From positions 160,001-224,000 of the forward strand of contig CAVQBK010000013.1 in NCBI GenBank assembly GCA_963710755.1: a DNA stretch of 64,000 nucleotides, in the 5' to 3' direction. Made by a program: the position numbers and the translations under genes. The notes beneath the pieces were generated by a model. The model made no database searches. It had not been told where the DNA came from and was given only the letters and a program-made list of their open reading frames with translations. Positions 1 through 64,000 of the stretch are shown one piece after another. Each line of letters begins with the position of its first letter. The first letter of the stretch is position 1. This stretch comes from an uncultured bacterium (GTDB lineage Bacteria; Oederibacteriota; JAAXVQ01; JAUVAV01).

Positions 1-3000
1 GGCATAAGTCACTTGCTGGGTATATTGCCCTTCTTTCTTTATAATGCCCAGCATGACGTGCGCTGCGTCCCGAAGGATGTCCTTACTCATTCTTTGATAA
101 TTGCCTGCAATGGTCATCATACCATTGACCAAGGCCAAATCTCCTGCACTGGTATCCAAGAGGGGGAGCCCACCCCAATCTTCATTCGCTGGCATTTCAT
201 CGGCAGTGGTTAATTCTTCCATGGTGGCACGGTAAAGAGGAAAATATCTTTGCCCGTGAGCGCCGTACAACAAAATTTCGGAGATCATGGCATGTAATGC
301 TTCCTCCTGCGGATTAAAGCCCGTATAACCATCAGGTTTAATAAATGGACTCACATCCGGTTTTTTTGGGTAAATTTTAGTGGCTCTCACCATGGCCTTA
401 ACCCATTTCATATCCAAAATACCTTTACCGGCCAATTTCAACAGTTCATCCCGCATTTGGTAGAAAAGTTTTCTGTCCAAGCGATAAGTACGATGGAAGG
501 AAGTCACAGCTTCGTACTTATCTACCACTGGCAAAGCTTCTTGTATAGCGGTAGTTTCAACGGACGTAAGGCCGTAAGGATAACCATTACCGTTTAATTC
601 TTCATGATGAATGGTGCCTTCTACCATAACCGGATCCAAGCCGAATGATTTAAGCACAATTTCCCCCACCCGGGAATGAGCCATTACCAGCATCCTTTGT
701 TGGGGATCGAAGCGCCCGGTATCATAAAGAATCGCCGGATCGATAAAAACTTTTCCATAATCATGGAGCCATGCAGCTTGTCTTAATTTTTCAATGAACG
801 GTTGATACCAACCGTGTTCCACCCCATTAGCGACCCCATATTCTTCAGCCGCATGTGCTGCATATTCCGAGACATAATGACAATGAAGGAAGCTTTCGAA
901 ATTGGAATGGGTATTCTCAGGGTTAAAATTATAGGCATAACGAAAAATTTGATTATAGAGCATGCCTGTCCAAAAATAGGGTCGCAATTCATTAGGCATT
1001 TTTTTTAAATATTTTTCATTAGCTTCCCGAACTAAAGCCCCAAGCTCTGCGGCAGCTTCCACAGCCTTGCGGTTGACTGAATCAGGCCAATATTGATTAT
1101 AGGCCCTGCCAGACAACTGATTAACTTGCTCGGCATCAATGTCCCCTAAGGTCAAGCGATATTTCAAACTAATAGCTTCCATGCGATCCAATATTTTTTT
1201 ACGATTACTCTCACGCACCATGGCCAGAGCTTTTTTGACTTGAGTCCAGGAGGGATTGTCATAGGCCAGCTCTTTTTTCAAATCAATCACCTTATAAGCC
1301 AAAGCTTCATACAATTCTCTAAAGTAAAGGACGTTGACAACCCAGAACACGATACTTACCAAAGGCACGTGCACATGCAGCATTAAAATATCATCATGGT
1401 AGAGAACCAGCACTGGCAAATAGGGCAGCAACATGAGCAGTTGTTTTAAAAAGCCGATGATGAATTGAAGCACATGAAACCAACGAAACGCCTGCTCACC
1501 GTGTACGATCAGGTCTATGGTTTTGAACCCTTGCAGCAATGCAGTATATAACAGAAGCGGTAGGCTCATGGCCAGCAAGCCCGCTTTGGGAAAGAAAAGG
1601 CCAGTCAGCAACGTAAAGACAATAATGCCGCCTATGTCCAAAAACAGGCCCCACTGACCCCACTTGATCTGCCGACGGATCTCTCTGGGAAATGCGATCC
1701 GCGATATCCAAAATCCCAGGGAGGCGATCACATTCTCCAATTCCCAGGTACGGTCGCTGACTGAAAATTGATGCCAAAGATCCACCTGTTGTCCCCAAAA
1801 TTTGACCAACCGTGGCCGGGCCTCGACAAATACATGAGCTACCAAAAGGCCTCCCAAGTAATAAGCGATAAACGTCATTCCCGAAGGATTTAGTGCAGTG
1901 CCTACAAGGGCAAATAACACCACTTGAAAACCTGTCAGGGACAAATAAGATAAATTAAAAAAGGCCAGTTTCAACTGTTGTATAGGACTTAATGTTCCCT
2001 CTATCCCCACAAGATGCAGGATATGCCAAAAAAACTTGTAAACTAAAAAGAACACCCAAAAAGACATGCCAAAAAGCAATGGTTGATTTAAAAGTTGCAG
2101 ATGCCACCAGGTGGTCAAACCGACAAACCCCACTGATTCCACCACGGCCGGTGCAAAAACGTCGGCCATGAACCAAGCGATGCGGTGCCGCCAGGGAGAA
2201 GCGTTCTTGCCTTTTGGCCCTAATATCCTTTTCTCCAAGTTTTTATACAACCATTTTTGCAAGAAGGGCCATTGTCCGGGCGAAGCGAACCTTGCTTGCA
2301 ACCATGAACTTAAACGCCAATTCTCCGCCCACCCCGAATGGGTGCGGCGCAGGGACTGAAGTTGATGAAACAGCGCTATTAAGCTGGTCCGGATTTTATG
2401 CCAAGCTTGACTGATGGATTGTGACCATGAATACCAAGCCGGTGTACTTAAAATGGCGCGAGCACGCTGCTTGGCTTCCTGGTTGGATAGAAACCGTACC
2501 TTCATATTGGTTAGGCCCGTGCCCAGGTGCCATATCCGGCGTGGAGAAAAAAGCGCGGTGATGTCCGTGTTTTCAATGGGGACCAAGTAAGTTTTGGTTT
2601 TTTCATTACTCCTGACCGCAGACCAATCAAAGTCAATGGCAGGATCGTTTTCTGCATAGCTTGCCAGCTGCTGCTGAACATAGACTTGGAGTTCCTGGGG
2701 ATTCACATCCGCCGCGTCCATTTTTAATTCCACGGTGGTCGCTTTGGCAACCACATCCAGCTGTTCAGCGAAAAACCGCAACGCGTCAGGTAATTCCTTG
2801 TCAGGGAGGCTGGCCATACTCAGGGGCTTAAAACGCGAAGCCAGCGCAATCAGGGTCTGGTTTTGGGCCAGCAGTTTTTCCAGGGACGTTTTTTCATGCC
2901 TAAGTAGGGCAAAATAGGGATTAATCAAATCGACCTGGGTCAAGCGAGGTTTGATGCTGATATAGGAAACATCCTTCTGTTTCAGACTTTCCAGAATTCC

Positions 3001-4263
3001 GGCCTGATGATAGCCGCCACTAAGCAGCACTGCTTGTTCCTGTCCTTGAGCCCGCATGCTCGCCAAGAGGTTGGTGACAAAGGCCTCGCTGCGTTGATCA
3101 GCCTGTTCATAAAAACCACTAACTTTGTCCAGGGCTTCATCCAGATGCAGGAGGCCTGCTTCCAAAATCTGCGGCGGCCTTTTCTCCATCAGGTTGGACT
3201 CCACCTGATGGATGAACTTTAAAAATGAAGCAACAGTATAGCTGGCCCGGTTTGCTTGAAAGGCCTCCAACTCTGCGGTTGTGGCAGACACGTTGAGCAG
3301 CTTTTCCATCAATTCCACTTGCCGTAAGCGCTGGTCCAAGGCCTCCTCTTGGCGGTTCTGATATAAGGTGCGGCGAATGGCCCTATCCAAGTCATCCACC
3401 TCTTTGATCAGTTGATCCTGATCCACCCCATACGGTAATACATGACGCCGTTTGGAAATGGTTTTTTTGATTTCCTGATAAGGTGCCAGCGGCAGACCCT
3501 GGGCCTGGGCAGTTTCATAGAGAAAGGCGCTGTATTTAAGCAGAGGCCATTGTCCTGACTTAAAGGCCATGACATCCTTGTCGTAGTCTTTCAGCGTCTC
3601 GTGATAAACACTGTCTTTTAGAGTATCCAGCGCATCCCTCAAATCCCAAATTAAGCCTTGTGTCTCGTCGGTGAGAAAGGCCTCAATGGCCTGGCGGCTG
3701 TGCTGATACAATTGGGGTGTTTCAATGCCGTCCAGAATCACCGGGATCTTGCCTGTAGCTGCATAGTATTCAGCACCGCTCATCTGGCCGGTTCTGATAA
3801 AATGACGTCCTACCAACTCCTTAACCTTTTGCAGGGGGAAGGTGCGTAATTTGGAAACATCCAGTGCTTCACTGGCACCTTCGACGCCTATCAGCCTGAT
3901 TTGGTTATCTTGGACCAGATGGGCCAACAACTGGGCAATATTGAGCTGTACTTCCTGTTGGCAATGAAGGTCCTGAATATAAATGATGGTTGGGCCATGG
4001 CCTTGGAAGTGATCGGTTACCTGGCCATATTGACGTGGTATGTTATAAAATTGATGTTGTAAGTTTATCCTATTTGGCCCTTGCAGGTAGGCCGCTTGGT
4101 CAAAGGCCCAAGTAACGTAGGGTGTGATAAAGGTAAGGGTCAGTAGCAACGCCAATGTTTTGGTCATGCTCTTAAAGAAGATCTTCTGCCCAAACAGATG
4201 TGCTATTAATTTGTGAAGTTGATGCTGTCGCCAATGTTGATAGTTTGAATTAATCTCAGTCAT
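1..4263 (-). CDS. Giant multidomain protein, paralog A (3'-truncated, >1420 aa): signal peptide, conserved N-terminal module, multi-TM region, HD-GYP domain
   Basis: Manual translation from ATG 4263 (AAGGA upstream): MTEINSNY...LALLLTLTFITPYVTWAFD...IYIQDLHCQQEVQLNIA...LIGVEGA...SGAEY...ADQRSEAFVTNL...LLSGGYH...LINPYF. TM segments at ~2160-1320. HD-GYP motifs AWLHDYGK, HHEELNGNGYPYGL and VVDKYEAVTSFHRTYR at ~890-480. No stop found in the stretches translated, and the ORF track reports no terminated ORF from this start. Confidence 0.9.
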   Translation of the reverse strand, partial: MTEINSNYQHWRQHQLHKLIAHLFGQKIFFKSMTKTLALLLTLTFITPYVTWAFDQAAYLQGPNRINLQHQFYNIPRQYGQVTDHFQGHGPTIIYIQDLHCQQEVQLNIAQLLAHLVQDNQIRLIGVEGASEALDVSKLRTFPLQKVKELVGRHFIRTGQMSGAEYYAATGKIPVILDGIETPQLYQHSRQAIEAFLTDETQGLIWDLRDALDTLKDSVYHETLKDYDKDVMAFKSGQWPLLKYSAFLYETAQAQGLPLAPYQEIKKTISKRRHVLPYGVDQDQLIKEVDDLDRAIRRTLYQNRQEEALDQRLRQVELMEKLLNVSATTAELEAFQANRASYTVASFLKFIHQVESNLMEKRPPQILEAGLLHLDEALDKVSGFYEQADQRSEAFVTNLLASMRAQGQEQAVLLSGGYHQAGILESLKQKDVSYISIKPRLTQVDLINPYFALLRHEKTSLEKLLAQNQTLIALASRFKPLSMASLPDKELPDALRFFAEQLDVVAKATTVELKMDAADVNPQELQVYVQQQLASYAENDPAIDFDWSAVRSNEKTKTYLVPIENTDITALFSPRRIWHLGTGLTNMKVRFLSNQEAKQRARAILSTPAWYSWSQSISQAWHKIRTSLIALFHQLQSLRRTHSGWAENWRLSSWLQARFASPGQWPFLQKWLYKNLEKRILGPKGKNASPWRHRIAWFMADVFAPAVVESVGFVGLTTWWHLQLLNQPLLFGMSFWVFFLVYKFFWHILHLVGIEGTLSPIQQLKLAFFNLSYLSLTGFQVVLFALVGTALNPSGMTFIAYYLGGLLVAHVFVEARPRLVKFWGQQVDLWHQFSVSDRTWELENVIASLGFWISRIAFPREIRRQIKWGQWGLFLDIGGIIVFTLLTGLFFPKAGLLAMSLPLLLYTALLQGFKTIDLIVHGEQAFRWFHVLQFIIGFLKQLLMLLPYLPVLVLYHDDILMLHVHVPLVSIVFWVVNVLYFRELYEALAYKVIDLKKELAYDNPSWTQVKKALAMVRESNRKKILDRMEAISLKYRLTLGDIDAEQVNQLSGRAYNQYWPDSVNRKAVEAAAELGALVREANEKYLKKMPNELRPYFWTGMLYNQIFRYAYNFNPENTHSNFESFLHCHYVSEYAAHAAEEYGVANGVEHGWYQPFIEKLRQAAWLHDYGKVFIDPAILYDTGRFDPQQRMLVMAHSRVGEIVLKSFGLDPVMVEGTIHHEELNGNGYPYGLTSVETTAIQEALPVVDKYEAVTSFHRTYRLDRKLFYQMRDELLKLAGKGILDMKWVKAMVRATKIYPKKPDVSPFIKPDGYTGFNPQEEALHAMISEILLYGAHGQRYFPLYRATMEELTTADEMPANEDWGGLPLLDTSAGDLALVNGMMTIAGNYQRMSKDILRDAAHVMLGIIKKEGQYTQQVTYA

Positions 4264-4568
4264 TGTGCATCCTTAAATTTTCAGAAAACAGCAATCACTG
4301 ATTACTATACCATCATTAGCGGCAGCTATTACCATAAAACATAATTATTATTTTTAAAAAATAATATATATAACACTTGTGTTTTATTTTAGAACACTAA
4401 TAAATTAATTTTTTAGTGTAAATATTCGGAATATATTTTGTCATATTTATAATTATATGCTTTATTTTTTAATGTTTTATTATCAACTTAAAAATTGACA
4501 TCTAAAAATTTCCACTTGCCCCTTTTTTTCAACAGTTATAATTTAACCTTCTCAATTATTGGGAATAA

Positions 4569-5996
4569 CTAAAAGCTGATTTCCGTTCCTATGGTGGCAC
4601 ACCCATAAATATAATTGAAGGCATAGTCAGGATCATATTCGACATTATTGTTTGACCAATGGCTGATCCACTGATACTGGAGAATAAGCCGCCACCAATG
4701 CACCAGTAAGGGTTGCCGGATTCTGAAAGAAGCTGATAATCCTTGTTCTTTTAAAGGCTCCTTAAAAACCCATAGCCCCAAAAGAGGCTGAGTGGCCGAG
4801 GTCTGACGGGAAGGCCTGGTATGATATTGCCTTAAAAAATAACCCAATTTCAGCAGGCCTTCCGGGGCAAAGGCTCCCAATTTAAAAGGAAATTGAAATA
4901 AATAATGGCTGGTGATGGCCTGGGCATCAAAATCAAAATAGGATGGCACAAACACATCCCGGCCGGTACTGTCGTCATATAAAAAATAATTCTGATTGGA
5001 GCTGCAGAGCCTCCAAAGATAGCCCAAAGTGACTTCGTGATGCTCGTGTATATACAAGGGCAGTTGGATATAGATTTCCCGAACCAGATCCTGGCGCTTG
5101 ATGGTTTCATTAATAGTTCCGTCGGCCTGAATTTGGCCAACTTGATCATAATCCCACTGGGCCAGACTAACCATGACATCCAAATTAATGAAATTCTTTT
5201 CATTCCCCAGCCGTTGCCCCACCTGCAAATGGGTGGCGTTAAAATCCAATGCTTCTGCCTCCGCACCTTGTTCTATCAGCGCAATAGTATCAGTCACCGG
5301 ATTAATCACCGTTGTCTCCCCTGTTTGCGGAGGTATGCGCGGACTATTATTGGAATTGTCATTATTGGCCTGAGGTCGACGCAACCCGCCATCATCAATA
5401 TAAAGACTGTAATAATCGGGAAAGGTTTTGGAACTCCAGCTTCCTTCCAGCCTGCTTTCCATAGCCAGACCGGGGTGGTAGGAGGCTTGCATATTTATAA
5501 CCCCGCCGTATTCCTGGGCATTATAATAAGCCTCAGCCAATGTCTCATTTTGATAATAAGGAAGATCTTCGGTACGGCCAAAAACCTTCCCCCCCATCCG
5601 AATCCCCGGCCAAGTCTTTACATTAGCTCCCAACCAGTACTCCATGATGAGTTGTTCCCTGTACATAAAGACTGGATCTTCCGTATCCAGTACGGCCGAA
5701 GGATAAATGTACGTTAAATCGATACCAGGATGGAACGTCAGGGAATCCTGCGATTTAAAACCTATGGTGGGCGTAAAAGAAAGATCCACTTCCCAAGCCG
5801 CGGCTTGGGCCTTGGGGCTCGGTGTATTGCCCGTGCTGTCAAGATATACAGCTGGATAACTAAGGTCATTCACTGCGGCATGACCAATTACCATAAGATT
5901 ACCAGCTGGTTTAAAGGTCAATTCCTCAGCATAACCCATGGCATTAATCATCAAAGTCCCCAGCCATAAGCCGGCCCAATAGCCCAACGCCCTCAT
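4569..5996 (-). CDS. Hypothetical exported protein, probable outer-membrane beta-barrel
   Basis: 475 aa, GGAGG RBS, signal peptide, aromatic-rich alternating strands, C-terminal ...GTEISF. Confidence 0.6.
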   Translation of the reverse strand: MRALGYWAGLWLGTLMINAMGYAEELTFKPAGNLMVIGHAAVNDLSYPAVYLDSTGNTPSPKAQAAAWEVDLSFTPTIGFKSQDSLTFHPGIDLTYIYPSAVLDTEDPVFMYREQLIMEYWLGANVKTWPGIRMGGKVFGRTEDLPYYQNETLAEAYYNAQEYGGVINMQASYHPGLAMESRLEGSWSSKTFPDYYSLYIDDGGLRRPQANNDNSNNSPRIPPQTGETTVINPVTDTIALIEQGAEAEALDFNATHLQVGQRLGNEKNFINLDVMVSLAQWDYDQVGQIQADGTINETIKRQDLVREIYIQLPLYIHEHHEVTLGYLWRLCSSNQNYFLYDDSTGRDVFVPSYFDFDAQAITSHYLFQFPFKLGAFAPEGLLKLGYFLRQYHTRPSRQTSATQPLLGLWVFKEPLKEQGLSASFRIRQPLLVHWWRLILQYQWISHWSNNNVEYDPDYAFNYIYGCATIGTEISF

Positions 5997-6172
5997 GGTT
6001 TAAACCTCCGGTTATTTTTCTCACACTTAAGTTTATGCCCGCTTCAGCAATTTCTCAACTGTTTTACTTGGATAAGTAGTCACCTAATCAACGAGCAGGG
6101 CATTGGAAAGAGTCGTTGACATTTGAGCAATTTGGATGTTTATTACCATCAAAAATACCGGGGAGAATATAA

Positions 6173-7117
6173 ATGATCAAATCCATTATCATTGCGCTCG
6201 GTTCCATAGCCATCTTGTGGCTGGTCATCTTTCTTATTAATGAAACCGATTTCCTTTATCACGAACCTGAAGGCTATACGCTGTCCAAGGAAGCGCAATG
6301 GTTCTCTCCCGATGTAGCGCCTTTATTTATCACCAACCCCAAACACGATCAGTTGATTCTATTTATCCATGGGTATCAAAGCACACCTCACGATCTGCGC
6401 GCTATTGCCCTGCATTTTTCCAAATCTTATGATGTGGCTCTGCCTCTGCTTCCCGGCCACGGCACATCGGAAGCAGATTTTCAAAAAACCTTCTTTGCTC
6501 AATGGTACGGCTATGCCAGTGATTTGTATCATTACTATCGCAAACAATACAAAAAGGTTTACCTATGCGGCTTTTCCATGGGCGGCACCATTGCGCTCAC
6601 GCTGGCCGAGAACAACCAGGGCGGCATGGCCCCCGATGGCTTGGTCATCCTGTCGGCGCCCGTCTTTTTAAACCATTTATGGGGTAGTGGTATTCTCTAT
6701 GACTGGCGATTGTATTTCTCGCGTATGGCTTCCTGGTTTCTGGAAAAAGTCTCTCATCCCATTCCATCAAGCGACGGCGACGGCGCTCATGAAATCGGCT
6801 ATGAAGGTACGAATTATTTAAAACAGGTACACAGCTTGAAGTTGGCCATGAACAGGGCACGCCGGCATTTGGATAAGATCAAGGCGCCCATGCTGCTTAT
6901 GCAGGCCATGGGCGACCATACCGTGCCTTTTGCCAACATGGCTTATATTGCCCGTCATGTCAGCTCCAAGGTGGTTTGGACCAAAGCCTTTGATCTTAGT
7001 GCCTGGTCGCATCGCAAACATCTGATCCCCTTGTATGACACTACCCAGCCGCAGATCATTAAGGAAATGGACCTGTTTTTAGATAAGATCAATGACAAAC
7101 CGGCCAAGAATGAATAG
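6173..7117 (+). CDS. Alpha/beta-hydrolase (carboxylesterase/monoacylglycerol lipase-like) with N-terminal anchor
   Basis: FIHGY oxyanion motif, LPGHG, GFSMGG nucleophile elbow, DHTV acid, late His. Confidence 0.85.
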   Translation: MIKSIIIALGSIAILWLVIFLINETDFLYHEPEGYTLSKEAQWFSPDVAPLFITNPKHDQLILFIHGYQSTPHDLRAIALHFSKSYDVALPLLPGHGTSEADFQKTFFAQWYGYASDLYHYYRKQYKKVYLCGFSMGGTIALTLAENNQGGMAPDGLVILSAPVFLNHLWGSGILYDWRLYFSRMASWFLEKVSHPIPSSDGDGAHEIGYEGTNYLKQVHSLKLAMNRARRHLDKIKAPMLLMQAMGDHTVPFANMAYIARHVSSKVVWTKAFDLSAWSHRKHLIPLYDTTQPQIIKEMDLFLDKINDKPAKNE

Positions 7118-7189
7118 AGATTGGGGTTAAACAAAGCTTATACCTATAAGGGCTCACATGTTGAACCCCTACTATTGAACTACAAACGT

Positions 7190-10100
7190 CTACACACCTT
7201 GCAACGCCGATTGCTGAGGTTTGCGCCGCATAATGGTGTTTACCTTTCGGTAATCCCAAATAACATCCGTTCCTAAATGCTTGTCTAATCCATCCAGAAT
7301 AATACCGCCGACCGTTTTCATCCCCTTTTCCCACATTATGTTTGGCAGACGCAATGGCCTTCCTTGATAGATTGCCAATCGTTGTGAGGTCAGAGGCGCG
7401 CTCAAGACCAAAAGTTCCTGCGCCTTAAACATGAAGTCGCCATCAAGTTCATCAGCATGGTTCTGTATGATCCGCGCCAGGCCCCGCACCAATTCCTCTC
7501 TCCTCTGCGCCAAGCTCAACCCAGGCCGGGCTTGCAGTTGCGCCAAAAGGCCTTGACGGGGGTCAAGCACCAATTTGTCAAACGGTCCGGCCGCGCCGGC
7601 GCTGACAAGTACGGCGGCGGTCTGCCAATAAGTTCTTCCGTCAACACGCAAGATCACCGCGGCCAGCAACCGATCCAGGAAAGCCCCGCCCAACCACGGG
7701 CCGGTCATTTCGTTCATGAGTATCCGCTTATAAATCCGGGACCGGAAATAATGCTGCGGACCTAAGCTTTCTTCACGGGAGCGCTGCTTGCCTCTTTGCT
7801 GAATCAAGCTTTTCCATGATTGAATGGAAGTCATAAGCAAAGGGCTGAATACACCTATTATCCAGCCGGCAACGTTGATAATAGCTTTAAATCCTCTTCG
7901 GCGATAGGGCGTGTTCAAACGCCGGCTCAGCGACGCTCCATTGGCAACAGTTCTGCCGGTCCGCCGTTCTTTCCACCAGCGCACCAGCACCCACCCCACC
8001 ACCAGCGCAGCCGTGGCAACCAACAGCCAGGCGTTGGGCTCCAAGCCCCAGGACAGAGGACCGTCAAGCGGCCCGGCCAGCAGAGAATTGCTATGGCCCA
8101 AGCCCAACAAGCCTGAACCCAGAGAGGCCAGGAGGATGGCAGCAGAATGGCCATTGCCTGGAAATCGGATAACATTCTTCGGATTCGTTTCAGGTCCTTC
8201 CGGCCCGTCTTGGCCACTTCTGTAAGTCAAAAACAATAAATGTTTCGGCAGCCCAAATAGGTTCAATTGTTTGTTTGCTAAATCAATGCCAACATTCGAA
8301 TATTTTTGGTACTCCAGGGTTGACGTCATTCCATTTTGACGGATAAGTTTGCCAATCTTAGCGACCATTTGTTTAAGAAATGCTTCACGTTTGCCTTGGT
8401 TACGGATGGCAAATATTTTAAAGGTGGCTTCAATATAGTCGGAAGGATATTCTTTTTTCGTCTCCAATTCCGCGTTGATCATGGTTTCCAATTCCTCATC
8501 CGTGCTCTCCGTAAGCAGGATGAGGGTGTTCAGGGCTTCTTCTCTGTCTTTGTCAAGGATGTCTTTTTTCTGTTGCTGCATATCCCGGAGTTTTTTAGCA
8601 TAGGTCAACCGTAGCTGCTCGTCTCTGGTCCGTCCCAGCAACTCAAGGATAAGATTAATCAATGCGTTCAATTTTATTTCGGCAAAGCTCTCCGCAGAAC
8701 CAGCGTCAACAAATGTATTTAATTCATCCATCGCATGATGCAACGCAATGGCCGGACGCTTTCTAAAGTTTGTTCTGATCTCTCTTTCCGCCTCATTGGG
8801 GTTATGAGTCCAATGATGCTTCAGTCGGATATTTTTGCCAATAGGAGCTGCCCTGTCCAGTGCTTTTTCACCTTCTTGTTCAATTGCTGGTTTTTTCTCA
8901 CCTTTAACATCTAAACCCAAAGCGGGTTTCATATCATGTTCATATTCATCAAAAGGCTTGTCTTGACTATTTCCCGGTGATTTCTCAGACTGTTCAACGA
9001 TGACCGGTTTTAAAAAAGCCAGATAATCAGGCAATTTTTCAGACACGGCTCGTGCATTTTCCATATCCACTCCACCATCGTGATACCACTCAAGGATCGA
9101 CGCTAGGGTAATTGGTGTTCCCGAAATCATAACTTTTATTTTTATCAATATTTCACCAAGCATGCGTTGCCTAAGGGCATCATCTATTAACGCCAACGCT
9201 TTGTAAGCCGAATCCAACAAGGCCATCGGTTGGGCAAGGGCAATAGAGTCGAGCTTTTCTTGAATTTCAGTCTTCAACTGCTCGTCCTTAAGGCGGCTTA
9301 AAGTAATGATCAGGTTAAGATCGTGTTGGCCGGTGAGAATACCTTCGTGCTTAAGATAACCACTGAGTTCCGTGGCAAAGTGAAGGCGCCTGCCATGATT
9401 CACTGTTTGGCCAAGCAGCTTCAACATATAGGTAATCAGCCCCCTCAGCTCTCCTTCTGCTTGGTCAGCAAGGGTTTCATGTTCAGCTTTTTTAATATCA
9501 GCCAATACATAGGTCAGAACTTTTCCCGGTTCTTGTTTGAATATCTCATCATAGTAAGCTTTATAGAACCCAGGGCCGTTCTCCCAATTCACATGGGATG
9601 CCAATCCATTTGACGACGTCTCAATTCTTTCAATTTTAATATCATCGCCGGCCGCTTCCACATCTTTGTATTTATCCACCTCCAACAACTCTTCTATTGT
9701 CTTACCATTAATCCTAATCGGTGGCAAAGCGATAGCCCATTCTTGCGCCCGCTGCTTAAAAAAGTGATATTGTGCTCGGCTTTGTCTGTCCATGGTCACA
9801 CTAATCTGGCGGGAAGGATGAAGATCAATTAAGTAGATTCTCATTAACGGCCACAATTGTTGAAGACCTTCTTGTTGAGCCCCTGAGGGCAAATGAGGAT
9901 ATTCGCTTATAAAATTATTGATGACCTGGTTTAATTGGAGTCCTGCCTTGAGACGTTCCATGTAAGTTTCATGGTAAAGCCCTCGCAACAGGTTGAGCTC
10001 TTGCTCTAAAGGCAAGTAGTGAAGGGTTGGAAGATTAGCACGATCTATATTAAATCGTTGATAAGTTCCTATGAGACGATCGGTAAAGATTTTTACAAAA

Positions 10101-13100
10101 TCATGGTTGTATGGCTTTTCCAAATAAAAAAGCATATGCCAGCCCAATTTCATTAGCCGGTCCAATTCAACATCTGTCGAAGGAGCGGGCACCAAGTTCA
10201 GTGCCATTTCATAATACTCCGCCAAGGGGACCTGGACTTGCGATTGCGCCACTTGGCCTTCGTCTATTTCCTGACCTATGCCCGCGATGGTTTCAAAAAC
10301 CGGCTCAAAGGTATAATGTTCTTGATCGTGATTTTGCGCATTGCCTTGAGCCAGGTTATTTCCCAGCCGCTTTTTACGAACGTAATCAATGCCCATGCGA
10401 ATTAGCCAAGCACCAAGGATGGCCACGCCCCCAAGCCAGGTCAGCCCTGCAGTGGAAACTAAGATCCAATCCACACCGGCAGCCATGGAAACCGGACTAT
10501 AGAAAAGCCCGCTTAGGCCAAGTAGCGCGGTCAGGCCCACCGGCAAGGCCCATTGCATCAGACGGTCGCCGTAAGGATGCTTTTCTTGATAGCCCTCTAA
10601 TAACTCTTTTAGGGTTTCGGTTTTCCAAAAATAATGTTCAGGCAAATTAAAGACTCTATCCAGCTGGTCTAAATAAAAAAAGCGGGCATGGTCATTTTTG
10701 ATCTGCAGACCTAGCAAAAACAATTTGCCCAGTTCAAAGGGTTTAATTTTTACTCTTTTTCTTTTTTTAAGACGGTCTTCGGTCAATTGTTTTAATTTTC
10801 GTTTAATAATTTCATTTATAATTTCTTTCATCTCCGACCGCAGTTCTGCCGGCACCTTAAGTTCCACTTCTCTTCCCGCCGATTCCGATCCTTTGAGTTC
10901 AACCGGGCCGACCATGTTGTTCATGGTTTTACTGAGATGATTCATAAGCTGCTGTTGATCAGCGTTCATTAAACGTTTCAAGGTATCATAGTGCCCTTTA
11001 TTTTCTTTCCGGTATTGCGGCGAACAATCTTTCCAAGTAAGTTCAATATTTTCTTTGACAAAATCCAGGCCTTGAATGGTGCCGACATTTTGCCGGGGCG
11101 GTAAATCTTGATCGAGTGCGGGGGGCAGGATCGCCAGAAAATTCATCCAGGCCAACCAGGCTTCCATTCTATTTTCGGTCTTGACCACAGAAGTGATTTT
11201 GACGGCAATGTCATTCAAACTCTCAATGATGATGCCATAAAGCTCAAAAAATCGTCTTTGGATACCCCGGTATTTTAACAAATCTTCGTAAAGCGCGCTC
11301 AGGGTATGAGTGATCGCAGACGCATCGATCAGGTAAATGCTGCTGTTCTCCATCTCCGATGCGGCAATGGACTCCAAGGGGGTGTTATGCAATTGCAGCG
11401 GCCGCGGGGGCTGGCGCAAATGAAAGGTTATGCGGCTATAGGTCTGGTACTGTCTTATAACTCTTTCCAGCCAGGCTTGACGCATATGTTTGTTGTCCAA
11501 ATGCTCAATATGCCACAGGACGTGCTGCCAATTTATCAACAGGTCTTTTTCAATTTCGGGTTTTTCATGATCAACCGTTTTTTCAAACTCAGACAGTAGG
11601 AGGTCATTATGGTGTAACTGAAAGGCAATATAATCATAACGCCTTTCGTCAAGCTTTCCGATTTTTTTAAAGAACGGTGTTAACAAGTCCACCTCAGCGG
11701 TTGTCGTTTGATCCCGGTTTGCATTATTGTAAGTGACATTGATAGACGCCATTAAGCGCTTAGCCAAAGGCTGATCCGCCGGATTGTTTGCATAATTGAC
11801 CAACATCCATCCCAAGGCAAGCAACCGCTTCAGCCTCCCTTCCAGGTCAGGATATTTAAGGGTAAGGTGAAAAGCATCTTGTAAAAGGGTGTTCAAGTCT
11901 TGCATAGCTTGGATATTGGATGCATCCGAACTTGTATAAATCGGATTGACTACAGCATCCATCTCAAGCATTAAATGATTAAAATAAGCACTTATATTTT
12001 TTCCTGCCCAAGAACGCCATGCATCGGTAAGTTGCTTCGAGGCTTCGATGTCCTGCCAAATCGATTCGGGCATAGTGGCCAGCAACTTCAATAGATCATC
12101 GTCACTAACCTGATTTGGGAACATCTTGGACAACAATGAAATCTTTTGGAAATCTTCTTTGACTACTGCCCAATAGGTTTTCCAAAAAATGGCTTCCAGC
12201 GATTCTCCGTCGATGAGCATAGCCTGGCATTCCTGGAGGGGCATATTAACTACCAGCTTCATCAAATCCTTCAGTTTGGCTGAACTTGTTCTCTTCCTCT
12301 TAAATTGCTTGAGAAGAGCATCCATCTGGCTACGATTAAGGCTTTTAAGATTAAGTTTAAGAAAAAAGGACATTAAATTGAAAAGCAGCGCTTCTCGAGG
12401 TCCCCTATCAGTAATATTTTTCCCCAGGCCTTGATCACCAATGATCCACCGTTTTGCCGGAGGTGACGACCAATTATGACCAATATGGAGTGCTGTATGA
12501 ACACCAAAGTAAACCACGCCAAAGGTGCTGGTTAGGTGATATAACATCAATTCCGGCGCCTGCCAGATCACTTCTGCCAAAGAAGCATGCGGTGCTACAC
12601 TCACACCCATAAGTGACAGCACCAGCAAGCCCCAGGTGATCCACCACGTTCTGGTGCCGGCTTGGTTTATGGCTTTCACCACATCCTCACCTTTGGCGCG
12701 ATGAAGGTCGCCAAAGAAATTCTTGGCGAAAAGATTATTTAATAGCCTGGAAAACAATATCAGCAGCGGCACGGCCAGCCAAGGATCGTTGATCTGAAAT
12801 GTACTGTGGAAAAAATGCTCCACAAGGACACTGGTCTTGGGCAGGAACGCGATAGACAGGCCTGTAACCATCAGCGTAATTACACTCGACTCAGCAATGG
12901 GAAGAAGTACCATGGTTACCAATTTTTGGCCCCAATTTTCATAAGGTGTAACACCTGGAGCCGGGCTTCTTAATAATTCCGTCAACTCGCGATTGGTGGG
13001 CCGGTTTCCCCACCAATCCATCACCGCCAAAGCTATTATAATCGCGGCGGTGATTACCAAGGACGGCCAGAAATCAACAACCGCATGCCAACTCCAGGAA

Positions 13101-15121
13101 CCATGATAAAAAGTGATGGGAAGGAAAACAGATGCCATCTTGGTGACGGAAGCGGACAACGGCTTTTCCCGCCACCATTTGTCAACGGCGCTCCCTATCA
13201 CAACCCAAGGCCGTCTTGCCTTTTGTCTGATCTGTTTAAGCTGCTGTTCCACCGCTCCTTCTTGAGCGCTACTGATGACTGATGCGGCCAGGCCATGAGC
13301 TTCAAATACATACGGCAATTGAGTAAGGGGTCTGAGCTGCCACGCCGGTCCGGCCACCAGGCATAAGTTGGCATTGCCCATAGGCAACACCATGCTTTGG
13401 CCTGATTTGACGGCAGTAAACAAGCGCTGCAGTTGTTGAGGCGCAACAGCAAAGTCCTGTGCCTGAGCACCCACAAGTAGGCGCTCATCCATCGTGTAAT
13501 GGTGTTGCAGGCTTTTCAGATCTTCGCTGAGTTGATTTTCTGATTGAGCCTGATGTAACCGCTCCAGCATGGCCTGTTGCCACAGCAGTAATTGCTGCAT
13601 CGCTTCAAGGGACTTAATATTGCCTCTAAGCCCTTCCGGCAATTGCGCCATCATGGTTTGCAAGGTTTCTTCGGATAAAGGCTGAGTGGAAGTTATCCGG
13701 CTGGTTCTGGGCAGTTGAAAATTTCTGATTGGCGGGGCGATTAATTTTTGGTTTTTCAGCAACAGCGTTTCGAGGGGCGTTTTTTTATCCCGGATCAATT
13801 GAAAATAGGGATTAATCAAATCCTGATGGGTTAGCCTGGGCACAACGGAAATATAGGAAAAGCCGGCCTCTTTCAAGGCTGTTTGAACATCTTGGGCATG
13901 ATAGCCGCCGGTAATGAGTACTGCTGCCTGCTGATGGTGTTGTTCCATCATGGCGCTCAGATTGGTCACAAAGTTGCCGCTACGCTGATCCGCCTCTTTA
14001 TAGAAGCGGGCTACATCATCCAAATAGCTCTGCAAAGACGCGGCCTCCGGCATCATGAAGTCCGTCTCTTGCGGCGCCCATTGAGCCAGGGATTTCAAAA
14101 GCACAGCCACGCGGTAGTGATCTTGATGATTTATAAAGTCATGGACTTCACGGCGATTAGCCGCAATGGACAGTAATTTTTCCATCACATCCAGGTGTAA
14201 GCCAACCTCATTGATGGCTGCTTCTTGCGGGGTTGAAATAAGCGCTTTGGTCAGGGCTTGATCCAAGCGGCCGATCTCTTCCTGAAGCCGATCAGGATTA
14301 ATGCCGGTCACATAAGATGATTTTTGTTGTTGTAGATAACGGAAAATCTGGGAAAAAGGCGCAAGATCCAGATCCTGTTTTTTAGCCATCTGCCACAGTT
14401 GACCCGCATAGTCCGCCTGGGAACTTCGACCGTCTTTGTATGATTGGGTCATCTGTTCTAAACCAAGCAAGGGTTGATGGTAAAAACGCTTTTTGATGCT
14501 GCGCAGCATTTCTTTTAAATCAGCACAGTACCCCAGGCTTTCACTATTAAGAAAAGATCGCGCAGTCTGTAGATTTTTAAGGTAAAGCTCTTCGTTTTCA
14601 ATGCCTTCCAAAAACAATGGTTGCGAAGACAAGGCGCTGAAATATTCAGCACCCGAAATCAACCCTTGTTTCATCAAATAGTGACCCACCGCTTTTTTAG
14701 CCCGCGCCAGGGGAAAGGTGCCCAGCTTGCTGGTGTTGATTAAGCGGCCTGAGCCTTCTATACCAATGAGATTGATGCCCAGCCTTTGCGCAAGATCCTT
14801 CAAAATATTGGCAATATTTGATTGCACCTCATAATGACAATGCAGGTCCTGGATATGAATGACCACACCCCGGCTGTTGGGCGCCTCATAGGCTTGTTCC
14901 ACCGCGCCAAACTGGCGCGGCACGGTCACCACTTTCTGGTTCATGATTAAATAAGGCTGGCCCGATTGGAGATAGGTTCCCGGATCTACAGCCCAGGACA
15001 CTAAGGGCATAAGCATGAGCAGGCTCAACAGCATGGACAGGCTGGTTTTAAAAAGGTGATGACCAGGCAAAATCCGTTGTAATAAATAGTGTTGTTGCAT
15101 ATCGCGCTTTTTATTTTCCAT
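7190..15121 (-). CDS. Giant multidomain protein, paralog B (2643 aa): signal peptide, conserved N-terminal module, CPBP-like TM bundle, helical repeats, TM hairpins
   Basis: IHIQDLHCHYEVQSNIA, LIGIEGS, SGAEY, ADQRSGNFVTNL, LITGGYH and LINPYF align with paralogs A and C; internal duplications visible in the C-terminal half. Confidence 0.9.
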   Translation of the reverse strand: MENKKRDMQQHYLLQRILPGHHLFKTSLSMLLSLLMLMPLVSWAVDPGTYLQSGQPYLIMNQKVVTVPRQFGAVEQAYEAPNSRGVVIHIQDLHCHYEVQSNIANILKDLAQRLGINLIGIEGSGRLINTSKLGTFPLARAKKAVGHYLMKQGLISGAEYFSALSSQPLFLEGIENEELYLKNLQTARSFLNSESLGYCADLKEMLRSIKKRFYHQPLLGLEQMTQSYKDGRSSQADYAGQLWQMAKKQDLDLAPFSQIFRYLQQQKSSYVTGINPDRLQEEIGRLDQALTKALISTPQEAAINEVGLHLDVMEKLLSIAANRREVHDFINHQDHYRVAVLLKSLAQWAPQETDFMMPEAASLQSYLDDVARFYKEADQRSGNFVTNLSAMMEQHHQQAAVLITGGYHAQDVQTALKEAGFSYISVVPRLTHQDLINPYFQLIRDKKTPLETLLLKNQKLIAPPIRNFQLPRTSRITSTQPLSEETLQTMMAQLPEGLRGNIKSLEAMQQLLLWQQAMLERLHQAQSENQLSEDLKSLQHHYTMDERLLVGAQAQDFAVAPQQLQRLFTAVKSGQSMVLPMGNANLCLVAGPAWQLRPLTQLPYVFEAHGLAASVISSAQEGAVEQQLKQIRQKARRPWVVIGSAVDKWWREKPLSASVTKMASVFLPITFYHGSWSWHAVVDFWPSLVITAAIIIALAVMDWWGNRPTNRELTELLRSPAPGVTPYENWGQKLVTMVLLPIAESSVITLMVTGLSIAFLPKTSVLVEHFFHSTFQINDPWLAVPLLILFSRLLNNLFAKNFFGDLHRAKGEDVVKAINQAGTRTWWITWGLLVLSLMGVSVAPHASLAEVIWQAPELMLYHLTSTFGVVYFGVHTALHIGHNWSSPPAKRWIIGDQGLGKNITDRGPREALLFNLMSFFLKLNLKSLNRSQMDALLKQFKRKRTSSAKLKDLMKLVVNMPLQECQAMLIDGESLEAIFWKTYWAVVKEDFQKISLLSKMFPNQVSDDDLLKLLATMPESIWQDIEASKQLTDAWRSWAGKNISAYFNHLMLEMDAVVNPIYTSSDASNIQAMQDLNTLLQDAFHLTLKYPDLEGRLKRLLALGWMLVNYANNPADQPLAKRLMASINVTYNNANRDQTTTAEVDLLTPFFKKIGKLDERRYDYIAFQLHHNDLLLSEFEKTVDHEKPEIEKDLLINWQHVLWHIEHLDNKHMRQAWLERVIRQYQTYSRITFHLRQPPRPLQLHNTPLESIAASEMENSSIYLIDASAITHTLSALYEDLLKYRGIQRRFFELYGIIIESLNDIAVKITSVVKTENRMEAWLAWMNFLAILPPALDQDLPPRQNVGTIQGLDFVKENIELTWKDCSPQYRKENKGHYDTLKRLMNADQQQLMNHLSKTMNNMVGPVELKGSESAGREVELKVPAELRSEMKEIINEIIKRKLKQLTEDRLKKRKRVKIKPFELGKLFLLGLQIKNDHARFFYLDQLDRVFNLPEHYFWKTETLKELLEGYQEKHPYGDRLMQWALPVGLTALLGLSGLFYSPVSMAAGVDWILVSTAGLTWLGGVAILGAWLIRMGIDYVRKKRLGNNLAQGNAQNHDQEHYTFEPVFETIAGIGQEIDEGQVAQSQVQVPLAEYYEMALNLVPAPSTDVELDRLMKLGWHMLFYLEKPYNHDFVKIFTDRLIGTYQRFNIDRANLPTLHYLPLEQELNLLRGLYHETYMERLKAGLQLNQVINNFISEYPHLPSGAQQEGLQQLWPLMRIYLIDLHPSRQISVTMDRQSRAQYHFFKQRAQEWAIALPPIRINGKTIEELLEVDKYKDVEAAGDDIKIERIETSSNGLASHVNWENGPGFYKAYYDEIFKQEPGKVLTYVLADIKKAEHETLADQAEGELRGLITYMLKLLGQTVNHGRRLHFATELSGYLKHEGILTGQHDLNLIITLSRLKDEQLKTEIQEKLDSIALAQPMALLDSAYKALALIDDALRQRMLGEILIKIKVMISGTPITLASILEWYHDGGVDMENARAVSEKLPDYLAFLKPVIVEQSEKSPGNSQDKPFDEYEHDMKPALGLDVKGEKKPAIEQEGEKALDRAAPIGKNIRLKHHWTHNPNEAEREIRTNFRKRPAIALHHAMDELNTFVDAGSAESFAEIKLNALINLILELLGRTRDEQLRLTYAKKLRDMQQQKKDILDKDREEALNTLILLTESTDEELETMINAELETKKEYPSDYIEATFKIFAIRNQGKREAFLKQMVAKIGKLIRQNGMTSTLEYQKYSNVGIDLANKQLNLFGLPKHLLFLTYRSGQDGPEGPETNPKNVIRFPGNGHSAAILLASLGSGLLGLGHSNSLLAGPLDGPLSWGLEPNAWLLVATAALVVGWVLVRWWKERRTGRTVANGASLSRRLNTPYRRRGFKAIINVAGWIIGVFSPLLMTSIQSWKSLIQQRGKQRSREESLGPQHYFRSRIYKRILMNEMTGPWLGGAFLDRLLAAVILRVDGRTYWQTAAVLVSAGAAGPFDKLVLDPRQGLLAQLQARPGLSLAQRREELVRGLARIIQNHADELDGDFMFKAQELLVLSAPLTSQRLAIYQGRPLRLPNIMWEKGMKTVGGIILDGLDKHLGTDVIWDYRKVNTIMRRKPQQSALQGV

Positions 15122-15461
15122 AATGGTCTTGGAAGCTTCCTTTTTTTACAAGAAAGGTTGGGTTTAAAGGGCGGTTGGAATGGTTCTTATAGTTATACCA
15201 TTTATATAGGGTTAATCAAAAAGTCAGACCATCCTAATTGTTTTTTTAAAATTATAGCGCTGCGATTCGTGTCGTTTTGCAACATCGTTGTTTTAAATAA
15301 TATTTTTATTGATTATTCTGATGATTTGGATTTCATCAAGGAAGGATCCAGCGCTATAATTAACTCACTTGCAAAAGGCACAAGCACCAGATTGAGCACT
15401 CTCTTTTCACAATAGGTCATGGTCCCGGCAGGCCTAATCAGAAAGACAGGGGGTGAAGTAA

Positions 15462-15719
15462 ATGAAGTACAAAAAAGCCATTGCAGTGATCAATTCCATT
15501 AAAACCGGCGAAGACCAAGCCAGCATTTCCCATCGTCTCGGATTTCCTGACCAGCAAAAAGGCAATTATTGGCTTTACAATTTTACCAAATGTGAAGATT
15601 TCCCCAGGCTGCCTCCGGTTAACGGCGAGGCCCTCTTGGGCGTGATGTTAACCTTTAACCGCAAGGCTGTGGCCAAAATACAGCCCCGCTGGTTTAAAAA
15701 GCCTGATTTGGCGGCCTAG
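15462..15719 (+). CDS. Small hypothetical protein, SmpA/OmlA(BamE)-like pattern
   Basis: GGGGGTG RBS; IKTGEDQASISHRLGFPD...YWLYNF pattern; short 3' overlap with the convergent SDR gene. Confidence 0.45.
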   Translation: MKYKKAIAVINSIKTGEDQASISHRLGFPDQQKGNYWLYNFTKCEDFPRLPPVNGEALLGVMLTFNRKAVAKIQPRWFKKPDLAA

Positions 15720-16548
15720 TCTCATCCAACACCCCGGCATCCTCCATAGCCTTGAGGAACTCATGATCTTTAAAACTCAAGGGATAATCCACACGCCGGC
15801 GATCAACATAAAAACCACTCTCCAAATCAGATGCTGAAGCCAGGTACAGTCCGGTAGGACAAGCGTCACTTAGCAGCAGATTCATTTGCTTGGCACTCCA
15901 GCGCATCCAACTTGGAAATTGATTGAGCATATTGGTCTTGACCAAACCGGGATGAAAAACATTGACCATCACGCCGCTTCCCTGCAAGCGCTCCGCCATA
16001 GCCAGGCCATACAGAAATTTAGCCTTGATGGTTTTAACATATCGCTGTCCCCAAAACCTTGGTCCACCCTGTTCCGCCTCTTCCCACCGTACTGATGTCA
16101 GCTTGAATACCAAAGGTTGTCCGCACACCAAATTTATTCGTGCCGGACTGCTGGCACGCAGGAGAGGTAAAAGCCCGCGCACCAAGTGGTTGGTTCCCCA
16201 AAAATTCACTGCCCACATCATCTCCTGTCCAACTATATTGGTGGTCCGGTTCGGTATAAAAGCAGCCGCATTATGAGCCAACACATGGCATTGACCAAAC
16301 CGGCTGCTGAAGGTTTCCAAAAAAATATCAATCGAAGAAGGCAGGCTCAAGTCGCAGGCTAAAAAATGAATATTCGCATTACCCGTAGCTTCGGTCATGG
16401 CCGCAGCCAGCGCTTGACCACGCACCTGGTCGCGGGCGGACATAATGATAGTGGCCCCCAGTTGGCTTAACCCTTTAGCAATGGCCCAACCTACACCGGA
16501 AGTGGCGCCGGTTACCAGGCAGATCCGCCCCTTCATGGGTTTGTCCAT
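15694..16548 (-). CDS. SDR family NAD(P)-dependent oxidoreductase (retinol dehydrogenase-like)
   Basis: LVTGATSGVG, HNAA, YxxxK-like YVKTIK, FHPGLVKT. Confidence 0.85.
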   Translation of the reverse strand: MDKPMKGRICLVTGATSGVGWAIAKGLSQLGATIIMSARDQVRGQALAAAMTEATGNANIHFLACDLSLPSSIDIFLETFSSRFGQCHVLAHNAAAFIPNRTTNIVGQEMMWAVNFWGTNHLVRGLLPLLRASSPARINLVCGQPLVFKLTSVRWEEAEQGGPRFWGQRYVKTIKAKFLYGLAMAERLQGSGVMVNVFHPGLVKTNMLNQFPSWMRWSAKQMNLLLSDACPTGLYLASASDLESGFYVDRRRVDYPLSFKDHEFLKAMEDAGVLDETRPPNQAF

Positions 16549-16557
16549 GATCTCTCC

Positions 16558-17352
16558 TTAACGGGGAATCACCCAGTAATGCTGATCCTGGTGATTGACG
16601 GTCAGCGGCAGATCGTATAGGCGGGATATTTTTTGACTGGTCAGGGTAGCAGTCTTGTCGCCGTCGGCAAATACCCGTCCTTGTTTGATCAGCACCACCC
16701 GGTTAATTTCGGGAACAATCTCTTCCAGGGCATGGGTAACCAGAATAAGGGAATGACCTTGCTGCGCTAATTTTCTAATGACTTGGCTGAAGGTCACCCG
16801 GCCATGAATATCCAGGGAGTTGAAGGGCTCATCGAGCACCAGCATTTTGGGATCGTGCACCAAGGCGCGGGCAATGAGAAAGCGCCTCGATTCGCCGGAG
16901 GACATCTCCGTCATCAGGCGCCTACGTAAGGAGCGGATATCCAGAAAGCGCATGATGGACTCGACTTTGGCGCGCATGGCCTTGGTCACCTGCTGATGCT
17001 GGTGCAGGCCGATGCTGCCGAAAAAACCGGAAAGCACCACCTCTTCACCAGGGATTGGACGCAGATGGGTTTCCTGCAGTTCATTGGTCACCATGCCCAA
17101 TTGATTGCGTAGCTGAAAAAGATCCCAGCTGGTTTCGCCGAATAATTTTACCGGTGCCGGGTGGTCACGGTGCACCGGGTGAAGATCGCCGCTGAGCACC
17201 TTGATGAGCGTGGACTTGCCCGATCCATTGGGACCAAGTACAGCCACATGTTCATCATGCCGAAACTGAAGGGTGATGTTTTTTAAAACCAGCTTGTCCT
17301 CCCGATAAACTTGGGCGCGCTGGAGCTCAATGGCCATAGTGGATTCAGTCAT
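16558..17352 (-). CDS. ABC transporter ATP-binding protein (ModF/YlmA-like)
   Basis: Walker A GPNGSGKST, MSSGE signature, LVLDEP, VTH; start moved to ATG 17352 with GAGGA RBS. Confidence 0.85.
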   Translation of the reverse strand: MTESTMAIELQRAQVYREDKLVLKNITLQFRHDEHVAVLGPNGSGKSTLIKVLSGDLHPVHRDHPAPVKLFGETSWDLFQLRNQLGMVTNELQETHLRPIPGEEVVLSGFFGSIGLHQHQQVTKAMRAKVESIMRFLDIRSLRRRLMTEMSSGESRRFLIARALVHDPKMLVLDEPFNSLDIHGRVTFSQVIRKLAQQGHSLILVTHALEEIVPEINRVVLIKQGRVFADGDKTATLTSQKISRLYDLPLTVNHQDQHYWVIPR

Positions 17353-17410
17353 GGTCTTCCTCAGAGGTGAATGGATAAAGCCCTCAGGGGCTAAAACTAA
17401 AAGCCTTGCA

Positions 17411-17438
17411 TTGACAAAGCATGGAAACATGATATAGT
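17411..17438 (+). promoter_or_regulatory. Sigma70-type promoter for the leuA leader
   Basis: TTGACA-N16-TATAGT with extended TG. Confidence 0.6.
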
Positions 17439-17474
17439 TATTTAACTCTCAGATCAAGAAAGGTTTTCACCGTC

Positions 17475-17555
17475 ATGAGCACTGTTTCAATGACAGCCTT
17501 CACCAGTACCTTCCTTTTAAAGAAAGAACCCCTCGGGCCACGATTGCGTGGTTAA
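17475..17555 (+). promoter_or_regulatory. Candidate leucine leader peptide (MSTVSMTAFTSTFLLKKEPLGPRLRG)
   Basis: 26-codon ORF between promoter and leuA; four Leu codons including tandem CTT-TTA; complementary segments downstream. Confidence 0.45.
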
Positions 17556-17666
17556 CTGTCCTTTTCTGTTCAACTTCAATATTAGTTTATTTTTTTAACT
17601 TAACCCGGCCTCAATCGCTTGCGGCAGCGCGCCTTAGGGCGGTTGACCATGATCAAGGAGATCATC

Positions 17667-19349
17667 ATGAATAAAATGGCATTCCATAAATATAAACCTT
17701 ACCCCACCATCGACCTGCCCAACCGCACCTGGCCCAATCAACGCATTGTCAAGGCGCCCCGCTGGTCCAGTGTCGATCTGCGCGACGGTAACCAGGCCCT
17801 GCCCATTCCCATGAATGTAGAGGAAAAAATTGCTTTTTTTGAAATGCTGACCGCGATTGGCTTCAAGGAGATCGAAGTCGGCTTTCCCAGCGCTTCCCAA
17901 ACGGAGTTTGATTTTTTACGGCGCCTGGTGGATGAACAGCGCATTCCCAAGGATGTCACCATCCAGGTGCTGGTGCAGGCACGGGAACATCTCATCCACC
18001 GCACCTTCGAGGCTCTGGCCGGTGTACCGCGGGCCATTGTGCATTTTTACAACTCCACCTCCACCCTGCAGCGCAAGGTGGTGTTTAAGAAAAGCCGTAG
18101 GGAAATTACCCAAATCGCCACCGATGCCGCCCGGCTGATCAAAAAGCTGGCTCAGGAGACAGCAGGCACGGAGATCACCTACGAATATTCACCCGAGAGC
18201 TACACCGGCACGGAATTGGATTATGCCATCGAAATCAGTGAAGCGGTCATGGACGTGCTGGAACCCACCATGGAACATCCGGTGCTGATCAATTTGCCGG
18301 CTACGGTGGAAATGGCCACGCCCAATCTCTATGCGGATTCGGTGGAGTATTTCATCCGCCATTTAAAAAATCGCGATCGCGCGGTTATTGGCCTGCATAC
18401 CCACAATGACCGCGGTACAGCTGTGGCCGCCGCGGAACTGGCCCTGATGGCTGGGGCCCAACGGGTGGAAGGCACGCTCTTCGGCAATGGCGAGCGCACC
18501 GGCAATCTGGACATTGTCACCATGGCCCTTAATATCTTCAGCCAGGGCGTGGACCCTGAACTGGATCTTGCCAATCTTCCCAAAATTGGTGCGCTCTATG
18601 AAAAAGTGACCAAACTCAAAATCCCCGAACGCCAGCCTTATGCCGGGGAATTAGTCTACACCGCTTTTTCCGGTTCCCATCAGGATGCCATTGCCAAAGG
18701 CATGCAAGCCCTGCGCCAGTCCCAGGATGGCCTGTGGGCTGTGCCCTACCTGCCCATTGATCCCAAAGATGTAGGCCGCGATTATGAAGCCATTATCCGC
18801 ATCAACAGCCAATCCGGTAAGGGCGGGGTGGCGTACATCCTGGAAAAAGGCTTTGGTTATCAGCTGCCCAAAGGCATGCACCCTGAATTCGGCAGGATCA
18901 TTCAAGAGATCACCGACCGGACCTGCAAAGAATTAACGGCCGAAGAAATCCTGGCGGCTTTTAAATCCACCTATCAGGATCAGGCTGAAAAGTGGCAGCT
19001 GATGGATTGGGACGTCCATACCCTTTCACCTAAAGCTGATGCCTCCTCAGCCCAAACTCAGGTTCAGGCACAACTGAAAATTGACCATGAAGTAAAAAGC
19101 ATAGACGCCAAAGGTAATGGCCCGGTAGACGCCTTTATCAAAGGATTGCAGCAGGCAGGCTATCCAAACATCGAAGTTTGCGATTACGCGGAACATGCCC
19201 TCAGCGAAGGCTCGGAGGCCAAGGCGGTTTGTTACGTTCAGATTAAAACCAGCCAAGGCACAGCCTATGGCGTAGGCGAGGACAGCAATATCGCCCTGGC
19301 GCCCATCAAAGCCGTGCTTTCCGCCATCAGCCGGCTGGACCTTAGGTAA
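17667..19349 (+). CDS. leuA: 2-isopropylmalate synthase (yeast/actinobacterial type)
   Basis: DLRDGNQAL, EVGFPSAS, HTHNDRG, GNGERTGN, RINSQSGKGG, C-terminal GNGPVDA regulatory domain; ATG 17667 after AAGGAG. Confidence 0.96.
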   Translation: MNKMAFHKYKPYPTIDLPNRTWPNQRIVKAPRWSSVDLRDGNQALPIPMNVEEKIAFFEMLTAIGFKEIEVGFPSASQTEFDFLRRLVDEQRIPKDVTIQVLVQAREHLIHRTFEALAGVPRAIVHFYNSTSTLQRKVVFKKSRREITQIATDAARLIKKLAQETAGTEITYEYSPESYTGTELDYAIEISEAVMDVLEPTMEHPVLINLPATVEMATPNLYADSVEYFIRHLKNRDRAVIGLHTHNDRGTAVAAAELALMAGAQRVEGTLFGNGERTGNLDIVTMALNIFSQGVDPELDLANLPKIGALYEKVTKLKIPERQPYAGELVYTAFSGSHQDAIAKGMQALRQSQDGLWAVPYLPIDPKDVGRDYEAIIRINSQSGKGGVAYILEKGFGYQLPKGMHPEFGRIIQEITDRTCKELTAEEILAAFKSTYQDQAEKWQLMDWDVHTLSPKADASSAQTQVQAQLKIDHEVKSIDAKGNGPVDAFIKGLQQAGYPNIEVCDYAEHALSEGSEAKAVCYVQIKTSQGTAYGVGEDSNIALAPIKAVLSAISRLDLR

Positions 19350-19355
19350 ACGTCC

Positions 19356-19387
19356 AAGAGAGGCATGGCCTCTTCCATGCCTCTCTT
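19356..19387 (+). terminator. Stem-loop after leuA (second hairpin at ~19398-19436)
   Basis: 13-bp stem AAGAGAGGCATGG/CCATGCCTCTCTT followed by a T-rich tract. Confidence 0.6.
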
Positions 19388-19577
19388 CCATTCTATTTCC
19401 CGCTGGCCAACTCCGTCGAGGGTTGGCCAGCGGAACAAATAAGCCATGTGTAATAATCCAACCAAAGAACCAGTAAATTACTTAATTTAAAAATCCGAAT
19501 AAAATACTTGATATTTAATCGATAACAGCCTTATCATCTGCTCATAAGAATTTAACAATCTTAAAAGGAGGTGCAGT

Positions 19578-20900
19578 ATGAAATTTACAAAACTAGGTCT
19601 GGCATTGGTTTTAACCGTAGTCATGAGTACTTCTGTAAGTTGGGCCATGGATGCGCGCAAGCAAGTCCTTGGTATCGGCGTCGGGGTTGTAGGTGAGAAT
19701 TCCCCGGCCGGACTGGTATTGGATTCAGCCGATTCTTTTTCCAATCCTGCTTACATGCTCTCCTACGCCAATCTGCTCGGCCTGGAAGGGGTGGCAGGCG
19801 TTAATGATCTGTACACAGGCTTTGCCTTTGCCGACCTTTCCGTAGTGGGTGTGCCCGGTGTGCTCGGCTTCCAAATTGGACGCAACTTCGGGCTCATGAA
19901 GACGTCCACCCTCAGCACGACCGATGACCTCAATGATTTGAATGCCCGGATTTCAGGCCTTGGAACCGGCCTCAACAACAACGCTCTTATCGACGGCACC
20001 AGTCTTAATAACCTCAATGATGTTCAACCCTATGGTTTAATGTATGCTTTGAATTTGATGGAAGAACTGCAGATCGGTGCTGCCATCAATTTTGTCGGCA
20101 ACAGCATCAAAGGCAAAGCCCTGGTGGGTGATCCCACTTCCGCTGATTTGGAAAAAAGCATCAGCGATCTGGAAGTTCGTCTGGGCGCTGTAATGACTAT
20201 TATGCCCGAGCTTACCGGCTCGGTAGATGTGGGCTTGAATTTCCCCAATTATACCTTCAAATACAACAGTGCTGCCTTGGACCAAAAAGCCGAATTCAAT
20301 GCCTTTAACCTGGATGTGAATGCGCGCCTGGGCTGGGCTTTGAGCAACCAGTTCGAAACTGTGCTGGTGGCCGGCTATGCCAACAATGGTGGTGACACCA
20401 AAATTGATCCAGACGAAGCCAATGCCAATGACGACCTGACACTGACGCTGGGCAGAAGCGATGTTTCCGTGGGTATTGGCGGCTTGATTAAGGACGAAAC
20501 CGGCCTGGTTGGTGTTCTGCTCGGATTCATGTCCCAGGATTATTCCTATGAAGTAAAAACTACGGTTGGCACCCTCAAGAACAATCCCAGCTATACTTAT
20601 TTTCCATCCCTCAAATTATTGGCGGAAAAGAAACTGGCCCAATGGTTCACCTTGCGCGGTGCGGTGGGCTATACTTATCAGGGACATTCCACCAGCTATT
20701 CCGACCCCACCATCAGTTATACCCAGCATGCCAAAGCTACTTCCTATGTAGTGACAGCTGTTGGGGCCACAGTTTCCATCAATCCCTTTTACTTTGAAAC
20801 CGTGCTTTCCAAAGATCTGCTTTTCAACGGTCCCTGGCTGATCGGCGGCGTAATCGACACCGGATTAAATACAGTGCTGTCGTTGGGGTATCGTTTCTAA
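19578..20900 (+). CDS. Outer-membrane beta-barrel protein (porin-like)
   Basis: AGGAGG RBS, signal peptide ending SWA, amphipathic strands, C-terminal SLGYRF. Confidence 0.75.
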   Translation: MKFTKLGLALVLTVVMSTSVSWAMDARKQVLGIGVGVVGENSPAGLVLDSADSFSNPAYMLSYANLLGLEGVAGVNDLYTGFAFADLSVVGVPGVLGFQIGRNFGLMKTSTLSTTDDLNDLNARISGLGTGLNNNALIDGTSLNNLNDVQPYGLMYALNLMEELQIGAAINFVGNSIKGKALVGDPTSADLEKSISDLEVRLGAVMTIMPELTGSVDVGLNFPNYTFKYNSAALDQKAEFNAFNLDVNARLGWALSNQFETVLVAGYANNGGDTKIDPDEANANDDLTLTLGRSDVSVGIGGLIKDETGLVGVLLGFMSQDYSYEVKTTVGTLKNNPSYTYFPSLKLLAEKKLAQWFTLRGAVGYTYQGHSTSYSDPTISYTQHAKATSYVVTAVGATVSINPFYFETVLSKDLLFNGPWLIGGVIDTGLNTVLSLGYRF

Positions 20901-20928
20901 GATTAATCATTGTAATTTTCAAGGGTAT

Positions 20929-20960
20929 TAGTAGGGGCGGGTTTAAACCCGCCCCTACTA
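20929..20960. repeat. Perfect 32-bp palindrome, GTAG-type REP-like element and probable bidirectional terminator
   Basis: TAGTAGGGGCGGGTTTAAACCCGCCCCTACTA between convergent genes. Confidence 0.7.
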
Positions 20961-20971
20961 TTTTGCTGCCA

Positions 20972-21562
20972 TCATTTTTCCTCAAGATAACAAAAACACT
21001 CCTGCAAATGATCATTCACCATGCCTACGGCCTGCATGAAGGCATAGCAGATGGTGCTGCCCACAAAAGAAAAGCCTCGTTTTTTCATGTCCTTACTCAT
21101 GGCGTTCGATTCTCTGGTTTGGGCTGGTATCTCCCGCATGTTGGTATAATGGTTGTGGAGCGTTTGATAGCCCGTAAATTGCCAGATATAGCGGTCAAAG
21201 GTGGTAAATTCTTTTTGCACCTTTAAAAAAGCCCGGGCATTGGTGACTGCCGAGCGGATTTTTAATTGGTTACGTATGATACCGGGGTTTTGGAGCAACC
21301 GGTTAATCTTGGCTTCTTCGAAACGGGCCACCTTGCGCGGATCAAAACCGGCAAAAGCTTGACGATAGGCTTCCCGCTTTTTCAACACTGTAATCCACGA
21401 CAATCCGGCTTGCGCACCTTCCAGCACCAGCATCTCAAAAAGTTTTTGATCATCATGCACAGGCCGGCCCCACTCCAAGTCATGGTAAGCGGTATACAAT
21501 TCCCCTATCACCCAGGGACAACGTTTTTTCTCCATCGCTTTTCCCTTCGCCCGAACGTTCAT
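20972..21562 (-). CDS. tag: DNA-3-methyladenine glycosylase I
   Basis: RCPW, YHDLEWG, LEGAQAGLSW, IIRNQLKI, FMQAVGMVNDHLQEC. Confidence 0.95.
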   Translation of the reverse strand: MNVRAKGKAMEKKRCPWVIGELYTAYHDLEWGRPVHDDQKLFEMLVLEGAQAGLSWITVLKKREAYRQAFAGFDPRKVARFEEAKINRLLQNPGIIRNQLKIRSAVTNARAFLKVQKEFTTFDRYIWQFTGYQTLHNHYTNMREIPAQTRESNAMSKDMKKRGFSFVGSTICYAFMQAVGMVNDHLQECFCYLEEK

Positions 21563-22947
21563 AATTGGCCTCCACCGTACGCACGTGGAAAAGCAATGAC
21601 ATCGCGGATATTCTGCATGCCCGTGATAAATTGCACCATGCGCTCGAATCCCAACCCAAAGCCGGCATGAGGCGCGCTGCCAAAGCGGCGCAGGTCCAGA
21701 TACCAGCCATAATCAACAGGGTTAATGCCCGCTTCCACCATGCGGGTCTGCAGGCGCTCAAGATTATCCTCGCGCTCACTGCCGCCGATAATTTCGCCTA
21801 GCCTGGGTACCAGCACATCCAAGGCCCGTACGGTTTGGTCATCGTCATTGAGTTTCATGTAAAACGCCTTGATACTCTTGGCATAATCGGTCACCAGTAG
21901 CGGCCGTTGATAAACTTTTTCGGTTAAATATCGTTCATGTTCAGACTGTAGATCCATGCCCCAATGTACAGGAAACTCGAAGGGTTGGGATGCTTTTTCC
22001 AACCGTCGGATAGCTTCGCTGTAGGTGATGCGTTCAAAGGTCTGGGCGCTCAGGCGTTGCAAATGATCAAGCAGACCTTTTTCAATCCACTGATCAAAAA
22101 AAGCCATCTCCTGCGGACACCGGTCCAGCACATCGGTAATAATCGATTTTAAAAAGGCTTCAGCCACATCCATGTCTCCGTGAATGTCACAAAAAGCCAT
22201 CTCCGGTTCCACCATCCAGAATTCCGCCAGATGGCGGCTGGTGCCGGAATGCTCGGCACGAAAGGTAGGGCCGAAGGTATATACTTTCCCCAGGGCCAAG
22301 GCCAGGCTCTCCCCTTCCAGTTGCCCGCTCACCGTCAGGGCTGCCCGCTGTCTGAAAAAATCCTGATCATAATCAATCTGTCCTTCTTTTCTGGGTACTT
22401 GCGTCAGAGGCAACGTGGTCACCTGAAATTGCTGGCCTGCGCCTTCACAGTCACTGCCAGTGATGATGGGGGTATGAATATAAAAAAAGCCCCGTTCATC
22501 GAAAAAACGATGGATAGCCATACTCAGCGCATGGCGCACTCGCATGACCGCGCCCTGCGTGTTGGTACGGCACCGAAGGTGGTTCATCTCTCGTAAAAAT
22601 TCAAAACTGTGCCTTTTTTTTTGCAAGGGATAGGATTGAGGATCAGCGGGCCCAATGATCGAGATTGTTTGCGCACGGCATTCCACGGCCTGCTCCTTGC
22701 CTGGTGACGCCACCAACATGCCGGTCACGGTCACACTGCTGCCGGTGGTTAACTGAGACAACAGGTCGTGGTAACCTTCCAGGCCCTCATCCATCACTAC
22801 CTGAAGGTTGGCCAGGCAAGACCCGTCATTGAGTGCAAGAAAACAAAAAGTCTTGCTTTCCCGCTTGGTACGGATCCAGCCGGAAACACGCACGTCCTCC
22901 TCTCCCGGTGGTCGGCTCAGTAATTGTTGTATGGGGTATTGGTTCAT
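21559..22947 (-). CDS. asnS: Asparagine--tRNA ligase
   Basis: OB-fold N-terminus, [35 protein letters not shown]; start at ATG 22947. Confidence 0.97.
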
Positions 22948-23127
22948 GGCCCGCCTCTTTAATAGGTTCTCGCGAATTACCCGCATCTCAGAGTCTGTGT
23001 CAAAACTTCAAAATCGCCTCTCCCCCCGATGAGGGGAGAAGGGATTATTAAGCGATGCACACAGATTTTTAATGCAGGGCATTTTATTTTTATAAAGTGC
23101 AGTTATTTTACACCAAATCGAGGACAT

Positions 23128-23172
23128 AAAAAAAGAGGATACTGAATTCAGTTGGAACCCAGCATCCTCTTC
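23128..23172 (-). terminator. Intrinsic terminator after the PorV-like gene
   Basis: Minus strand GAGGATGCTGGGTT...AATTCAGTATCCTC followed by TTTTTTT. Confidence 0.7.
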
Positions 23173-23203
23173 ACTCATCCATAAATGCAGCTGTTTTTAC
23201 AGC

Positions 23204-24115
23204 TTACTTCTTTCCAAAGGCATAACCCAGGCTGAAGCGATGAACGCTTTCCACCGTGGACTTAAGGGCAAAAGCATAGTCCACACGCAGGCCTTCAATG
23301 GCAATACCGGCACCAACGGTCAGAGAATCAAATTCATAACCTAATTTGTAGCCGGCACGCAGAAAGAGCATGTTTTGCCACGCATACTCCAATCCGAGGT
23401 GCTGCTTAGGTGTATCATCGTTATACAAAAGCACATCCCCGGCCAGTGTCAGGCCGTGTTGGCCGGCCAAGGCCAGTTGATAAGCAGCGCCCAGACGCAG
23501 TAAGGTTGGCATAGGATCTCCGCTGTTCTCATAAACGATGTCCGTACCCAAATTCTGTAAGGCTGCTCCCACACTGAGTCCCGGCAGATCCAGCAAATGA
23601 TACTGGGCTCCCACATCTAACCCAAAAGCCAAGGCATCATATTCTTCCAGCAAGGTGGAATAAAACGCTTTGACGCTGCCGCCAATGGCAAGTGCGGAAT
23701 TTAATTGATGACCATAACCTACCGTGAGCACATAATCGTTTTGCGACGTCAGCGTGTCTTGAGTCCCGTCCAGATAATTAATGGTCATCTTCGCACCCAG
23801 TAGATTAACTACACTGAGACCCAATCCCCCATGTCCGAACCATTCCACAGGCACCCCCAAGGCCAGATTGAGATTTTTATTGTCAAAGCTGTTGAGCGCC
23901 ATCATACTACTGAGTTGCGGCGCTTCCAGCGCCGCCAGTCCGGCGCTGTTGTAGGCCAGCTGGTTGATGTCACCGGACAGCGCCACGCCGGTCTCGCCCA
24001 TTCCAACTTGTCTGGCGCCTATGGGTTCCCGCAACAGCTCGCCACCACTCAACGTCCAGCCAAGATTGCTCAACAAGACTAAGGATACTGCCGCTATCGC
24101 GCTCAATATTTTCAT
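23204..24115 (-). CDS. PorV/PorQ-family (UPF0164, FadL-like) outer-membrane barrel
   Basis: IGARQVGMGE and YNSAGLA N-terminal motifs, LRAGY, HRFSLGYAF end; ATG 24115 with AGGAGG RBS. Confidence 0.85.
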   Translation of the reverse strand: MKILSAIAAVSLVLLSNLGWTLSGGELLREPIGARQVGMGETGVALSGDINQLAYNSAGLAALEAPQLSSMMALNSFDNKNLNLALGVPVEWFGHGGLGLSVVNLLGAKMTINYLDGTQDTLTSQNDYVLTVGYGHQLNSALAIGGSVKAFYSTLLEEYDALAFGLDVGAQYHLLDLPGLSVGAALQNLGTDIVYENSGDPMPTLLRLGAAYQLALAGQHGLTLAGDVLLYNDDTPKQHLGLEYAWQNMLFLRAGYKLGYEFDSLTVGAGIAIEGLRVDYAFALKSTVESVHRFSLGYAFGKK

Positions 24116-24147
24116 TTGATTTGCCCTCCTAAGCTGCTTGGTTGCCA

Positions 24148-27100
24148 TTATTTAATCACCGCCACTCTGACGTATTTGGTTACATTCGGCGTTTTGACCA
24201 ACACAATATAAATACCCGACGGCACAATCTCGCCTTGCGCGGTTCGCCCATCCCAAGTAGTTTCGTGCATCCCGGCTGTATATACCCGCTCTTTCACAAG
24301 CTCGGCAATTAGTTTCCCTTGCAGGGTGTAGACTTTAATGTCCACCAGGCCTTGGTTTTCACAGTAAAAACTGATAATGGCCGGCTGATCATTGCGGGTG
24401 GGGTTGATTTTATTGTTATAGGCCTTGACCGGGGTTTCCCGGTCCGTATGCACCACTGAAGTGGGCGTGCTGGTGGGAATCAACGTACAGGTCGCTGTCG
24501 GGGTAGATGTTGGGGTTGGGGTAAGGGTGGCCTCAGGCGTACCTGTTGTTGCCGTCGGGGTGGGGGTTGCTGTTAAGGTGGGCGTAGGTGTGGCCATCGG
24601 ACCATTGACGTCGATGCGCGGCGAATACCCTTGAGCCACAGGATTAGGATCTCCGGCATCAAGATCGCGAGCTCTGATGTATATCGTTCCGCCCAGATTA
24701 TAGGTTTCATTGGGTATGGTGCAGACACCATTGATGGTTTGGCCGGTGTTAATGTATAGCGTTCCAGTGGCCGGTGTAAGTGGTGAAAGGCTGCTGTAAA
24801 CATCAAGTGCAAATAACCTGTTTATATTGATAATTTGATTCAACGTATCATGGACAATTTCCACCCTCACATTAAAGGTGTTGGGATGGGCTTCCACCAA
24901 AACAGTTTGATTATCCGACACGCGGATGCCATCAATCACCAATTCATAATGGAACAAGCCGGTCTGGGAGATCCGGAGATACGCTACCGTTAAACTTTCA
25001 GCACCATCTATAATCGAGCCATTGGTCAGGTCGTAAGGCCTTAAAGTTCTCAACCCATTGCTGCGCAGTTGGGCGCTGAACCAAGCCCGGCCACCGGCCA
25101 GAGTGCTGTTAAGAAACGCCCCGGAATTGGGTTCCGCTTCGCTATTGGGATCATCAGAACGTAGTTCAATGGAATTGGTCGGCGCGCTGCTGCCTACAAA
25201 GTTACCGAACAAGTCCACCGCCTGAACCGTTACGGGGAAGTAAATCCCTTCCACTTCAATGTTGCCTTCATAAGTAGTACTGGTTGGTCCTGAAACGCCG
25301 CTATACCAACTATTGGCCGGCAGACCCTGCACAGCCCCGATGGCCAGGCCGGAATTACCGCTGCCTTCCACGGCGGTCAAGCCGGGCACCAATATCTGAA
25401 GTCCATAATAAGCACCGGGATTAACGGTAATATTGGGCGTGGTCCCGTCCGTGGCCGTCACTGTGGTAGGGCTAAAGGTGATGGTCTGGGTCCCGTGGGT
25501 ATGGAATCTGAAGGTGTTGGTAAAGTCGGCATAGCCATTGATATTATCCACCTGTTTATTGGCCGGTGGTGGCGAGAAGGGATCAGATGTATCGAGTGTC
25601 ACATTGAAGGACGGCGTGCCCTTCACAATATTGCCGTAGATGTCGCAAGTATAGGCCCGCAAAGCAGAAGCATGAATCCCCGCTGTTTCCGCCGAAGGAC
25701 TACCGAAGTTGTTAAATACATTTACTGACGCAGGTGGCGGTGTGGAAGAATAAAGCGCGCCCGTGGGATCTACATAAGTACCACCGGCACCCATATCATC
25801 GGGAATACTCATGCCTGTGGTATAGGCCACCACCCGGGCAAAAGAATTATTAAGGACATTGAAATTTTGGGATACGCCGGTACGGCCTCCGGCGCCAAAA
25901 TCATAAGCCGCGGTCAGGAATTCCCCGCCACCGGTAACCTTTTTGTACACGTAAATCCAGGGATAGGAAATACCTTCGGTCCACTTGGTGGCATCAAGCG
26001 TTCCCAATTTGGTAGGCCACATGCTCTTATTGCTGATATCCGTATTGGCGCTCAAATTAACACTGGTATAGGTCCCAAAGGCCGCGCCGCCATTGAGTGA
26101 GTTGAGGGTGTTGCCGTAACAATCCACAGCTGCCACGGTGACGGCAAAGGGTACACCAGCTTTCGCTGCACCGCTGCTGAAAGCGGCCTGGCTGGTATTG
26201 ATGATAAAGTTAAACCTTCTGGTCCTGCTATCATAAGGTGAAACAATATCCAGATTGGCTGCGGCGTGTTTGACAGGCACCGCATTTTTATTGGTGCCAA
26301 GAACATAAGTGGTATAGCCGCCTAAATTCACACCGATCTGCTGGCCTGTACTGCCGTTAACCTTGTAGAGCACAAAGCTGTTGTTGGCCTGATAAACACC
26401 ATTGCTCAGATTCACGGACAAGGTACCACCGCTGAATTGACCCACCCCCAGGATTTGAGCCGGGAAAGGGTCGCTGCAGGTGATGGTGACGGCTGCATTG
26501 GCATCTTGCGCGGGCGTGGTGACGGTGTTCCAGTAGTCATCGCAGAGATAGAAATCAATTTGGGAAATAGGCGCACCAGCCGTCTGTTCCGCCGGTTGCC
26601 CTTGCACGGACAACGCCCCAGTTGGATCAATGTCAGGATTAAGCCCATTGTACCGCTCCATGCCCCCTTCTTCCACAATCAGCATTTTGGTGGGCACATT
26701 ATGGCAAATCCTAATGGTGGCTGAGTTGTTCTGGGTCGCCCCCAAAGATACGGTAATATTATTGTTTTCAGTAGGTGTCCGGTTGGCCCTGAACACGGTG
26801 ACTTGCCCATTCCACACGCCGTTGGTGAAGGTAATGGAGGTGGGACGAATGACTTTCATGGTCGGGCTATGATCAAGGGTGCAGCTTAGATCAGCAGCAC
26901 CATTAAAGGTCGTGGCCACATGGGTGCCATCGGACCAGGCGGTAATGGACACATTGACCGGCACGCCGGCCACCCATTGCGACGGCCATGCGCCACCGCT
27001 GACCAGTTCCAGGTCAAAGTGATCCATGCTAAAGGTGGTGATGGTATAAGGCGTTACATAGGTATTGACGCCAGGTGCAGGATTGTCAATGGTAATCGAG

Positions 27101-28590
27101 TAATCGGAATCAGCATTAAAGGTCACATCCAATTGGCGCAAGCCGTTGAACAGCGAATTGGTTACGTTATGAATGTCCGACGTATTGGGTAACGTGGTGG
27201 TGGTAAAGTTGTCATTGCCATCAGTCCTGATATTCCAGTACAAGTCCGTGGCATAGATGGTAACGGAAAAAGCGTTGCCTTGCTGTTGAGTCAAGGGTGT
27301 CCCATTGTACCCTACGCCTGCAAAATAAGTATTGCCGCTCGAATCGGCACCAGGACGGTAACTGAGGCCCGGCACAGTGGCAAACATGGTCCTGTAGGTG
27401 TTGGGATTAACGGTCATACCCACAGTCTGGCCGATATGACCGGTATGGCTGGTGGGCGTATCTGTGGCAATATCGGAGACAAACAAAGATGCTGTCGAGG
27501 GGGTGGTGGTCGCCCGGTAAATCCTGACATTCAAATTAGCAACGCCGGAAGTAAAGGCAGCTCCAGGCACTAACCAATTGGCAGTGGATGAGCTTGAGGT
27601 ATAATTGGAAGTGGCCCCATTGATCTGGATGACGCTCTGAGTCGGGCCAAAATAATCAAGGGGCGGGCAGGTCACGTATACCGTGTTGCTATAAGATTGT
27701 ACGTCATTTTCATATTGGTCCTTGGCTCGTATGGACATGGTGAATTGGTTACCAGCCGTCTGGGTAGCCCCGGCGCTCACTGTTAAATGGTCAAAAGTGG
27801 TATTCAGTACCGTAAACTGACCTGAGGCTTGATCAAAAGGCGGATTGCCGGAAGGCATATGGATATTTTGGTTGGACGTGGCCACGGTCAGCGTAATTTG
27901 CGCTATTCCCTGTCCAGTGCTGATAACAATGGGATCTGGATTGCTGCTGGCCAGGGCATCAGTCACATCGAGATGGCTGGCTGGATTCCAATCCAAATTT
28001 GCGCTTTGATTGACCTGGTTACCGTAGACATCGGTGATATACACATTGATGGTGACCGGGCTACCGGCGGTCACGTTGTTGGGCGTTCCTGTTCTGCCCC
28101 AAGTCCCGCTATGCCGCTCACCAGGCGTGTAAGTCTGGCCGGGCATGACCGTCAAATACCAGAAGGCGCTGCTGGTTACGACATCAAAGTTTGTCGACAC
28201 CGCATCCGTTACACCGACGCTGCTGTTACTGATAGTCACCGTATAATTGCTGGCTGCTTTTTTAATGTTCAAATTCCCTGTAAACACACCGTTGCTGAAA
28301 GCCGCTGAATTAAAGGTTGGTGATACAGACCATGATTCGTAAGTGCTGGACAAGGTGGTAGCACCGTATTTAATGGTCATGGTGGTTGTTCCGGGGATGC
28401 TGGTCACAGTGTTGCCGGCAGCGTCAACCCCAACAATGGCAAGGGTGATATTGGAACCAGCGGTATAGCTGGAAGTAAAATTGTTTCTAAATTCAAAATG
28501 ATCAAGTGTGGCAGCTTGGCTTAATACCCCCATGCCAAGTCCCATGAGCACAATCCCAAACACCATCAAGAGTCGTTTAAACCTTTTCAT
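24148..28590 (-). CDS. Large secreted Ig-repeat surface protein with PT linker and C-terminal FlgD-Ig/T9SS-CTD-like domain
   Basis: Signal peptide, repeated DHF...AG...DxYGN beta modules, TPTPT linker, IKVYTLQGKLI...WDGRTAQGEIVPSGIYIV. Confidence 0.85.
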   Translation of the reverse strand: MKRFKRLLMVFGIVLMGLGMGVLSQAATLDHFEFRNNFTSSYTAGSNITLAIVGVDAAGNTVTSIPGTTTMTIKYGATTLSSTYESWSVSPTFNSAAFSNGVFTGNLNIKKAASNYTVTISNSSVGVTDAVSTNFDVVTSSAFWYLTVMPGQTYTPGERHSGTWGRTGTPNNVTAGSPVTINVYITDVYGNQVNQSANLDWNPASHLDVTDALASSNPDPIVISTGQGIAQITLTVATSNQNIHMPSGNPPFDQASGQFTVLNTTFDHLTVSAGATQTAGNQFTMSIRAKDQYENDVQSYSNTVYVTCPPLDYFGPTQSVIQINGATSNYTSSSSTANWLVPGAAFTSGVANLNVRIYRATTTPSTASLFVSDIATDTPTSHTGHIGQTVGMTVNPNTYRTMFATVPGLSYRPGADSSGNTYFAGVGYNGTPLTQQQGNAFSVTIYATDLYWNIRTDGNDNFTTTTLPNTSDIHNVTNSLFNGLRQLDVTFNADSDYSITIDNPAPGVNTYVTPYTITTFSMDHFDLELVSGGAWPSQWVAGVPVNVSITAWSDGTHVATTFNGAADLSCTLDHSPTMKVIRPTSITFTNGVWNGQVTVFRANRTPTENNNITVSLGATQNNSATIRICHNVPTKMLIVEEGGMERYNGLNPDIDPTGALSVQGQPAEQTAGAPISQIDFYLCDDYWNTVTTPAQDANAAVTITCSDPFPAQILGVGQFSGGTLSVNLSNGVYQANNSFVLYKVNGSTGQQIGVNLGGYTTYVLGTNKNAVPVKHAAANLDIVSPYDSRTRRFNFIINTSQAAFSSGAAKAGVPFAVTVAAVDCYGNTLNSLNGGAAFGTYTSVNLSANTDISNKSMWPTKLGTLDATKWTEGISYPWIYVYKKVTGGGEFLTAAYDFGAGGRTGVSQNFNVLNNSFARVVAYTTGMSIPDDMGAGGTYVDPTGALYSSTPPPASVNVFNNFGSPSAETAGIHASALRAYTCDIYGNIVKGTPSFNVTLDTSDPFSPPPANKQVDNINGYADFTNTFRFHTHGTQTITFSPTTVTATDGTTPNITVNPGAYYGLQILVPGLTAVEGSGNSGLAIGAVQGLPANSWYSGVSGPTSTTYEGNIEVEGIYFPVTVQAVDLFGNFVGSSAPTNSIELRSDDPNSEAEPNSGAFLNSTLAGGRAWFSAQLRSNGLRTLRPYDLTNGSIIDGAESLTVAYLRISQTGLFHYELVIDGIRVSDNQTVLVEAHPNTFNVRVEIVHDTLNQIININRLFALDVYSSLSPLTPATGTLYINTGQTINGVCTIPNETYNLGGTIYIRARDLDAGDPNPVAQGYSPRIDVNGPMATPTPTLTATPTPTATTGTPEATLTPTPTSTPTATCTLIPTSTPTSVVHTDRETPVKAYNNKINPTRNDQPAIISFYCENQGLVDIKVYTLQGKLIAELVKERVYTAGMHETTWDGRTAQGEIVPSGIYIVLVKTPNVTKYVRVAVIK

Positions 28591-28706
28591 TGCTTCCTCC
28601 CTCTGTCCTCATTCTTTTTAAATGCCCTATTTTACTTATAGCCGGCAGATGCCGCTCCTACCGGGGTAGATTTAAAAACTTCGGCTTGCGGCAACTGGTC
28701 TGAGCT

Positions 28707-29562
28707 CTAAAAATAGTAGGTCAAATAAACTTTCCCCTCAGTCCAAGTGGCAATGTCATTGGCATCCTGTTCGCGATAATTGTATCCCAGATCCAAACCC
28801 AGTCCCCAACGGGACTGGAGCAACCATTCAGCGCCGATAAACCCACCGATGGTGGCGTTTAATTGACGGCTGTCTCCCAGGTCCACCTGTACCGAAAGCC
28901 CGGGGTAAATAAACAGTTGTGAAGGTTTCGGTCGTATGACCGGCATTAATTGTATCCGCATACCCGCAGCTAGTCCTGAGGGCGACTTTTCCAAATCCAA
29001 TTCCGTCATCAACCGTTCCTGATTGCCAAAACTATAACGGCAATGAACACCCCAGGTATGAAGCCCTATACCCCAGCGGCGGAACCCCGCTGGTATCTTC
29101 TTTTTCCTGCTTGGTTGTCCGGGATATTAAGTCGTCAAGTTCGGATAATGGTCCAACAGCCTTCTTTACTTCGCTCATATTTTTTATTTTTTGATTTCCT
29201 ATATAAGGCGGTTCTTGTAATTTGATTTCCACACGCTTCACCACATGGCTTTGATCAGCATATTTTTCCAAAATGATCGTAAAATATCGGCGTGCCTTTT
29301 TTGCTTCCCCTTTTTTATCCATGATCATACCCATGTGATAATTGGCCACTGCTGCAATATCATGTATATCTACATAAGTTTTTGCCAAATCGTTATATAT
29401 AGTGAAGGCCAATTCCAAATTGCCGGTACCCATTTCCTGAAACAGGCCCTCCTGGTACAGACGCAGGGCTTTGCTCCGCCGGCCCTCACTGGCCTCCATG
29501 GCATACAGACTGTTCATAAGCGTCATTGCCGTTATTATCACCACCAGCATTCCCCTGAACAT
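28707..29562 (-). pseudogene. Frameshifted gene: signal peptide + TPR domain + small C-terminal beta-barrel
   Basis: ORFs 29032..29562 and 28707..29012 join into ~284 aa if one base is removed near 29085-29105; the alternative frame reads FRRWGIGLHTWGVHCRYSFGNQERLMTELDL into the downstream ORF, which ends YLTYYF. Confidence 0.7.
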
Positions 29563-29620
29563 GGATTCAGCTCCTATAGGATTAGTATAGATAAATTCAT
29601 TTTTTTTGATTCACTATTAA

Positions 29621-29650
29621 GTCAAACATTTGTCAAATATTTGTCATCAT
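29621..29650. promoter_or_regulatory. Direct-repeat operator (OmpR/PhoB-type)
   Basis: GTCA at 29621, 29632 and 29643 (11-bp period): GTCAAACATTT GTCAAATATTT GTCATCAT. Confidence 0.65.
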
Positions 29651-29675
29651 GAACACGTGCGTCCTGGCCTTGGCT

Positions 29676-30362
29676 TCAATCCACAAAACGATAACCTTTC
29701 CCATGTACGGTGAGCAGATGTTTGGGCTCATCTGGTTTTTTCTCAATTTTCTGGCGCAACTTTAAAATGTAATTGTCCAAAGAACGGGACACCGGCATTT
29801 GTTCCAAATCATATCCCCAGACGTCTTGAAAAAGTTGCTCCCGGCTGATCACTTTTCCGCGATGGCTCAAGAGATAGCGCAACAACTCCAGCTCGCGTAC
29901 GGAAAACTCCAAAGGGCGATTGTATTTTAAGGCGGTCATGGCTTCGAAGTCAAATTGAAGTGATCCCAGTGTATACCTGGTAATTAAGGATGGGCGCTGT
30001 TGGGCATTTTTCAGACGTACTTTAATACGGGCTATCAACTCTTTGACCCCAAACGGTTTGGTGACGTAATCGTCAGCGCCGTATTCAAACCCTTTGATTT
30101 TATCTACTTCCTGACTCTTGGCGGTGAGGATAATAACCGGCACATATTTATTCTCTTTTCTTAAGCGCTTTAGTATGTCGTAGCCGTTTAAACGGGGCAG
30201 CATCAAATCGAGCACCAACAGATCATAGGGTTCTTCCAGTGCATATTTCAACCCTTGTTCCCCATTTCGCGCCGAAAGCACATAGTAACCCGCCTGTTCC
30301 AACGCATCCTCCAACGCCACTAAAATGGGCATCTCATCCTCAATGATTAGAATGGTTTCCAT
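29676..30362 (-). CDS. OmpR/PhoB-family response regulator
   Basis: IIEDE, LDLMLP, GADDYVTKPF, winged helix LRQKIE...TVHGKGYRF. Confidence 0.95.
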   Translation of the reverse strand: METILIIEDEMPILVALEDALEQAGYYVLSARNGEQGLKYALEEPYDLLVLDLMLPRLNGYDILKRLRKENKYVPVIILTAKSQEVDKIKGFEYGADDYVTKPFGVKELIARIKVRLKNAQQRPSLITRYTLGSLQFDFEAMTALKYNRPLEFSVRELELLRYLLSHRGKVISREQLFQDVWGYDLEQMPVSRSLDNYILKLRQKIEKKPDEPKHLLTVHGKGYRFVD

Positions 30363-30378
30363 CTTATTCCCTCCTGTC

Positions 30379-32400
30379 TCATAACTTTGGTCCCTCCAGA
30401 GACGGCAACGCCACCTCCACGGTCGTGCCGCGGTGCAAGCGGCTGGTTATTTTAATATGCCCATGATGAGCCTTAACGATATCTTTGACGATGGCCAATC
30501 CCAGTCCCACGCCCTTAAATTTTTCTTCATAAGTTCGCTTGGCTTGATAAAATTTTCTGAACACCTTGCGCACTTCGGCCTTGGTCATGCCCACCCCTTG
30601 GTCTTCCACAGCCACGATGACTTTGCCTTTATCCAATCGCGAGCCGAGCCGTATCTGGCGTTCTTCTTTGGAATATTTTCTGGCGTTGTCCAACAAATTG
30701 AGGATGACCCTGATCATGGCATCACGGTCCACATTAGCCAAAGCCTGCGACTCCAACTGTACAAGCAATTCCATCGGTTGATCCTGGTGATTTCCGTTAA
30801 ATATTTGAACTGCTTCCCGGATGACATCGTCAAGAAGGTAGGGATCAAGCCGGTAATTGAGCTTCTTTTTTTCGATGCGGGTAATATCGAGCAGATTTTC
30901 CACCAAGCGGGCCAGACGCATGGATTCTTCCTGCATGAAATTGCAATATTGCTCTATCTTTTGCCGGGGCAGCCGGGCATGATCCTGCATCAATTCTGAA
31001 AAGGCCCGCAAAGATGTTAAAGGCGTTCTGAGTTCGTGGGAGACTTGAGAAACAAATTCGGTCTTCAACTCGGACAATTTGATTTGATTATCCACCACGA
31101 TGAAAAGCATGCCCACAATGATGGCCAGGCAAAAGAAGGCAATGATATAAACGTGCTTCAAATGCACCAGTTCATGGCGCAGCGCTTGTTGCCAATCATT
31201 CTTCGGGGCCAACCGAATCTTCAGCCCCGGCAATTCCTTGGTAACTGCAAATTGTAATTCCGAGTGTTTTTTAGTTGCGAACGGTCGAAGGATTTCATCG
31301 CCATAGATGAGTCCTGCCTCCAAATGCTCTTTTTGGATATCCTCTATGGTCTTGCCCAGTGCTCGTTGAATAAATAGGTAAAAATCAATTTCCAAGATGA
31401 GAAAGGCCTCAGCATGGGGAATAATGAGCAGCACTCTTCTTTTCCGGTCAGATCGTTCCAAATGATAAAAATGATAGGGCGCCGTGTAATAGCGGCCTTC
31501 CAGATAAGGGATAACCTTTTTCTGTAACAGGGCCACGTATTGCTTGTCCGCGTTGATGACTCTTTCTTTTCTCTCGATAGCAAGATAACGGCGTCTGATC
31601 TGGCGGCTGTTTATGGAGAGATGGTTGAAGGACTTTTTGATCTTATCCATAAAAAATTGTTGTTTCAAATCGGTCAGGGTCCATTTGGAATTGAGTAAAT
31701 CCTGCATCATGTTTAGGGAGGCGTTGGCCGCATTGGCCGGTTGGTTCATGGCCTCGTAGATGGTGACAATTTGTAAGCCGGCGGCCAACCCAAGAGGAAT
31801 TTCCTGGCTTAATTTTGTTTGAGGATTTTGCATATAGATCTGCCGGTATAATTTCAAAGCCCGTTCATAATTACCTTGTTTAAAGAGACAACGCGCCAGG
31901 GCGTTGGCCGCATAGACATCATCGGGATTTTCCAGCCACAATTTTTCATAAATGGCCACCGCCCCCGCGAAATCCTGGTCGCGATATTCCATGATTTCGG
32001 CCAACTTGAATTGAGGATGGTCGAGCAGCCCCACGCTCAATACTTCAGTGCTTTTTTGTCTGAGCGGTTTTTGCCAACCTTTAAGATAGATGCTTTCACC
32101 GTCATAATAGAAAGCTCGCAGGATATCCTCACGCGCCTCTTCCAGGACACTTAAATTCTTGGAATTTTCATGGGCTTGCCCGGGCGTAAATTTGACTCTA
32201 TAACTGAGGATGTCCTGAAGATAATGTTCCCAAGCTTCCATTAGTTTAAGTTTGTTTTTTTCCAAATAAAGATGATGGGCTTGGGCCAGATCAAATTCAA
32301 TTTTCTCCCGGTTGTGGTTAAAGTCCGTTCTGAATAAATGGACCAAAAGCCCCAATACTAAAAATAGTATCATCCAACTTATAACCCTGGTTCTACTCAT
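30379..32400 (-). CDS. Sensor histidine kinase with periplasmic TPR-containing domain
   Basis: Two TM segments, TPR-like ANALARCLFKQGNYERALKLY, SHELRTPL, NLLDNARKY, DQGVG, GVGLGL. Confidence 0.93.
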   Translation of the reverse strand: MSRTRVISWMILFLVLGLLVHLFRTDFNHNREKIEFDLAQAHHLYLEKNKLKLMEAWEHYLQDILSYRVKFTPGQAHENSKNLSVLEEAREDILRAFYYDGESIYLKGWQKPLRQKSTEVLSVGLLDHPQFKLAEIMEYRDQDFAGAVAIYEKLWLENPDDVYAANALARCLFKQGNYERALKLYRQIYMQNPQTKLSQEIPLGLAAGLQIVTIYEAMNQPANAANASLNMMQDLLNSKWTLTDLKQQFFMDKIKKSFNHLSINSRQIRRRYLAIERKERVINADKQYVALLQKKVIPYLEGRYYTAPYHFYHLERSDRKRRVLLIIPHAEAFLILEIDFYLFIQRALGKTIEDIQKEHLEAGLIYGDEILRPFATKKHSELQFAVTKELPGLKIRLAPKNDWQQALRHELVHLKHVYIIAFFCLAIIVGMLFIVVDNQIKLSELKTEFVSQVSHELRTPLTSLRAFSELMQDHARLPRQKIEQYCNFMQEESMRLARLVENLLDITRIEKKKLNYRLDPYLLDDVIREAVQIFNGNHQDQPMELLVQLESQALANVDRDAMIRVILNLLDNARKYSKEERQIRLGSRLDKGKVIVAVEDQGVGMTKAEVRKVFRKFYQAKRTYEEKFKGVGLGLAIVKDIVKAHHGHIKITSRLHRGTTVEVALPSLEGPKL

Positions 32401-32470
32401 AGGCCTGCCTGCTCATGATTTCACCTAATGACAGTTTAGCTTGCTTTTACCCAAAAATTACCATCATTTG

Positions 32471-32499
32471 GTCATTAAATTGTCAAAATTTTGTCAACC
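32471..32499. promoter_or_regulatory. Direct-repeat operator (OmpR/PhoB-type)
   Basis: GTCA at 32471, 32482 and 32493 (11-bp period): GTCATTAAATT GTCAAAATTTT GTCAACC. Confidence 0.65.
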
Positions 32500-32611
32500 C
32501 CTGGTAGTATCGGCTTTTTAGCTTCGGTCCTTATTTTTTCCCATCATTGACAGGATTTGGAATGTTGCTTAAAATTATAATCATTTCCAGGCTTGACGAC
32601 CGGAGTCATTT

Positions 32612-34315
32612 TTGAAAATCACTTTTCCTCCTGTTTTAAACAACCAGACGATCGCAGCCTTTGTGGTAAAAAACAGCGCCTACTACACGGCGGCCTGGAC
32701 AAACCGCCCTTGGTATAAGCAATGGAATTGGTCCGCCGCCCTTTTCGGGCCATTCTGGCTGGCTTATCGCCGTCTTTATGGCTGGGCGTTGCTTTGTGCG
32801 GGGCTGCTGGTTTGGGCCGATTTTTTGGTGACCAGCAGTCCATTTTATTTCACGGTGGCCATGGAGCCTTTTTTACTTACCGGTTGGCTGGGCAACAACC
32901 TCTATGGCCATTCTTTTCGCCGATCCATGGTTTTGGACCACACCTCTAATATCCATTCTCCAGGCCCCCATTGGGCCATGCCTCTGGTACTGGCCGGGGT
33001 GATGATCGTGACCAGCGTGGGCCTGCCTTTTTTGTTCCGGCTGCCCCTTTACGCAAGCACCCACAGGGGTATTTTTATCCAGTCCCTGCTCTGGACCTGG
33101 TCCCACCCGTCTTCAGCGCTTGCTGAAATCACAGGATTACAAAATGAAGTTCAGCAGACTTATTGGAAGGGCGACTTCAAGAATAGTATTGCGCTCAGCC
33201 AGGGTGCTTTAGGTCTGGTCAACTTAAAATTCGGCCGCGACAACCCTTTGCGGTCCACATGGGAAACCATCCTGATTCAATTAAACCGGGAAGCCGGTCA
33301 TTATCAAGCTGCCCGCGCCTTGGCCGATGATATACTGCAACGCTATGAGACAGCTTGGGGTCCGGACAATATCTTCACAGCGCTGTTCACAGTTAACTTG
33401 GTGGATTTGGATATAGATCAAGGGCTTATGGACCAGGCCAAATCCAGGGCTTATAACAGCCTGATGCTTTGGGACCGCGTGCCTGACAACATTACCCAAC
33501 CAGTAATGGTGGCACAAAAAGCATCTTTATACAGTGACATGGGCGTCATCATGCAGAACTATGGTCGCATGGATGAGGCGCGCCGGTACCATCAGCAGGC
33601 CCTGCATCTCTATCAACAAGCTTATGGGGATCATACTCCGGGGGCTTGGCGTTATCTGATGCGCTTGGGAGATTATTATAAGGAAACTTTGCAATGGGAT
33701 AAGGCCGGGGACTTTTATCATCAAGCCTGGCGGCTGGTCAACCGCGGCCTGCCTGCCTCCAACCCTCTCACCCCGGTCCTATTGATTGCACTTGGTGATC
33801 TTGATTATCTTGAGCGCGATTACGATCAGGCGGCCCGCCGGCTGGAACAAGCGTTAGAGATAACCTATACCCTTTTTGGCAGGAATAATCTCCTTGCTGC
33901 CGCCGCCCTGCACAACTTGGGCAAGGTCATCTTTGCCAAAGGCAATCTCAAGGCCGCCGAGGCCAACCTCAAGCAGGCTTTGATGATGGTGGAAAAATCG
34001 ATTGGCCGTCACAACACCATCTATGCTGATTATAATCAGACCCTGGCTGATTTCTATTATTTTCGTAATCAAAGGGAGCAGGCCCGGAAACTGTTCCAGG
34101 AAAGTGTGACCCAATATACAGGCATTTACGGCTCTGATCATCCTCGCTTGATTTTCAGTTTGGAGAGACTGGCTGATCTGGCGGAAGAAGATGATGACTT
34201 GGGCCGGGCGGTGAGCTATTTAAAACAGGTTCACCTCATCCGGGATCATCATGGCCTTAAGGCCATCCCCAGCCGCCGACTGGTTGAATTGGATCGCGAA
34301 GGCATCAAACTTTAA
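32612..34315 (+). CDS. DUF2628-like membrane domain + kinesin-light-chain-type TPR protein
   Basis: WNWSAALFGPFWLAYRRLY and GWLGNNLY (DUF2628-like), then 42-aa TPR repeats; start codon uncertain. Confidence 0.75.
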   Translation: MKITFPPVLNNQTIAAFVVKNSAYYTAAWTNRPWYKQWNWSAALFGPFWLAYRRLYGWALLCAGLLVWADFLVTSSPFYFTVAMEPFLLTGWLGNNLYGHSFRRSMVLDHTSNIHSPGPHWAMPLVLAGVMIVTSVGLPFLFRLPLYASTHRGIFIQSLLWTWSHPSSALAEITGLQNEVQQTYWKGDFKNSIALSQGALGLVNLKFGRDNPLRSTWETILIQLNREAGHYQAARALADDILQRYETAWGPDNIFTALFTVNLVDLDIDQGLMDQAKSRAYNSLMLWDRVPDNITQPVMVAQKASLYSDMGVIMQNYGRMDEARRYHQQALHLYQQAYGDHTPGAWRYLMRLGDYYKETLQWDKAGDFYHQAWRLVNRGLPASNPLTPVLLIALGDLDYLERDYDQAARRLEQALEITYTLFGRNNLLAAAALHNLGKVIFAKGNLKAAEANLKQALMMVEKSIGRHNTIYADYNQTLADFYYFRNQREQARKLFQESVTQYTGIYGSDHPRLIFSLERLADLAEEDDDLGRAVSYLKQVHLIRDHHGLKAIPSRRLVELDREGIKL

Positions 34316-34510
34316 AGGTTGATAAAAGAAGGCGCTGTGACAACTAATGCGTTGCTGTTGCGGAATAAATTATTTTTCATCGGCGGAGTCTATGGTTTGC
34401 GTTATCTGAACCAAGCGGCCCAAAATAAAAGGTTTCTTTAGGAGCGCGGCACGCCGTGCCCCCACACCCACAGTCCAGTATAAAAATGGCCTTTCTCCTG
34501 CAAAAACAAC

Positions 34511-35923
34511 TTACCGGTTTGTTGTAGCCGGTAAGTCAGTGAGTTTGTTTTTGGTGACCAGTTGATCGGTCAGACGCAACCATTCAATCATCTGACGGTT
34601 GATGTTCATGGCCAAATCAATTTTGGCATACCGGTTGTCTGCCAGCTCCCGGGAAGCACCAATTACATCGTTTAATTCAGCCCGGCCTTGCAAATAATAG
34701 CGTTCTTCCTGAGCCAGGACGGTTTCATTTAATTGAATTTGCTGGTCCAGCACCGCCAGACGCATTTGACCATAACGCATCACCGTAAAGAGGCTTTGCA
34801 GCTGGTCCTGGAGGTGCTGTCCTAAGGCTTCTTTTTTCATGACATTTTGTTTGGCCTGAGCCTGCGCCAAGGCGTGTTTAAGGGACGGTTGTTGATCCAA
34901 AAAATCATAATGCATTTCCACGCCGGCCAGCCATTCCCGGCTGCGGTCCGTAATATCCTTTTCACCTTCGGTACGAAAACTCAGTACCAATTGCGCAGAA
35001 GGCATGAGGTCCTGCGCCCAGACTTGGGCTTCCACCCCGCTTTTTTCAATCAATCGGTCCAAAAGGGTAAAGGAACGGCTGTGAACCTTGACTTGAGCGA
35101 AAGTCTTTTCAAAAGAGTCCGGCAGAGGCCGGTAGGGCGGGATGGTGGCAGGAATTTCGTTTAGCGGCCCGGTCCATCCTGTATAATGCTGAATGGTTTT
35201 AAGCAAAGCCTGCAATTCCTGTTCCCGGGCCAATAGGGTTTCCTGACTTTCCAGAACCTGCAATTTAATTTTATTCACATCCAGCTGATCGGCAATCTTT
35301 TGGCGAAACCGTTCCTGAATGTTGTTTAATAATCTTTCCTGCTGGTTTAATATTTTCTTTGCAGCTTCCACTTGAGCCCAGCGCGCCACCCAGGTGTAAT
35401 AGAGATCCATCAATTCCGCCAGGTAGTCTTCATAGGCCTCTAAAATCTGGTAAGTAGCGACCTCCACTTCCAAACCCTTCAGCTTGGTCAACAAGCGATG
35501 GGTGTGACCAAAAGCGTTGTTCAGGAATGGTTGGGCAAGGCTAAAAGACGCTGTGCTCACTGCTCGGTCCAGAATATTACTGCTGCCGTAGGTCACCGCA
35601 GCCTGAACCTGGGTGCCCAGGGCGGCCAGCAGTCCCTGCACCTGCAGGCCCGCCTCCGGTCCAACGTCATCATCAGGCTGCAGGCGCAGATGATAATTGG
35701 CGCTGGCGCTTAAAAGCAATTGATCGGAAGGCACACCCAGAGCAGCTTGATATTCCTGCACCAGGGCCTCACTTAAGATAACCTGAAATTGCCGGTCCTG
35801 TTGACAGACGGCCTGGATAAACGCGTCAATAGCCATAGGTTGAGCCTGGACCAAATTCGGACTGAAGAACAAAAAGCCAAGTGTCACGACAACAGCTAAA
35901 CAGCCCGGCACTCTGTGCATCAT
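34511..35923 (-). CDS. TolC-family outer-membrane efflux protein
   Basis: Signal peptide, LAQPFL strand, long helices in two-fold repeat, overlaps the RND gene end. Confidence 0.85.
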   Translation of the reverse strand: MMHRVPGCLAVVVTLGFLFFSPNLVQAQPMAIDAFIQAVCQQDRQFQVILSEALVQEYQAALGVPSDQLLLSASANYHLRLQPDDDVGPEAGLQVQGLLAALGTQVQAAVTYGSSNILDRAVSTASFSLAQPFLNNAFGHTHRLLTKLKGLEVEVATYQILEAYEDYLAELMDLYYTWVARWAQVEAAKKILNQQERLLNNIQERFRQKIADQLDVNKIKLQVLESQETLLAREQELQALLKTIQHYTGWTGPLNEIPATIPPYRPLPDSFEKTFAQVKVHSRSFTLLDRLIEKSGVEAQVWAQDLMPSAQLVLSFRTEGEKDITDRSREWLAGVEMHYDFLDQQPSLKHALAQAQAKQNVMKKEALGQHLQDQLQSLFTVMRYGQMRLAVLDQQIQLNETVLAQEERYYLQGRAELNDVIGASRELADNRYAKIDLAMNINRQMIEWLRLTDQLVTKNKLTDLPATTNR

Positions 35924-38900
35924 GAGGACGCTCCTTTACTGGTCCATTTATGCCGCATAGTACTGAGCAGGCTGTAAAGGGCCGGCACCAACAACAAGGT
36001 AATCATGGTTGAAAATAAAAGTCCCCAGGCCAGGGCCAGCATCATCTCGGCCAGCATGGCATCATAACCGGCCCAGCCGTAGGCGGTGGGCAAAATGGCC
36101 ACCACGGTGGTCAAGGTGGTTAACATCACGGCCCGTAGACGGGTTTGTGCTATTTCTGCAATTTGCTGATTGGACATTTCCTGATGACGGCCGCGGTCAT
36201 ATTCACGATCTAATTTGGAAAGCATCACAATGGAATCATTGACCACTACGCCGGTGAGGCCGAGCAAGCCCACAGCAGCCATAAACCCGAACTCCGTCAT
36301 GCCGTGGGCCCAAAAGGCGAAGACCACGCCGATCACGCCAAATGGAATGGAGAGCATGATCAACAGAGGTTTGACCAGTGAATTAAAGAGCAAGGCCAGC
36401 ACCAGGTATATCAGACCCACCACCAAGGCAATGGCTAAAATGAACGCTCCGCCCGATTCCCTGGTATCTTTGATTTCCCCGCCAAAACTGAGTCGCGTGG
36501 AAGGTGAGTCGGCAATAAGATCTGGAAATAATGTCGTTTCCGCCTGTTCGGCGATTTCCAAAGGCGTCAGGCGATGGCCGTCCTTTAAATCGGCAAATAC
36601 CGAGGTGGTACGTTTCAATTCTTCCCGGTAAATGGAACTGGGTGTTTTCACTTTCCTTACGGTAACCAGATCCTTAAGCGGCACCAGGTAATGGCCATTG
36701 TTTTCGATGGGGATGTCAAGCAGGGTGCGCAGATCCTGTTTATTTTTGGTCATAGCCGTTAGCCGCACGTCAATAGTTTCATCATCTCCTGACAATTCAT
36801 AAAGCACCTTACCGTCCACCATGGCCCGCAGGGAGCTGCCGATAACACTGGGATTAATACCCAGGCGTTTTATTTTTTCCCGGTCCAGCTTCAACTTGAA
36901 TTCTTGATTAGGTTTAGGCTCATCGATTTCCACATGGGTCAGGTCGGGCAGCTTTTTGAAAGCAGCGACTAATTCCCGGGCAATGGTTTCCCGTTTTTGA
37001 TCATTGTTTTCCTGCACCAGCACCTCAATCGGGCTGCCACTGGCCTGCCCAAAGTGGCTCTTGGCCACCATTAATTTGTTGATCCCGGGCACGGCCTTCA
37101 TCTTTTCTTCCCAGCGTTTGGCCAGGGCGGCACTGGCGATGGTGCGCTTTTCCTTGGGCACCAGCTCGATAAGCAGCCGGAATTGGTTTTCCTTGACCGC
37201 GCTTCCCCGCCGGCTCATGGCAATGGCTGTTCGGTAGCCCACCACTTCTTTGCCTACATACGGATCGAGCTTGGCTTCCAGTGTACGTACCAGTTGCTCG
37301 GTTTGAAAACGATTGGCATCATCGGGTGCAAAGCCGGTAATGAAAACTTCGGTTGTTTCTTCATTAGGAAACATAACGAAACGCATCTGGCTTTTAACCA
37401 GCCAAATCGCGCTGGTGAACATCAGGAGAAAAACCAGAAAAACAATCCCTTTGTGGACCAGCACCTTGTTCAGAAGGCGGCCATAAGCAGCTTCCACTGC
37501 CAGGAACCAATGACGGTCATTGGTCACGTCCGATTGGACAACGCCCTTGGGGCGATGGTTGCGTAGAAAGTAACGTTCGATCAAAGGCAGCGTGCCCAGC
37601 GAGAAGGCCACCCGCAGCCAGCGCGGCACATCAATTTTCATATGCGCCGGCAAAATAAACACCGATTCAAAAAGGCTGGCGCCGAGCATCATGGTGACGA
37701 TGGCAGGAATATAGGCCACCATCCGGCCCATATGGCCGGGAAAATCAAGTAAGGGAATAAACGCCACGCAGGTGGTGACAATGCTGGCGAGAATAGGTAA
37801 AAAAACATAGCTGGTACCTTTAACCACGGCCTCGTCCATGGTCATGCCCTGTGATCGAAAGCGGGAAATGTTTTCAGCCACTACAATGGCGTCGTCCACG
37901 ATCATGCCCATCACAATAATAACCGCGGCCAAGGTAATGTTGTTGATGGTATAGCCGATAAAGTGGACAAAAATCATGGTCAAGCAAAAAGTAAAAGGAA
38001 TGCCCATGGCCACCCATAAGCTGGATTTGAGATCAAGAAAAATAAGGAGCATGACCAGTACCAGCACAAATCCGATCAGCCCATTCCATCCGATCAGACT
38101 GAGACGATTGCGTACATCCCGCGATTCGTCATCCAGCAGCAGTACGGCCATTTTCTGTTCTCCCAGATGGCCGCTCTGAAAGCCGGCCACTTCCTCGTGC
38201 ACCGCAGCCATGGCATCGAGAATTCCGGTACTGCTGCTTTTAACCACGCGCAAGAACAATCCTTCATGTCCGTTGATCTTGCGGATGGCGGTGGTTTCCT
38301 GATACCCCTCTTTAATAGTGGCCAGTTCCCGCAGGCGCACCGGTTGGCCTTCAAAGCTGCCTTGAACAATGACCTGATTCAATTTCTGAACCGTGTCCAG
38401 CTCCGCATCAATGGTCACCTTGGATTCATTACGGTCTTTAAGGCTGCCGGCCGGGATGCGCAGATGATTGTTTTGAATCTCCTGAATGACTTGGTTGAAA
38501 GAAAGGTTGTAAGCCCGCAGCTTGTTCGGGTTGAGTTCGATCTGGATTTCCGGCTGTAAATAGCCGGAATACTCCACCCGGCTGATCTCCGGCCGCGAAA
38601 GCAAGCGGTTTTCCAGAGCCAGGGCTACCTGCTGCAAGGCTTGACGCCGGGCAGTGTTCAACAGATGGACATCGGTGGGATAAACAGCGATATCCACAAT
38701 GGCTTTTTGGGAGGTTTTAAACACACGAAATTGCGGATCATCGAGGATGTCTTCTGGCAAGTTGACATCCATCACCGTGTTTTTTATATCCGTAATAACT
38801 TCGCTTTTATTGTCCAGGTTGGGCTCTAGCTCGACATTAATGCTGGCCACACCGGAACTGCTGTTGCTGGTCACCCGGTAGATGCCGTCTACACCTCGCA

Positions 38901-39135
38901 ACTCCTCTTCGATGGGACGGGTAACAAAATGTTCCACGTCATCCGCTGTGGCGCCGGAATAATGGACGGTGATACGCATGGTATCAAAGGTAATATCCGG
39001 CAGTTCTTCCTTCATGGTATGAAACCAAAAGTAAGCACCAAAAACGAAAACCGTGATAAAAATAAGGTTGGTCAGAAGATGGCGCTTGGCGAAATAACTA
39101 ATGAGTGTTTCCCACATACTTGCTTGCTCTTTCAT
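35920..39135 (-). CDS. RND efflux transporter permease (AcrB/AcrD/AcrF family)
   Basis: 1071 aa, GMIVDDAIVVAENI, GVVVNDSIV, RLRAVMLTTLTT. Confidence 0.93.
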   Translation of the reverse strand: MKEQASMWETLISYFAKRHLLTNLIFITVFVFGAYFWFHTMKEELPDITFDTMRITVHYSGATADDVEHFVTRPIEEELRGVDGIYRVTSNSSSGVASINVELEPNLDNKSEVITDIKNTVMDVNLPEDILDDPQFRVFKTSQKAIVDIAVYPTDVHLLNTARRQALQQVALALENRLLSRPEISRVEYSGYLQPEIQIELNPNKLRAYNLSFNQVIQEIQNNHLRIPAGSLKDRNESKVTIDAELDTVQKLNQVIVQGSFEGQPVRLRELATIKEGYQETTAIRKINGHEGLFLRVVKSSSTGILDAMAAVHEEVAGFQSGHLGEQKMAVLLLDDESRDVRNRLSLIGWNGLIGFVLVLVMLLIFLDLKSSLWVAMGIPFTFCLTMIFVHFIGYTINNITLAAVIIVMGMIVDDAIVVAENISRFRSQGMTMDEAVVKGTSYVFLPILASIVTTCVAFIPLLDFPGHMGRMVAYIPAIVTMMLGASLFESVFILPAHMKIDVPRWLRVAFSLGTLPLIERYFLRNHRPKGVVQSDVTNDRHWFLAVEAAYGRLLNKVLVHKGIVFLVFLLMFTSAIWLVKSQMRFVMFPNEETTEVFITGFAPDDANRFQTEQLVRTLEAKLDPYVGKEVVGYRTAIAMSRRGSAVKENQFRLLIELVPKEKRTIASAALAKRWEEKMKAVPGINKLMVAKSHFGQASGSPIEVLVQENNDQKRETIARELVAAFKKLPDLTHVEIDEPKPNQEFKLKLDREKIKRLGINPSVIGSSLRAMVDGKVLYELSGDDETIDVRLTAMTKNKQDLRTLLDIPIENNGHYLVPLKDLVTVRKVKTPSSIYREELKRTTSVFADLKDGHRLTPLEIAEQAETTLFPDLIADSPSTRLSFGGEIKDTRESGGAFILAIALVVGLIYLVLALLFNSLVKPLLIMLSIPFGVIGVVFAFWAHGMTEFGFMAAVGLLGLTGVVVNDSIVMLSKLDREYDRGRHQEMSNQQIAEIAQTRLRAVMLTTLTTVVAILPTAYGWAGYDAMLAEMMLALAWGLLFSTMITLLLVPALYSLLSTMRHKWTSKGASS

Positions 39136-39378
39136 GGTGCTTTTGATGGTGCGGCCCGGATGCCGACCCCGGGCCGGCCGCGCAATGGTGGTTTGCTGAT
39201 TTCAACACTTAGCCATTATAGCCCAAGGCGGTTAAAGATAAAGTTTTTTTCATTTAAAGCTTGCCATTTTAGCGGTTGTATCCCATAATTTCTTCGTTGT
39301 TTCATTTGGGGGGTAAACCATTACCGCCATCTTTCGCCGCCACGCTTTAGGTTTTAAGACAACTTAAAGGAGGCTGTC

Positions 39379-39825
39379 ATGTTCAAACTTTTCAAACAAC
39401 CCTTATTTTATTTGTTCCTCGCTTTTTCCTTCATTTTTACGGTGGCCATTCATCCGGTTCCCTATTTAACCATGCCGGACTACGTGTATTTTTTTGGAAT
39501 CTTCATTTTAGCCATAGGCATCATCATCCTTATCGACTGCCTGACCCTGTTCATTAAAAAACAAATCCAGTGCGGGTTTGACAATACCATTGATTTTGTG
39601 GCTGAAGGCATCTATTTGTATAGCCGCAATCCTGATTATATCAGTCTGCTGTTTATTCTCACGGGCACGGCCCTGATGAGCCTTAATGGCCTGGCATTAT
39701 TAGCCCCGCTCACCTTTTACTACCTCTGCAATCACTGGTTTATTCCCCAGGAAGAATATGAAATGATCCGTGACTATGGTGCTGAATACGCCAATTTTCA
39801 GAACAAAGTGAAACGTTGGATTTAA
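39379..39825 (+). CDS. Isoprenylcysteine carboxyl methyltransferase/PEMT-family membrane protein
   Basis: GIYLYSRNPDY, IPQEE...YGAEYANFQNKVKRWI; GGAGG RBS. Confidence 0.85.
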   Translation: MFKLFKQPLFYLFLAFSFIFTVAIHPVPYLTMPDYVYFFGIFILAIGIIILIDCLTLFIKKQIQCGFDNTIDFVAEGIYLYSRNPDYISLLFILTGTALMSLNGLALLAPLTFYYLCNHWFIPQEEYEMIRDYGAEYANFQNKVKRWI

Positions 39826-39990
39826 CTTCCAACTTTTCCAACCACTATAGATTGTTCTTGTTTAAAATCAAATAAATCAAGGCCGGTGAATGCCGCATCA
39901 AAATGCATAAACAAACCCTCATCCGTCCCAAAGGGGAGAGGGGTTGGCTGGTCTTTCATTTAAAACAAATTCTAATGTCGCTGGCCTCTG

Positions 39991-42900
39991 TCAGGCGGAT
40001 GACCCTAGGGTTCTGCGGATGCGATAACGTTGTCTTGGTTGGTTCCGTTCTTGTCTCTGCCATGGTTTAAGCAGCCCGCTTTCCCATAAGGTTCGCACTG
40101 CCATCACCCCCAAACCCAAGCCTGCAATCACATGAGGCCATAGCCCCATGTCCAGGATATGCAGGCCCGCCACCAAGGCCGCCATGGTAACCGCGTAATG
40201 GCTCAAGGGCTGATTCCCGTTTAATTTATTATGTTTCTGTGCTTGATTAGAGTTGCCTTGGATGTCAAGCAAGCGACTCACGTGCAGGGTTAGGGTTTTA
40301 CCATCATCGCTGACTGAAAACGGAATACCGTAAACTTCCCCTGCTTTGGCCAACCCAACTTGTTTAAATGCCATTAGGGGTTGTTGGGCAGGTATGGCTT
40401 TCAGGATATTGCTTAACACATTGGCCGTTTTCTCCACAGCTTCGGTAAGCGATAAGCCAGACGCTTCCAGATTACGGATATCCGTTCGGATCACCATATT
40501 CTTTCTACTTTGACTGGCCGCCAATTGGGCAAGAAGCCGCATCCATTTGACATAGTGGTCAAAGCTTGGGTCTCTTTGTACCAAGGCATGGGAGAGGTGG
40601 ACAATATTATCTAATAAATCCACGTTGACTTTTAGTATTTTACGATAGCGTCCCTCTTCTTTGCCGAACAATTGGCTAATTTTCTCTTTTAACGTCTCTT
40701 TAGCAATTTGATTAAGGGGATGGGCGGCAATGGTGCTTCTGGCCATAGTTTCCAAGCGATATTGATCATAATGCTGAGCCATCATTTCCGCACTTCTGGG
40801 ATAAGCCATAATCTCGCCCAACTGTTCCACTTGGTGAGAAAGCTTGATATTATCTTTTTGGGCTATGACATCAAGAGCATTAAGGGCTTGCACCATCCAG
40901 AAAGGCAATCGTGATTTAAAAATCACCTTGGATAAAAGCAGTGATTCCCGCCGTTCCCCCAACCGGACCTGACCCAGGTAGGAATGGTAACGAATCAAAT
41001 TAACCGCCATTTTACGCACCCGGGTGGAGACTTTTTGTTTTTTCAAATACGTATCCGCCCATTGAGCACTTGCATCCTCATGGCCGTCCTGGCCCGGTGC
41101 AAAGGACAAGGCTACATCATGCAGGGCCACGGCCCAGAGAAAGGCCATTTGTTCTTCCAGAAAAGCGGACGTGAACCATGGCCGGAACAATCGCTGAACC
41201 GGTTTTTGCAATGCCGGGGGAAAGGCATTCCATTGTCGATCCTGAACGTTTTTGAAAAACTGCCAAGCCAGATGCATGCGTTTACCCCGGGATGGACTCA
41301 TTTGGCTAGCTATTTTTGTTACCTCACCATCGGCCAGGAGACGCTGTTGTGCCAATTGTTTAATTTCCAGCTCATCCAATTTACCCAGACGTAGCCAAAT
41401 CTGCCGCCCTTCAATGTATACCGGCAATCCAAATACACCACGAAAATTATTTTTTTTCAGTTCGCCAGCCACTTGCTCTGCCGTTGTGTTGGGATGCTTT
41501 TCTAAAATTTGAATAAAATATTTTAAAATGCTTTCGTCCGAGCGTAGGTGGCCGTAGTCTGAGTGAATAATAAGATCCTTTCGAACTTTACCCGTGGTGA
41601 CGGCCAGGCTTAACTGAGTAAGCAATTTCATCAGACGCAGATAGAGGTCCGGCCTGCTTTTGTGTATATCCAAAGCAAGGTGGCGCACGTGGTCGACCAT
41701 ATCCACTTGTCCGCCCAATTGGTGCAGTAACAGGTTGGCTTCCGGGCCAAATTCTGCTTGGATCTTCGGATCGTCTTTCGGATCAAAAGATCGGCTAGGA
41801 TCGAAATCCCTCCAATTTTGTGATCGAAAACTATCGAGACGATAACCTGCCAGGCCTTCGCCGGCAGCAGGAGCTTGATTGTTAAAGTGGATAATATTGT
41901 CCAGTTCCGCTTGGGACAATGCATTTAAATGCCCCAGGCGGGCAACAGCTTCCATGGTATGCATAATTTGCACCAGACTGAATTTCAAACGGCTGGTCAC
42001 CAAGGCGCGATGAAGGGAGGCATAGCGGATTTCCCCCAACCGGGCTTGGCCCATAAGAGACTGGATTTTTATGAGGCGCAGGGTAAGGTCGCGAATTTCG
42101 GGCAGCACCCGCAGGCGGTCGAGGATATCCTTGGCCACAGCACCACCGCGCTCTTCATGACCATAAGCTTCAGGATCAAGATAAAAACCCAAATCCTTAA
42201 GTCGCATAGCCCATCCCAGTGCCTGCTTTTCCACATATGTCGCATTTTGCCATGCTTGGTGCAATACCTGCAACTGAGTTTGATAGTCTTGGTCTCTGGA
42301 AAAATCCTGCCACTGGCTATCTACAAAACTGAAAAACGCACTTAACCCATGACGAATAAGACTGGCCCTTTGGGGAAGCCTTTGCCTCAGGGCTTTGAAT
42401 TCGGGCAGGCTATCCATATTAAGGTGACGATCCAGGGCATTGATTGGGGTTATCCGGAGATGTTCGTAACGTTTTTTCCAAACAGAAGGGCGAAAATAGA
42501 CAAAGGTATTCTTCTCCCACGCTTTCACATATCCTTGGTAAAAACTGTTCAACTCCTCCAGTCCGTGGCTACCATAGTTTTGGCTGATTAAAGCCTTCAA
42601 GGACTCACCCTTTAATAAAGCTTTATAAAAGGTTACCGCCTTTTGCCGCGCTTCCACTTCTCCAAAAGCAAGATATTTTTCATAATAGAGGTTGGCCAAG
42701 TCAGGGAGGAAATGAATATTACTCATTCCTCTTTGGGCACGAAACGCCACTTCAATACCGTTTTCCATAGTTTCTTGCCAACGGTCAAAATAAATTTTGG
42801 CTGGTCCCATTAACCCCAACCCAAGAAGGATCCGAGCCTGGGCCCCGATAATGTCCCAGGCTTGACTGAAATAGCCTTGGTTAATAAGGCCGGCCGTAAG

Positions 42901-45900
42901 TGGCTCATTGCCTTCCATAGCCTGATCACTTACTGCCCGGCGCAACCCATTGGGCGGCATGTAGCTATAGTTCTCTTTTTGATCCTCTTCCATACCGGCG
43001 GCTTGCATGATTCGTTGCCGCCGTTTTCGGCTGCGTTCGATCAATTCCGAAGTCCACTGCATATAATTTTCAGGATCTTTGAAGATTTCATCGCGCCATT
43101 GATCCATGATCATGGCTTGTTGATTGAGCGTAAAATCATCAAACACGGTGGCATAGAGTAAAAATTGCCATGCCGAAAGAGGACTGCCATCACCCAGTTT
43201 TTCCTGAAAAAGCACTTCTTGAATCTCTTTAAGATATTTGTGGAAAAGTTGATCTAAAAATTTCAATTTGTCCTTTTCCGTGATAGGCTGGGTTTGTTGG
43301 CCTAGATAATTGTCATAGATCTTTAACCAAGGATCCAACAACAGACGAATATGATCACTCCAGATATCAAAGCTGCCATTGTTGGCGGACGCAGCAATAG
43401 CTTTTTTGGAATAGATCAATGCCGTTTTAATAATATTTTGCGCCGAAAAATGTTGTTTTAACCAAAGCGCCAATTCCCGTATCTCTCTTTCAAAATAGGT
43501 TTCCATATTGATCAAATCGGCGGACAATTTGTTTTTGCTTTGACTTCTAAGCCGTTCCAGTTCCTGCAGACCTTTTTCAAAGGACCTTAAGGCATGGATG
43601 GCCACTTCGGTTTCATCAGCTTGATCTTGTTTTTGGCCAAGCTTTTGACGGCCTTGGAGATAATATTCAAAAACCGGCGTTTTCCAGGGCGCTATAAAAT
43701 TTGTAATAAGCGTCCTTGCCCATTTCCATTTTTTTAAATTAATGGAGGTCATTAACTGGGCAACTACATTTTGATCAAGATTTAACTTCTTAAACTGATG
43801 TGGGGCTTCATAATACAGTTTGATCGGTTTGACACCTTGCGATGTTATTAAAGCCTGGGAGATCGCGGTACGGCCATCACGTAAAACAGTCGGTCCCTGC
43901 AAATGTTGACCTCCTAAAAAGCAATCCTGATAAACGCCCAATACGCAAAGACTTTTTTGTGCCTCCTCCTTTTCCACCAAATCCTCTAGCCCGAAAATCT
44001 GTCCCGGTTGGATTTGGTATTGCCTCATCAACTTAATTTCCTGGTCCGTGTATTGGATATGATTACTTGGTGCCACCATGGCAGCCATGGTATAAGCCGG
44101 CTCTCCCTCGCCTAATTTTTGGGCAATCAGGGCGCTCAGTAAGGCTTGCGGCATACCGCCTTCACCTATGATCATATGAGGGGCCTCTTCACTCTTGCTA
44201 TTAAAATCAAGGGCCGGGGACCAGTCATCATTGAGCTTCAGTAACAGCTTACCCTTGGGCCCCGGTAAAAGCACTTCCCCCCGTCTATCGATTTCCTTCG
44301 AAATATCCCTTTCGTTTAGTACGATATCCATCTTGGAGGCAAAGGCCTTGATAAGCTCTTGATGATGCTCACGATAAAGCATGACTATTTTCGGGCGAAG
44401 GATCCCCTGCTTTTCAAAACCAGTCCAGATCTGATTAACCAAGCCGTTGACATCAACATGGCCATGGTCTTGATTTCCAGCCAATATCGCCTTCCAATCA
44501 ATAGTTCGAAATTTTGAAGAGGCAATGATTTTAAACATCCGTTTATCAGGGAGCGCCTTAAAAACCCTTTCCCGCGAGGATGGCGTAATTGCCAGGGCCA
44601 GCAACTGCCCCAAAGGGTTGCGGGCATGGGCCCCTTCCCCATAAAAAAACAGAACTTCGCGGGATGCTCTTCCGGTCAGTCCTTTGAAGAAAGTCCCGGG
44701 CACAAGACTGCCCGTGGGATTTTTCCGGGCATCAGAGCCAATGATTAAATAAGAAAAACGACGCATATTCATAAAAAACAAGCGCGCCCATCTTCTCGCC
44801 TTGGTTTCGAAACGAAAACGGTTGATATGCACCGGCCCGGGACCGGCATAACCCATCGAACGCTGGACTAACGTGCCTAAAAAGGACAGCTCCTCAGCGT
44901 AGTCCAAAAGCGACTCTCGTTCCGGCACACGGGGGAGAGAGACATCGTCCACGGAGCATTCTATAGGCCCATCAAGTAAATAGGTCTTCTGGGAAAGGTT
45001 GACCGCAATGGAATTTTTTACCTGTTTCAAAAATTCCTGTTTCACTTCATCCGGCTCTTTGCTTCCCCCGCCTGCAGGCGGTTGGTTTGCCTGATTGAGA
45101 TAAACATTTTCCTTCTTTATTTCCAGCTGCACCGCTGCTGGATTGTCCATGGCTCCGTAACCGGCAGAAATGCCGGCCAGAGCCATTTGGGGAGCTTCAA
45201 TGAGATGTCTGAGCCAGTGCCCGACAACGCGAGAAGCTTGTAGGGGCAGTTGATACAGTTGTTGGGCCAGGGCAAGACCTTGGCGCAGGACTTTTCGAAT
45301 AGTCCAATCCAAATCGCGGTGTTTGCTTACCCACTCAGCCATCTGCTCATAAGCATTGGTGTCACCAATGGCAACTGTCCACTTACCCAATTTCAGGGGA
45401 ACCGCTGTGGTAAAAGGGGCAGTTGGGGCCGAAGAATTGGTCAGAATGGCGGCTAAGCTTTCTGTTTTAATGGCCACCGACCGATGGTCAGGACTCCACT
45501 TAACATCAGGCTCATCTTCCCCGGGTCGAAGAGCATCGACTTTTGAACAGAAAACTTTGAGGGCAGCGATTTCCTTTTGTGTGGTGGCAACACCCGGTAG
45601 TTGATCTTGAAGAAATCCAGTGGCATTCCGTATGTCAACTTGGGGAGATTGAATGGGCAGGGCGAAACTGCTGCGATTGGGAGGCATTAATATTTTTTCC
45701 AAAGTGTTTTTTTCGCCCATCATATTTCTGAAATAGGGGTTGATCCGGTTACTCGCCCGATGGCAAGGCCGAATGCTTATAAAATTAATATTTTTTTCTT
45801 TTAAGGCTTGGGCAATGGCCCTTTCATGATAGCCGCCACAGACCAGGACAGCCAGGTCCTGGTTTGCTTCATCCATGCGCTTAAGCAGGTTGCGGACAAA

Positions 45901-47004
45901 AAACGCGCTACGCTGATCCACGGCTTGATAAAAACGCAGCGCATCCCGCACATAAGCGTCCAGGGTAATAATGGCCGGATCAAGCAGGGGTTTTTCATTA
46001 CCAGACCACTGGGTAATAAAATCAAGAAAGGTTTGAACTCGAAAAAATTGAGACTGTCGTTGTATTTGCGCCACCTCACTGGGTGTGGCCGAAATGTTCA
46101 TTATTTTTTCCAATATGTCCAGATGGTTAAGCAATTCATCCAACCGTCTTTGGTTGGGCTCGGTATACAACTTGGCCCGTAAAGCCTGTTCCAAGACCTG
46201 GAGAGCGGCATCCATTTCTTCCCGCTTTCCGGTCAAATCCGTAGAACGATAATTTTGATTTAGAAAACGCCGGAAGCGTTCTTGTATCTTGCCTGCCACC
46301 TGCGAAGCTTCGGCTTTTTCCAAGAGCATTCGTCCATAGTCCCGGGCGGGCAGGGTGCCTTGTCGATAGGCTTTGGCAACCTTATCCAGTTTGATTAAGT
46401 CCTGATTATTGAGTTTTGGTTTGATATCCTCCAGGCACTGTTTCAAATCCAAGAGATAACCTTGAGGCTCGCTGCTTAAAAGCCGCTTGATCTGATCAAG
46501 ACTGCTCAAGTAAACATCACGATTCTCTATCCCCACCAGCTTTAAGCCCTGGTTACCGGTAACAGCGGCATATTCGGCGCCTGTATAGCGTCCACGCTGG
46601 ACCAGATAATCGGCAATAGACAATCGCGCCCAGGGTAATTTAAAATTGGCCAAATTGGTGACTTCCAGGGGCAACCAGGCACCTTCCAGGCCCACCAAAG
46701 ATAAGTGATGCCTAAGCCCGAGAATTTTGAGAATCTTGGCAATGTTCCTTTGAACATCATAGTCGCAATGCATATCCTGCAGGTAAACAACTGTTTTTTT
46801 GGCTGTTGGCGATTGGAAATAAGTCTGGATTTCCCCTAAGTCACTGGGTATATGTACAACCTTATGGCGATAAACAATTTGGCTTTCATGAGGATTATAA
46901 GGCGTGGTAGTCCAACTGAAAGAAAGCAAAGGCGTGAGGTATATCATTATCGTGGCATACACCACGGTATGCATAATTCTCATTACAGTCATCCTTGAAA
47001 ACAA
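39991..47004 (-). CDS. Giant multidomain protein, paralog C (2337 aa): signal peptide, conserved N-terminal module, GlpX-like domain, two HD-like repeats, C-terminal TM hairpin
   Basis: VYLQDMHCDYDVQRNIA, LVGLEGA, TGAEY, VDQRSAFFVRNL, LVCGGYH, RINPYF; exact start uncertain (TTG 47004 or a nearby ATG). Confidence 0.9.
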   Translation of the reverse strand: MFSRMTVMRIMHTVVYATIMIYLTPLLSFSWTTTPYNPHESQIVYRHKVVHIPSDLGEIQTYFQSPTAKKTVVYLQDMHCDYDVQRNIAKILKILGLRHHLSLVGLEGAWLPLEVTNLANFKLPWARLSIADYLVQRGRYTGAEYAAVTGNQGLKLVGIENRDVYLSSLDQIKRLLSSEPQGYLLDLKQCLEDIKPKLNNQDLIKLDKVAKAYRQGTLPARDYGRMLLEKAEASQVAGKIQERFRRFLNQNYRSTDLTGKREEMDAALQVLEQALRAKLYTEPNQRRLDELLNHLDILEKIMNISATPSEVAQIQRQSQFFRVQTFLDFITQWSGNEKPLLDPAIITLDAYVRDALRFYQAVDQRSAFFVRNLLKRMDEANQDLAVLVCGGYHERAIAQALKEKNINFISIRPCHRASNRINPYFRNMMGEKNTLEKILMPPNRSSFALPIQSPQVDIRNATGFLQDQLPGVATTQKEIAALKVFCSKVDALRPGEDEPDVKWSPDHRSVAIKTESLAAILTNSSAPTAPFTTAVPLKLGKWTVAIGDTNAYEQMAEWVSKHRDLDWTIRKVLRQGLALAQQLYQLPLQASRVVGHWLRHLIEAPQMALAGISAGYGAMDNPAAVQLEIKKENVYLNQANQPPAGGGSKEPDEVKQEFLKQVKNSIAVNLSQKTYLLDGPIECSVDDVSLPRVPERESLLDYAEELSFLGTLVQRSMGYAGPGPVHINRFRFETKARRWARLFFMNMRRFSYLIIGSDARKNPTGSLVPGTFFKGLTGRASREVLFFYGEGAHARNPLGQLLALAITPSSRERVFKALPDKRMFKIIASSKFRTIDWKAILAGNQDHGHVDVNGLVNQIWTGFEKQGILRPKIVMLYREHHQELIKAFASKMDIVLNERDISKEIDRRGEVLLPGPKGKLLLKLNDDWSPALDFNSKSEEAPHMIIGEGGMPQALLSALIAQKLGEGEPAYTMAAMVAPSNHIQYTDQEIKLMRQYQIQPGQIFGLEDLVEKEEAQKSLCVLGVYQDCFLGGQHLQGPTVLRDGRTAISQALITSQGVKPIKLYYEAPHQFKKLNLDQNVVAQLMTSINLKKWKWARTLITNFIAPWKTPVFEYYLQGRQKLGQKQDQADETEVAIHALRSFEKGLQELERLRSQSKNKLSADLINMETYFEREIRELALWLKQHFSAQNIIKTALIYSKKAIAASANNGSFDIWSDHIRLLLDPWLKIYDNYLGQQTQPITEKDKLKFLDQLFHKYLKEIQEVLFQEKLGDGSPLSAWQFLLYATVFDDFTLNQQAMIMDQWRDEIFKDPENYMQWTSELIERSRKRRQRIMQAAGMEEDQKENYSYMPPNGLRRAVSDQAMEGNEPLTAGLINQGYFSQAWDIIGAQARILLGLGLMGPAKIYFDRWQETMENGIEVAFRAQRGMSNIHFLPDLANLYYEKYLAFGEVEARQKAVTFYKALLKGESLKALISQNYGSHGLEELNSFYQGYVKAWEKNTFVYFRPSVWKKRYEHLRITPINALDRHLNMDSLPEFKALRQRLPQRASLIRHGLSAFFSFVDSQWQDFSRDQDYQTQLQVLHQAWQNATYVEKQALGWAMRLKDLGFYLDPEAYGHEERGGAVAKDILDRLRVLPEIRDLTLRLIKIQSLMGQARLGEIRYASLHRALVTSRLKFSLVQIMHTMEAVARLGHLNALSQAELDNIIHFNNQAPAAGEGLAGYRLDSFRSQNWRDFDPSRSFDPKDDPKIQAEFGPEANLLLHQLGGQVDMVDHVRHLALDIHKSRPDLYLRLMKLLTQLSLAVTTGKVRKDLIIHSDYGHLRSDESILKYFIQILEKHPNTTAEQVAGELKKNNFRGVFGLPVYIEGRQIWLRLGKLDELEIKQLAQQRLLADGEVTKIASQMSPSRGKRMHLAWQFFKNVQDRQWNAFPPALQKPVQRLFRPWFTSAFLEEQMAFLWAVALHDVALSFAPGQDGHEDASAQWADTYLKKQKVSTRVRKMAVNLIRYHSYLGQVRLGERRESLLLSKVIFKSRLPFWMVQALNALDVIAQKDNIKLSHQVEQLGEIMAYPRSAEMMAQHYDQYRLETMARSTIAAHPLNQIAKETLKEKISQLFGKEEGRYRKILKVNVDLLDNIVHLSHALVQRDPSFDHYVKWMRLLAQLAASQSRKNMVIRTDIRNLEASGLSLTEAVEKTANVLSNILKAIPAQQPLMAFKQVGLAKAGEVYGIPFSVSDDGKTLTLHVSRLLDIQGNSNQAQKHNKLNGNQPLSHYAVTMAALVAGLHILDMGLWPHVIAGLGLGVMAVRTLWESGLLKPWQRQERNQPRQRYRIRRTLGSSA

Positions 47005-47372
47005 ATAGGCATCATGCGGTTATAATATTAATAAGCATATCATTCAATTATAAAAAATCAAGTCTACCGCTCAATATTGGTCAATTTTGAAACAATTTAA
47101 ATTTATGACTTTATTTTAAATGCATTTTTTAACGTCATCCTTTGATAATATCACGATTTTTCAGATCATCAGGCTAAAGAGTGTGTCCAAACGAGACTTT
47201 TTGGCAATTTAATTGACAAGTTTTTAGTTAATCTGTTATGATAATTAGCAACTTTTTCATCATAAATATTTACACAAAAAATTTAACAATACTATTTATC
47301 ACACCTCAATTTTAATTGCATTTCTCTACTAATTCGCATCCCTTTTTAGGGTAATAATGACAAGGATCCTCC

Positions 47373-48167
47373 ATGAGCAACCAAGTCAATGACTATCACA
47401 CCCCGGCTGATTACAAACAATTTCTGCTGAAACGGTTACATTTCCCTTTACGCTTCACTTTTTACCTTAAGATTTTTTGGATTATTTTTAGCGGTTGGCT
47501 GACCGCCAAGCGCAAGGCTTATGACAATCAATTCTGGATAAAACAAAGTCTTTCGGTAAAAGAAGCCATTGAATCCAATGGGGGGCGACTCCACATCACA
47601 GGATTAAATCATCTTCACCAAATCAAAGGACCGGTGGTGTTTATCGGTAATCATATGAGCACCTTGGAAACCTTTCTCTTACCCCATTTAATCGAACCTA
47701 TTGTCCCGCATACTTTTGTGGTTAAGCGCAAGTTGCTCACCACGCCTCTCTTTGGCGCCATCATGGCCAGTCGCCAGCCCATTGCCGTTGACCGCCAAAA
47801 TCCTAAAGAAGATTTAAAAACCGTCCTTGAAGAAGGCACCGCCAAATTGCAGCAAGGAATGTCCCTGGTTATTTTTCCCCAGAGTACCCGTTCGGAACGG
47901 TTTAGGCCCGAACATTTTAATTCCCTGGGCGTAAAACTGGCCAAGAAAGCCGGCGTGCCCGTTATTCCCGTTGCTTTAAAAACCGATTTTTGGGGCAATG
48001 GCAAATGGCTGCGCGATTTCGGACCGGTAGGTAAAAGCCTCGATATTTATATTCATTTCGGAGCGCCATTGCAAATCACTAAAACCGGGAAGGAAGAGCA
48101 CCAGCAGATTGTCACGTTTATCAGCCGCCATCTGCACCAATGGTCCGCCGATAATATACAGGCCTAA
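47373..48167 (+). CDS. plsC: 1-acyl-sn-glycerol-3-phosphate acyltransferase family
   Basis: NHMSTLE, IAVDR, IFPQSTRS, VPVIPVAL. Confidence 0.85.
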   Translation: MSNQVNDYHTPADYKQFLLKRLHFPLRFTFYLKIFWIIFSGWLTAKRKAYDNQFWIKQSLSVKEAIESNGGRLHITGLNHLHQIKGPVVFIGNHMSTLETFLLPHLIEPIVPHTFVVKRKLLTTPLFGAIMASRQPIAVDRQNPKEDLKTVLEEGTAKLQQGMSLVIFPQSTRSERFRPEHFNSLGVKLAKKAGVPVIPVALKTDFWGNGKWLRDFGPVGKSLDIYIHFGAPLQITKTGKEEHQQIVTFISRHLHQWSADNIQA

Positions 48168-48559
48168 TCAATCAATTTAAGTTTTCTTATTTCCTCGATC
48201 AACTCACTATCTTCAAAGGGTTTGACCAAGTAGGCGTCACAGCGATGGCGGAAAGATGCAATAACATTGGGGGTATCATCGGTGGCGGTCAACATGATGA
48301 CTTTCACGCCGTCAACTTCTTTTATGTTCATTTCCTGCTCCATGACCCGGATCTTCTCCAAAGCCTGCAAGCCGTTCATAACGGGCATCATGATGTCCAA
48401 AATGATCAAATCAAAAGGCTGTTGCTGGTTCAAAGCCGTCTGAAATTTGGCTACAGCCTCGGCCCCGTTTTTGGCCGTCACACTACGGCCGTAAGGTTTC
48501 AGAAATATTTTGATCATTGTTTGAATGTTCGGCTCATCTTCCACGACCAAGGTTCGCAT
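48164..48559 (-). CDS. Single-domain response regulator (CheY-like)
   Basis: VVEDE, LDIMMP, MLTA, YLVKPF. Confidence 0.9.
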   Translation of the reverse strand: MRTLVVEDEPNIQTMIKIFLKPYGRSVTAKNGAEAVAKFQTALNQQQPFDLIILDIMMPVMNGLQALEKIRVMEQEMNIKEVDGVKVIMLTATDDTPNVIASFRHRCDAYLVKPFEDSELIEEIRKLKLID

Positions 48560-49398
48560 TACAGTTCAAATTCCTCCAGGGCTTGAGTGAGTCTTGACTT
48601 AACATCCTGTTCTATCCGAAGCTGCTGGTCCGCACTTATGCCCAGACGCTGGATCACGTTTTCATCCAAATGATTGGCCTGGACAGGGGCGCCCAGACCT
48701 TCACCGATGTGTTTGGCCATATGATTGGCAAACATGACCAAGTCGAGCAAGCGGTTGGAAGCCGTGGGTTGACGGTGATGCTGTTCTATCACCACAATGA
48801 TTTCCTCTGGAAATTTCCAATAACCGGCCAGGGCAGCACCCACTTCTGCATGATCAATATTTAACAACTGTTGCTCCGCTTCCGCGTAAGAACACTTTTT
48901 TTCCAAAATTTCATCCCTGATTTTCTTAACCATCTGAGGCTCAAGATGACGGCTTAGAATGAGTTTACCGATGTCATGAAGCATGGCGGAGGTAAAGGCC
49001 ATGGACGGAATCTCCATCCTTATTTGGCGCTGGAAGCTCTCGATAGTCAGTCCTGCGGCTACATTGTGGCGCCAAAGTTCGTTCTCCATCAGATTGTAGC
49101 CGGGTACTTTGCGTTTCATGGTTTTACCCAGGCTGTTGCCGATGGCCAGTTTTATAATGTTGTTAAGCCCAAGCCGCATGACTGCTGATTTAACCGTATT
49201 GATTTCAAACTGGCTGCGATAAAAGGCGGAATTGGCCCAGCGCAGCACATTGGCCGTCAAGGCACCGTCCAATTCGATAAGGCGTGATATTTCATTCACC
49301 CCATAATGGGCGTCATTCATCAATCCGGTCAGTTGACTGACCGTGGTTGACATGGGGGCTAAGTTGCGGATTTCTGCCGGATTAATCTTAATGCGCAT
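48559..49398 (-). CDS. HDOD domain signalling protein
   Basis: LRWANSAFY, AVMRLG, MLHDIGKLIL, DHAEVGA, WKFP...HH. Confidence 0.92.
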   Translation of the reverse strand: MRIKINPAEIRNLAPMSTTVSQLTGLMNDAHYGVNEISRLIELDGALTANVLRWANSAFYRSQFEINTVKSAVMRLGLNNIIKLAIGNSLGKTMKRKVPGYNLMENELWRHNVAAGLTIESFQRQIRMEIPSMAFTSAMLHDIGKLILSRHLEPQMVKKIRDEILEKKCSYAEAEQQLLNIDHAEVGAALAGYWKFPEEIIVVIEQHHRQPTASNRLLDLVMFANHMAKHIGEGLGAPVQANHLDENVIQRLGISADQQLRIEQDVKSRLTQALEEFEL

Positions 49399-49463
49399 GG
49401 TCTCACCGAATCATCAGCATCGTGGCCTCCCGGGTTGGCCCGGGCGGCATAACGTCTTTACTA

Positions 49464-49706
49464 TTATCGGTTTACCAGGGCAATTTTTTCAGGTTTTTTC
49501 ATTTTCTTGATCATGATTTCCCTGCGCATGGCCTCGCCCTGCGTAGCATACAGCTCCATCCTGACCAGACGAAATGGCAATCGGGTTTTAACGAATTTAG
49601 ACCCTTTCCCCTGGCGATGAAGCCGAAGGCGTTTAATGATGTGCTTGGTATAGCCGGTGTAGTAACTGTTGTCAGCACAGCGCAACATATAAACAATGTA
49701 TCCCAT
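49464..49706 (-). CDS. GIY-YIG nuclease family protein (UPF0213/YazA-like)
   Basis: VYMLRCADNSYYTGYT, RLRLH, GSKFVKTRLP, AMRRE. Confidence 0.88.
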   Translation of the reverse strand: MGYIVYMLRCADNSYYTGYTKHIIKRLRLHRQGKGSKFVKTRLPFRLVRMELYATQGEAMRREIMIKKMKKPEKIALVNR

Positions 49707-49944
49707 GGGGACCTTCCAATTTTTCATTTGGCGGGAATGGCGTAATGAGAATTCTCTCCCAGAGGCTGTGTCTCAACCTCATGATCCCCCTCCCCGCTTT
49801 TACAGGGAAAGAGGTGGGGGGTGATTCTAAGACTTTAAAACAAAAATTATGGTAACCCCGCATCAGAGAGGAGAAGGTATCAGCAAGCATTACCACACGA
49901 TCTCTCAGCGCGGAAAACTTAAATTCATGGTCGAAATTGGAATT

Positions 49945-50187
49945 TCAAGCGAAAATATGTTCCAGGCGGGCTAAATGACGTTCAAATTTTTCAAATTCAC
50001 AATGCATATGTCTGCTGGCCATCCCACGCTCAACAAGATCAAAGGAGTTATGCCAGTAACTCACGACTTTTTCCATGAAAAACATGTCCCGCTCCAAATC
50101 AAGAACGCGTTCTTCCATGACCGCCACTTTTTCTTCCAGACTAAGCAATCGTTTGATCATTTGCCGAAAGTTGCCTTTTTGCTCCAT
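49945..50187 (-). CDS. Hypothetical coiled-coil protein
   Basis: 80 aa, AAGGTGG RBS, heptad pattern. Confidence 0.5.
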   Translation of the reverse strand: MEQKGNFRQMIKRLLSLEEKVAVMEERVLDLERDMFFMEKVVSYWHNSFDLVERGMASRHMHCEFEKFERHLARLEHIFA

Positions 50188-50386
50188 GTTTATCCACCTT
50201 TATTGATCTTGGTTGGGGCTGTACCCGATTTCTGAATTCGCTTTAAAATATTTCCATTTACATGACTTAATCAAAGTGTACTAAGACCTCGGGAAAATGC
50301 AACCCTTCAACGGGGATAATTTTATATCTTTTATTTTTTTACAATCCCGTTGGTTCACGGTGAAGCGATGGGGTGTCGCTCCTATA

Positions 50387-52111
50387 TTATTCATTCAGAG
50401 AACGAAACAATGACAGCACTGTATTTTGATTAAGAATACCAATTAATTTCTGGGGATTTTCTTTTTCCACCACAGGTAGATAAGTAATGTTGGGATGTTT
50501 TTTGAAAATCTTCAGGATATCTTTAATGCTTTGATCAGCATTAATAACCAGGGGATTTTTTTTAATCAAATCCCCCACGATGATTAGATCTCCCAGGGTG
50601 GGATCGAAAATCATATCCCGGATATCGGAATAATCCACCACTCCGATAAAATGTTCGTTTTGGTCCACCACGGGAAACCGGTCATAACGGCTGAATGCCA
50701 CCATTTTTAAAAAATCATTAAAATGCATGGTCGCCTTCACGGTTTCCACATTGCTGCGCATGATATGCTTGACCAGGATATCCGTGGCGTTTTTTAATTT
50801 CTTTTGCAGGGACAGACCCAAAGAAAGCCGAAAATGATTGATCACCTGATAGAATTCTTCAAAAGTACTGGACGAGGCTTTTTTCACCAACAAAGAAAGC
50901 AGGGAAACCTCACCGGCGCGTACCAGACCATAACGTACCGCTAATGGGCCCACCAATTCAAATATTACCAAAGAACCCAGAATAATCGTCTCCACCAAAT
51001 GACCGCCAACCGCCCATTGGCCGGCCAGTTGTTGGCAAAGACCTATGGCAATGCCAGCCTGGGCAATGAGCGTGAAGCCCAGGTTGACCTTATCCCTTTG
51101 GGGATAGCCTGCAGCCTTGGCCCCAAAAAAACTGCCACCAAGCTTCCCCGCTGTCCGGGCTAAAATGTACCCTACGCCCAACAAACCCACCTGGGTAAAA
51201 GATTGCAAATGCATGCCCGCACCGGACATGACAAAGAACAAAACATAAAAGGGGTAATCGATTTTTTGAATGGCATTCATCATGGCATCGATTTTGGGAG
51301 AGGCATTGGCCAAGGTCAGGCCGGTTAAAAAAACGGCCAGCATCATATTGATGCTGGCTAGGGATGATATGGCCATGACCAGAATGACCCCGCCAATGGC
51401 TAACAATTGATAGTCCCGTTCCTTGTCAAGATGCTGTGCCCAAAGACTCATGGCGAAACCAATCGCTGTCCCCATCAGCGCCGGTGCCCCTAAGGCCAGG
51501 AGTAGATCAAGGGGGTGGGTCATTTCAAAGTAAATATGGGCAATCACCAGGTAAGCCACAATGGAGACCAAGTTGTTAAACCCAATAAGGATCATTATTT
51601 TTTCGGTCAATGGTCCTTCTGCGTCATATTCCCGAATCACAAAGAGGGTCGCTGCTGGAGCTGTGGCTATGGCAATGACTGCAAAAAACAGGGCCATCTG
51701 AACCATCTTGCCATAATCCAGATGCCCGTGAACCACAAAGGACTTTATAAACAGCCAATCAAGAACAAAAATCGTTACCCAGACCGCCAAAAAAGTGAAA
51801 AGGATTTCATAGACGGAAAGCTTGAACAAACGCGTTCCCCAGCGCTGAATATTTTCAAAGCGGGCCTTAATGCCTATGGTTAATACAATAAACGCCAGCG
51901 CAATTTTAGTGACTGGCCGGATTTGCTCCAAGGCATCCCAGCTGATTAGGGACGGCCATCCCGCCAGTGCAGCCAAAGAGGGCCCAGCCACGATACCGGC
52001 CAGAAGATAGCCCGTCACCCGGGGAGCGTGTACATGAGCAGCCGTCCTTCCAAAAAACAGGGCAATTAAAAAAGCAGCGGCCAGCGGCAAATAGGGTTGG
52101 ATCAGTGTCAT
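50387..52111 (-). CDS. Cation:proton antiporter (CPA2-like) with C-terminal CBS pair
   Basis: PRVTGYLLAGI, ATAPAAT, FFVMSGA, QAGIAIG; CBS motifs FPVVD and LPVVE; start at ATG 52111. Confidence 0.9.
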   Translation of the reverse strand: MTLIQPYLPLAAAFLIALFFGRTAAHVHAPRVTGYLLAGIVAGPSLAALAGWPSLISWDALEQIRPVTKIALAFIVLTIGIKARFENIQRWGTRLFKLSVYEILFTFLAVWVTIFVLDWLFIKSFVVHGHLDYGKMVQMALFFAVIAIATAPAATLFVIREYDAEGPLTEKIMILIGFNNLVSIVAYLVIAHIYFEMTHPLDLLLALGAPALMGTAIGFAMSLWAQHLDKERDYQLLAIGGVILVMAISSLASINMMLAVFLTGLTLANASPKIDAMMNAIQKIDYPFYVLFFVMSGAGMHLQSFTQVGLLGVGYILARTAGKLGGSFFGAKAAGYPQRDKVNLGFTLIAQAGIAIGLCQQLAGQWAVGGHLVETIILGSLVIFELVGPLAVRYGLVRAGEVSLLSLLVKKASSSTFEEFYQVINHFRLSLGLSLQKKLKNATDILVKHIMRSNVETVKATMHFNDFLKMVAFSRYDRFPVVDQNEHFIGVVDYSDIRDMIFDPTLGDLIIVGDLIKKNPLVINADQSIKDILKIFKKHPNITYLPVVEKENPQKLIGILNQNTVLSLFRSLNE

Positions 52112-52434
52112 AAGCCCTTCCTGCGGAATTGGTATTCCAAGCCAGTACCTCGGCTTAATTAGAAAAAGTGCCAAACTTGCATGTAAAAGGTCAACTATTT
52201 TCTCTTATTGGCAGGTTCAGGTCAAGCAAGCATTCTCCCCATAGTTTTGGTTGCAGAAAAAACCTTTTTGTTGAAAGACCTCCATGGTCTTATACGCAGC
52301 CCTAATACGGCCTTGATTAAAAGCCCTCTAGGGTACAGACCCTAATCCTCCGAAATTTTATCAGCGAAGGAGGATGGCAGTACCCTAGAGTCAACACCCA
52401 TGCTGTCCAAATGCATCAGAACCCCAGGATCGGT

Positions 52435-53028
52435 TTAATGCGCGTGTTTGGACAGGTAAGCGGCCACACCTTCCGAAGTAGCGTTTAGGCCCTCTTCGCC
52501 CTCTTTCCAATTGGCAGGACAGACCTCGCCGTATTTTTCATTGAAACGCAGCGCATCTAGTATACGGATCGCTTCGTCTACATTGCGGCCCAAGGGTAGA
52601 TCATTGATCAGTTCATGGCGGACTATGCCGGTTTTATCAATTAAGAACAATCCTCTCAAGGCCACCCCGTCCTCTTCCAAAAGTACCCCATAATCTCTGG
52701 AAATTTTCTTGTTCAGATCAGCCACCAGAGGGTACTTGATAGGCCCGATCCCCCCTTTGTCCACCGCCGTATTTTTCCAGGCAAAATGAGTATACTTGGA
52801 ATCAACGGAAACGCCAATTACCTCAGTTTCCCGTTTCTTGAACTCCTCCAGTTTTTTGTCAAAAGCGATAATCTCTGTTGGGCACACAAAGGTGAAATCC
52901 ATGGGATAAAAGAACAAAATCACATATTTGCCCTTATAGTCCGATAAATTCAACTCCACGAATTGATTATCCGCGGCAATTGCTTCTGCCTTGATTTCCG
53001 GTGCTGGTTTGGTTACTAAAGAAGCCAT
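52435..53028 (-). CDS. ahpC: 2-Cys peroxiredoxin (AhpC/TsaA)
   Basis: [26 protein letters not shown]. Confidence 0.93.
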
Positions 53029-53089
53029 GATAACTCCTCCTTTGGTATTATTTATGTTGACCCCGTAGACCTGGGTAATGACAACCTTT

Positions 53090-53475
53090 ATTAAGTACTT
53101 TTTGTATTCCTGCGGCAGCGTTGACAGATACCCTCCATCTCAAGGGCATCGGAACTGAGTTCCTAACTCATGGCCCCGTGCTGCTGCATGGTCAAGGGAG
53201 CAGGTAAAATGAACATCATCCACTCTGCCACGTCGAGAACTTTTAATGTGGTTATGGAAAATGGGACTGCCTTCGCACCTAACCCGATTCCCTTATATTT
53301 TTCCAATCAATACCAACTCACCCTATTTTGCGAGATTTCTTTAACCCACACTGATACGCCTGCTTGGAAATTTAGCTTTTATATGGAAATTAAACTCCGC
53401 AGCTCCGGGATGCTGTTTAAAAGCCCGCATTTCTGCCACTATCAGCTGTCTTTGTTTGGTTAACCGTACCACCAC
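53090..53475 (-). pseudogene. Decayed Fur/PerR-family regulator
   Basis: Manual translation: VVRLTKQRQLIVAEMRAFKQHPGAAEF..IKAKFPS..SVG*RNLAK*GELVLIGKI*GNRVRCEGSPIFHNHIKSSRRGRVDDV, then LEMEG and GICQRC in shifted frames; 3' boundary approximate. Confidence 0.75.
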
Positions 53476-53490
53476 GAGCCCTTTTTTATT

Positions 53491-53507
53491 ATATTGATTA
53501 TCATTTA
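53491..53507. promoter_or_regulatory. Fur/Per box-like operator
   Basis: Minus strand TAAATGATAATCAATAT versus consensus core ATAATGATAATCATTAT (14/17). Confidence 0.6.
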
Positions 53508-53694
53508 TTAATTAGACACAAAATCATCAAAAGTTTTATAGGCATACTAAAATTACGGAGCAGATATTTTGGGCAGGCTTCTTAAACTATTCCCTAATTC
53601 ATTGCGAGACTATGTTGATATGCAAGGAAGAAGATCCTAAATTTTGTTGTCGCATTATACGCACCTTAAACTGCTGGGAAAATGAGAAGATTTA

Positions 53695-54111
53695 TTAAAG
53701 CAGTGGCAGAAGTTCGGATTTTTCCTGGTTAAGATATTTGTAAATGATCTGATACACCTTCTTACTATCTTCAATGTATTGTGCGGGCTCAGATTCTATA
53801 GCTTCAGGCTGGACCCACTTTTGTTTATAATCCTCAAAGTCTTTTTCCATCTCATCAAAAGCCTTGATCAATGGCAATCCTACCTTTGATAGTATTGGAT
53901 CACTGCCCCGGTCCACCACGCCTTTTTGATATTGTTTTAATGCCCCAGCCAGACCGAGCAACAAATAACGTACTTCATTGGCCATCACCATAAGGGCATT
54001 GGGTTTCAACTGATGTTCCATAGTTTCCAACATATTGTTGATGATTTCCTGGGCATTGGTCAGCTCTGCTTTGGTTAACATGGCCTGCTCCTGTGCTGTG
54101 GTGAAAGTCAT
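53695..54111 (-). CDS. Hypothetical four-helix protein, hemerythrin-like pattern without His ligands
   Basis: FEDYKQKW...IESEP..YIEDSKKV...YLNQEKSELLPLL resembles HHE-domain proteins. Confidence 0.5.
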   Translation of the reverse strand: MTFTTAQEQAMLTKAELTNAQEIINNMLETMEHQLKPNALMVMANEVRYLLLGLAGALKQYQKGVVDRGSDPILSKVGLPLIKAFDEMEKDFEDYKQKWVQPEAIESEPAQYIEDSKKVYQIIYKYLNQEKSELLPLL

Positions 54112-54350
54112 TCCCTGCCATGAACCTGACCATAGGGATTTTTAGGCGGGCTCAGAACCGGGAAATAAATGCCCTAAAAACCTGTTTAGGCATCTGCCTG
54201 AGTATCGGTCATGTTTAGTTCTTTTCTGATTTTTTTAGATATTTTTTTGCAGATAGGACTATAGAAAGTGGGACAGACCGTAAAGCAGGATTTGATAAAA
54301 ATCCACTTCTTCGTGACAGCCAGCTCATGATTATATCAAGGCAACCCTAG

Positions 54351-54384
54351 CCGTCCTGGTCACCACCGGGGATGGCCAGGACGG
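54351..54384. terminator. GC-rich stem-loop downstream of the STAS-RsbW fusion
   Basis: CCGTCCTGGTCA/TGGCCAGGACGG. Confidence 0.5.
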
Positions 54385-54398
54385 GTTTACGGGAAAGA

Positions 54399-55691
54399 TC
54401 AATCGTTTTCATCCTCCGGGCCATAGCGTTTCACCATGGTCAATTCATTGTAATTGTGTAAAGTACTGTATTTGACCTGATCCATAATCTGGTTCACCAT
54501 AAAGGCCCCAACCCCGCGCTTTTTACCTTTTAAAACATTGGACTTGATAGTGGACGTATCCTGCTTGGTAATGTCAAAAGGATCACCATAATCACGAATT
54601 TGGATTTTGACCTGTTTTTTTTGAAAGTGAACGCGCAGCACCAAAATCTGCCAGGGATCAAAATCATTACCGTGTTCCATCAAATTGAGAAGAATCTCTT
54701 CCACGGCCAGCACCACTTCATTGGTTGTTTCCGGACTCATGCCTTCTTTTTCACATAAGCCTGTTAAAGATACTCTGATCACACCCATATAATTAACATC
54801 AGCGTTGATCTTTAACTCCATGCCTTTATATTTAGATTTGCGGCGTTTGGCTGTGGACCCGCTTTTAATAGTGAGTTGATTGCCCCACTCATCAATCTGA
54901 AAGGTCTCGTCACAATGTTCACATCGGTAAAGATCCGGGCCGGTGACCACCATCTCGTGGCCGCAAGTTTTACATTGCACCGTAAGGGGAAAAACTGCTT
55001 TTTCAGTTTTTTCCTTCACCTCCACTTGCAACTGCCCGCTTTTACCCCGGTCTTCCACGCGCAGGCTGACAGAGCCTGAAGCGCTGAGCGTGACCTCACC
55101 CTCCCATACCCCTTGCTTAAAGCCCTGCAATTGCTGAGGCAAAACCATACCTTCCTGGCAGCGTAAATCAGGTTGGTCATGGTAATCTCCAAGCAGGCCT
55201 GATTCTTTTGTTTGCGCTTCCACTCTAAGCATCACCGGCGTGCCACGGTAGACTTCACTTGCCGGGAGGGATAACACAAAATGATCCAATTCGTCCACCA
55301 GGGCTTCCCCGGCGGACCATTGGGTAAGCTGAGCAGGGGTGTCAATCAATTCGATCATGTCATCAAGCCCGATGGAGGCAAATACTTTTCTGATTTTTGG
55401 AGAGACATGACAAACCTTGATGTCGCCTTCCGGGCGGTCTCTGAATTCCCCTACCATGCCCACGAAAATACCCACGCCGGCGGAACTGATGTAATCAACA
55501 GCTTGTAAATCAATCAAAATTTTGGCCTGATCCCGGTTAAGCTGCTGCTGCAATTGGGCTTCAAAATCATGTGCAGTATCGGAATCAATGGAGCCCTGAA
55601 TTTTTAATAATTGCACGCCCGGCAAATGATCTATCGTTTCATAGACAAATGTCAATTCTTGTCCCATAAGTCCTCCGTTCTTTCCAACCAT
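54399..55691 (-). CDS. Fusion: STAS anti-sigma antagonist + Ig-like + Zn ribbon + RsbW-like HATPase
   Basis: VDYISSAGVG (STAS), CKTC...CEHC, LAVEEILLNLMEHG, IRDYGDPFD, RGVGAFMVNQIMD. Confidence 0.88.
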   Translation of the reverse strand: MVGKNGGLMGQELTFVYETIDHLPGVQLLKIQGSIDSDTAHDFEAQLQQQLNRDQAKILIDLQAVDYISSAGVGIFVGMVGEFRDRPEGDIKVCHVSPKIRKVFASIGLDDMIELIDTPAQLTQWSAGEALVDELDHFVLSLPASEVYRGTPVMLRVEAQTKESGLLGDYHDQPDLRCQEGMVLPQQLQGFKQGVWEGEVTLSASGSVSLRVEDRGKSGQLQVEVKEKTEKAVFPLTVQCKTCGHEMVVTGPDLYRCEHCDETFQIDEWGNQLTIKSGSTAKRRKSKYKGMELKINADVNYMGVIRVSLTGLCEKEGMSPETTNEVVLAVEEILLNLMEHGNDFDPWQILVLRVHFQKKQVKIQIRDYGDPFDITKQDTSTIKSNVLKGKKRGVGAFMVNQIMDQVKYSTLHNYNELTMVKRYGPEDEND

Positions 55692-57334
55692 TATTTTTTC
55701 TTTTTTGACTTGGCTGTTTCAATTTTATTGTTGAGTTTGGTTATGCTGCGCTTATCGCCCAAGGCTTTGGCAATAATCAGCAAATGCCGGTCTTCATAGG
55801 TCTTGAGGGTTCCGGTCACAATAGTTTCGATGCGTCCGGCTTGGTCATCACTGGTTAAGAACGTCGCGATGACCCGGCCAAAATAATCCCACTGCTGTCC
55901 CTGACCATCGCTGGAAGATGGGGATTTGGTCTGTTGGTATTGTGCGTAAAACTGATTGGCCAGCTTCTGTTCTTCTTTATCTAAAACCGCATCTTTAATT
56001 TTACGGTCCAATCCCAACCCCGCATAGGCCACTTTATTTTTATCGTGATTTAAATACTGGTCTATCAAAAGCAATTGGAACGTCTTAAAGGCTACTGCAC
56101 CATCTTCTTCCAAATGGGTGTGGCTAAAAGATACATTTCGGGCATCGTCCGATTGGGCTTGATTGTACTGATCAATGGCATGCAAACAATCATGGAACCA
56201 ATCGATTCTCAGCTGATCCAGTCCGTGGGCAACGTCTATGTGAATAGGGTTGGTGCCTGAAGATTTGGCCGCCTCTGCAGGAGGAGCTTCTGCTTCTTCT
56301 TTGGCCTTGGCTTCTGCTTCTTCTTTGGCCTTGGCTTCTGCTTCTTCTTTGGCCTTGGCTTCTGCTTCTTCTTTGGCCTTGGCTTCTGCTTCTTCTTTGG
56401 CCTTGGCTTCTGCTTCTTCTTTGGCCTTGGCTTCTGCTTCTTCTTTGGCCTTGGCTTCTGCTTCTTCTTTGGCCTTGGCTTCTGCTTCTTCTTTGGCCTT
56501 GGCTTCTGCTTCTTCTTTGGCCTTGGCTTCTGCTTCTTCTTTGGCCTTGGCTTCTGCTTCTTCTTTGGCCTTGGCTTCTGCTTCTTCTTTGGCCTTGGCT
56601 TCTGCTTCTTCTTTGGCCTTGGCTTCTGCTTCTTCTTTGGCCTTGGCTTCTGCTTCTTCTTTGGCCTTGGCTTCTGCTTCTTCTTTGGCCTTGGCTTCTG
56701 CTTCTTCTTTGGCCTTGGCTTCTGCTTCTTCTTTGGCCTTGGCTTCTGCTTCTTCTTTGGCCTTGGCTTCTGCTTCTTCTTTGGCCTTGGCTTCTGCTTC
56801 TTCTTTCGCCTTGGCTTCTGCTTCTTCTTTGGCCTTGGCTTCTGCTTCTTCTTTCGCCTTGGCTTCTGCTTCTTCTTTGGCCTTGGCTTCTGCTTCTTCT
56901 TTGGCCTTGGCTTCTGCTTCTTCTTTCGCCTTGGCTTCTGCTTCTTCTTTGGCTTTGGCTTCTGCTTCTTCTTTCGCCTTGGCTTCTGCTTCTTCTTTGG
57001 CCTTGGCTTCTGCTTCTTCAGTAGGAGCTTCTGATCTTTTTAAATTTCGAGAGATTTGTTGATCCACATGGTTTTCTTTGGCAATTTCAGCAACAGCTGC
57101 CGCTCCGGCTGCGGAGGCAAGGCTACCCTTTTCTTTTTTTTCTGCTTTCGGTTCCTGGACTTTATTCTTTTTGGCCAATAATGAAAAGAGTATCCAGTAG
57201 ACCGTGGTCAGAACGAGCGCTACCACAAAAAAAGTACCAAAAGGCATGATACCTTGGGCTACCATGGCCAACATGCTCGGCCCAATAATAAATAATGAAA
57301 TCACCAATAATTCTTTCATTTCCATTTCTCCCAT
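55691..57334 (-). CDS. Membrane-anchored protein with TolA-like EEAEAKAK repeat stalk
   Basis: Two N-terminal TM segments, 30 octapeptide repeats, ~190-aa C-terminal domain. Confidence 0.8.
   Translation of the reverse strand: MGEMEMKELLVISLFIIGPSMLAMVAQGIMPFGTFFVVALVLTTVYWILFSLLAKKNKVQEPKAEKKEKGSLASAAGAAAVAEIAKENHVDQQISRNLKRSEAPTEEAEAKAKEEAEAKAKEEAEAKAKEEAEAKAKEEAEAKAKEEAEAKAKEEAEAKAKEEAEAKAKEEAEAKAKEEAEAKAKEEAEAKAKEEAEAKAKEEAEAKAKEEAEAKAKEEAEAKAKEEAEAKAKEEAEAKAKEEAEAKAKEEAEAKAKEEAEAKAKEEAEAKAKEEAEAKAKEEAEAKAKEEAEAKAKEEAEAKAKEEAEAKAKEEAEAKAKEEAEAKAKEEAEAKAKEEAEAKAKEEAEAPPAEAAKSSGTNPIHIDVAHGLDQLRIDWFHDCLHAIDQYNQAQSDDARNVSFSHTHLEEDGAVAFKTFQLLLIDQYLNHDKNKVAYAGLGLDRKIKDAVLDKEEQKLANQFYAQYQQTKSPSSSDGQGQQWDYFGRVIATFLTSDDQAGRIETIVTGTLKTYEDRHLLIIAKALGDKRSITKLNNKIETAKSKKKK
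56286..57019. repeat. 24-bp coding tandem repeat, 30 full copies plus a partial
   Basis: Unit TTTGGCCTTGGCTTCTGCTTCTTC from 56300 to 57019, a few TTTCGCC variants. Confidence 0.95.
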
Positions 57335-57529
57335 TTAAATGATTAGCCCAAAGGCATTTATAGGGGTTAACCGGAATAGTGGCTTGTCTATCACCACAAA
57401 AGCCTCGCGGTTCCTGGTTGACTGTCACAAGCTTGAATTCAAAATCTCCATAATCTATGAACCATTAATACTATATCGGCAGTAAGCTACATATTCAAGT
57501 CAGATGGAAAAATAATTATAAGCAGCTCT

Positions 57530-58360
57530 CTAGTCAGTGCGTAATATTTTTCTGATGATGGTCATGAGCAGGAAAAACATAAAATTGATCATGACAATCG
57601 TTGCCCCGGCCGGAAAATTAAGCAAGAAAGCCAATAGGATACCAAAAAGCACGGATCCGACCGCAATCATAACAGCAATGAGGATAGCCTGCCGGAACCC
57701 TTTGGCAATCTGTAGGGCGGAAATGGGAGGGAAAATGATCAAACTGGCCACCAACATGGTGCCTACCACTTTGATGCCCAAAATCACGGTCAAAGCGGTA
57801 AGAAGTACCAGCAGTCGATCCATACGCCTGGTCTTGATGCCCTGTACCCTGGCATGATCTTCGTCAAAGGTAATGGCAAACAGTTCATTAAAGAAAACGA
57901 TGATGGTGATAAGGACCAGAAGCGATAAGACAATAGCAAAAATGGTCTCCACCTTGCTTACTGCCAGAATATCGCCAAATAAATAACTGAACAGGTCTAC
58001 ATTGAATCCGCCCGCCTTGCTGGCCAGGATAATGCCCAGGGCAATACCAATGGCCGAGATGAGGCCAATGGCCGCATCACTATAAACATTGGCGCGCTCA
58101 GCCAGGTGCAAAATCCAAAAGGATGCCAGCACAGCCAGGGGAGCGGCCACATAAAAGGGGTAGACATTGATCAGCAGGCCCAGGCCGATGGTGCCAAAGG
58201 AAAAATGGGACAGGCCTTCGCCAATCAGAGATAAGCGTTTTAAAACCAAAAACACGCCCAGGCAGGCGCAGGAAACTGCAATAAATGTGCCGCTAAGCAA
58301 GGCCCTTTGAATAAAGCCCAATTTCAACCCTTCAAGAATGGTGTCCATGGCCCGGCTCAC
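57530..58360 (-). CDS. znuB: Zn/Mn ABC transporter permease
   Basis: SLIGEGLSH, YLFGDIL, FDEDHARVQG, VGTMLV, PAGATIV. Confidence 0.88.
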   Translation of the reverse strand: MSRAMDTILEGLKLGFIQRALLSGTFIAVSCACLGVFLVLKRLSLIGEGLSHFSFGTIGLGLLINVYPFYVAAPLAVLASFWILHLAERANVYSDAAIGLISAIGIALGIILASKAGGFNVDLFSYLFGDILAVSKVETIFAIVLSLLVLITIIVFFNELFAITFDEDHARVQGIKTRRMDRLLVLLTALTVILGIKVVGTMLVASLIIFPPISALQIAKGFRQAILIAVMIAVGSVLFGILLAFLLNFPAGATIVMINFMFFLLMTIIRKILRTD

Positions 58361-59117
58361 TTTCGTGTTGATGACAAATCACATGCTGCGCAAAGTCTCC
58401 AAACAGTCCGGTCATTTCTTCGGATATGCAAAAATCTTTGAATGATCCGAAAAAAATCAACCGGCGATCCAAATAAATCATCTTGGTGGCGTAGTGCCCA
58501 ATGGTACCGCTGTCATGGGTAACGAGCAGCACGGTTACTTTTTTTTCTTGGTTCAGGCTAAGAAGGGTTTGGTAGAAATTTTCCCTGGCTTCCGGATCCA
58601 AGGCCACTGTAGGTTCATCCAGAATAAGCAGGCTCGGTTCATTCACCAAAGCCCGGGCTAAATACACCCGCTGGCGCTGGCCGCCGGATAAATTGCCGAT
58701 TTGCCGGCGTTCAAGTTCCTTGATCTTCAACAGGTTCATCACAGCTTCCAGTTTGTCTTTATCCTTGTCCGTCTGGTGTCTGGGAAAACGTTTTTGGCTG
58801 AGCAGGCCGGTCGCCACAATCTCCCGGACCGTGGCTGGAAACCCTTGTTTGGGCAGAACCGTAAATTGCGGCAGGTAACCGATCCGATGCCAATCCTTAA
58901 ACTGAGCCAGCGGCGTACCGAAGAGACGGATCTGCCCGCCCGACATAGGCACCAGATTGAGCAGTGCCTTGATGAACGTGGTTTTGCCGGAACCATTGGG
59001 GCCAACGACGCCGAAATATTCCCCTGGAGGTAATTGCAAACTCACCTGGTCCAAAACTACACTGTCCTGATATTTAATGGTTAAATGGGAACAGTCGATA
59101 ATGCTCGGTTCAGTCAC
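58332..59117 (-). CDS. znuC: Zn/Mn ABC transporter ATP-binding protein
   Basis: GPNGSGKT, IGYLPQ, LSGGQRQR, LDEPT, His-rich tail. Confidence 0.88.
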   Translation of the reverse strand: MTEPSIIDCSHLTIKYQDSVVLDQVSLQLPPGEYFGVVGPNGSGKTTFIKALLNLVPMSGGQIRLFGTPLAQFKDWHRIGYLPQFTVLPKQGFPATVREIVATGLLSQKRFPRHQTDKDKDKLEAVMNLLKIKELERRQIGNLSGGQRQRVYLARALVNEPSLLILDEPTVALDPEARENFYQTLLSLNQEKKVTVLLVTHDSGTIGHYATKMIYLDRRLIFFGSFKDFCISEEMTGLFGDFAQHVICHQHESEPGHGHHS

Positions 59118-60033
59118 ACAGCGCCTCTTTTAAATAGGTTAGGTTCTTTTTCATGATGGAGAGGTAATCTTGATGGGTTTGGGTTTCTTCTTTTGACAAA
59201 TTGGCCAGGGTGTGTAAAGGCCTGAGACGGGCACCTGTTTCCTCGGCCATAACCTGCGCCATTTTAGGTTTGGTCATAGCTTCATAAAAAATAATTTTAA
59301 TATTATCCTTTTTCAGCTTTTCCACCACCTTGACCAGGCGGTCCGGGCTGGGACGGGCATTGGGAGAATAACCTTCATAAGCGGTGATGGTCTTTAAATT
59401 ATAACGGCGCGCAAAATAATTAAAAAATTGGTGGCCTGAAATGGCGATAGTGCGGTGCGGGCATGAGGCCAGGCTTTTGGTGATGGTGGTGTTTAATTGT
59501 TCCAGTCGACCGATATAAGCTTGTGCATTTTTTTCAAACTCAGCTTTATGAGATGGTTGCTGTTCAATTAATAATTTTGCAATGGCTCTGACCATTGCCT
59601 GCGCAATAACAGGATCGAGCCAGTAATGAGGATCTTCGAGATGGTGATGATCCTCCGTCGAGGTGGCGGTGCCGGTCTCGGCCATCAACGCCTTGGGATT
59701 GATCATCTTGCTGAGATCGACAATCTTCAAGGTCGGCGTTTGCAGACTTTCCATCATGTCCGTTACCCATGGTTCCATGGAAGCACTGGTATAAATAAAT
59801 AAATTAGCCTTCATGATCTCCACAATATTCCTGGGGGTGGGACTGAAACTGTGGGCTTCCACCCCGGGCGGCAAAAGCAACTTGACCTCCACCAGACTCC
59901 CCCCCACTTGCCGGACAAATTCATAAGTGGGATAAATGGTGGTTATCACCCTAATGGGTGACGCAGCCGCCCAAGATGGCAAGGTCGCACACAACAAGCT
60001 TATCCAGATAAAGAGTTTGGCGCCACTTTTCAT
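59110..60033 (-). CDS. znuA: Zn ABC transporter substrate-binding protein
   Basis: EAHSFSPTP, His-rich loop DHHHLEDPHYWLDP. Confidence 0.88.
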   Translation of the reverse strand: MKSGAKLFIWISLLCATLPSWAAASPIRVITTIYPTYEFVRQVGGSLVEVKLLLPPGVEAHSFSPTPRNIVEIMKANLFIYTSASMEPWVTDMMESLQTPTLKIVDLSKMINPKALMAETGTATSTEDHHHLEDPHYWLDPVIAQAMVRAIAKLLIEQQPSHKAEFEKNAQAYIGRLEQLNTTITKSLASCPHRTIAISGHQFFNYFARRYNLKTITAYEGYSPNARPSPDRLVKVVEKLKKDNIKIIFYEAMTKPKMAQVMAEETGARLRPLHTLANLSKEETQTHQDYLSIMKKNLTYLKEALCD

Positions 60034-60135
60034 AAATCCTCCGCCGATGATGGATGGTTAGCGCGCTATTATAGCTTGAGTGAGAAAGATTTGGCAAGAT
60101 TAAGCGAGTACTCAGGGAGGGACTGGCAGGAGCGT

Positions 60136-60615
60136 TTAGCCGTGGGTGAGTACAATCACGTAACAATAAATTTCATCGATCTTGACTAATTCGGCCAGGA
60201 GTTCCTGTCCTTGCCTGAGTTTGACAACACCGTCAATCACGACCGGCAACCCCATATGTTTAACCGTGACCCGTCCGCCCAGCACACCTTTGGTCATGCC
60301 GGCCAGCATATTCACAATTTCCCGCATGGCGTCCAACATATCCAGCTCATCCACGGGTGCCCCGCCCAGGGCCAGGAGCCGTTGCGTTAATTGGCGGCAA
60401 CCCTCATGCGAGGAGATCAGACCTAAATGCACACTGCAGTGATCATAGGTCCAGGGCACATAGGCGCCGACGATTTTTTCCCAGGGCAGATCCACGTCGG
60501 CGGAAACCACGTTGCATTCCTGCATGCACAGCGTGGTCTGTGCAAAATGACGTATGGATTTTACCAAAGCGGCAAGCCACTCCGGTGATGTGGGAACCAA
60601 GGCATGATCATTCAT
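60136..60615 (-). CDS. CheX-family chemotaxis phosphatase
   Basis: DAMREIVNMLAG (ExxN) and GLPVVIDG; start at ATG 60615. Confidence 0.75.
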   Translation of the reverse strand: MNDHALVPTSPEWLAALVKSIRHFAQTTLCMQECNVVSADVDLPWEKIVGAYVPWTYDHCSVHLGLISSHEGCRQLTQRLLALGGAPVDELDMLDAMREIVNMLAGMTKGVLGGRVTVKHMGLPVVIDGVVKLRQGQELLAELVKIDEIYCYVIVLTHG

Positions 60616-60967
60616 AGCTATTCCTGATGCTGTTCCTTTTTTGGACACCAAATTGCTGCTTTGTTATTTTCGGCGTTTCCAGGGAAGAATTTAATTTTTC
60701 TCTTTCACTATCGTATCCATGATGCGTTTTATACGATCAGTCGCCAATGGCAATCTGGTAAAACTGGGCGCATGACGCATTAAGGGCAGGAAGCTTTACC
60801 GTGGTCCGTCCACTGCATAATCACTTGGCCCGGTAATTTGCCCATCGTCCATTGCTGGCACGTAACGGCCTGGAAAAACGACCAAACTCTCCCTTTTAGT
60901 GAAAAATCAGACCACCCGCTTTGCATGAGGAATTGATAAAAATCCCAACAGCTAGGACTGCCTGCTC

Positions 60968-62074
60968 TTATTTCTCCACATGCTTCAAATATTGTCCATA
61001 GCCGTGTTTTTCCATCTGCGCTGCCGGAATAAAGCGCAAAGCCGCAGAATTGATGCAATAACGCAGGCCCGTAGGCTCTGGGCCGTCGTTGAAGACATGA
61101 CCCAGATGAGAATTGGCTTGCGTGCTTCTGACTTCGGTCCTGGTTGTAAACAAAGACCGGTCTTGCTTTTCTACTACATGGCCTTTTTCCAGGGGCGCAT
61201 AAAAACTAGGCCATCCGGTCCCGGAATTATATTTTTCCTTGGAGGAAAACAAAGGCTCTCCGGAAACCACATCCACGTAAATACCTTCTTCTTTATTATC
61301 CCAATAGGCATTTTGAAAAGCCGGTTCCGTGCCGTTTTGTTGGGTAACTTTGAATTGCATGGGTGTCAATTTGTTTTTAAGCGTGGTTTTATCCAGTTTG
61401 GTCCCCGGGGACGTTGGATCGTGGGCCCAAGTTTTTTCCAGAAAAGGAACCCGGCCCGAAAGCACACTATAATTCTTGTAATGGGTACTGTTGGTTTGAT
61501 AGTAGTGCTGATGATAATCTTCAGCCTTGTAAAACGTGGTCGCTTTCTTTATAGCTGTGACAATGGGTTTGTCGAAGCGCCCCGACTCGGACAGCGCGGC
61601 TTTGGATCGCTCCGCCTCTTGACGCTGCTGTTCGTCCACATAAAAGATAACGCTCTCATATTGGCGTCCTCTGTCGGCGAATTGTCCACCGGCATCGGTG
61701 GGATCAATACTTCTCCAAAACACATCCAGTAAAGCCGAATAGGACACCACCTTTGGGTCATAGGTGACTTCCACTGCTTCCAAATGACCCGTGGTGCCTG
61801 AAGAAACTTCTTCATAAGTAGGATTAACTTTCTTCCCTCCCGTATAGCCTACCTCCACCTCTTTGACGCCCTTGAGACGTTCATAGGGGGGCTCCATACA
61901 CCAAAAGCATCCTCCTGCGAATATGGCTTTTTTCATGACTTTTTCCTCAGCTATAGCCATCATGGCACCTCCCACGCTCAATATCATGATCAAAATCGCC
62001 GGCATTGAGACTCGCCAAACCATTGGTCTGTTGCTGCTGATTTTCATGTTCCTCGCCACCCTCTGTGGGATCAT
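60968..62074 (-). CDS. msrAB: Bifunctional methionine sulfoxide reductase A/B with N-terminal export signal
   Basis: [14 protein letters not shown] (MsrA); [23 protein letters not shown] (MsrB); start uncertain. Confidence 0.95.
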
Positions 62075-62230
62075 TCATCATTAAGATATGATATTGGACC
62101 AGCTGATTGGTGAAAAAGTTTGAGCTCCAATTCCTATGGAGTCATAAAAGGAAGGTAACGGAGGGCACAAATCTATATCAATGACAAAAATCAACGATGG
62201 CCAATTTTTTCTTAATAAGACAAGGCCGGT

Positions 62231-62593
62231 TCAGCCAATCAATTCCTTGACCATGCTGACAAGTTCCTGACGGATAAAGGGTTTGGATAATACCCGGTCT
62301 GCACCCAGGCACTGACTGACACTCAGGTAATTTGGATCGCCCCCGGACATCACAATGCTCTTGATTTGAGGATGGGATTTTCTCAAGTAATTGATCAACT
62401 CCAGGCCGTCGCCGTCGGGCATGAGAATATCGGTGATGACCAAATCTACTTGCTTGCCTTTTAATAGTTTAATGGCTTCCTGACCGGTACCGGCTGTAGT
62501 CACCTGGAATCCGCAATCTGAGAACACCATATTTAATGCGCTTCTTATGCCTTCTTCATCTTCCACAATAAGCAGATGTTTGCTGAATTCCAT
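62231..62593 (-). CDS. Single-domain response regulator
   Basis: IVEDE, TDILMP, LSKPF. Confidence 0.9.
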   Translation of the reverse strand: MEFSKHLLIVEDEEGIRSALNMVFSDCGFQVTTAGTGQEAIKLLKGKQVDLVITDILMPDGDGLELINYLRKSHPQIKSIVMSGGDPNYLSVSQCLGADRVLSKPFIRQELVSMVKELIG

Positions 62594-62752
62594 CTATACA
62601 CCTTTCACCATATGCTGGGTTCAGTAACGGCAGAAAGGCCAAAAAACTTAACGCACAGTATGTCCTCCCTATACTTTTTATTTTATCCTAGAGGGTGTGC
62701 TTTACCTTGTGATAGACTTGAACCAGGCCGGTTGGCGGAAAGGCGATTGGAG

Positions 62753-63703
62753 ATGGCCCCTTCCTTTAAAAAGGTTCAAATTATTTACAATCCCAATTCC
62801 GGTCAGGGCTTTAAATGGCCTTGGTTTCGCCGTTTAGTGCTGGGCCTGCCCGGCCGAAGCGGCCCTGCCCCTATTCATCCCGACGCCTATTTGGATAATT
62901 TGCACGCGGAATTAATGGCCCTGGGCATTGAGGCCGAGGGTAGCAAAACCAGCTCCGCCGAGGAAGCCACGGCGCTGGCCGCGGCCTGCAGCCAAGCTGA
63001 TTATGATCTGGTGATTGCCGCCGGCGGGGACGGCACCATAAACGCTGTCATCAACGGCCTGGCTCAGCGCCGCACCGCCCTGGCCATTGTGCCTTCCGGC
63101 ACCATCAATTTGCTCAGTCTGCAATTAAATCTACCTGCCACCATCCGCGAAGCCTGCGAACGCATTCGGCACGGCCAATTACAAAAAATCGATCTCGGTT
63201 TGCTCAACCAACGGTATTTTGCCTCCCTGGCCGGGATTGGCTTTGACGCCTTCGTGGTGAAGAACACCGACACCCGCCTGAAACGGCGGCTGGGCATGAT
63301 GGCCTACGCCCTTTCGTTTATCGGCAGTTCTTTGGTTTATCCGTTTCGTTCCATTGATATAAAAATGGACGACGATCCCAATGTCCATTCCGGATATATG
63401 TTCATTGTGGGGAACGTAAAATATTACGGCGGACGCATGATCTTACAGCCTACGGCTGCAGTCACGGACGGTATGTTGGATTTGTGTATTATCAAAAAGC
63501 GGGATTTTTTATCCTTTATCAATTACATGTGGCGGTTACGCCACGGTGACATTGCCCGTTATATGGACGTGGATTATTTTAAATGCCGTCAAATTCACGT
63601 GTTGAATAAAAAAGAGTATATCCAAGTGGATGGTGACTATGTGGGCCGCCTGGCCTCGATCCATATCCAGGTGGTGCCTCAAGCCCTGAATATTGTGGTA
63701 TGA
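62753..63703 (+). CDS. Diacylglycerol/lipid kinase family (YegS/BmrU-like)
   Basis: YNPNSG, AGGDGTIN, PSGTIN, GIGFDA, QVDGD; start moved to ATG 62753. Confidence 0.9.
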   Translation: MAPSFKKVQIIYNPNSGQGFKWPWFRRLVLGLPGRSGPAPIHPDAYLDNLHAELMALGIEAEGSKTSSAEEATALAAACSQADYDLVIAAGGDGTINAVINGLAQRRTALAIVPSGTINLLSLQLNLPATIREACERIRHGQLQKIDLGLLNQRYFASLAGIGFDAFVVKNTDTRLKRRLGMMAYALSFIGSSLVYPFRSIDIKMDDDPNVHSGYMFIVGNVKYYGGRMILQPTAAVTDGMLDLCIIKKRDFLSFINYMWRLRHGDIARYMDVDYFKCRQIHVLNKKEYIQVDGDYVGRLASIHIQVVPQALNIVV

Positions 63704-63710
63704 TGGGCGC

Positions 63711-64000
63711 TCAGGAAGCGTGGGTCAAAGGCCGTTCGTGGAACGGGACAACCCTAGGGCCGGCGGTAAAGGTCGGCTGGTCCTGCGGAAAAGTAAACAA
63801 GTCGCGGATAACTTTTTCCCAGTCATAAAAATCAACCGCGTTTTGCCTGGCCCGCTGCCGATAACTGCGAAAAACTTCCGGATTCTTCTCCTTAAGACCC
63901 AGTAACAGCTTGATGCCCTCCACCCAGTTGGTCAGATGATTGGCCGGACAGATCAATCCGCTTTGCTGATGCAGCACAATTTCCTTGGGCCCGCCTGTAT
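63711..64000 (-). CDS. C-terminal part of a glycosyltransferase family 4 protein (5'-truncated)
   Basis: TGGPKEIVLHQQSGLIC...RARQNAVDFYDWEKV, typical GT-B C-terminus. Confidence 0.75.
   Translation of the reverse strand, partial: TGGPKEIVLHQQSGLICPANHLTNWVEGIKLLLGLKEKNPEVFRSYRQRARQNAVDFYDWEKVIRDLFTFPQDQPTFTAGPRVVPFHERPLTHAS

Follow-up and report, generated by a model that had tools for sequence, protein, structure and literature searches.

The N-terminal module shared by three giant open reading frames in the 64,000-nucleotide stretch of DNA analyzed here (the window) is best explained as an exported, membrane-tethered, TIKI/Ere-like hydrolase head of giant membrane proteins, a reading that we regard, taken as a whole, as reasonably probable. 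We judge the module to be a new family of a known superfamily, placed within an undescribed giant-protein architecture, and the family is very large.

The three giant frames are all encoded on the minus strand. P0001 (7190..15121, 2643 aa) carries the module at residues 46-465 (13727..14986), as supported by an AlphaFold2 model with a pLDDT of 89.7 and by fold matches; the stretch flagged by the earlier note corresponds to residues 1-461 (13740-15121). P0002 (39991..47004, 2337 aa) contains the module at residues 31-450 (45655..46914). P0003 runs off the window, which includes its 5' part (1..4263) from a frame that is open over 2213 aa in the genome; its module occupies residues 52-476 (2836..4110), and an HD domain is located at about residues 1127-1263. 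The modules of P0002 and P0003 were placed by motif, alignment, and profile match. The common module of ∼420 aa is sharply bounded, with identity dropping from 46% to 14% at its boundary. When trimmed, the segments at 45655-46914 and 2836-4110 are 33% and 39% identical to the segment at 13727-14986, respectively, and ∼90 columns are invariant across the three. Each of the motifs that the earlier note described as common to three paralogs (QDxHC, GxEG, GIE, DQRS..N, and GGYH) was found in all three proteins: QD(L/M)HC at residues 91/76/97 in P0001/P0002/P0003, G(I/L/V)EG at 120/105/126, GIE at 173/158/179, DQRS at 378/363/389, and GGYH at 405/390/416. A profile constructed from the three modules identified 31 open reading frames in the genome with E-values between 1e-70 and 1e-224, together with one 115-aa fragment. 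Because of these matches, the three modules are, as judged from their sequences, homologous and not alike by chance; the count of three paralogs is correct for the window but not for the genome, which has 31.

The 31 module-headed giant frames sum to 80,801 aa, or 7.0% of the genome, and the module is the head of 22 of the 36 genome open frames of at least 2,000 aa. At least 8,814 library protein clusters (50% identity) carry the module at E≤1e-3, and relatives of the module bear Omnitrophota labels. In all of the library proteins examined (203/203), the module is N-terminal and begins by residue 150. Stand-alone heads were limited to 13 proteins of 231–735 aa among the top 8,000 candidates scored (those with the most shared words), and most of these are on short contigs or are marked partial.

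The tails that follow the module are variable. An Archaeovorin-like mix of Pfam domains is present in the tails of 15 of the 31 paralogs, and the remaining 16 contain no Pfam domain at E≤1e-5. Glycan-active domains (GH77, alpha-amylase, a glucoamylase-like domain, and GT1) are found in some paralogs; other tail domains include GGDEF, HD, PPDK-like, phosphatase, and kinase domains. No recurrent partner was detected among the open reading frames within 6 kb of the 31 paralogs, and the largest cluster of neighbors, which is HDOD-like, occurs near 5 of the 31 in mixed orientation. Because no neighbor recurs, a partner encoded in an operon (for instance, an immunity or chaperone gene) was rejected. 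A polymorphic toxin was likewise rejected, since housekeeping-type enzyme domains extend over thousands of residues in the tails and no small paired gene recurs near the 31 paralogs.

To place the module structurally, AlphaFold2 models of the P0001 module (pLDDT 89.7, pTM 0.86) and of a naturally occurring short-insert paralog (pLDDT 91.1) were searched against 48,161 PDB chains. The same five TIKI-superfamily structures ranked 1–5 with both models: EreC 6xcq (Z 9.2 and 9.8 for the P0001 and short-insert models, respectively), 2qgm (9.0 and 8.6), ChaN 2g5g (8.5 and 8.6), BcR135 2rad (8.5 and 8.4), and HopBA1 5t09 (8.2 and 9.3). These five matches align 160–192 residues with rmsd values of 3.8–5.9 at Z 8.2–9.8, ChaN giving the longest alignments (189–192 residues). 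The range of Z 8–10 is slightly above the 7–8 that the search tool states as background when a model has no clear match. Tetrapyrrole methylases and SRP GTPases are next in the list at Z 6–7.7, with about 100 residues aligned. The top three Foldseek matches are two EreC entries and 3b55 (best E 7.5e-3, probability 0.96), with no match at E≤0.001. According to DSSP, QDxH, GxEG, GIE, and GGYH lie on or directly behind β-strands in the P0001 model, and model residues ∼131–350 of the module are almost entirely helical, forming a lobe inserted into the α/β core (P0001 residues ∼176–395, 13937..14596, minus strand), and ∼85 residues of this lobe are naturally absent from two paralogs. The earlier description of motifs on β-strands interrupted by a long helical insert therefore agrees with the model. 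Of the superfamily members to which the module had been likened, EreC, BcR135/136, ChaN, and HopBA1 are the best of the 48,161 chains with both models, but RRSP is found further down the list (Z 5.9–6.1). In the available text of one account, the TIKI superfamily is listed as HopBA1, Bcr135, ChaN, PMT, and RRSP (PMC6254334). The models indicate that the module very probably belongs to the TIKI/TraB/ChaN/erythromycin-esterase superfamily.

Sequence profiles give little connection to described families. Scans of P0001, P0002, and P0003 found no Pfam or NCBIfam match within the module, and PF05139, PF01963, and PF04187 did not reach the Pfam-A gathering cut-off in the three proteins, in 51 module sequences, or in any of the 31 paralogs. 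With the threshold relaxed to E≤10, no Pfam family matched the 51 modules or the two short-insert paralogs beyond a weak contact with ChaN PF04187 (2/51 sequences, E 0.061). Profile searches of the PDB with module alignments returned only unrelated chains (E 0.23–2.2). In hhalign comparisons with a 49-sequence TraB alignment, the full module gave P 0.09 (E 0.09), the module core P 0.027, the C-terminal half P 0.007, and the N-terminal half P 0.23 and out of register, relative to reversed controls of 0.14–0.4 (0.14 for the C-terminal half); none of these values is significant. The alignment pairs DQRS..GGYH (R380 and H408) in register with TraB RN..GAxH. Since the Pfam-A scans give no clan-family match, the module is outside every described Pfam clan family and is a member of the superfamily only.

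The conserved motifs supply the residues expected of an active site. In P0001 (all minus strand) these are D92-L-H94 (14840..14848) within the first His motif QDLHC, the proposed counterpart of RRSP E3900-x-H3902; E122 of GIEG (14756..14758), the proposed counterpart of Bcr135 E113 and RRSP E3930; E175 of GIE (14597..14599), a conserved residue with which the third core strand ends by DSSP; R380 of DQRS (13982..13984), the proposed counterpart of the conserved basic residue in TIKI enzymes (RRSP R4001); and H408 (13898..13900) of GGYH, a conserved GxxH motif paired with TraB GAxH by hhalign. Catalytic residues given in the text available for PMC6254334 are H85/E113 in Bcr135 and E3900, H3902, E3930, R4001, and H4030 in RRSP. 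H94 and E122 are separated by 28 residues, a spacing equal to that of Bcr135 H85/E113 and RRSP H3902/E3930; R380 and H408 are also 28 residues apart, as compared with 29 for RRSP R4001/H4030. The D92-x-H94 pair parallels RRSP E3900-x-H3902, with the difference that the first motif is QDxH and not GxxH, the Gly position of GxxH being taken by Gln or Asp. In TraB an invariant Glu (GLET) is at the place of E175 in the motif order. Among 234 family proteins, the first His is conserved in 232/232, the second His in 233/233, Glu at E122 in 233/233, Arg at R380 in 230/232, and Asp at D92 in 229/232; the third acid (E175 position) is Glu in 223 and Asp in 11 of the 234. The His, Glu, Arg, and His proposed earlier as an active site are thus almost invariant and are spaced like the catalytic residues of Bcr135 and RRSP. 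In the model of the P0001 module, D92-x-H94 follows strand 41–47, E122 is in strand 73–79, and the last long helix of the helical lobe bears R380; by DSSP, strands 41–47, 73–79, 125–130, and 354–360 have the putative catalytic residues at, or immediately beyond, their C-terminal ends. From their position at the C-terminal ends of neighboring parallel strands, we infer that these residues would converge in one pocket.

P0001 begins with a 44-residue leader (14990..15121, minus strand) that resembles a signal peptidase I substrate: a basic stretch is followed by a hydrophobic stretch, Pro at -6, and then VSWA|VD, where cleavage would presumably occur. All 31 paralogs have a basic-hydrophobic leader ahead of the module, in which the pattern expected of an SPase I-type Sec signal (a basic n-region, a hydrophobic h-region, and small residues at -3 and -1) can be seen (e.g., LVSWA|VD, VTWA|FD), and (W/F)(A/S/T)(F/L/V/I) is found at the leader-module junction in 30 of the 31 as counted by eye. 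Kyte-Doolittle scans place the first membrane-helix candidate after the P0001 module at residues 680–698 (13028..13084, minus strand) and the first hydrophobic helix 130–245 aa downstream of the module in 22 of 30 paralogs; P0002 has no hydrophobic helix before residue ∼2276. OEP and AcrB proteins are encoded in the window, which indicates an outer membrane. Export of the module is predicted from leaders read by eye and a crude hydropathy scan, and the module is probably periplasmic, since a signal-peptide-like leader precedes it and a membrane helix usually follows.

These features can be combined into a working model. The module would fold as an α/β core around a parallel sheet, in which a helical lobe of the Ere type follows the third strand as an insertion. 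The signal-peptide-like leader would export it, and the membrane helix ∼130–245 residues downstream would usually act as a tether; because of this arrangement, the module may be viewed as a conserved periplasmic head on giant membrane proteins with variable tails. The head is a putative active hydrolase, and we consider activity probable. Water activated by D92-x-H94 and E122, with the aid of E175 and H408, would attack the carbonyl of a peptide or an ester while R380 held the substrate, a mechanism like the one proposed for Ere enzymes and RRSP. Because every giant protein has its own copy, the job of the head may be tied to the chain that carries it, and in the most likely version the head would process an exported segment of its own chain or a partner bound to the chain. 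From a location outside the cytoplasmic membrane, it could reach only the exported parts of its chain. Self-processing specifically is a tentative proposal that we think is rather unlikely to be correct in this form, and no conserved self-cleavage-type motif was found in the linker after the module.

Alternatives to this model differ as to whether the module belongs to the superfamily and whether it is an enzyme. A generic α/β (Rossmann-like) resemblance, with the module unrelated to the TIKI superfamily and the motif order coincidental, would fit Z-scores of only 8–10 that are followed by tetrapyrrole methylases and SRP GTPases at Z 6–7.7 and the lack of a significant sequence-profile link. 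We consider this very unlikely, given that the five best of 48,161 chains come from one small superfamily with two independent models, that 160–192 residues are aligned as compared with ∼100 for generic folds, that the five motifs occur in TraB order and in TraB secondary-structure settings, and that the spacings of 28 residues are the same as in Bcr135 and RRSP. The module could instead be a non-catalytic ectodomain that binds a ligand, metal, or heme or serves for docking, like ChaN or the inactive PMT C2, and that serves as a sensor or is anchored to a shared periplasmic partner, the variable tails being the outputs. In its favor, ChaN ranks with the top matches (Z 8.5–8.6) and has the most aligned residues (189–192), the succession of an exported head, a single helix, and a tail bearing GGDEF, HD, PPDK-like, phosphatase, or kinase domains is receptor-like, and binding of a metal would be an equally good role for the Asp, His, Cys, Glu, and His. 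PMT, moreover, is within the superfamily yet has no catalytic motif according to the available portion of PMC6254334. That same portion describes inactive members such as PMT as having lost the catalytic set, whereas here 229–233 of 232–234 sequences retain every residue of the 2His/2 acid/Arg set found in the active enzymes, which makes a non-catalytic head quite improbable.

If the head is catalytic, it may act on something other than its own chain. As a trans-acting periplasmic or surface esterase or peptidase, it would attack a common external substrate (such as an envelope component, a signaling peptide, or a prey or polymer ester), much as Ere enzymes, TIKI, and RRSP act on other molecules, and the giant tails would serve only to anchor it. 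The predicted export of the head, best structural matches to erythromycin esterases with the same two-lobe build, the GH77, alpha-amylase, glucoamylase-like, and GT1 domains in some paralog tails, and the characterized active members named in the available text of PMC6254334, all of which act on other molecules, are consistent with such a role. A common substrate, however, would not need 31 copies per genome, each at the N-terminus of a different giant, and stand-alone forms are rare or absent (13 proteins among the top 8,000 candidates, most from short contigs or partial); we view a trans-acting head as unlikely. A further reading seems unlikely to a similar degree: the head may be the hallmark of a huge class of polymorphic giant membrane proteins that has gone undescribed, and it may work in cis, either as a periplasmic protease built in for maturation or shedding or as a sensor gated by proteolysis. 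Members of such a class would consist of a signal peptide, a protease-type ectodomain, a membrane helix, and a variable enzyme-rich tail of 1,000 to >13,000 aa, and the class would extend over FCPU426, Firestonebacteria, Goldbacteria, Omnitrophota, and Elusimicrobia. The module ends in a conserved but low-confidence tail, TPLEKLL..NQ...A.P (pLDDT 43–71), exactly where conservation stops, and on this reading the tail would be a candidate for the segment that is cleaved or that acts as a pseudo-substrate. Were this cis-protease reading true, each giant tail would be released, activated, or turned over under the control of its head, and processing on such a principle has not been described for bacterial giant proteins.

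An exported, probably catalytic head on giant membrane proteins remains our preferred reading. Giant genes in candidate phyla currently pose a puzzle, and a very large class of these genes now gains a defined head with a predicted fold. Whether giant proteins are processed, and by what, can be tested with one soluble domain of ∼420 aa because of its complete catalytic-type residue set and likely extracytoplasmic location. A large, sequence-invisible family is also added to the TIKI/Ere superfamily, for which Pfam or InterPro could build a model.

Among known systems, the Ere family (EreC 6xcq/6xcs; Bacillus cereus BcR135/136 2rad, 3b55, 2qgm) provides the best structural matches in every search. 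Like the module, these proteins have an α/β core and a large helical lobe, and Bcr135 has the same His-Glu spacing of 28 residues (H85/E113). Unlike them, the module lacks a PF05139 match, shares only 9–14% identity, and begins its motif series with QDxHC. Ere enzymes are soluble proteins of ∼400 aa; the module differs in its predicted export and in forming the N-terminal part of giant membrane proteins. TraB/PrgY/GumN (PF01963) and metazoan TIKI have the same order of strand-xxH, strand-E, strand-E, R(N/S), and strand-GxxH, and in PrgY and TIKI, too, the domain is located outside the membrane and precedes membrane helices. In contrast to the module, TraB has no ∼200-aa helical lobe, and TraB proteins are ∼290 aa long, not thousands. 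The genome itself has no PF01963 match, and of a sample of 61 genomes from the phylum, only 4 have one. A search for PF04187 in 99 genomes of the phylum gave no match, but the control genomes gave none either, so that this negative carries no weight. ChaN, a heme-binding lipoprotein (PF04187), is the sole clan Pfam family touched in the profile searches (2/51 members, E 0.061); it binds heme and is not known to be a hydrolase, whereas the module retains the full set of catalytic-type residues. As ChaN, PMT-C2, and HopBA1 illustrate, the TIKI fold is not always a hydrolase.

RRSP (a MARTX effector), PMT C1/C2, and HopBA1 are TIKI-fold domains within or alongside large toxins. RRSP resembles the module in having this fold within a very large multidomain protein and in its 2His/2 acid plus Arg set with matching spacings. 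The RRSP, PMT, and HopBA1 domains, however, occupy internal or C-terminal positions and are cargo destined for host cells, whereas the module is always N-terminal (203/203), and nothing suggests a toxin role for it.

In overall architecture there is a parallel with the 'Archaeovorins' of Omnitrophota and relatives, which the accessible text of two reports describes as giant membrane proteins with signal peptides and scattered enzyme domains (bioRxiv 10.1101/2023.11.21.568195; 10.64898/2026.06.07.730766). GT, GH, NUDIX, PPDK_N, GGDEF, HD, and methyltransferase domains are listed there and resemble those of the module-headed giants. The latter are 1,079–9,474 aa long in this genome and up to 13,678 aa in relatives, not >30,000 aa as are Archaeovorins. 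In the same available text, the N-terminal regions of the giant proteins are mostly without identifiable domains; TraB and Tiki do not occur in the accessible parts of either report, nor does esterase in those of 10.64898/2026.06.07.730766. N-terminal C39 or S8 peptidase domains are suggested, in the part of 10.1101/2023.11.21.568195 available, as possible means of cutting giant proteins. Alongside C39 and S8, the module represents a third and different hydrolase-type head domain.

The translations of three giant ORFs in the window, P0001 (7190-15121, minus strand, 2643 aa), P0002 (39991-47004, minus strand, 2337 aa), and the 5' part of P0003 (1-4263, minus strand), which extends beyond the window, have an N-terminal module in common. 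Module bounds were set at residues 46-465 in P0001, 31-450 in P0002, and 52-476 in P0003; the latter two share 33% and 39% identity with that of P0001, and the three trimmed modules have ∼90 invariant columns. The segment 13740-15121 for which the earlier note had described a motif-bearing module present in three paralogs encodes residues 1-461 of P0001. Each of the motifs listed there, QD(L/M)HC, G(I/L/V)EG, GIE, DQRS...N, and GGYH, occurs in its stated place in all three window modules, which confirms the observation of a shared module.

Within the genome that the window comes from (3.44 Mb in 13 contigs), a profile of the three modules was matched 34 times; the matches fall in 31 open frames, two of which were each hit in two pieces, and in one 115-aa fragment with a stop. 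The 31 frames (635-9,474 aa) total 80,801 aa, or 7.0% of the genome. They account for 26 of its 53 open frames that reach 1,500 aa and for 22 of the 36 that reach 2,000 aa. The fragment (G000:C3:174859-175173; G000 is the window's genome, C3 a contig) matches the module's first quarter (E 2.2e-6), contains one internal TAA, and is probably a decayed copy. On contigs C11 (8.8 kb) and C12 (9.3 kb) the first residues of the module are nearly identical to those of the paralog at C4:146561-150529, and the C11 open frame stops at 635 aa; these two modules could represent either assembly variants or recent duplicates. Tandem same-strand module giants are located at G000:C1:318112-328425 (1171 and 2204 aa) and G000:C4:49359-63480 (2464 and 2198 aa), and three module-bearing giants lie within 33 kb in the window's region, arrangements that fit local duplication. 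The genome's second-largest open frame (8131 aa; G000:C4, ∼base 21437, plus strand) was not matched by the module profile; it has a leader (…LLVTFAFT…ANAFD…) similar to those of the module family and may bear a highly divergent or different head.

In a search of 1.84 billion representative proteins, 8,814 clusters passed E≤1e-3 and 3,681 passed E≤1e-30. The module starts at or before residue 150 in all 203 library proteins examined (median start 42), and these carriers have a median length of 2,462 aa and a maximum of 7,768 aa. Within the GTDB phylum, the module was found at E≤1e-10 in 15 of 99 genomes, namely the window's genome, all 10 others of its family, and four of four from a sister family of the same order; the profile search at this threshold found none in the remaining 84. 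Positive genomes contain from 6 to at least 18 copies, with open frames of up to 13,678 aa. Of the 306 candidate stretches in public records, 278 could be confirmed; relatives are filed under candidate division FCPU426, Candidatus Firestonebacteria, Candidatus Goldiibacteriota, and 'uncultured bacterium', and remoter ones carry the labels Omnitrophota, Endomicrobia, and Chlamydiota.

Pfam and NCBIfam searches gave no match on the module. ChaN (PF04187) was touched by 2 of 51 modules at E 0.061, and PDB profile searches returned unrelated chains only (E 0.23-2.2). Alignment with TraB by hhalign placed the DQRS-to-GGYH block alone in the expected register, with the N-terminal half of the module out of register; the whole module scored E 0.09, the core P 0.027, and the C-terminal half P 0.007, compared with 0.14-0.4 for reversed controls. 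The ESM Atlas yielded 30 clusters of 'hypothetical protein', mostly from Omnitrophota, with no Pfam family in common. Because these searches were negative or weak, the module is placed outside every described family; its link to known proteins is at the superfamily level only, through predicted structure and motif logic.

To model the fold, an alignment of 51 modules (30 from the window's genome and 21 short library proteins) was used, and AlphaFold2 gave a P0001 model with pLDDT 89.7 and pTM 0.86. The first three rows of a Foldseek search of the PDB with this model were EreC 6xcs (E 7.5e-3, probability 0.96), EreC 6xcq, and the BcR135/136-type structure 3b55, followed by 2rad at ranks 5 and 7; no match reached E≤0.001. 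When the model was structurally aligned with each of 48,161 representative chains, ranks 1-5 went to EreC 6xcq (Z 9.2, 173 residues aligned), 2qgm (Z 9.0), ChaN 2g5g (Z 8.5, 192 aligned), 2rad (Z 8.5), and HopBA1 5t09 (Z 8.2). Paralogs L029 (G000:C5:147297-148307) and L030 (G000:C13:145661-146608) are missing ∼85 residues of the helical lobe (profile ∼168-251) and retain all motifs. The AlphaFold2 model of one of them (pLDDT 91.1) returned the identical five chains at ranks 1-5 (Z 9.8, 9.3, 8.6, 8.6, and 8.4), and the core can therefore dispense with this part of the lobe. RRSP (5w6l) ranked 42nd with the short-lobe model (Z 5.9); re-ranking Foldseek's best 997 chains left the picture unchanged, with RRSP at Z 6.1. 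Thus, of the structural relatives anticipated in the earlier note, the ChaN and erythromycin-esterase types head the ranks twice, together with 2rad/2qgm and HopBA1, and RRSP falls well below them. PMT, HopBA1, Bcr135, and ChaN are the structures given for the TIKI superfamily (PMC6254334). A 383-aa subunit of Tetrahymena mitochondrial complex IV (8b6h_DQ, 8bqs_DQ, 7w5z_E) appeared amid the TIKI rows (Z 7.3-8.8, 185-191 residues) and may itself be a TraB-like protein.

In the P0001 model (strands in module numbering), H94 lies two residues beyond strand 41-47, E122 is within strand 73-79, E175 is the last residue of strand 125-130, and H408 lies three residues beyond strand 354-360, with R380 in the long helix preceding that strand. 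Their places at the C-terminal ends of parallel strands suggest that the catalytic-type residues share one pocket. Among 234 family proteins (203 library and 31 own-genome), the first His was conserved in 232/232, the Glu in 233/233, the Arg in 230/232, and the second His in 233/233. The Asp (229/232), the GG (233/233), the Tyr of NPYF (220/220), and the Cys following the first His (215/232) are similarly maintained, and the third acid is Glu in 223 and Asp in 11 of 234. D92-x-H94 is separated from E122 by 28 residues, a spacing equal to that in Bcr135, where the His-Glu pair is H85/E113, and in RRSP, where E3900, H3902, E3930, and H4030 form the essential 2His/2Glu set and R4001 is named in addition (PMC6254334); R380 to H408 spans 28 residues compared with 29 in RRSP. 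An alignment of 49 TraB/GumN sequences, made for this analysis, shows GxxH, E, E, RN, and GxxH as invariant, and they follow one another as in the module. The proposal that the conserved His, Glu, Arg, and His are active-site residues is supported in part, by their near-invariance (230-233 of 232-233) and spacing.

In 31 of 31 paralogs a leader directly precedes the module; it has basic residues, a run of hydrophobic ones, a Pro around -6, and a junction of the type VTWA|FE, and (W/F)(A/S/T)(F/L/V/I) is present at the junction in 30 of the 31 (counted by eye). From its sequence, this leader looks like a signal-peptidase-I signal peptide. A simple hydropathy scan located the first hydrophobic helix 130-245 residues past the module in 22 of 30 paralogs, and only at ∼residue 2276 in P0002. 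OEP and AcrB proteins are also encoded in the window, which makes an outer membrane probable in this organism, and we infer that the module, or head, would be periplasmic and tethered. Mean pairwise identity falls from 46% in the last 40 residues of the module to 14% over the next 300, indicating that conservation ends abruptly at the module's end. In 15 of 31 paralogs the tail contains one or more Pfam domains at E≤1e-5, and in the other 16 none; the domains are PPDK_N (four paralogs), HD (two), GH77, alpha-amylase, glucoamylase-like, TreT_GT1/GT1, NTP_transferase, NUDIX, GNAT, GGDEF, LMWPc, cytidylate kinase, transglutaminase, and nSTAND3. The part of the profile that covers the helical lobe also has weak secondary matches far downstream in tails, at ∼2069-2139 of P0002 and similar places in eight other paralogs, which suggests that comparable helical repeats occur in other parts of these giants.

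No recurrent neighboring gene was found beside the 31 paralogs. Five of the 31 giants have an HDOD-like ORF within 6 kb, in mixed orientation, one of these ORFs being 48559-49398 (minus strand) in the window. A 547-aa ORF at 55691-57334 (minus strand) has Pro-rich repeats matching Cornifin/SPRR (E 1e-11) and lies in the stretch where AT skew is most extreme for the window (-0.288, at 56001-58000). The 1480-aa ORF at 24148-28590 (minus strand) is without the module, has a C-terminal FlgD_ig-like domain (E 3e-6) as its sole domain, and is possibly surface-located.

The best-supported reading of the leader, model, and motifs is that the head is an exported His/Glu hydrolase of the TIKI/Ere type. 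The resemblance to the superfamily could have arisen by chance, and the Z values exceed the tool's stated background (7-8) only modestly; the fold result draws its weight from one small superfamily topping the ranks in both models and from the length of its alignments, 160-192 residues versus ∼100 for the next-ranking generic alpha/beta folds. Alternatively, the head could be a non-catalytic binding or sensing domain, as in ChaN. Catalysis is favored by the full and almost invariant residue set, which has been lost in inactive superfamily members such as PMT (PMC6254334).

A catalytic head could also be a trans-acting esterase or peptidase. Each giant carries its own head, and heads standing alone are at most rare in the protein search, which leads us to think that the head's function is tied to its own chain. 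The hydrolase might, for example, process an exported segment of the chain that carries it, and a candidate site would be the module's own conserved, low-confidence C-terminal tail (pLDDT 43-71). Against the self-cleavage raised in the earlier note, the linker after the module has no conserved motif, and those tails that carry nucleotide-using domains probably lie in the cytoplasm, beyond the head's reach.

Among the top-ranked literature matches listed, none links the giant proteins of these phyla to the TIKI superfamily. Outside their supplements, a 2023 preprint (bioRxiv 10.1101/2023.11.21.568195) has no occurrence of TraB, Tiki, or erythromycin esterase, and a 2026 preprint (10.64898/2026.06.07.730766) none of TraB, Tiki, or esterase. 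The 2023 preprint notes N-terminal peptidase domains, C39 and S8, that could cut giant proteins, which would be a parallel for head-driven processing by analogy only. We rate the module as a new family within a known superfamily, placed in an architecture that is itself new.
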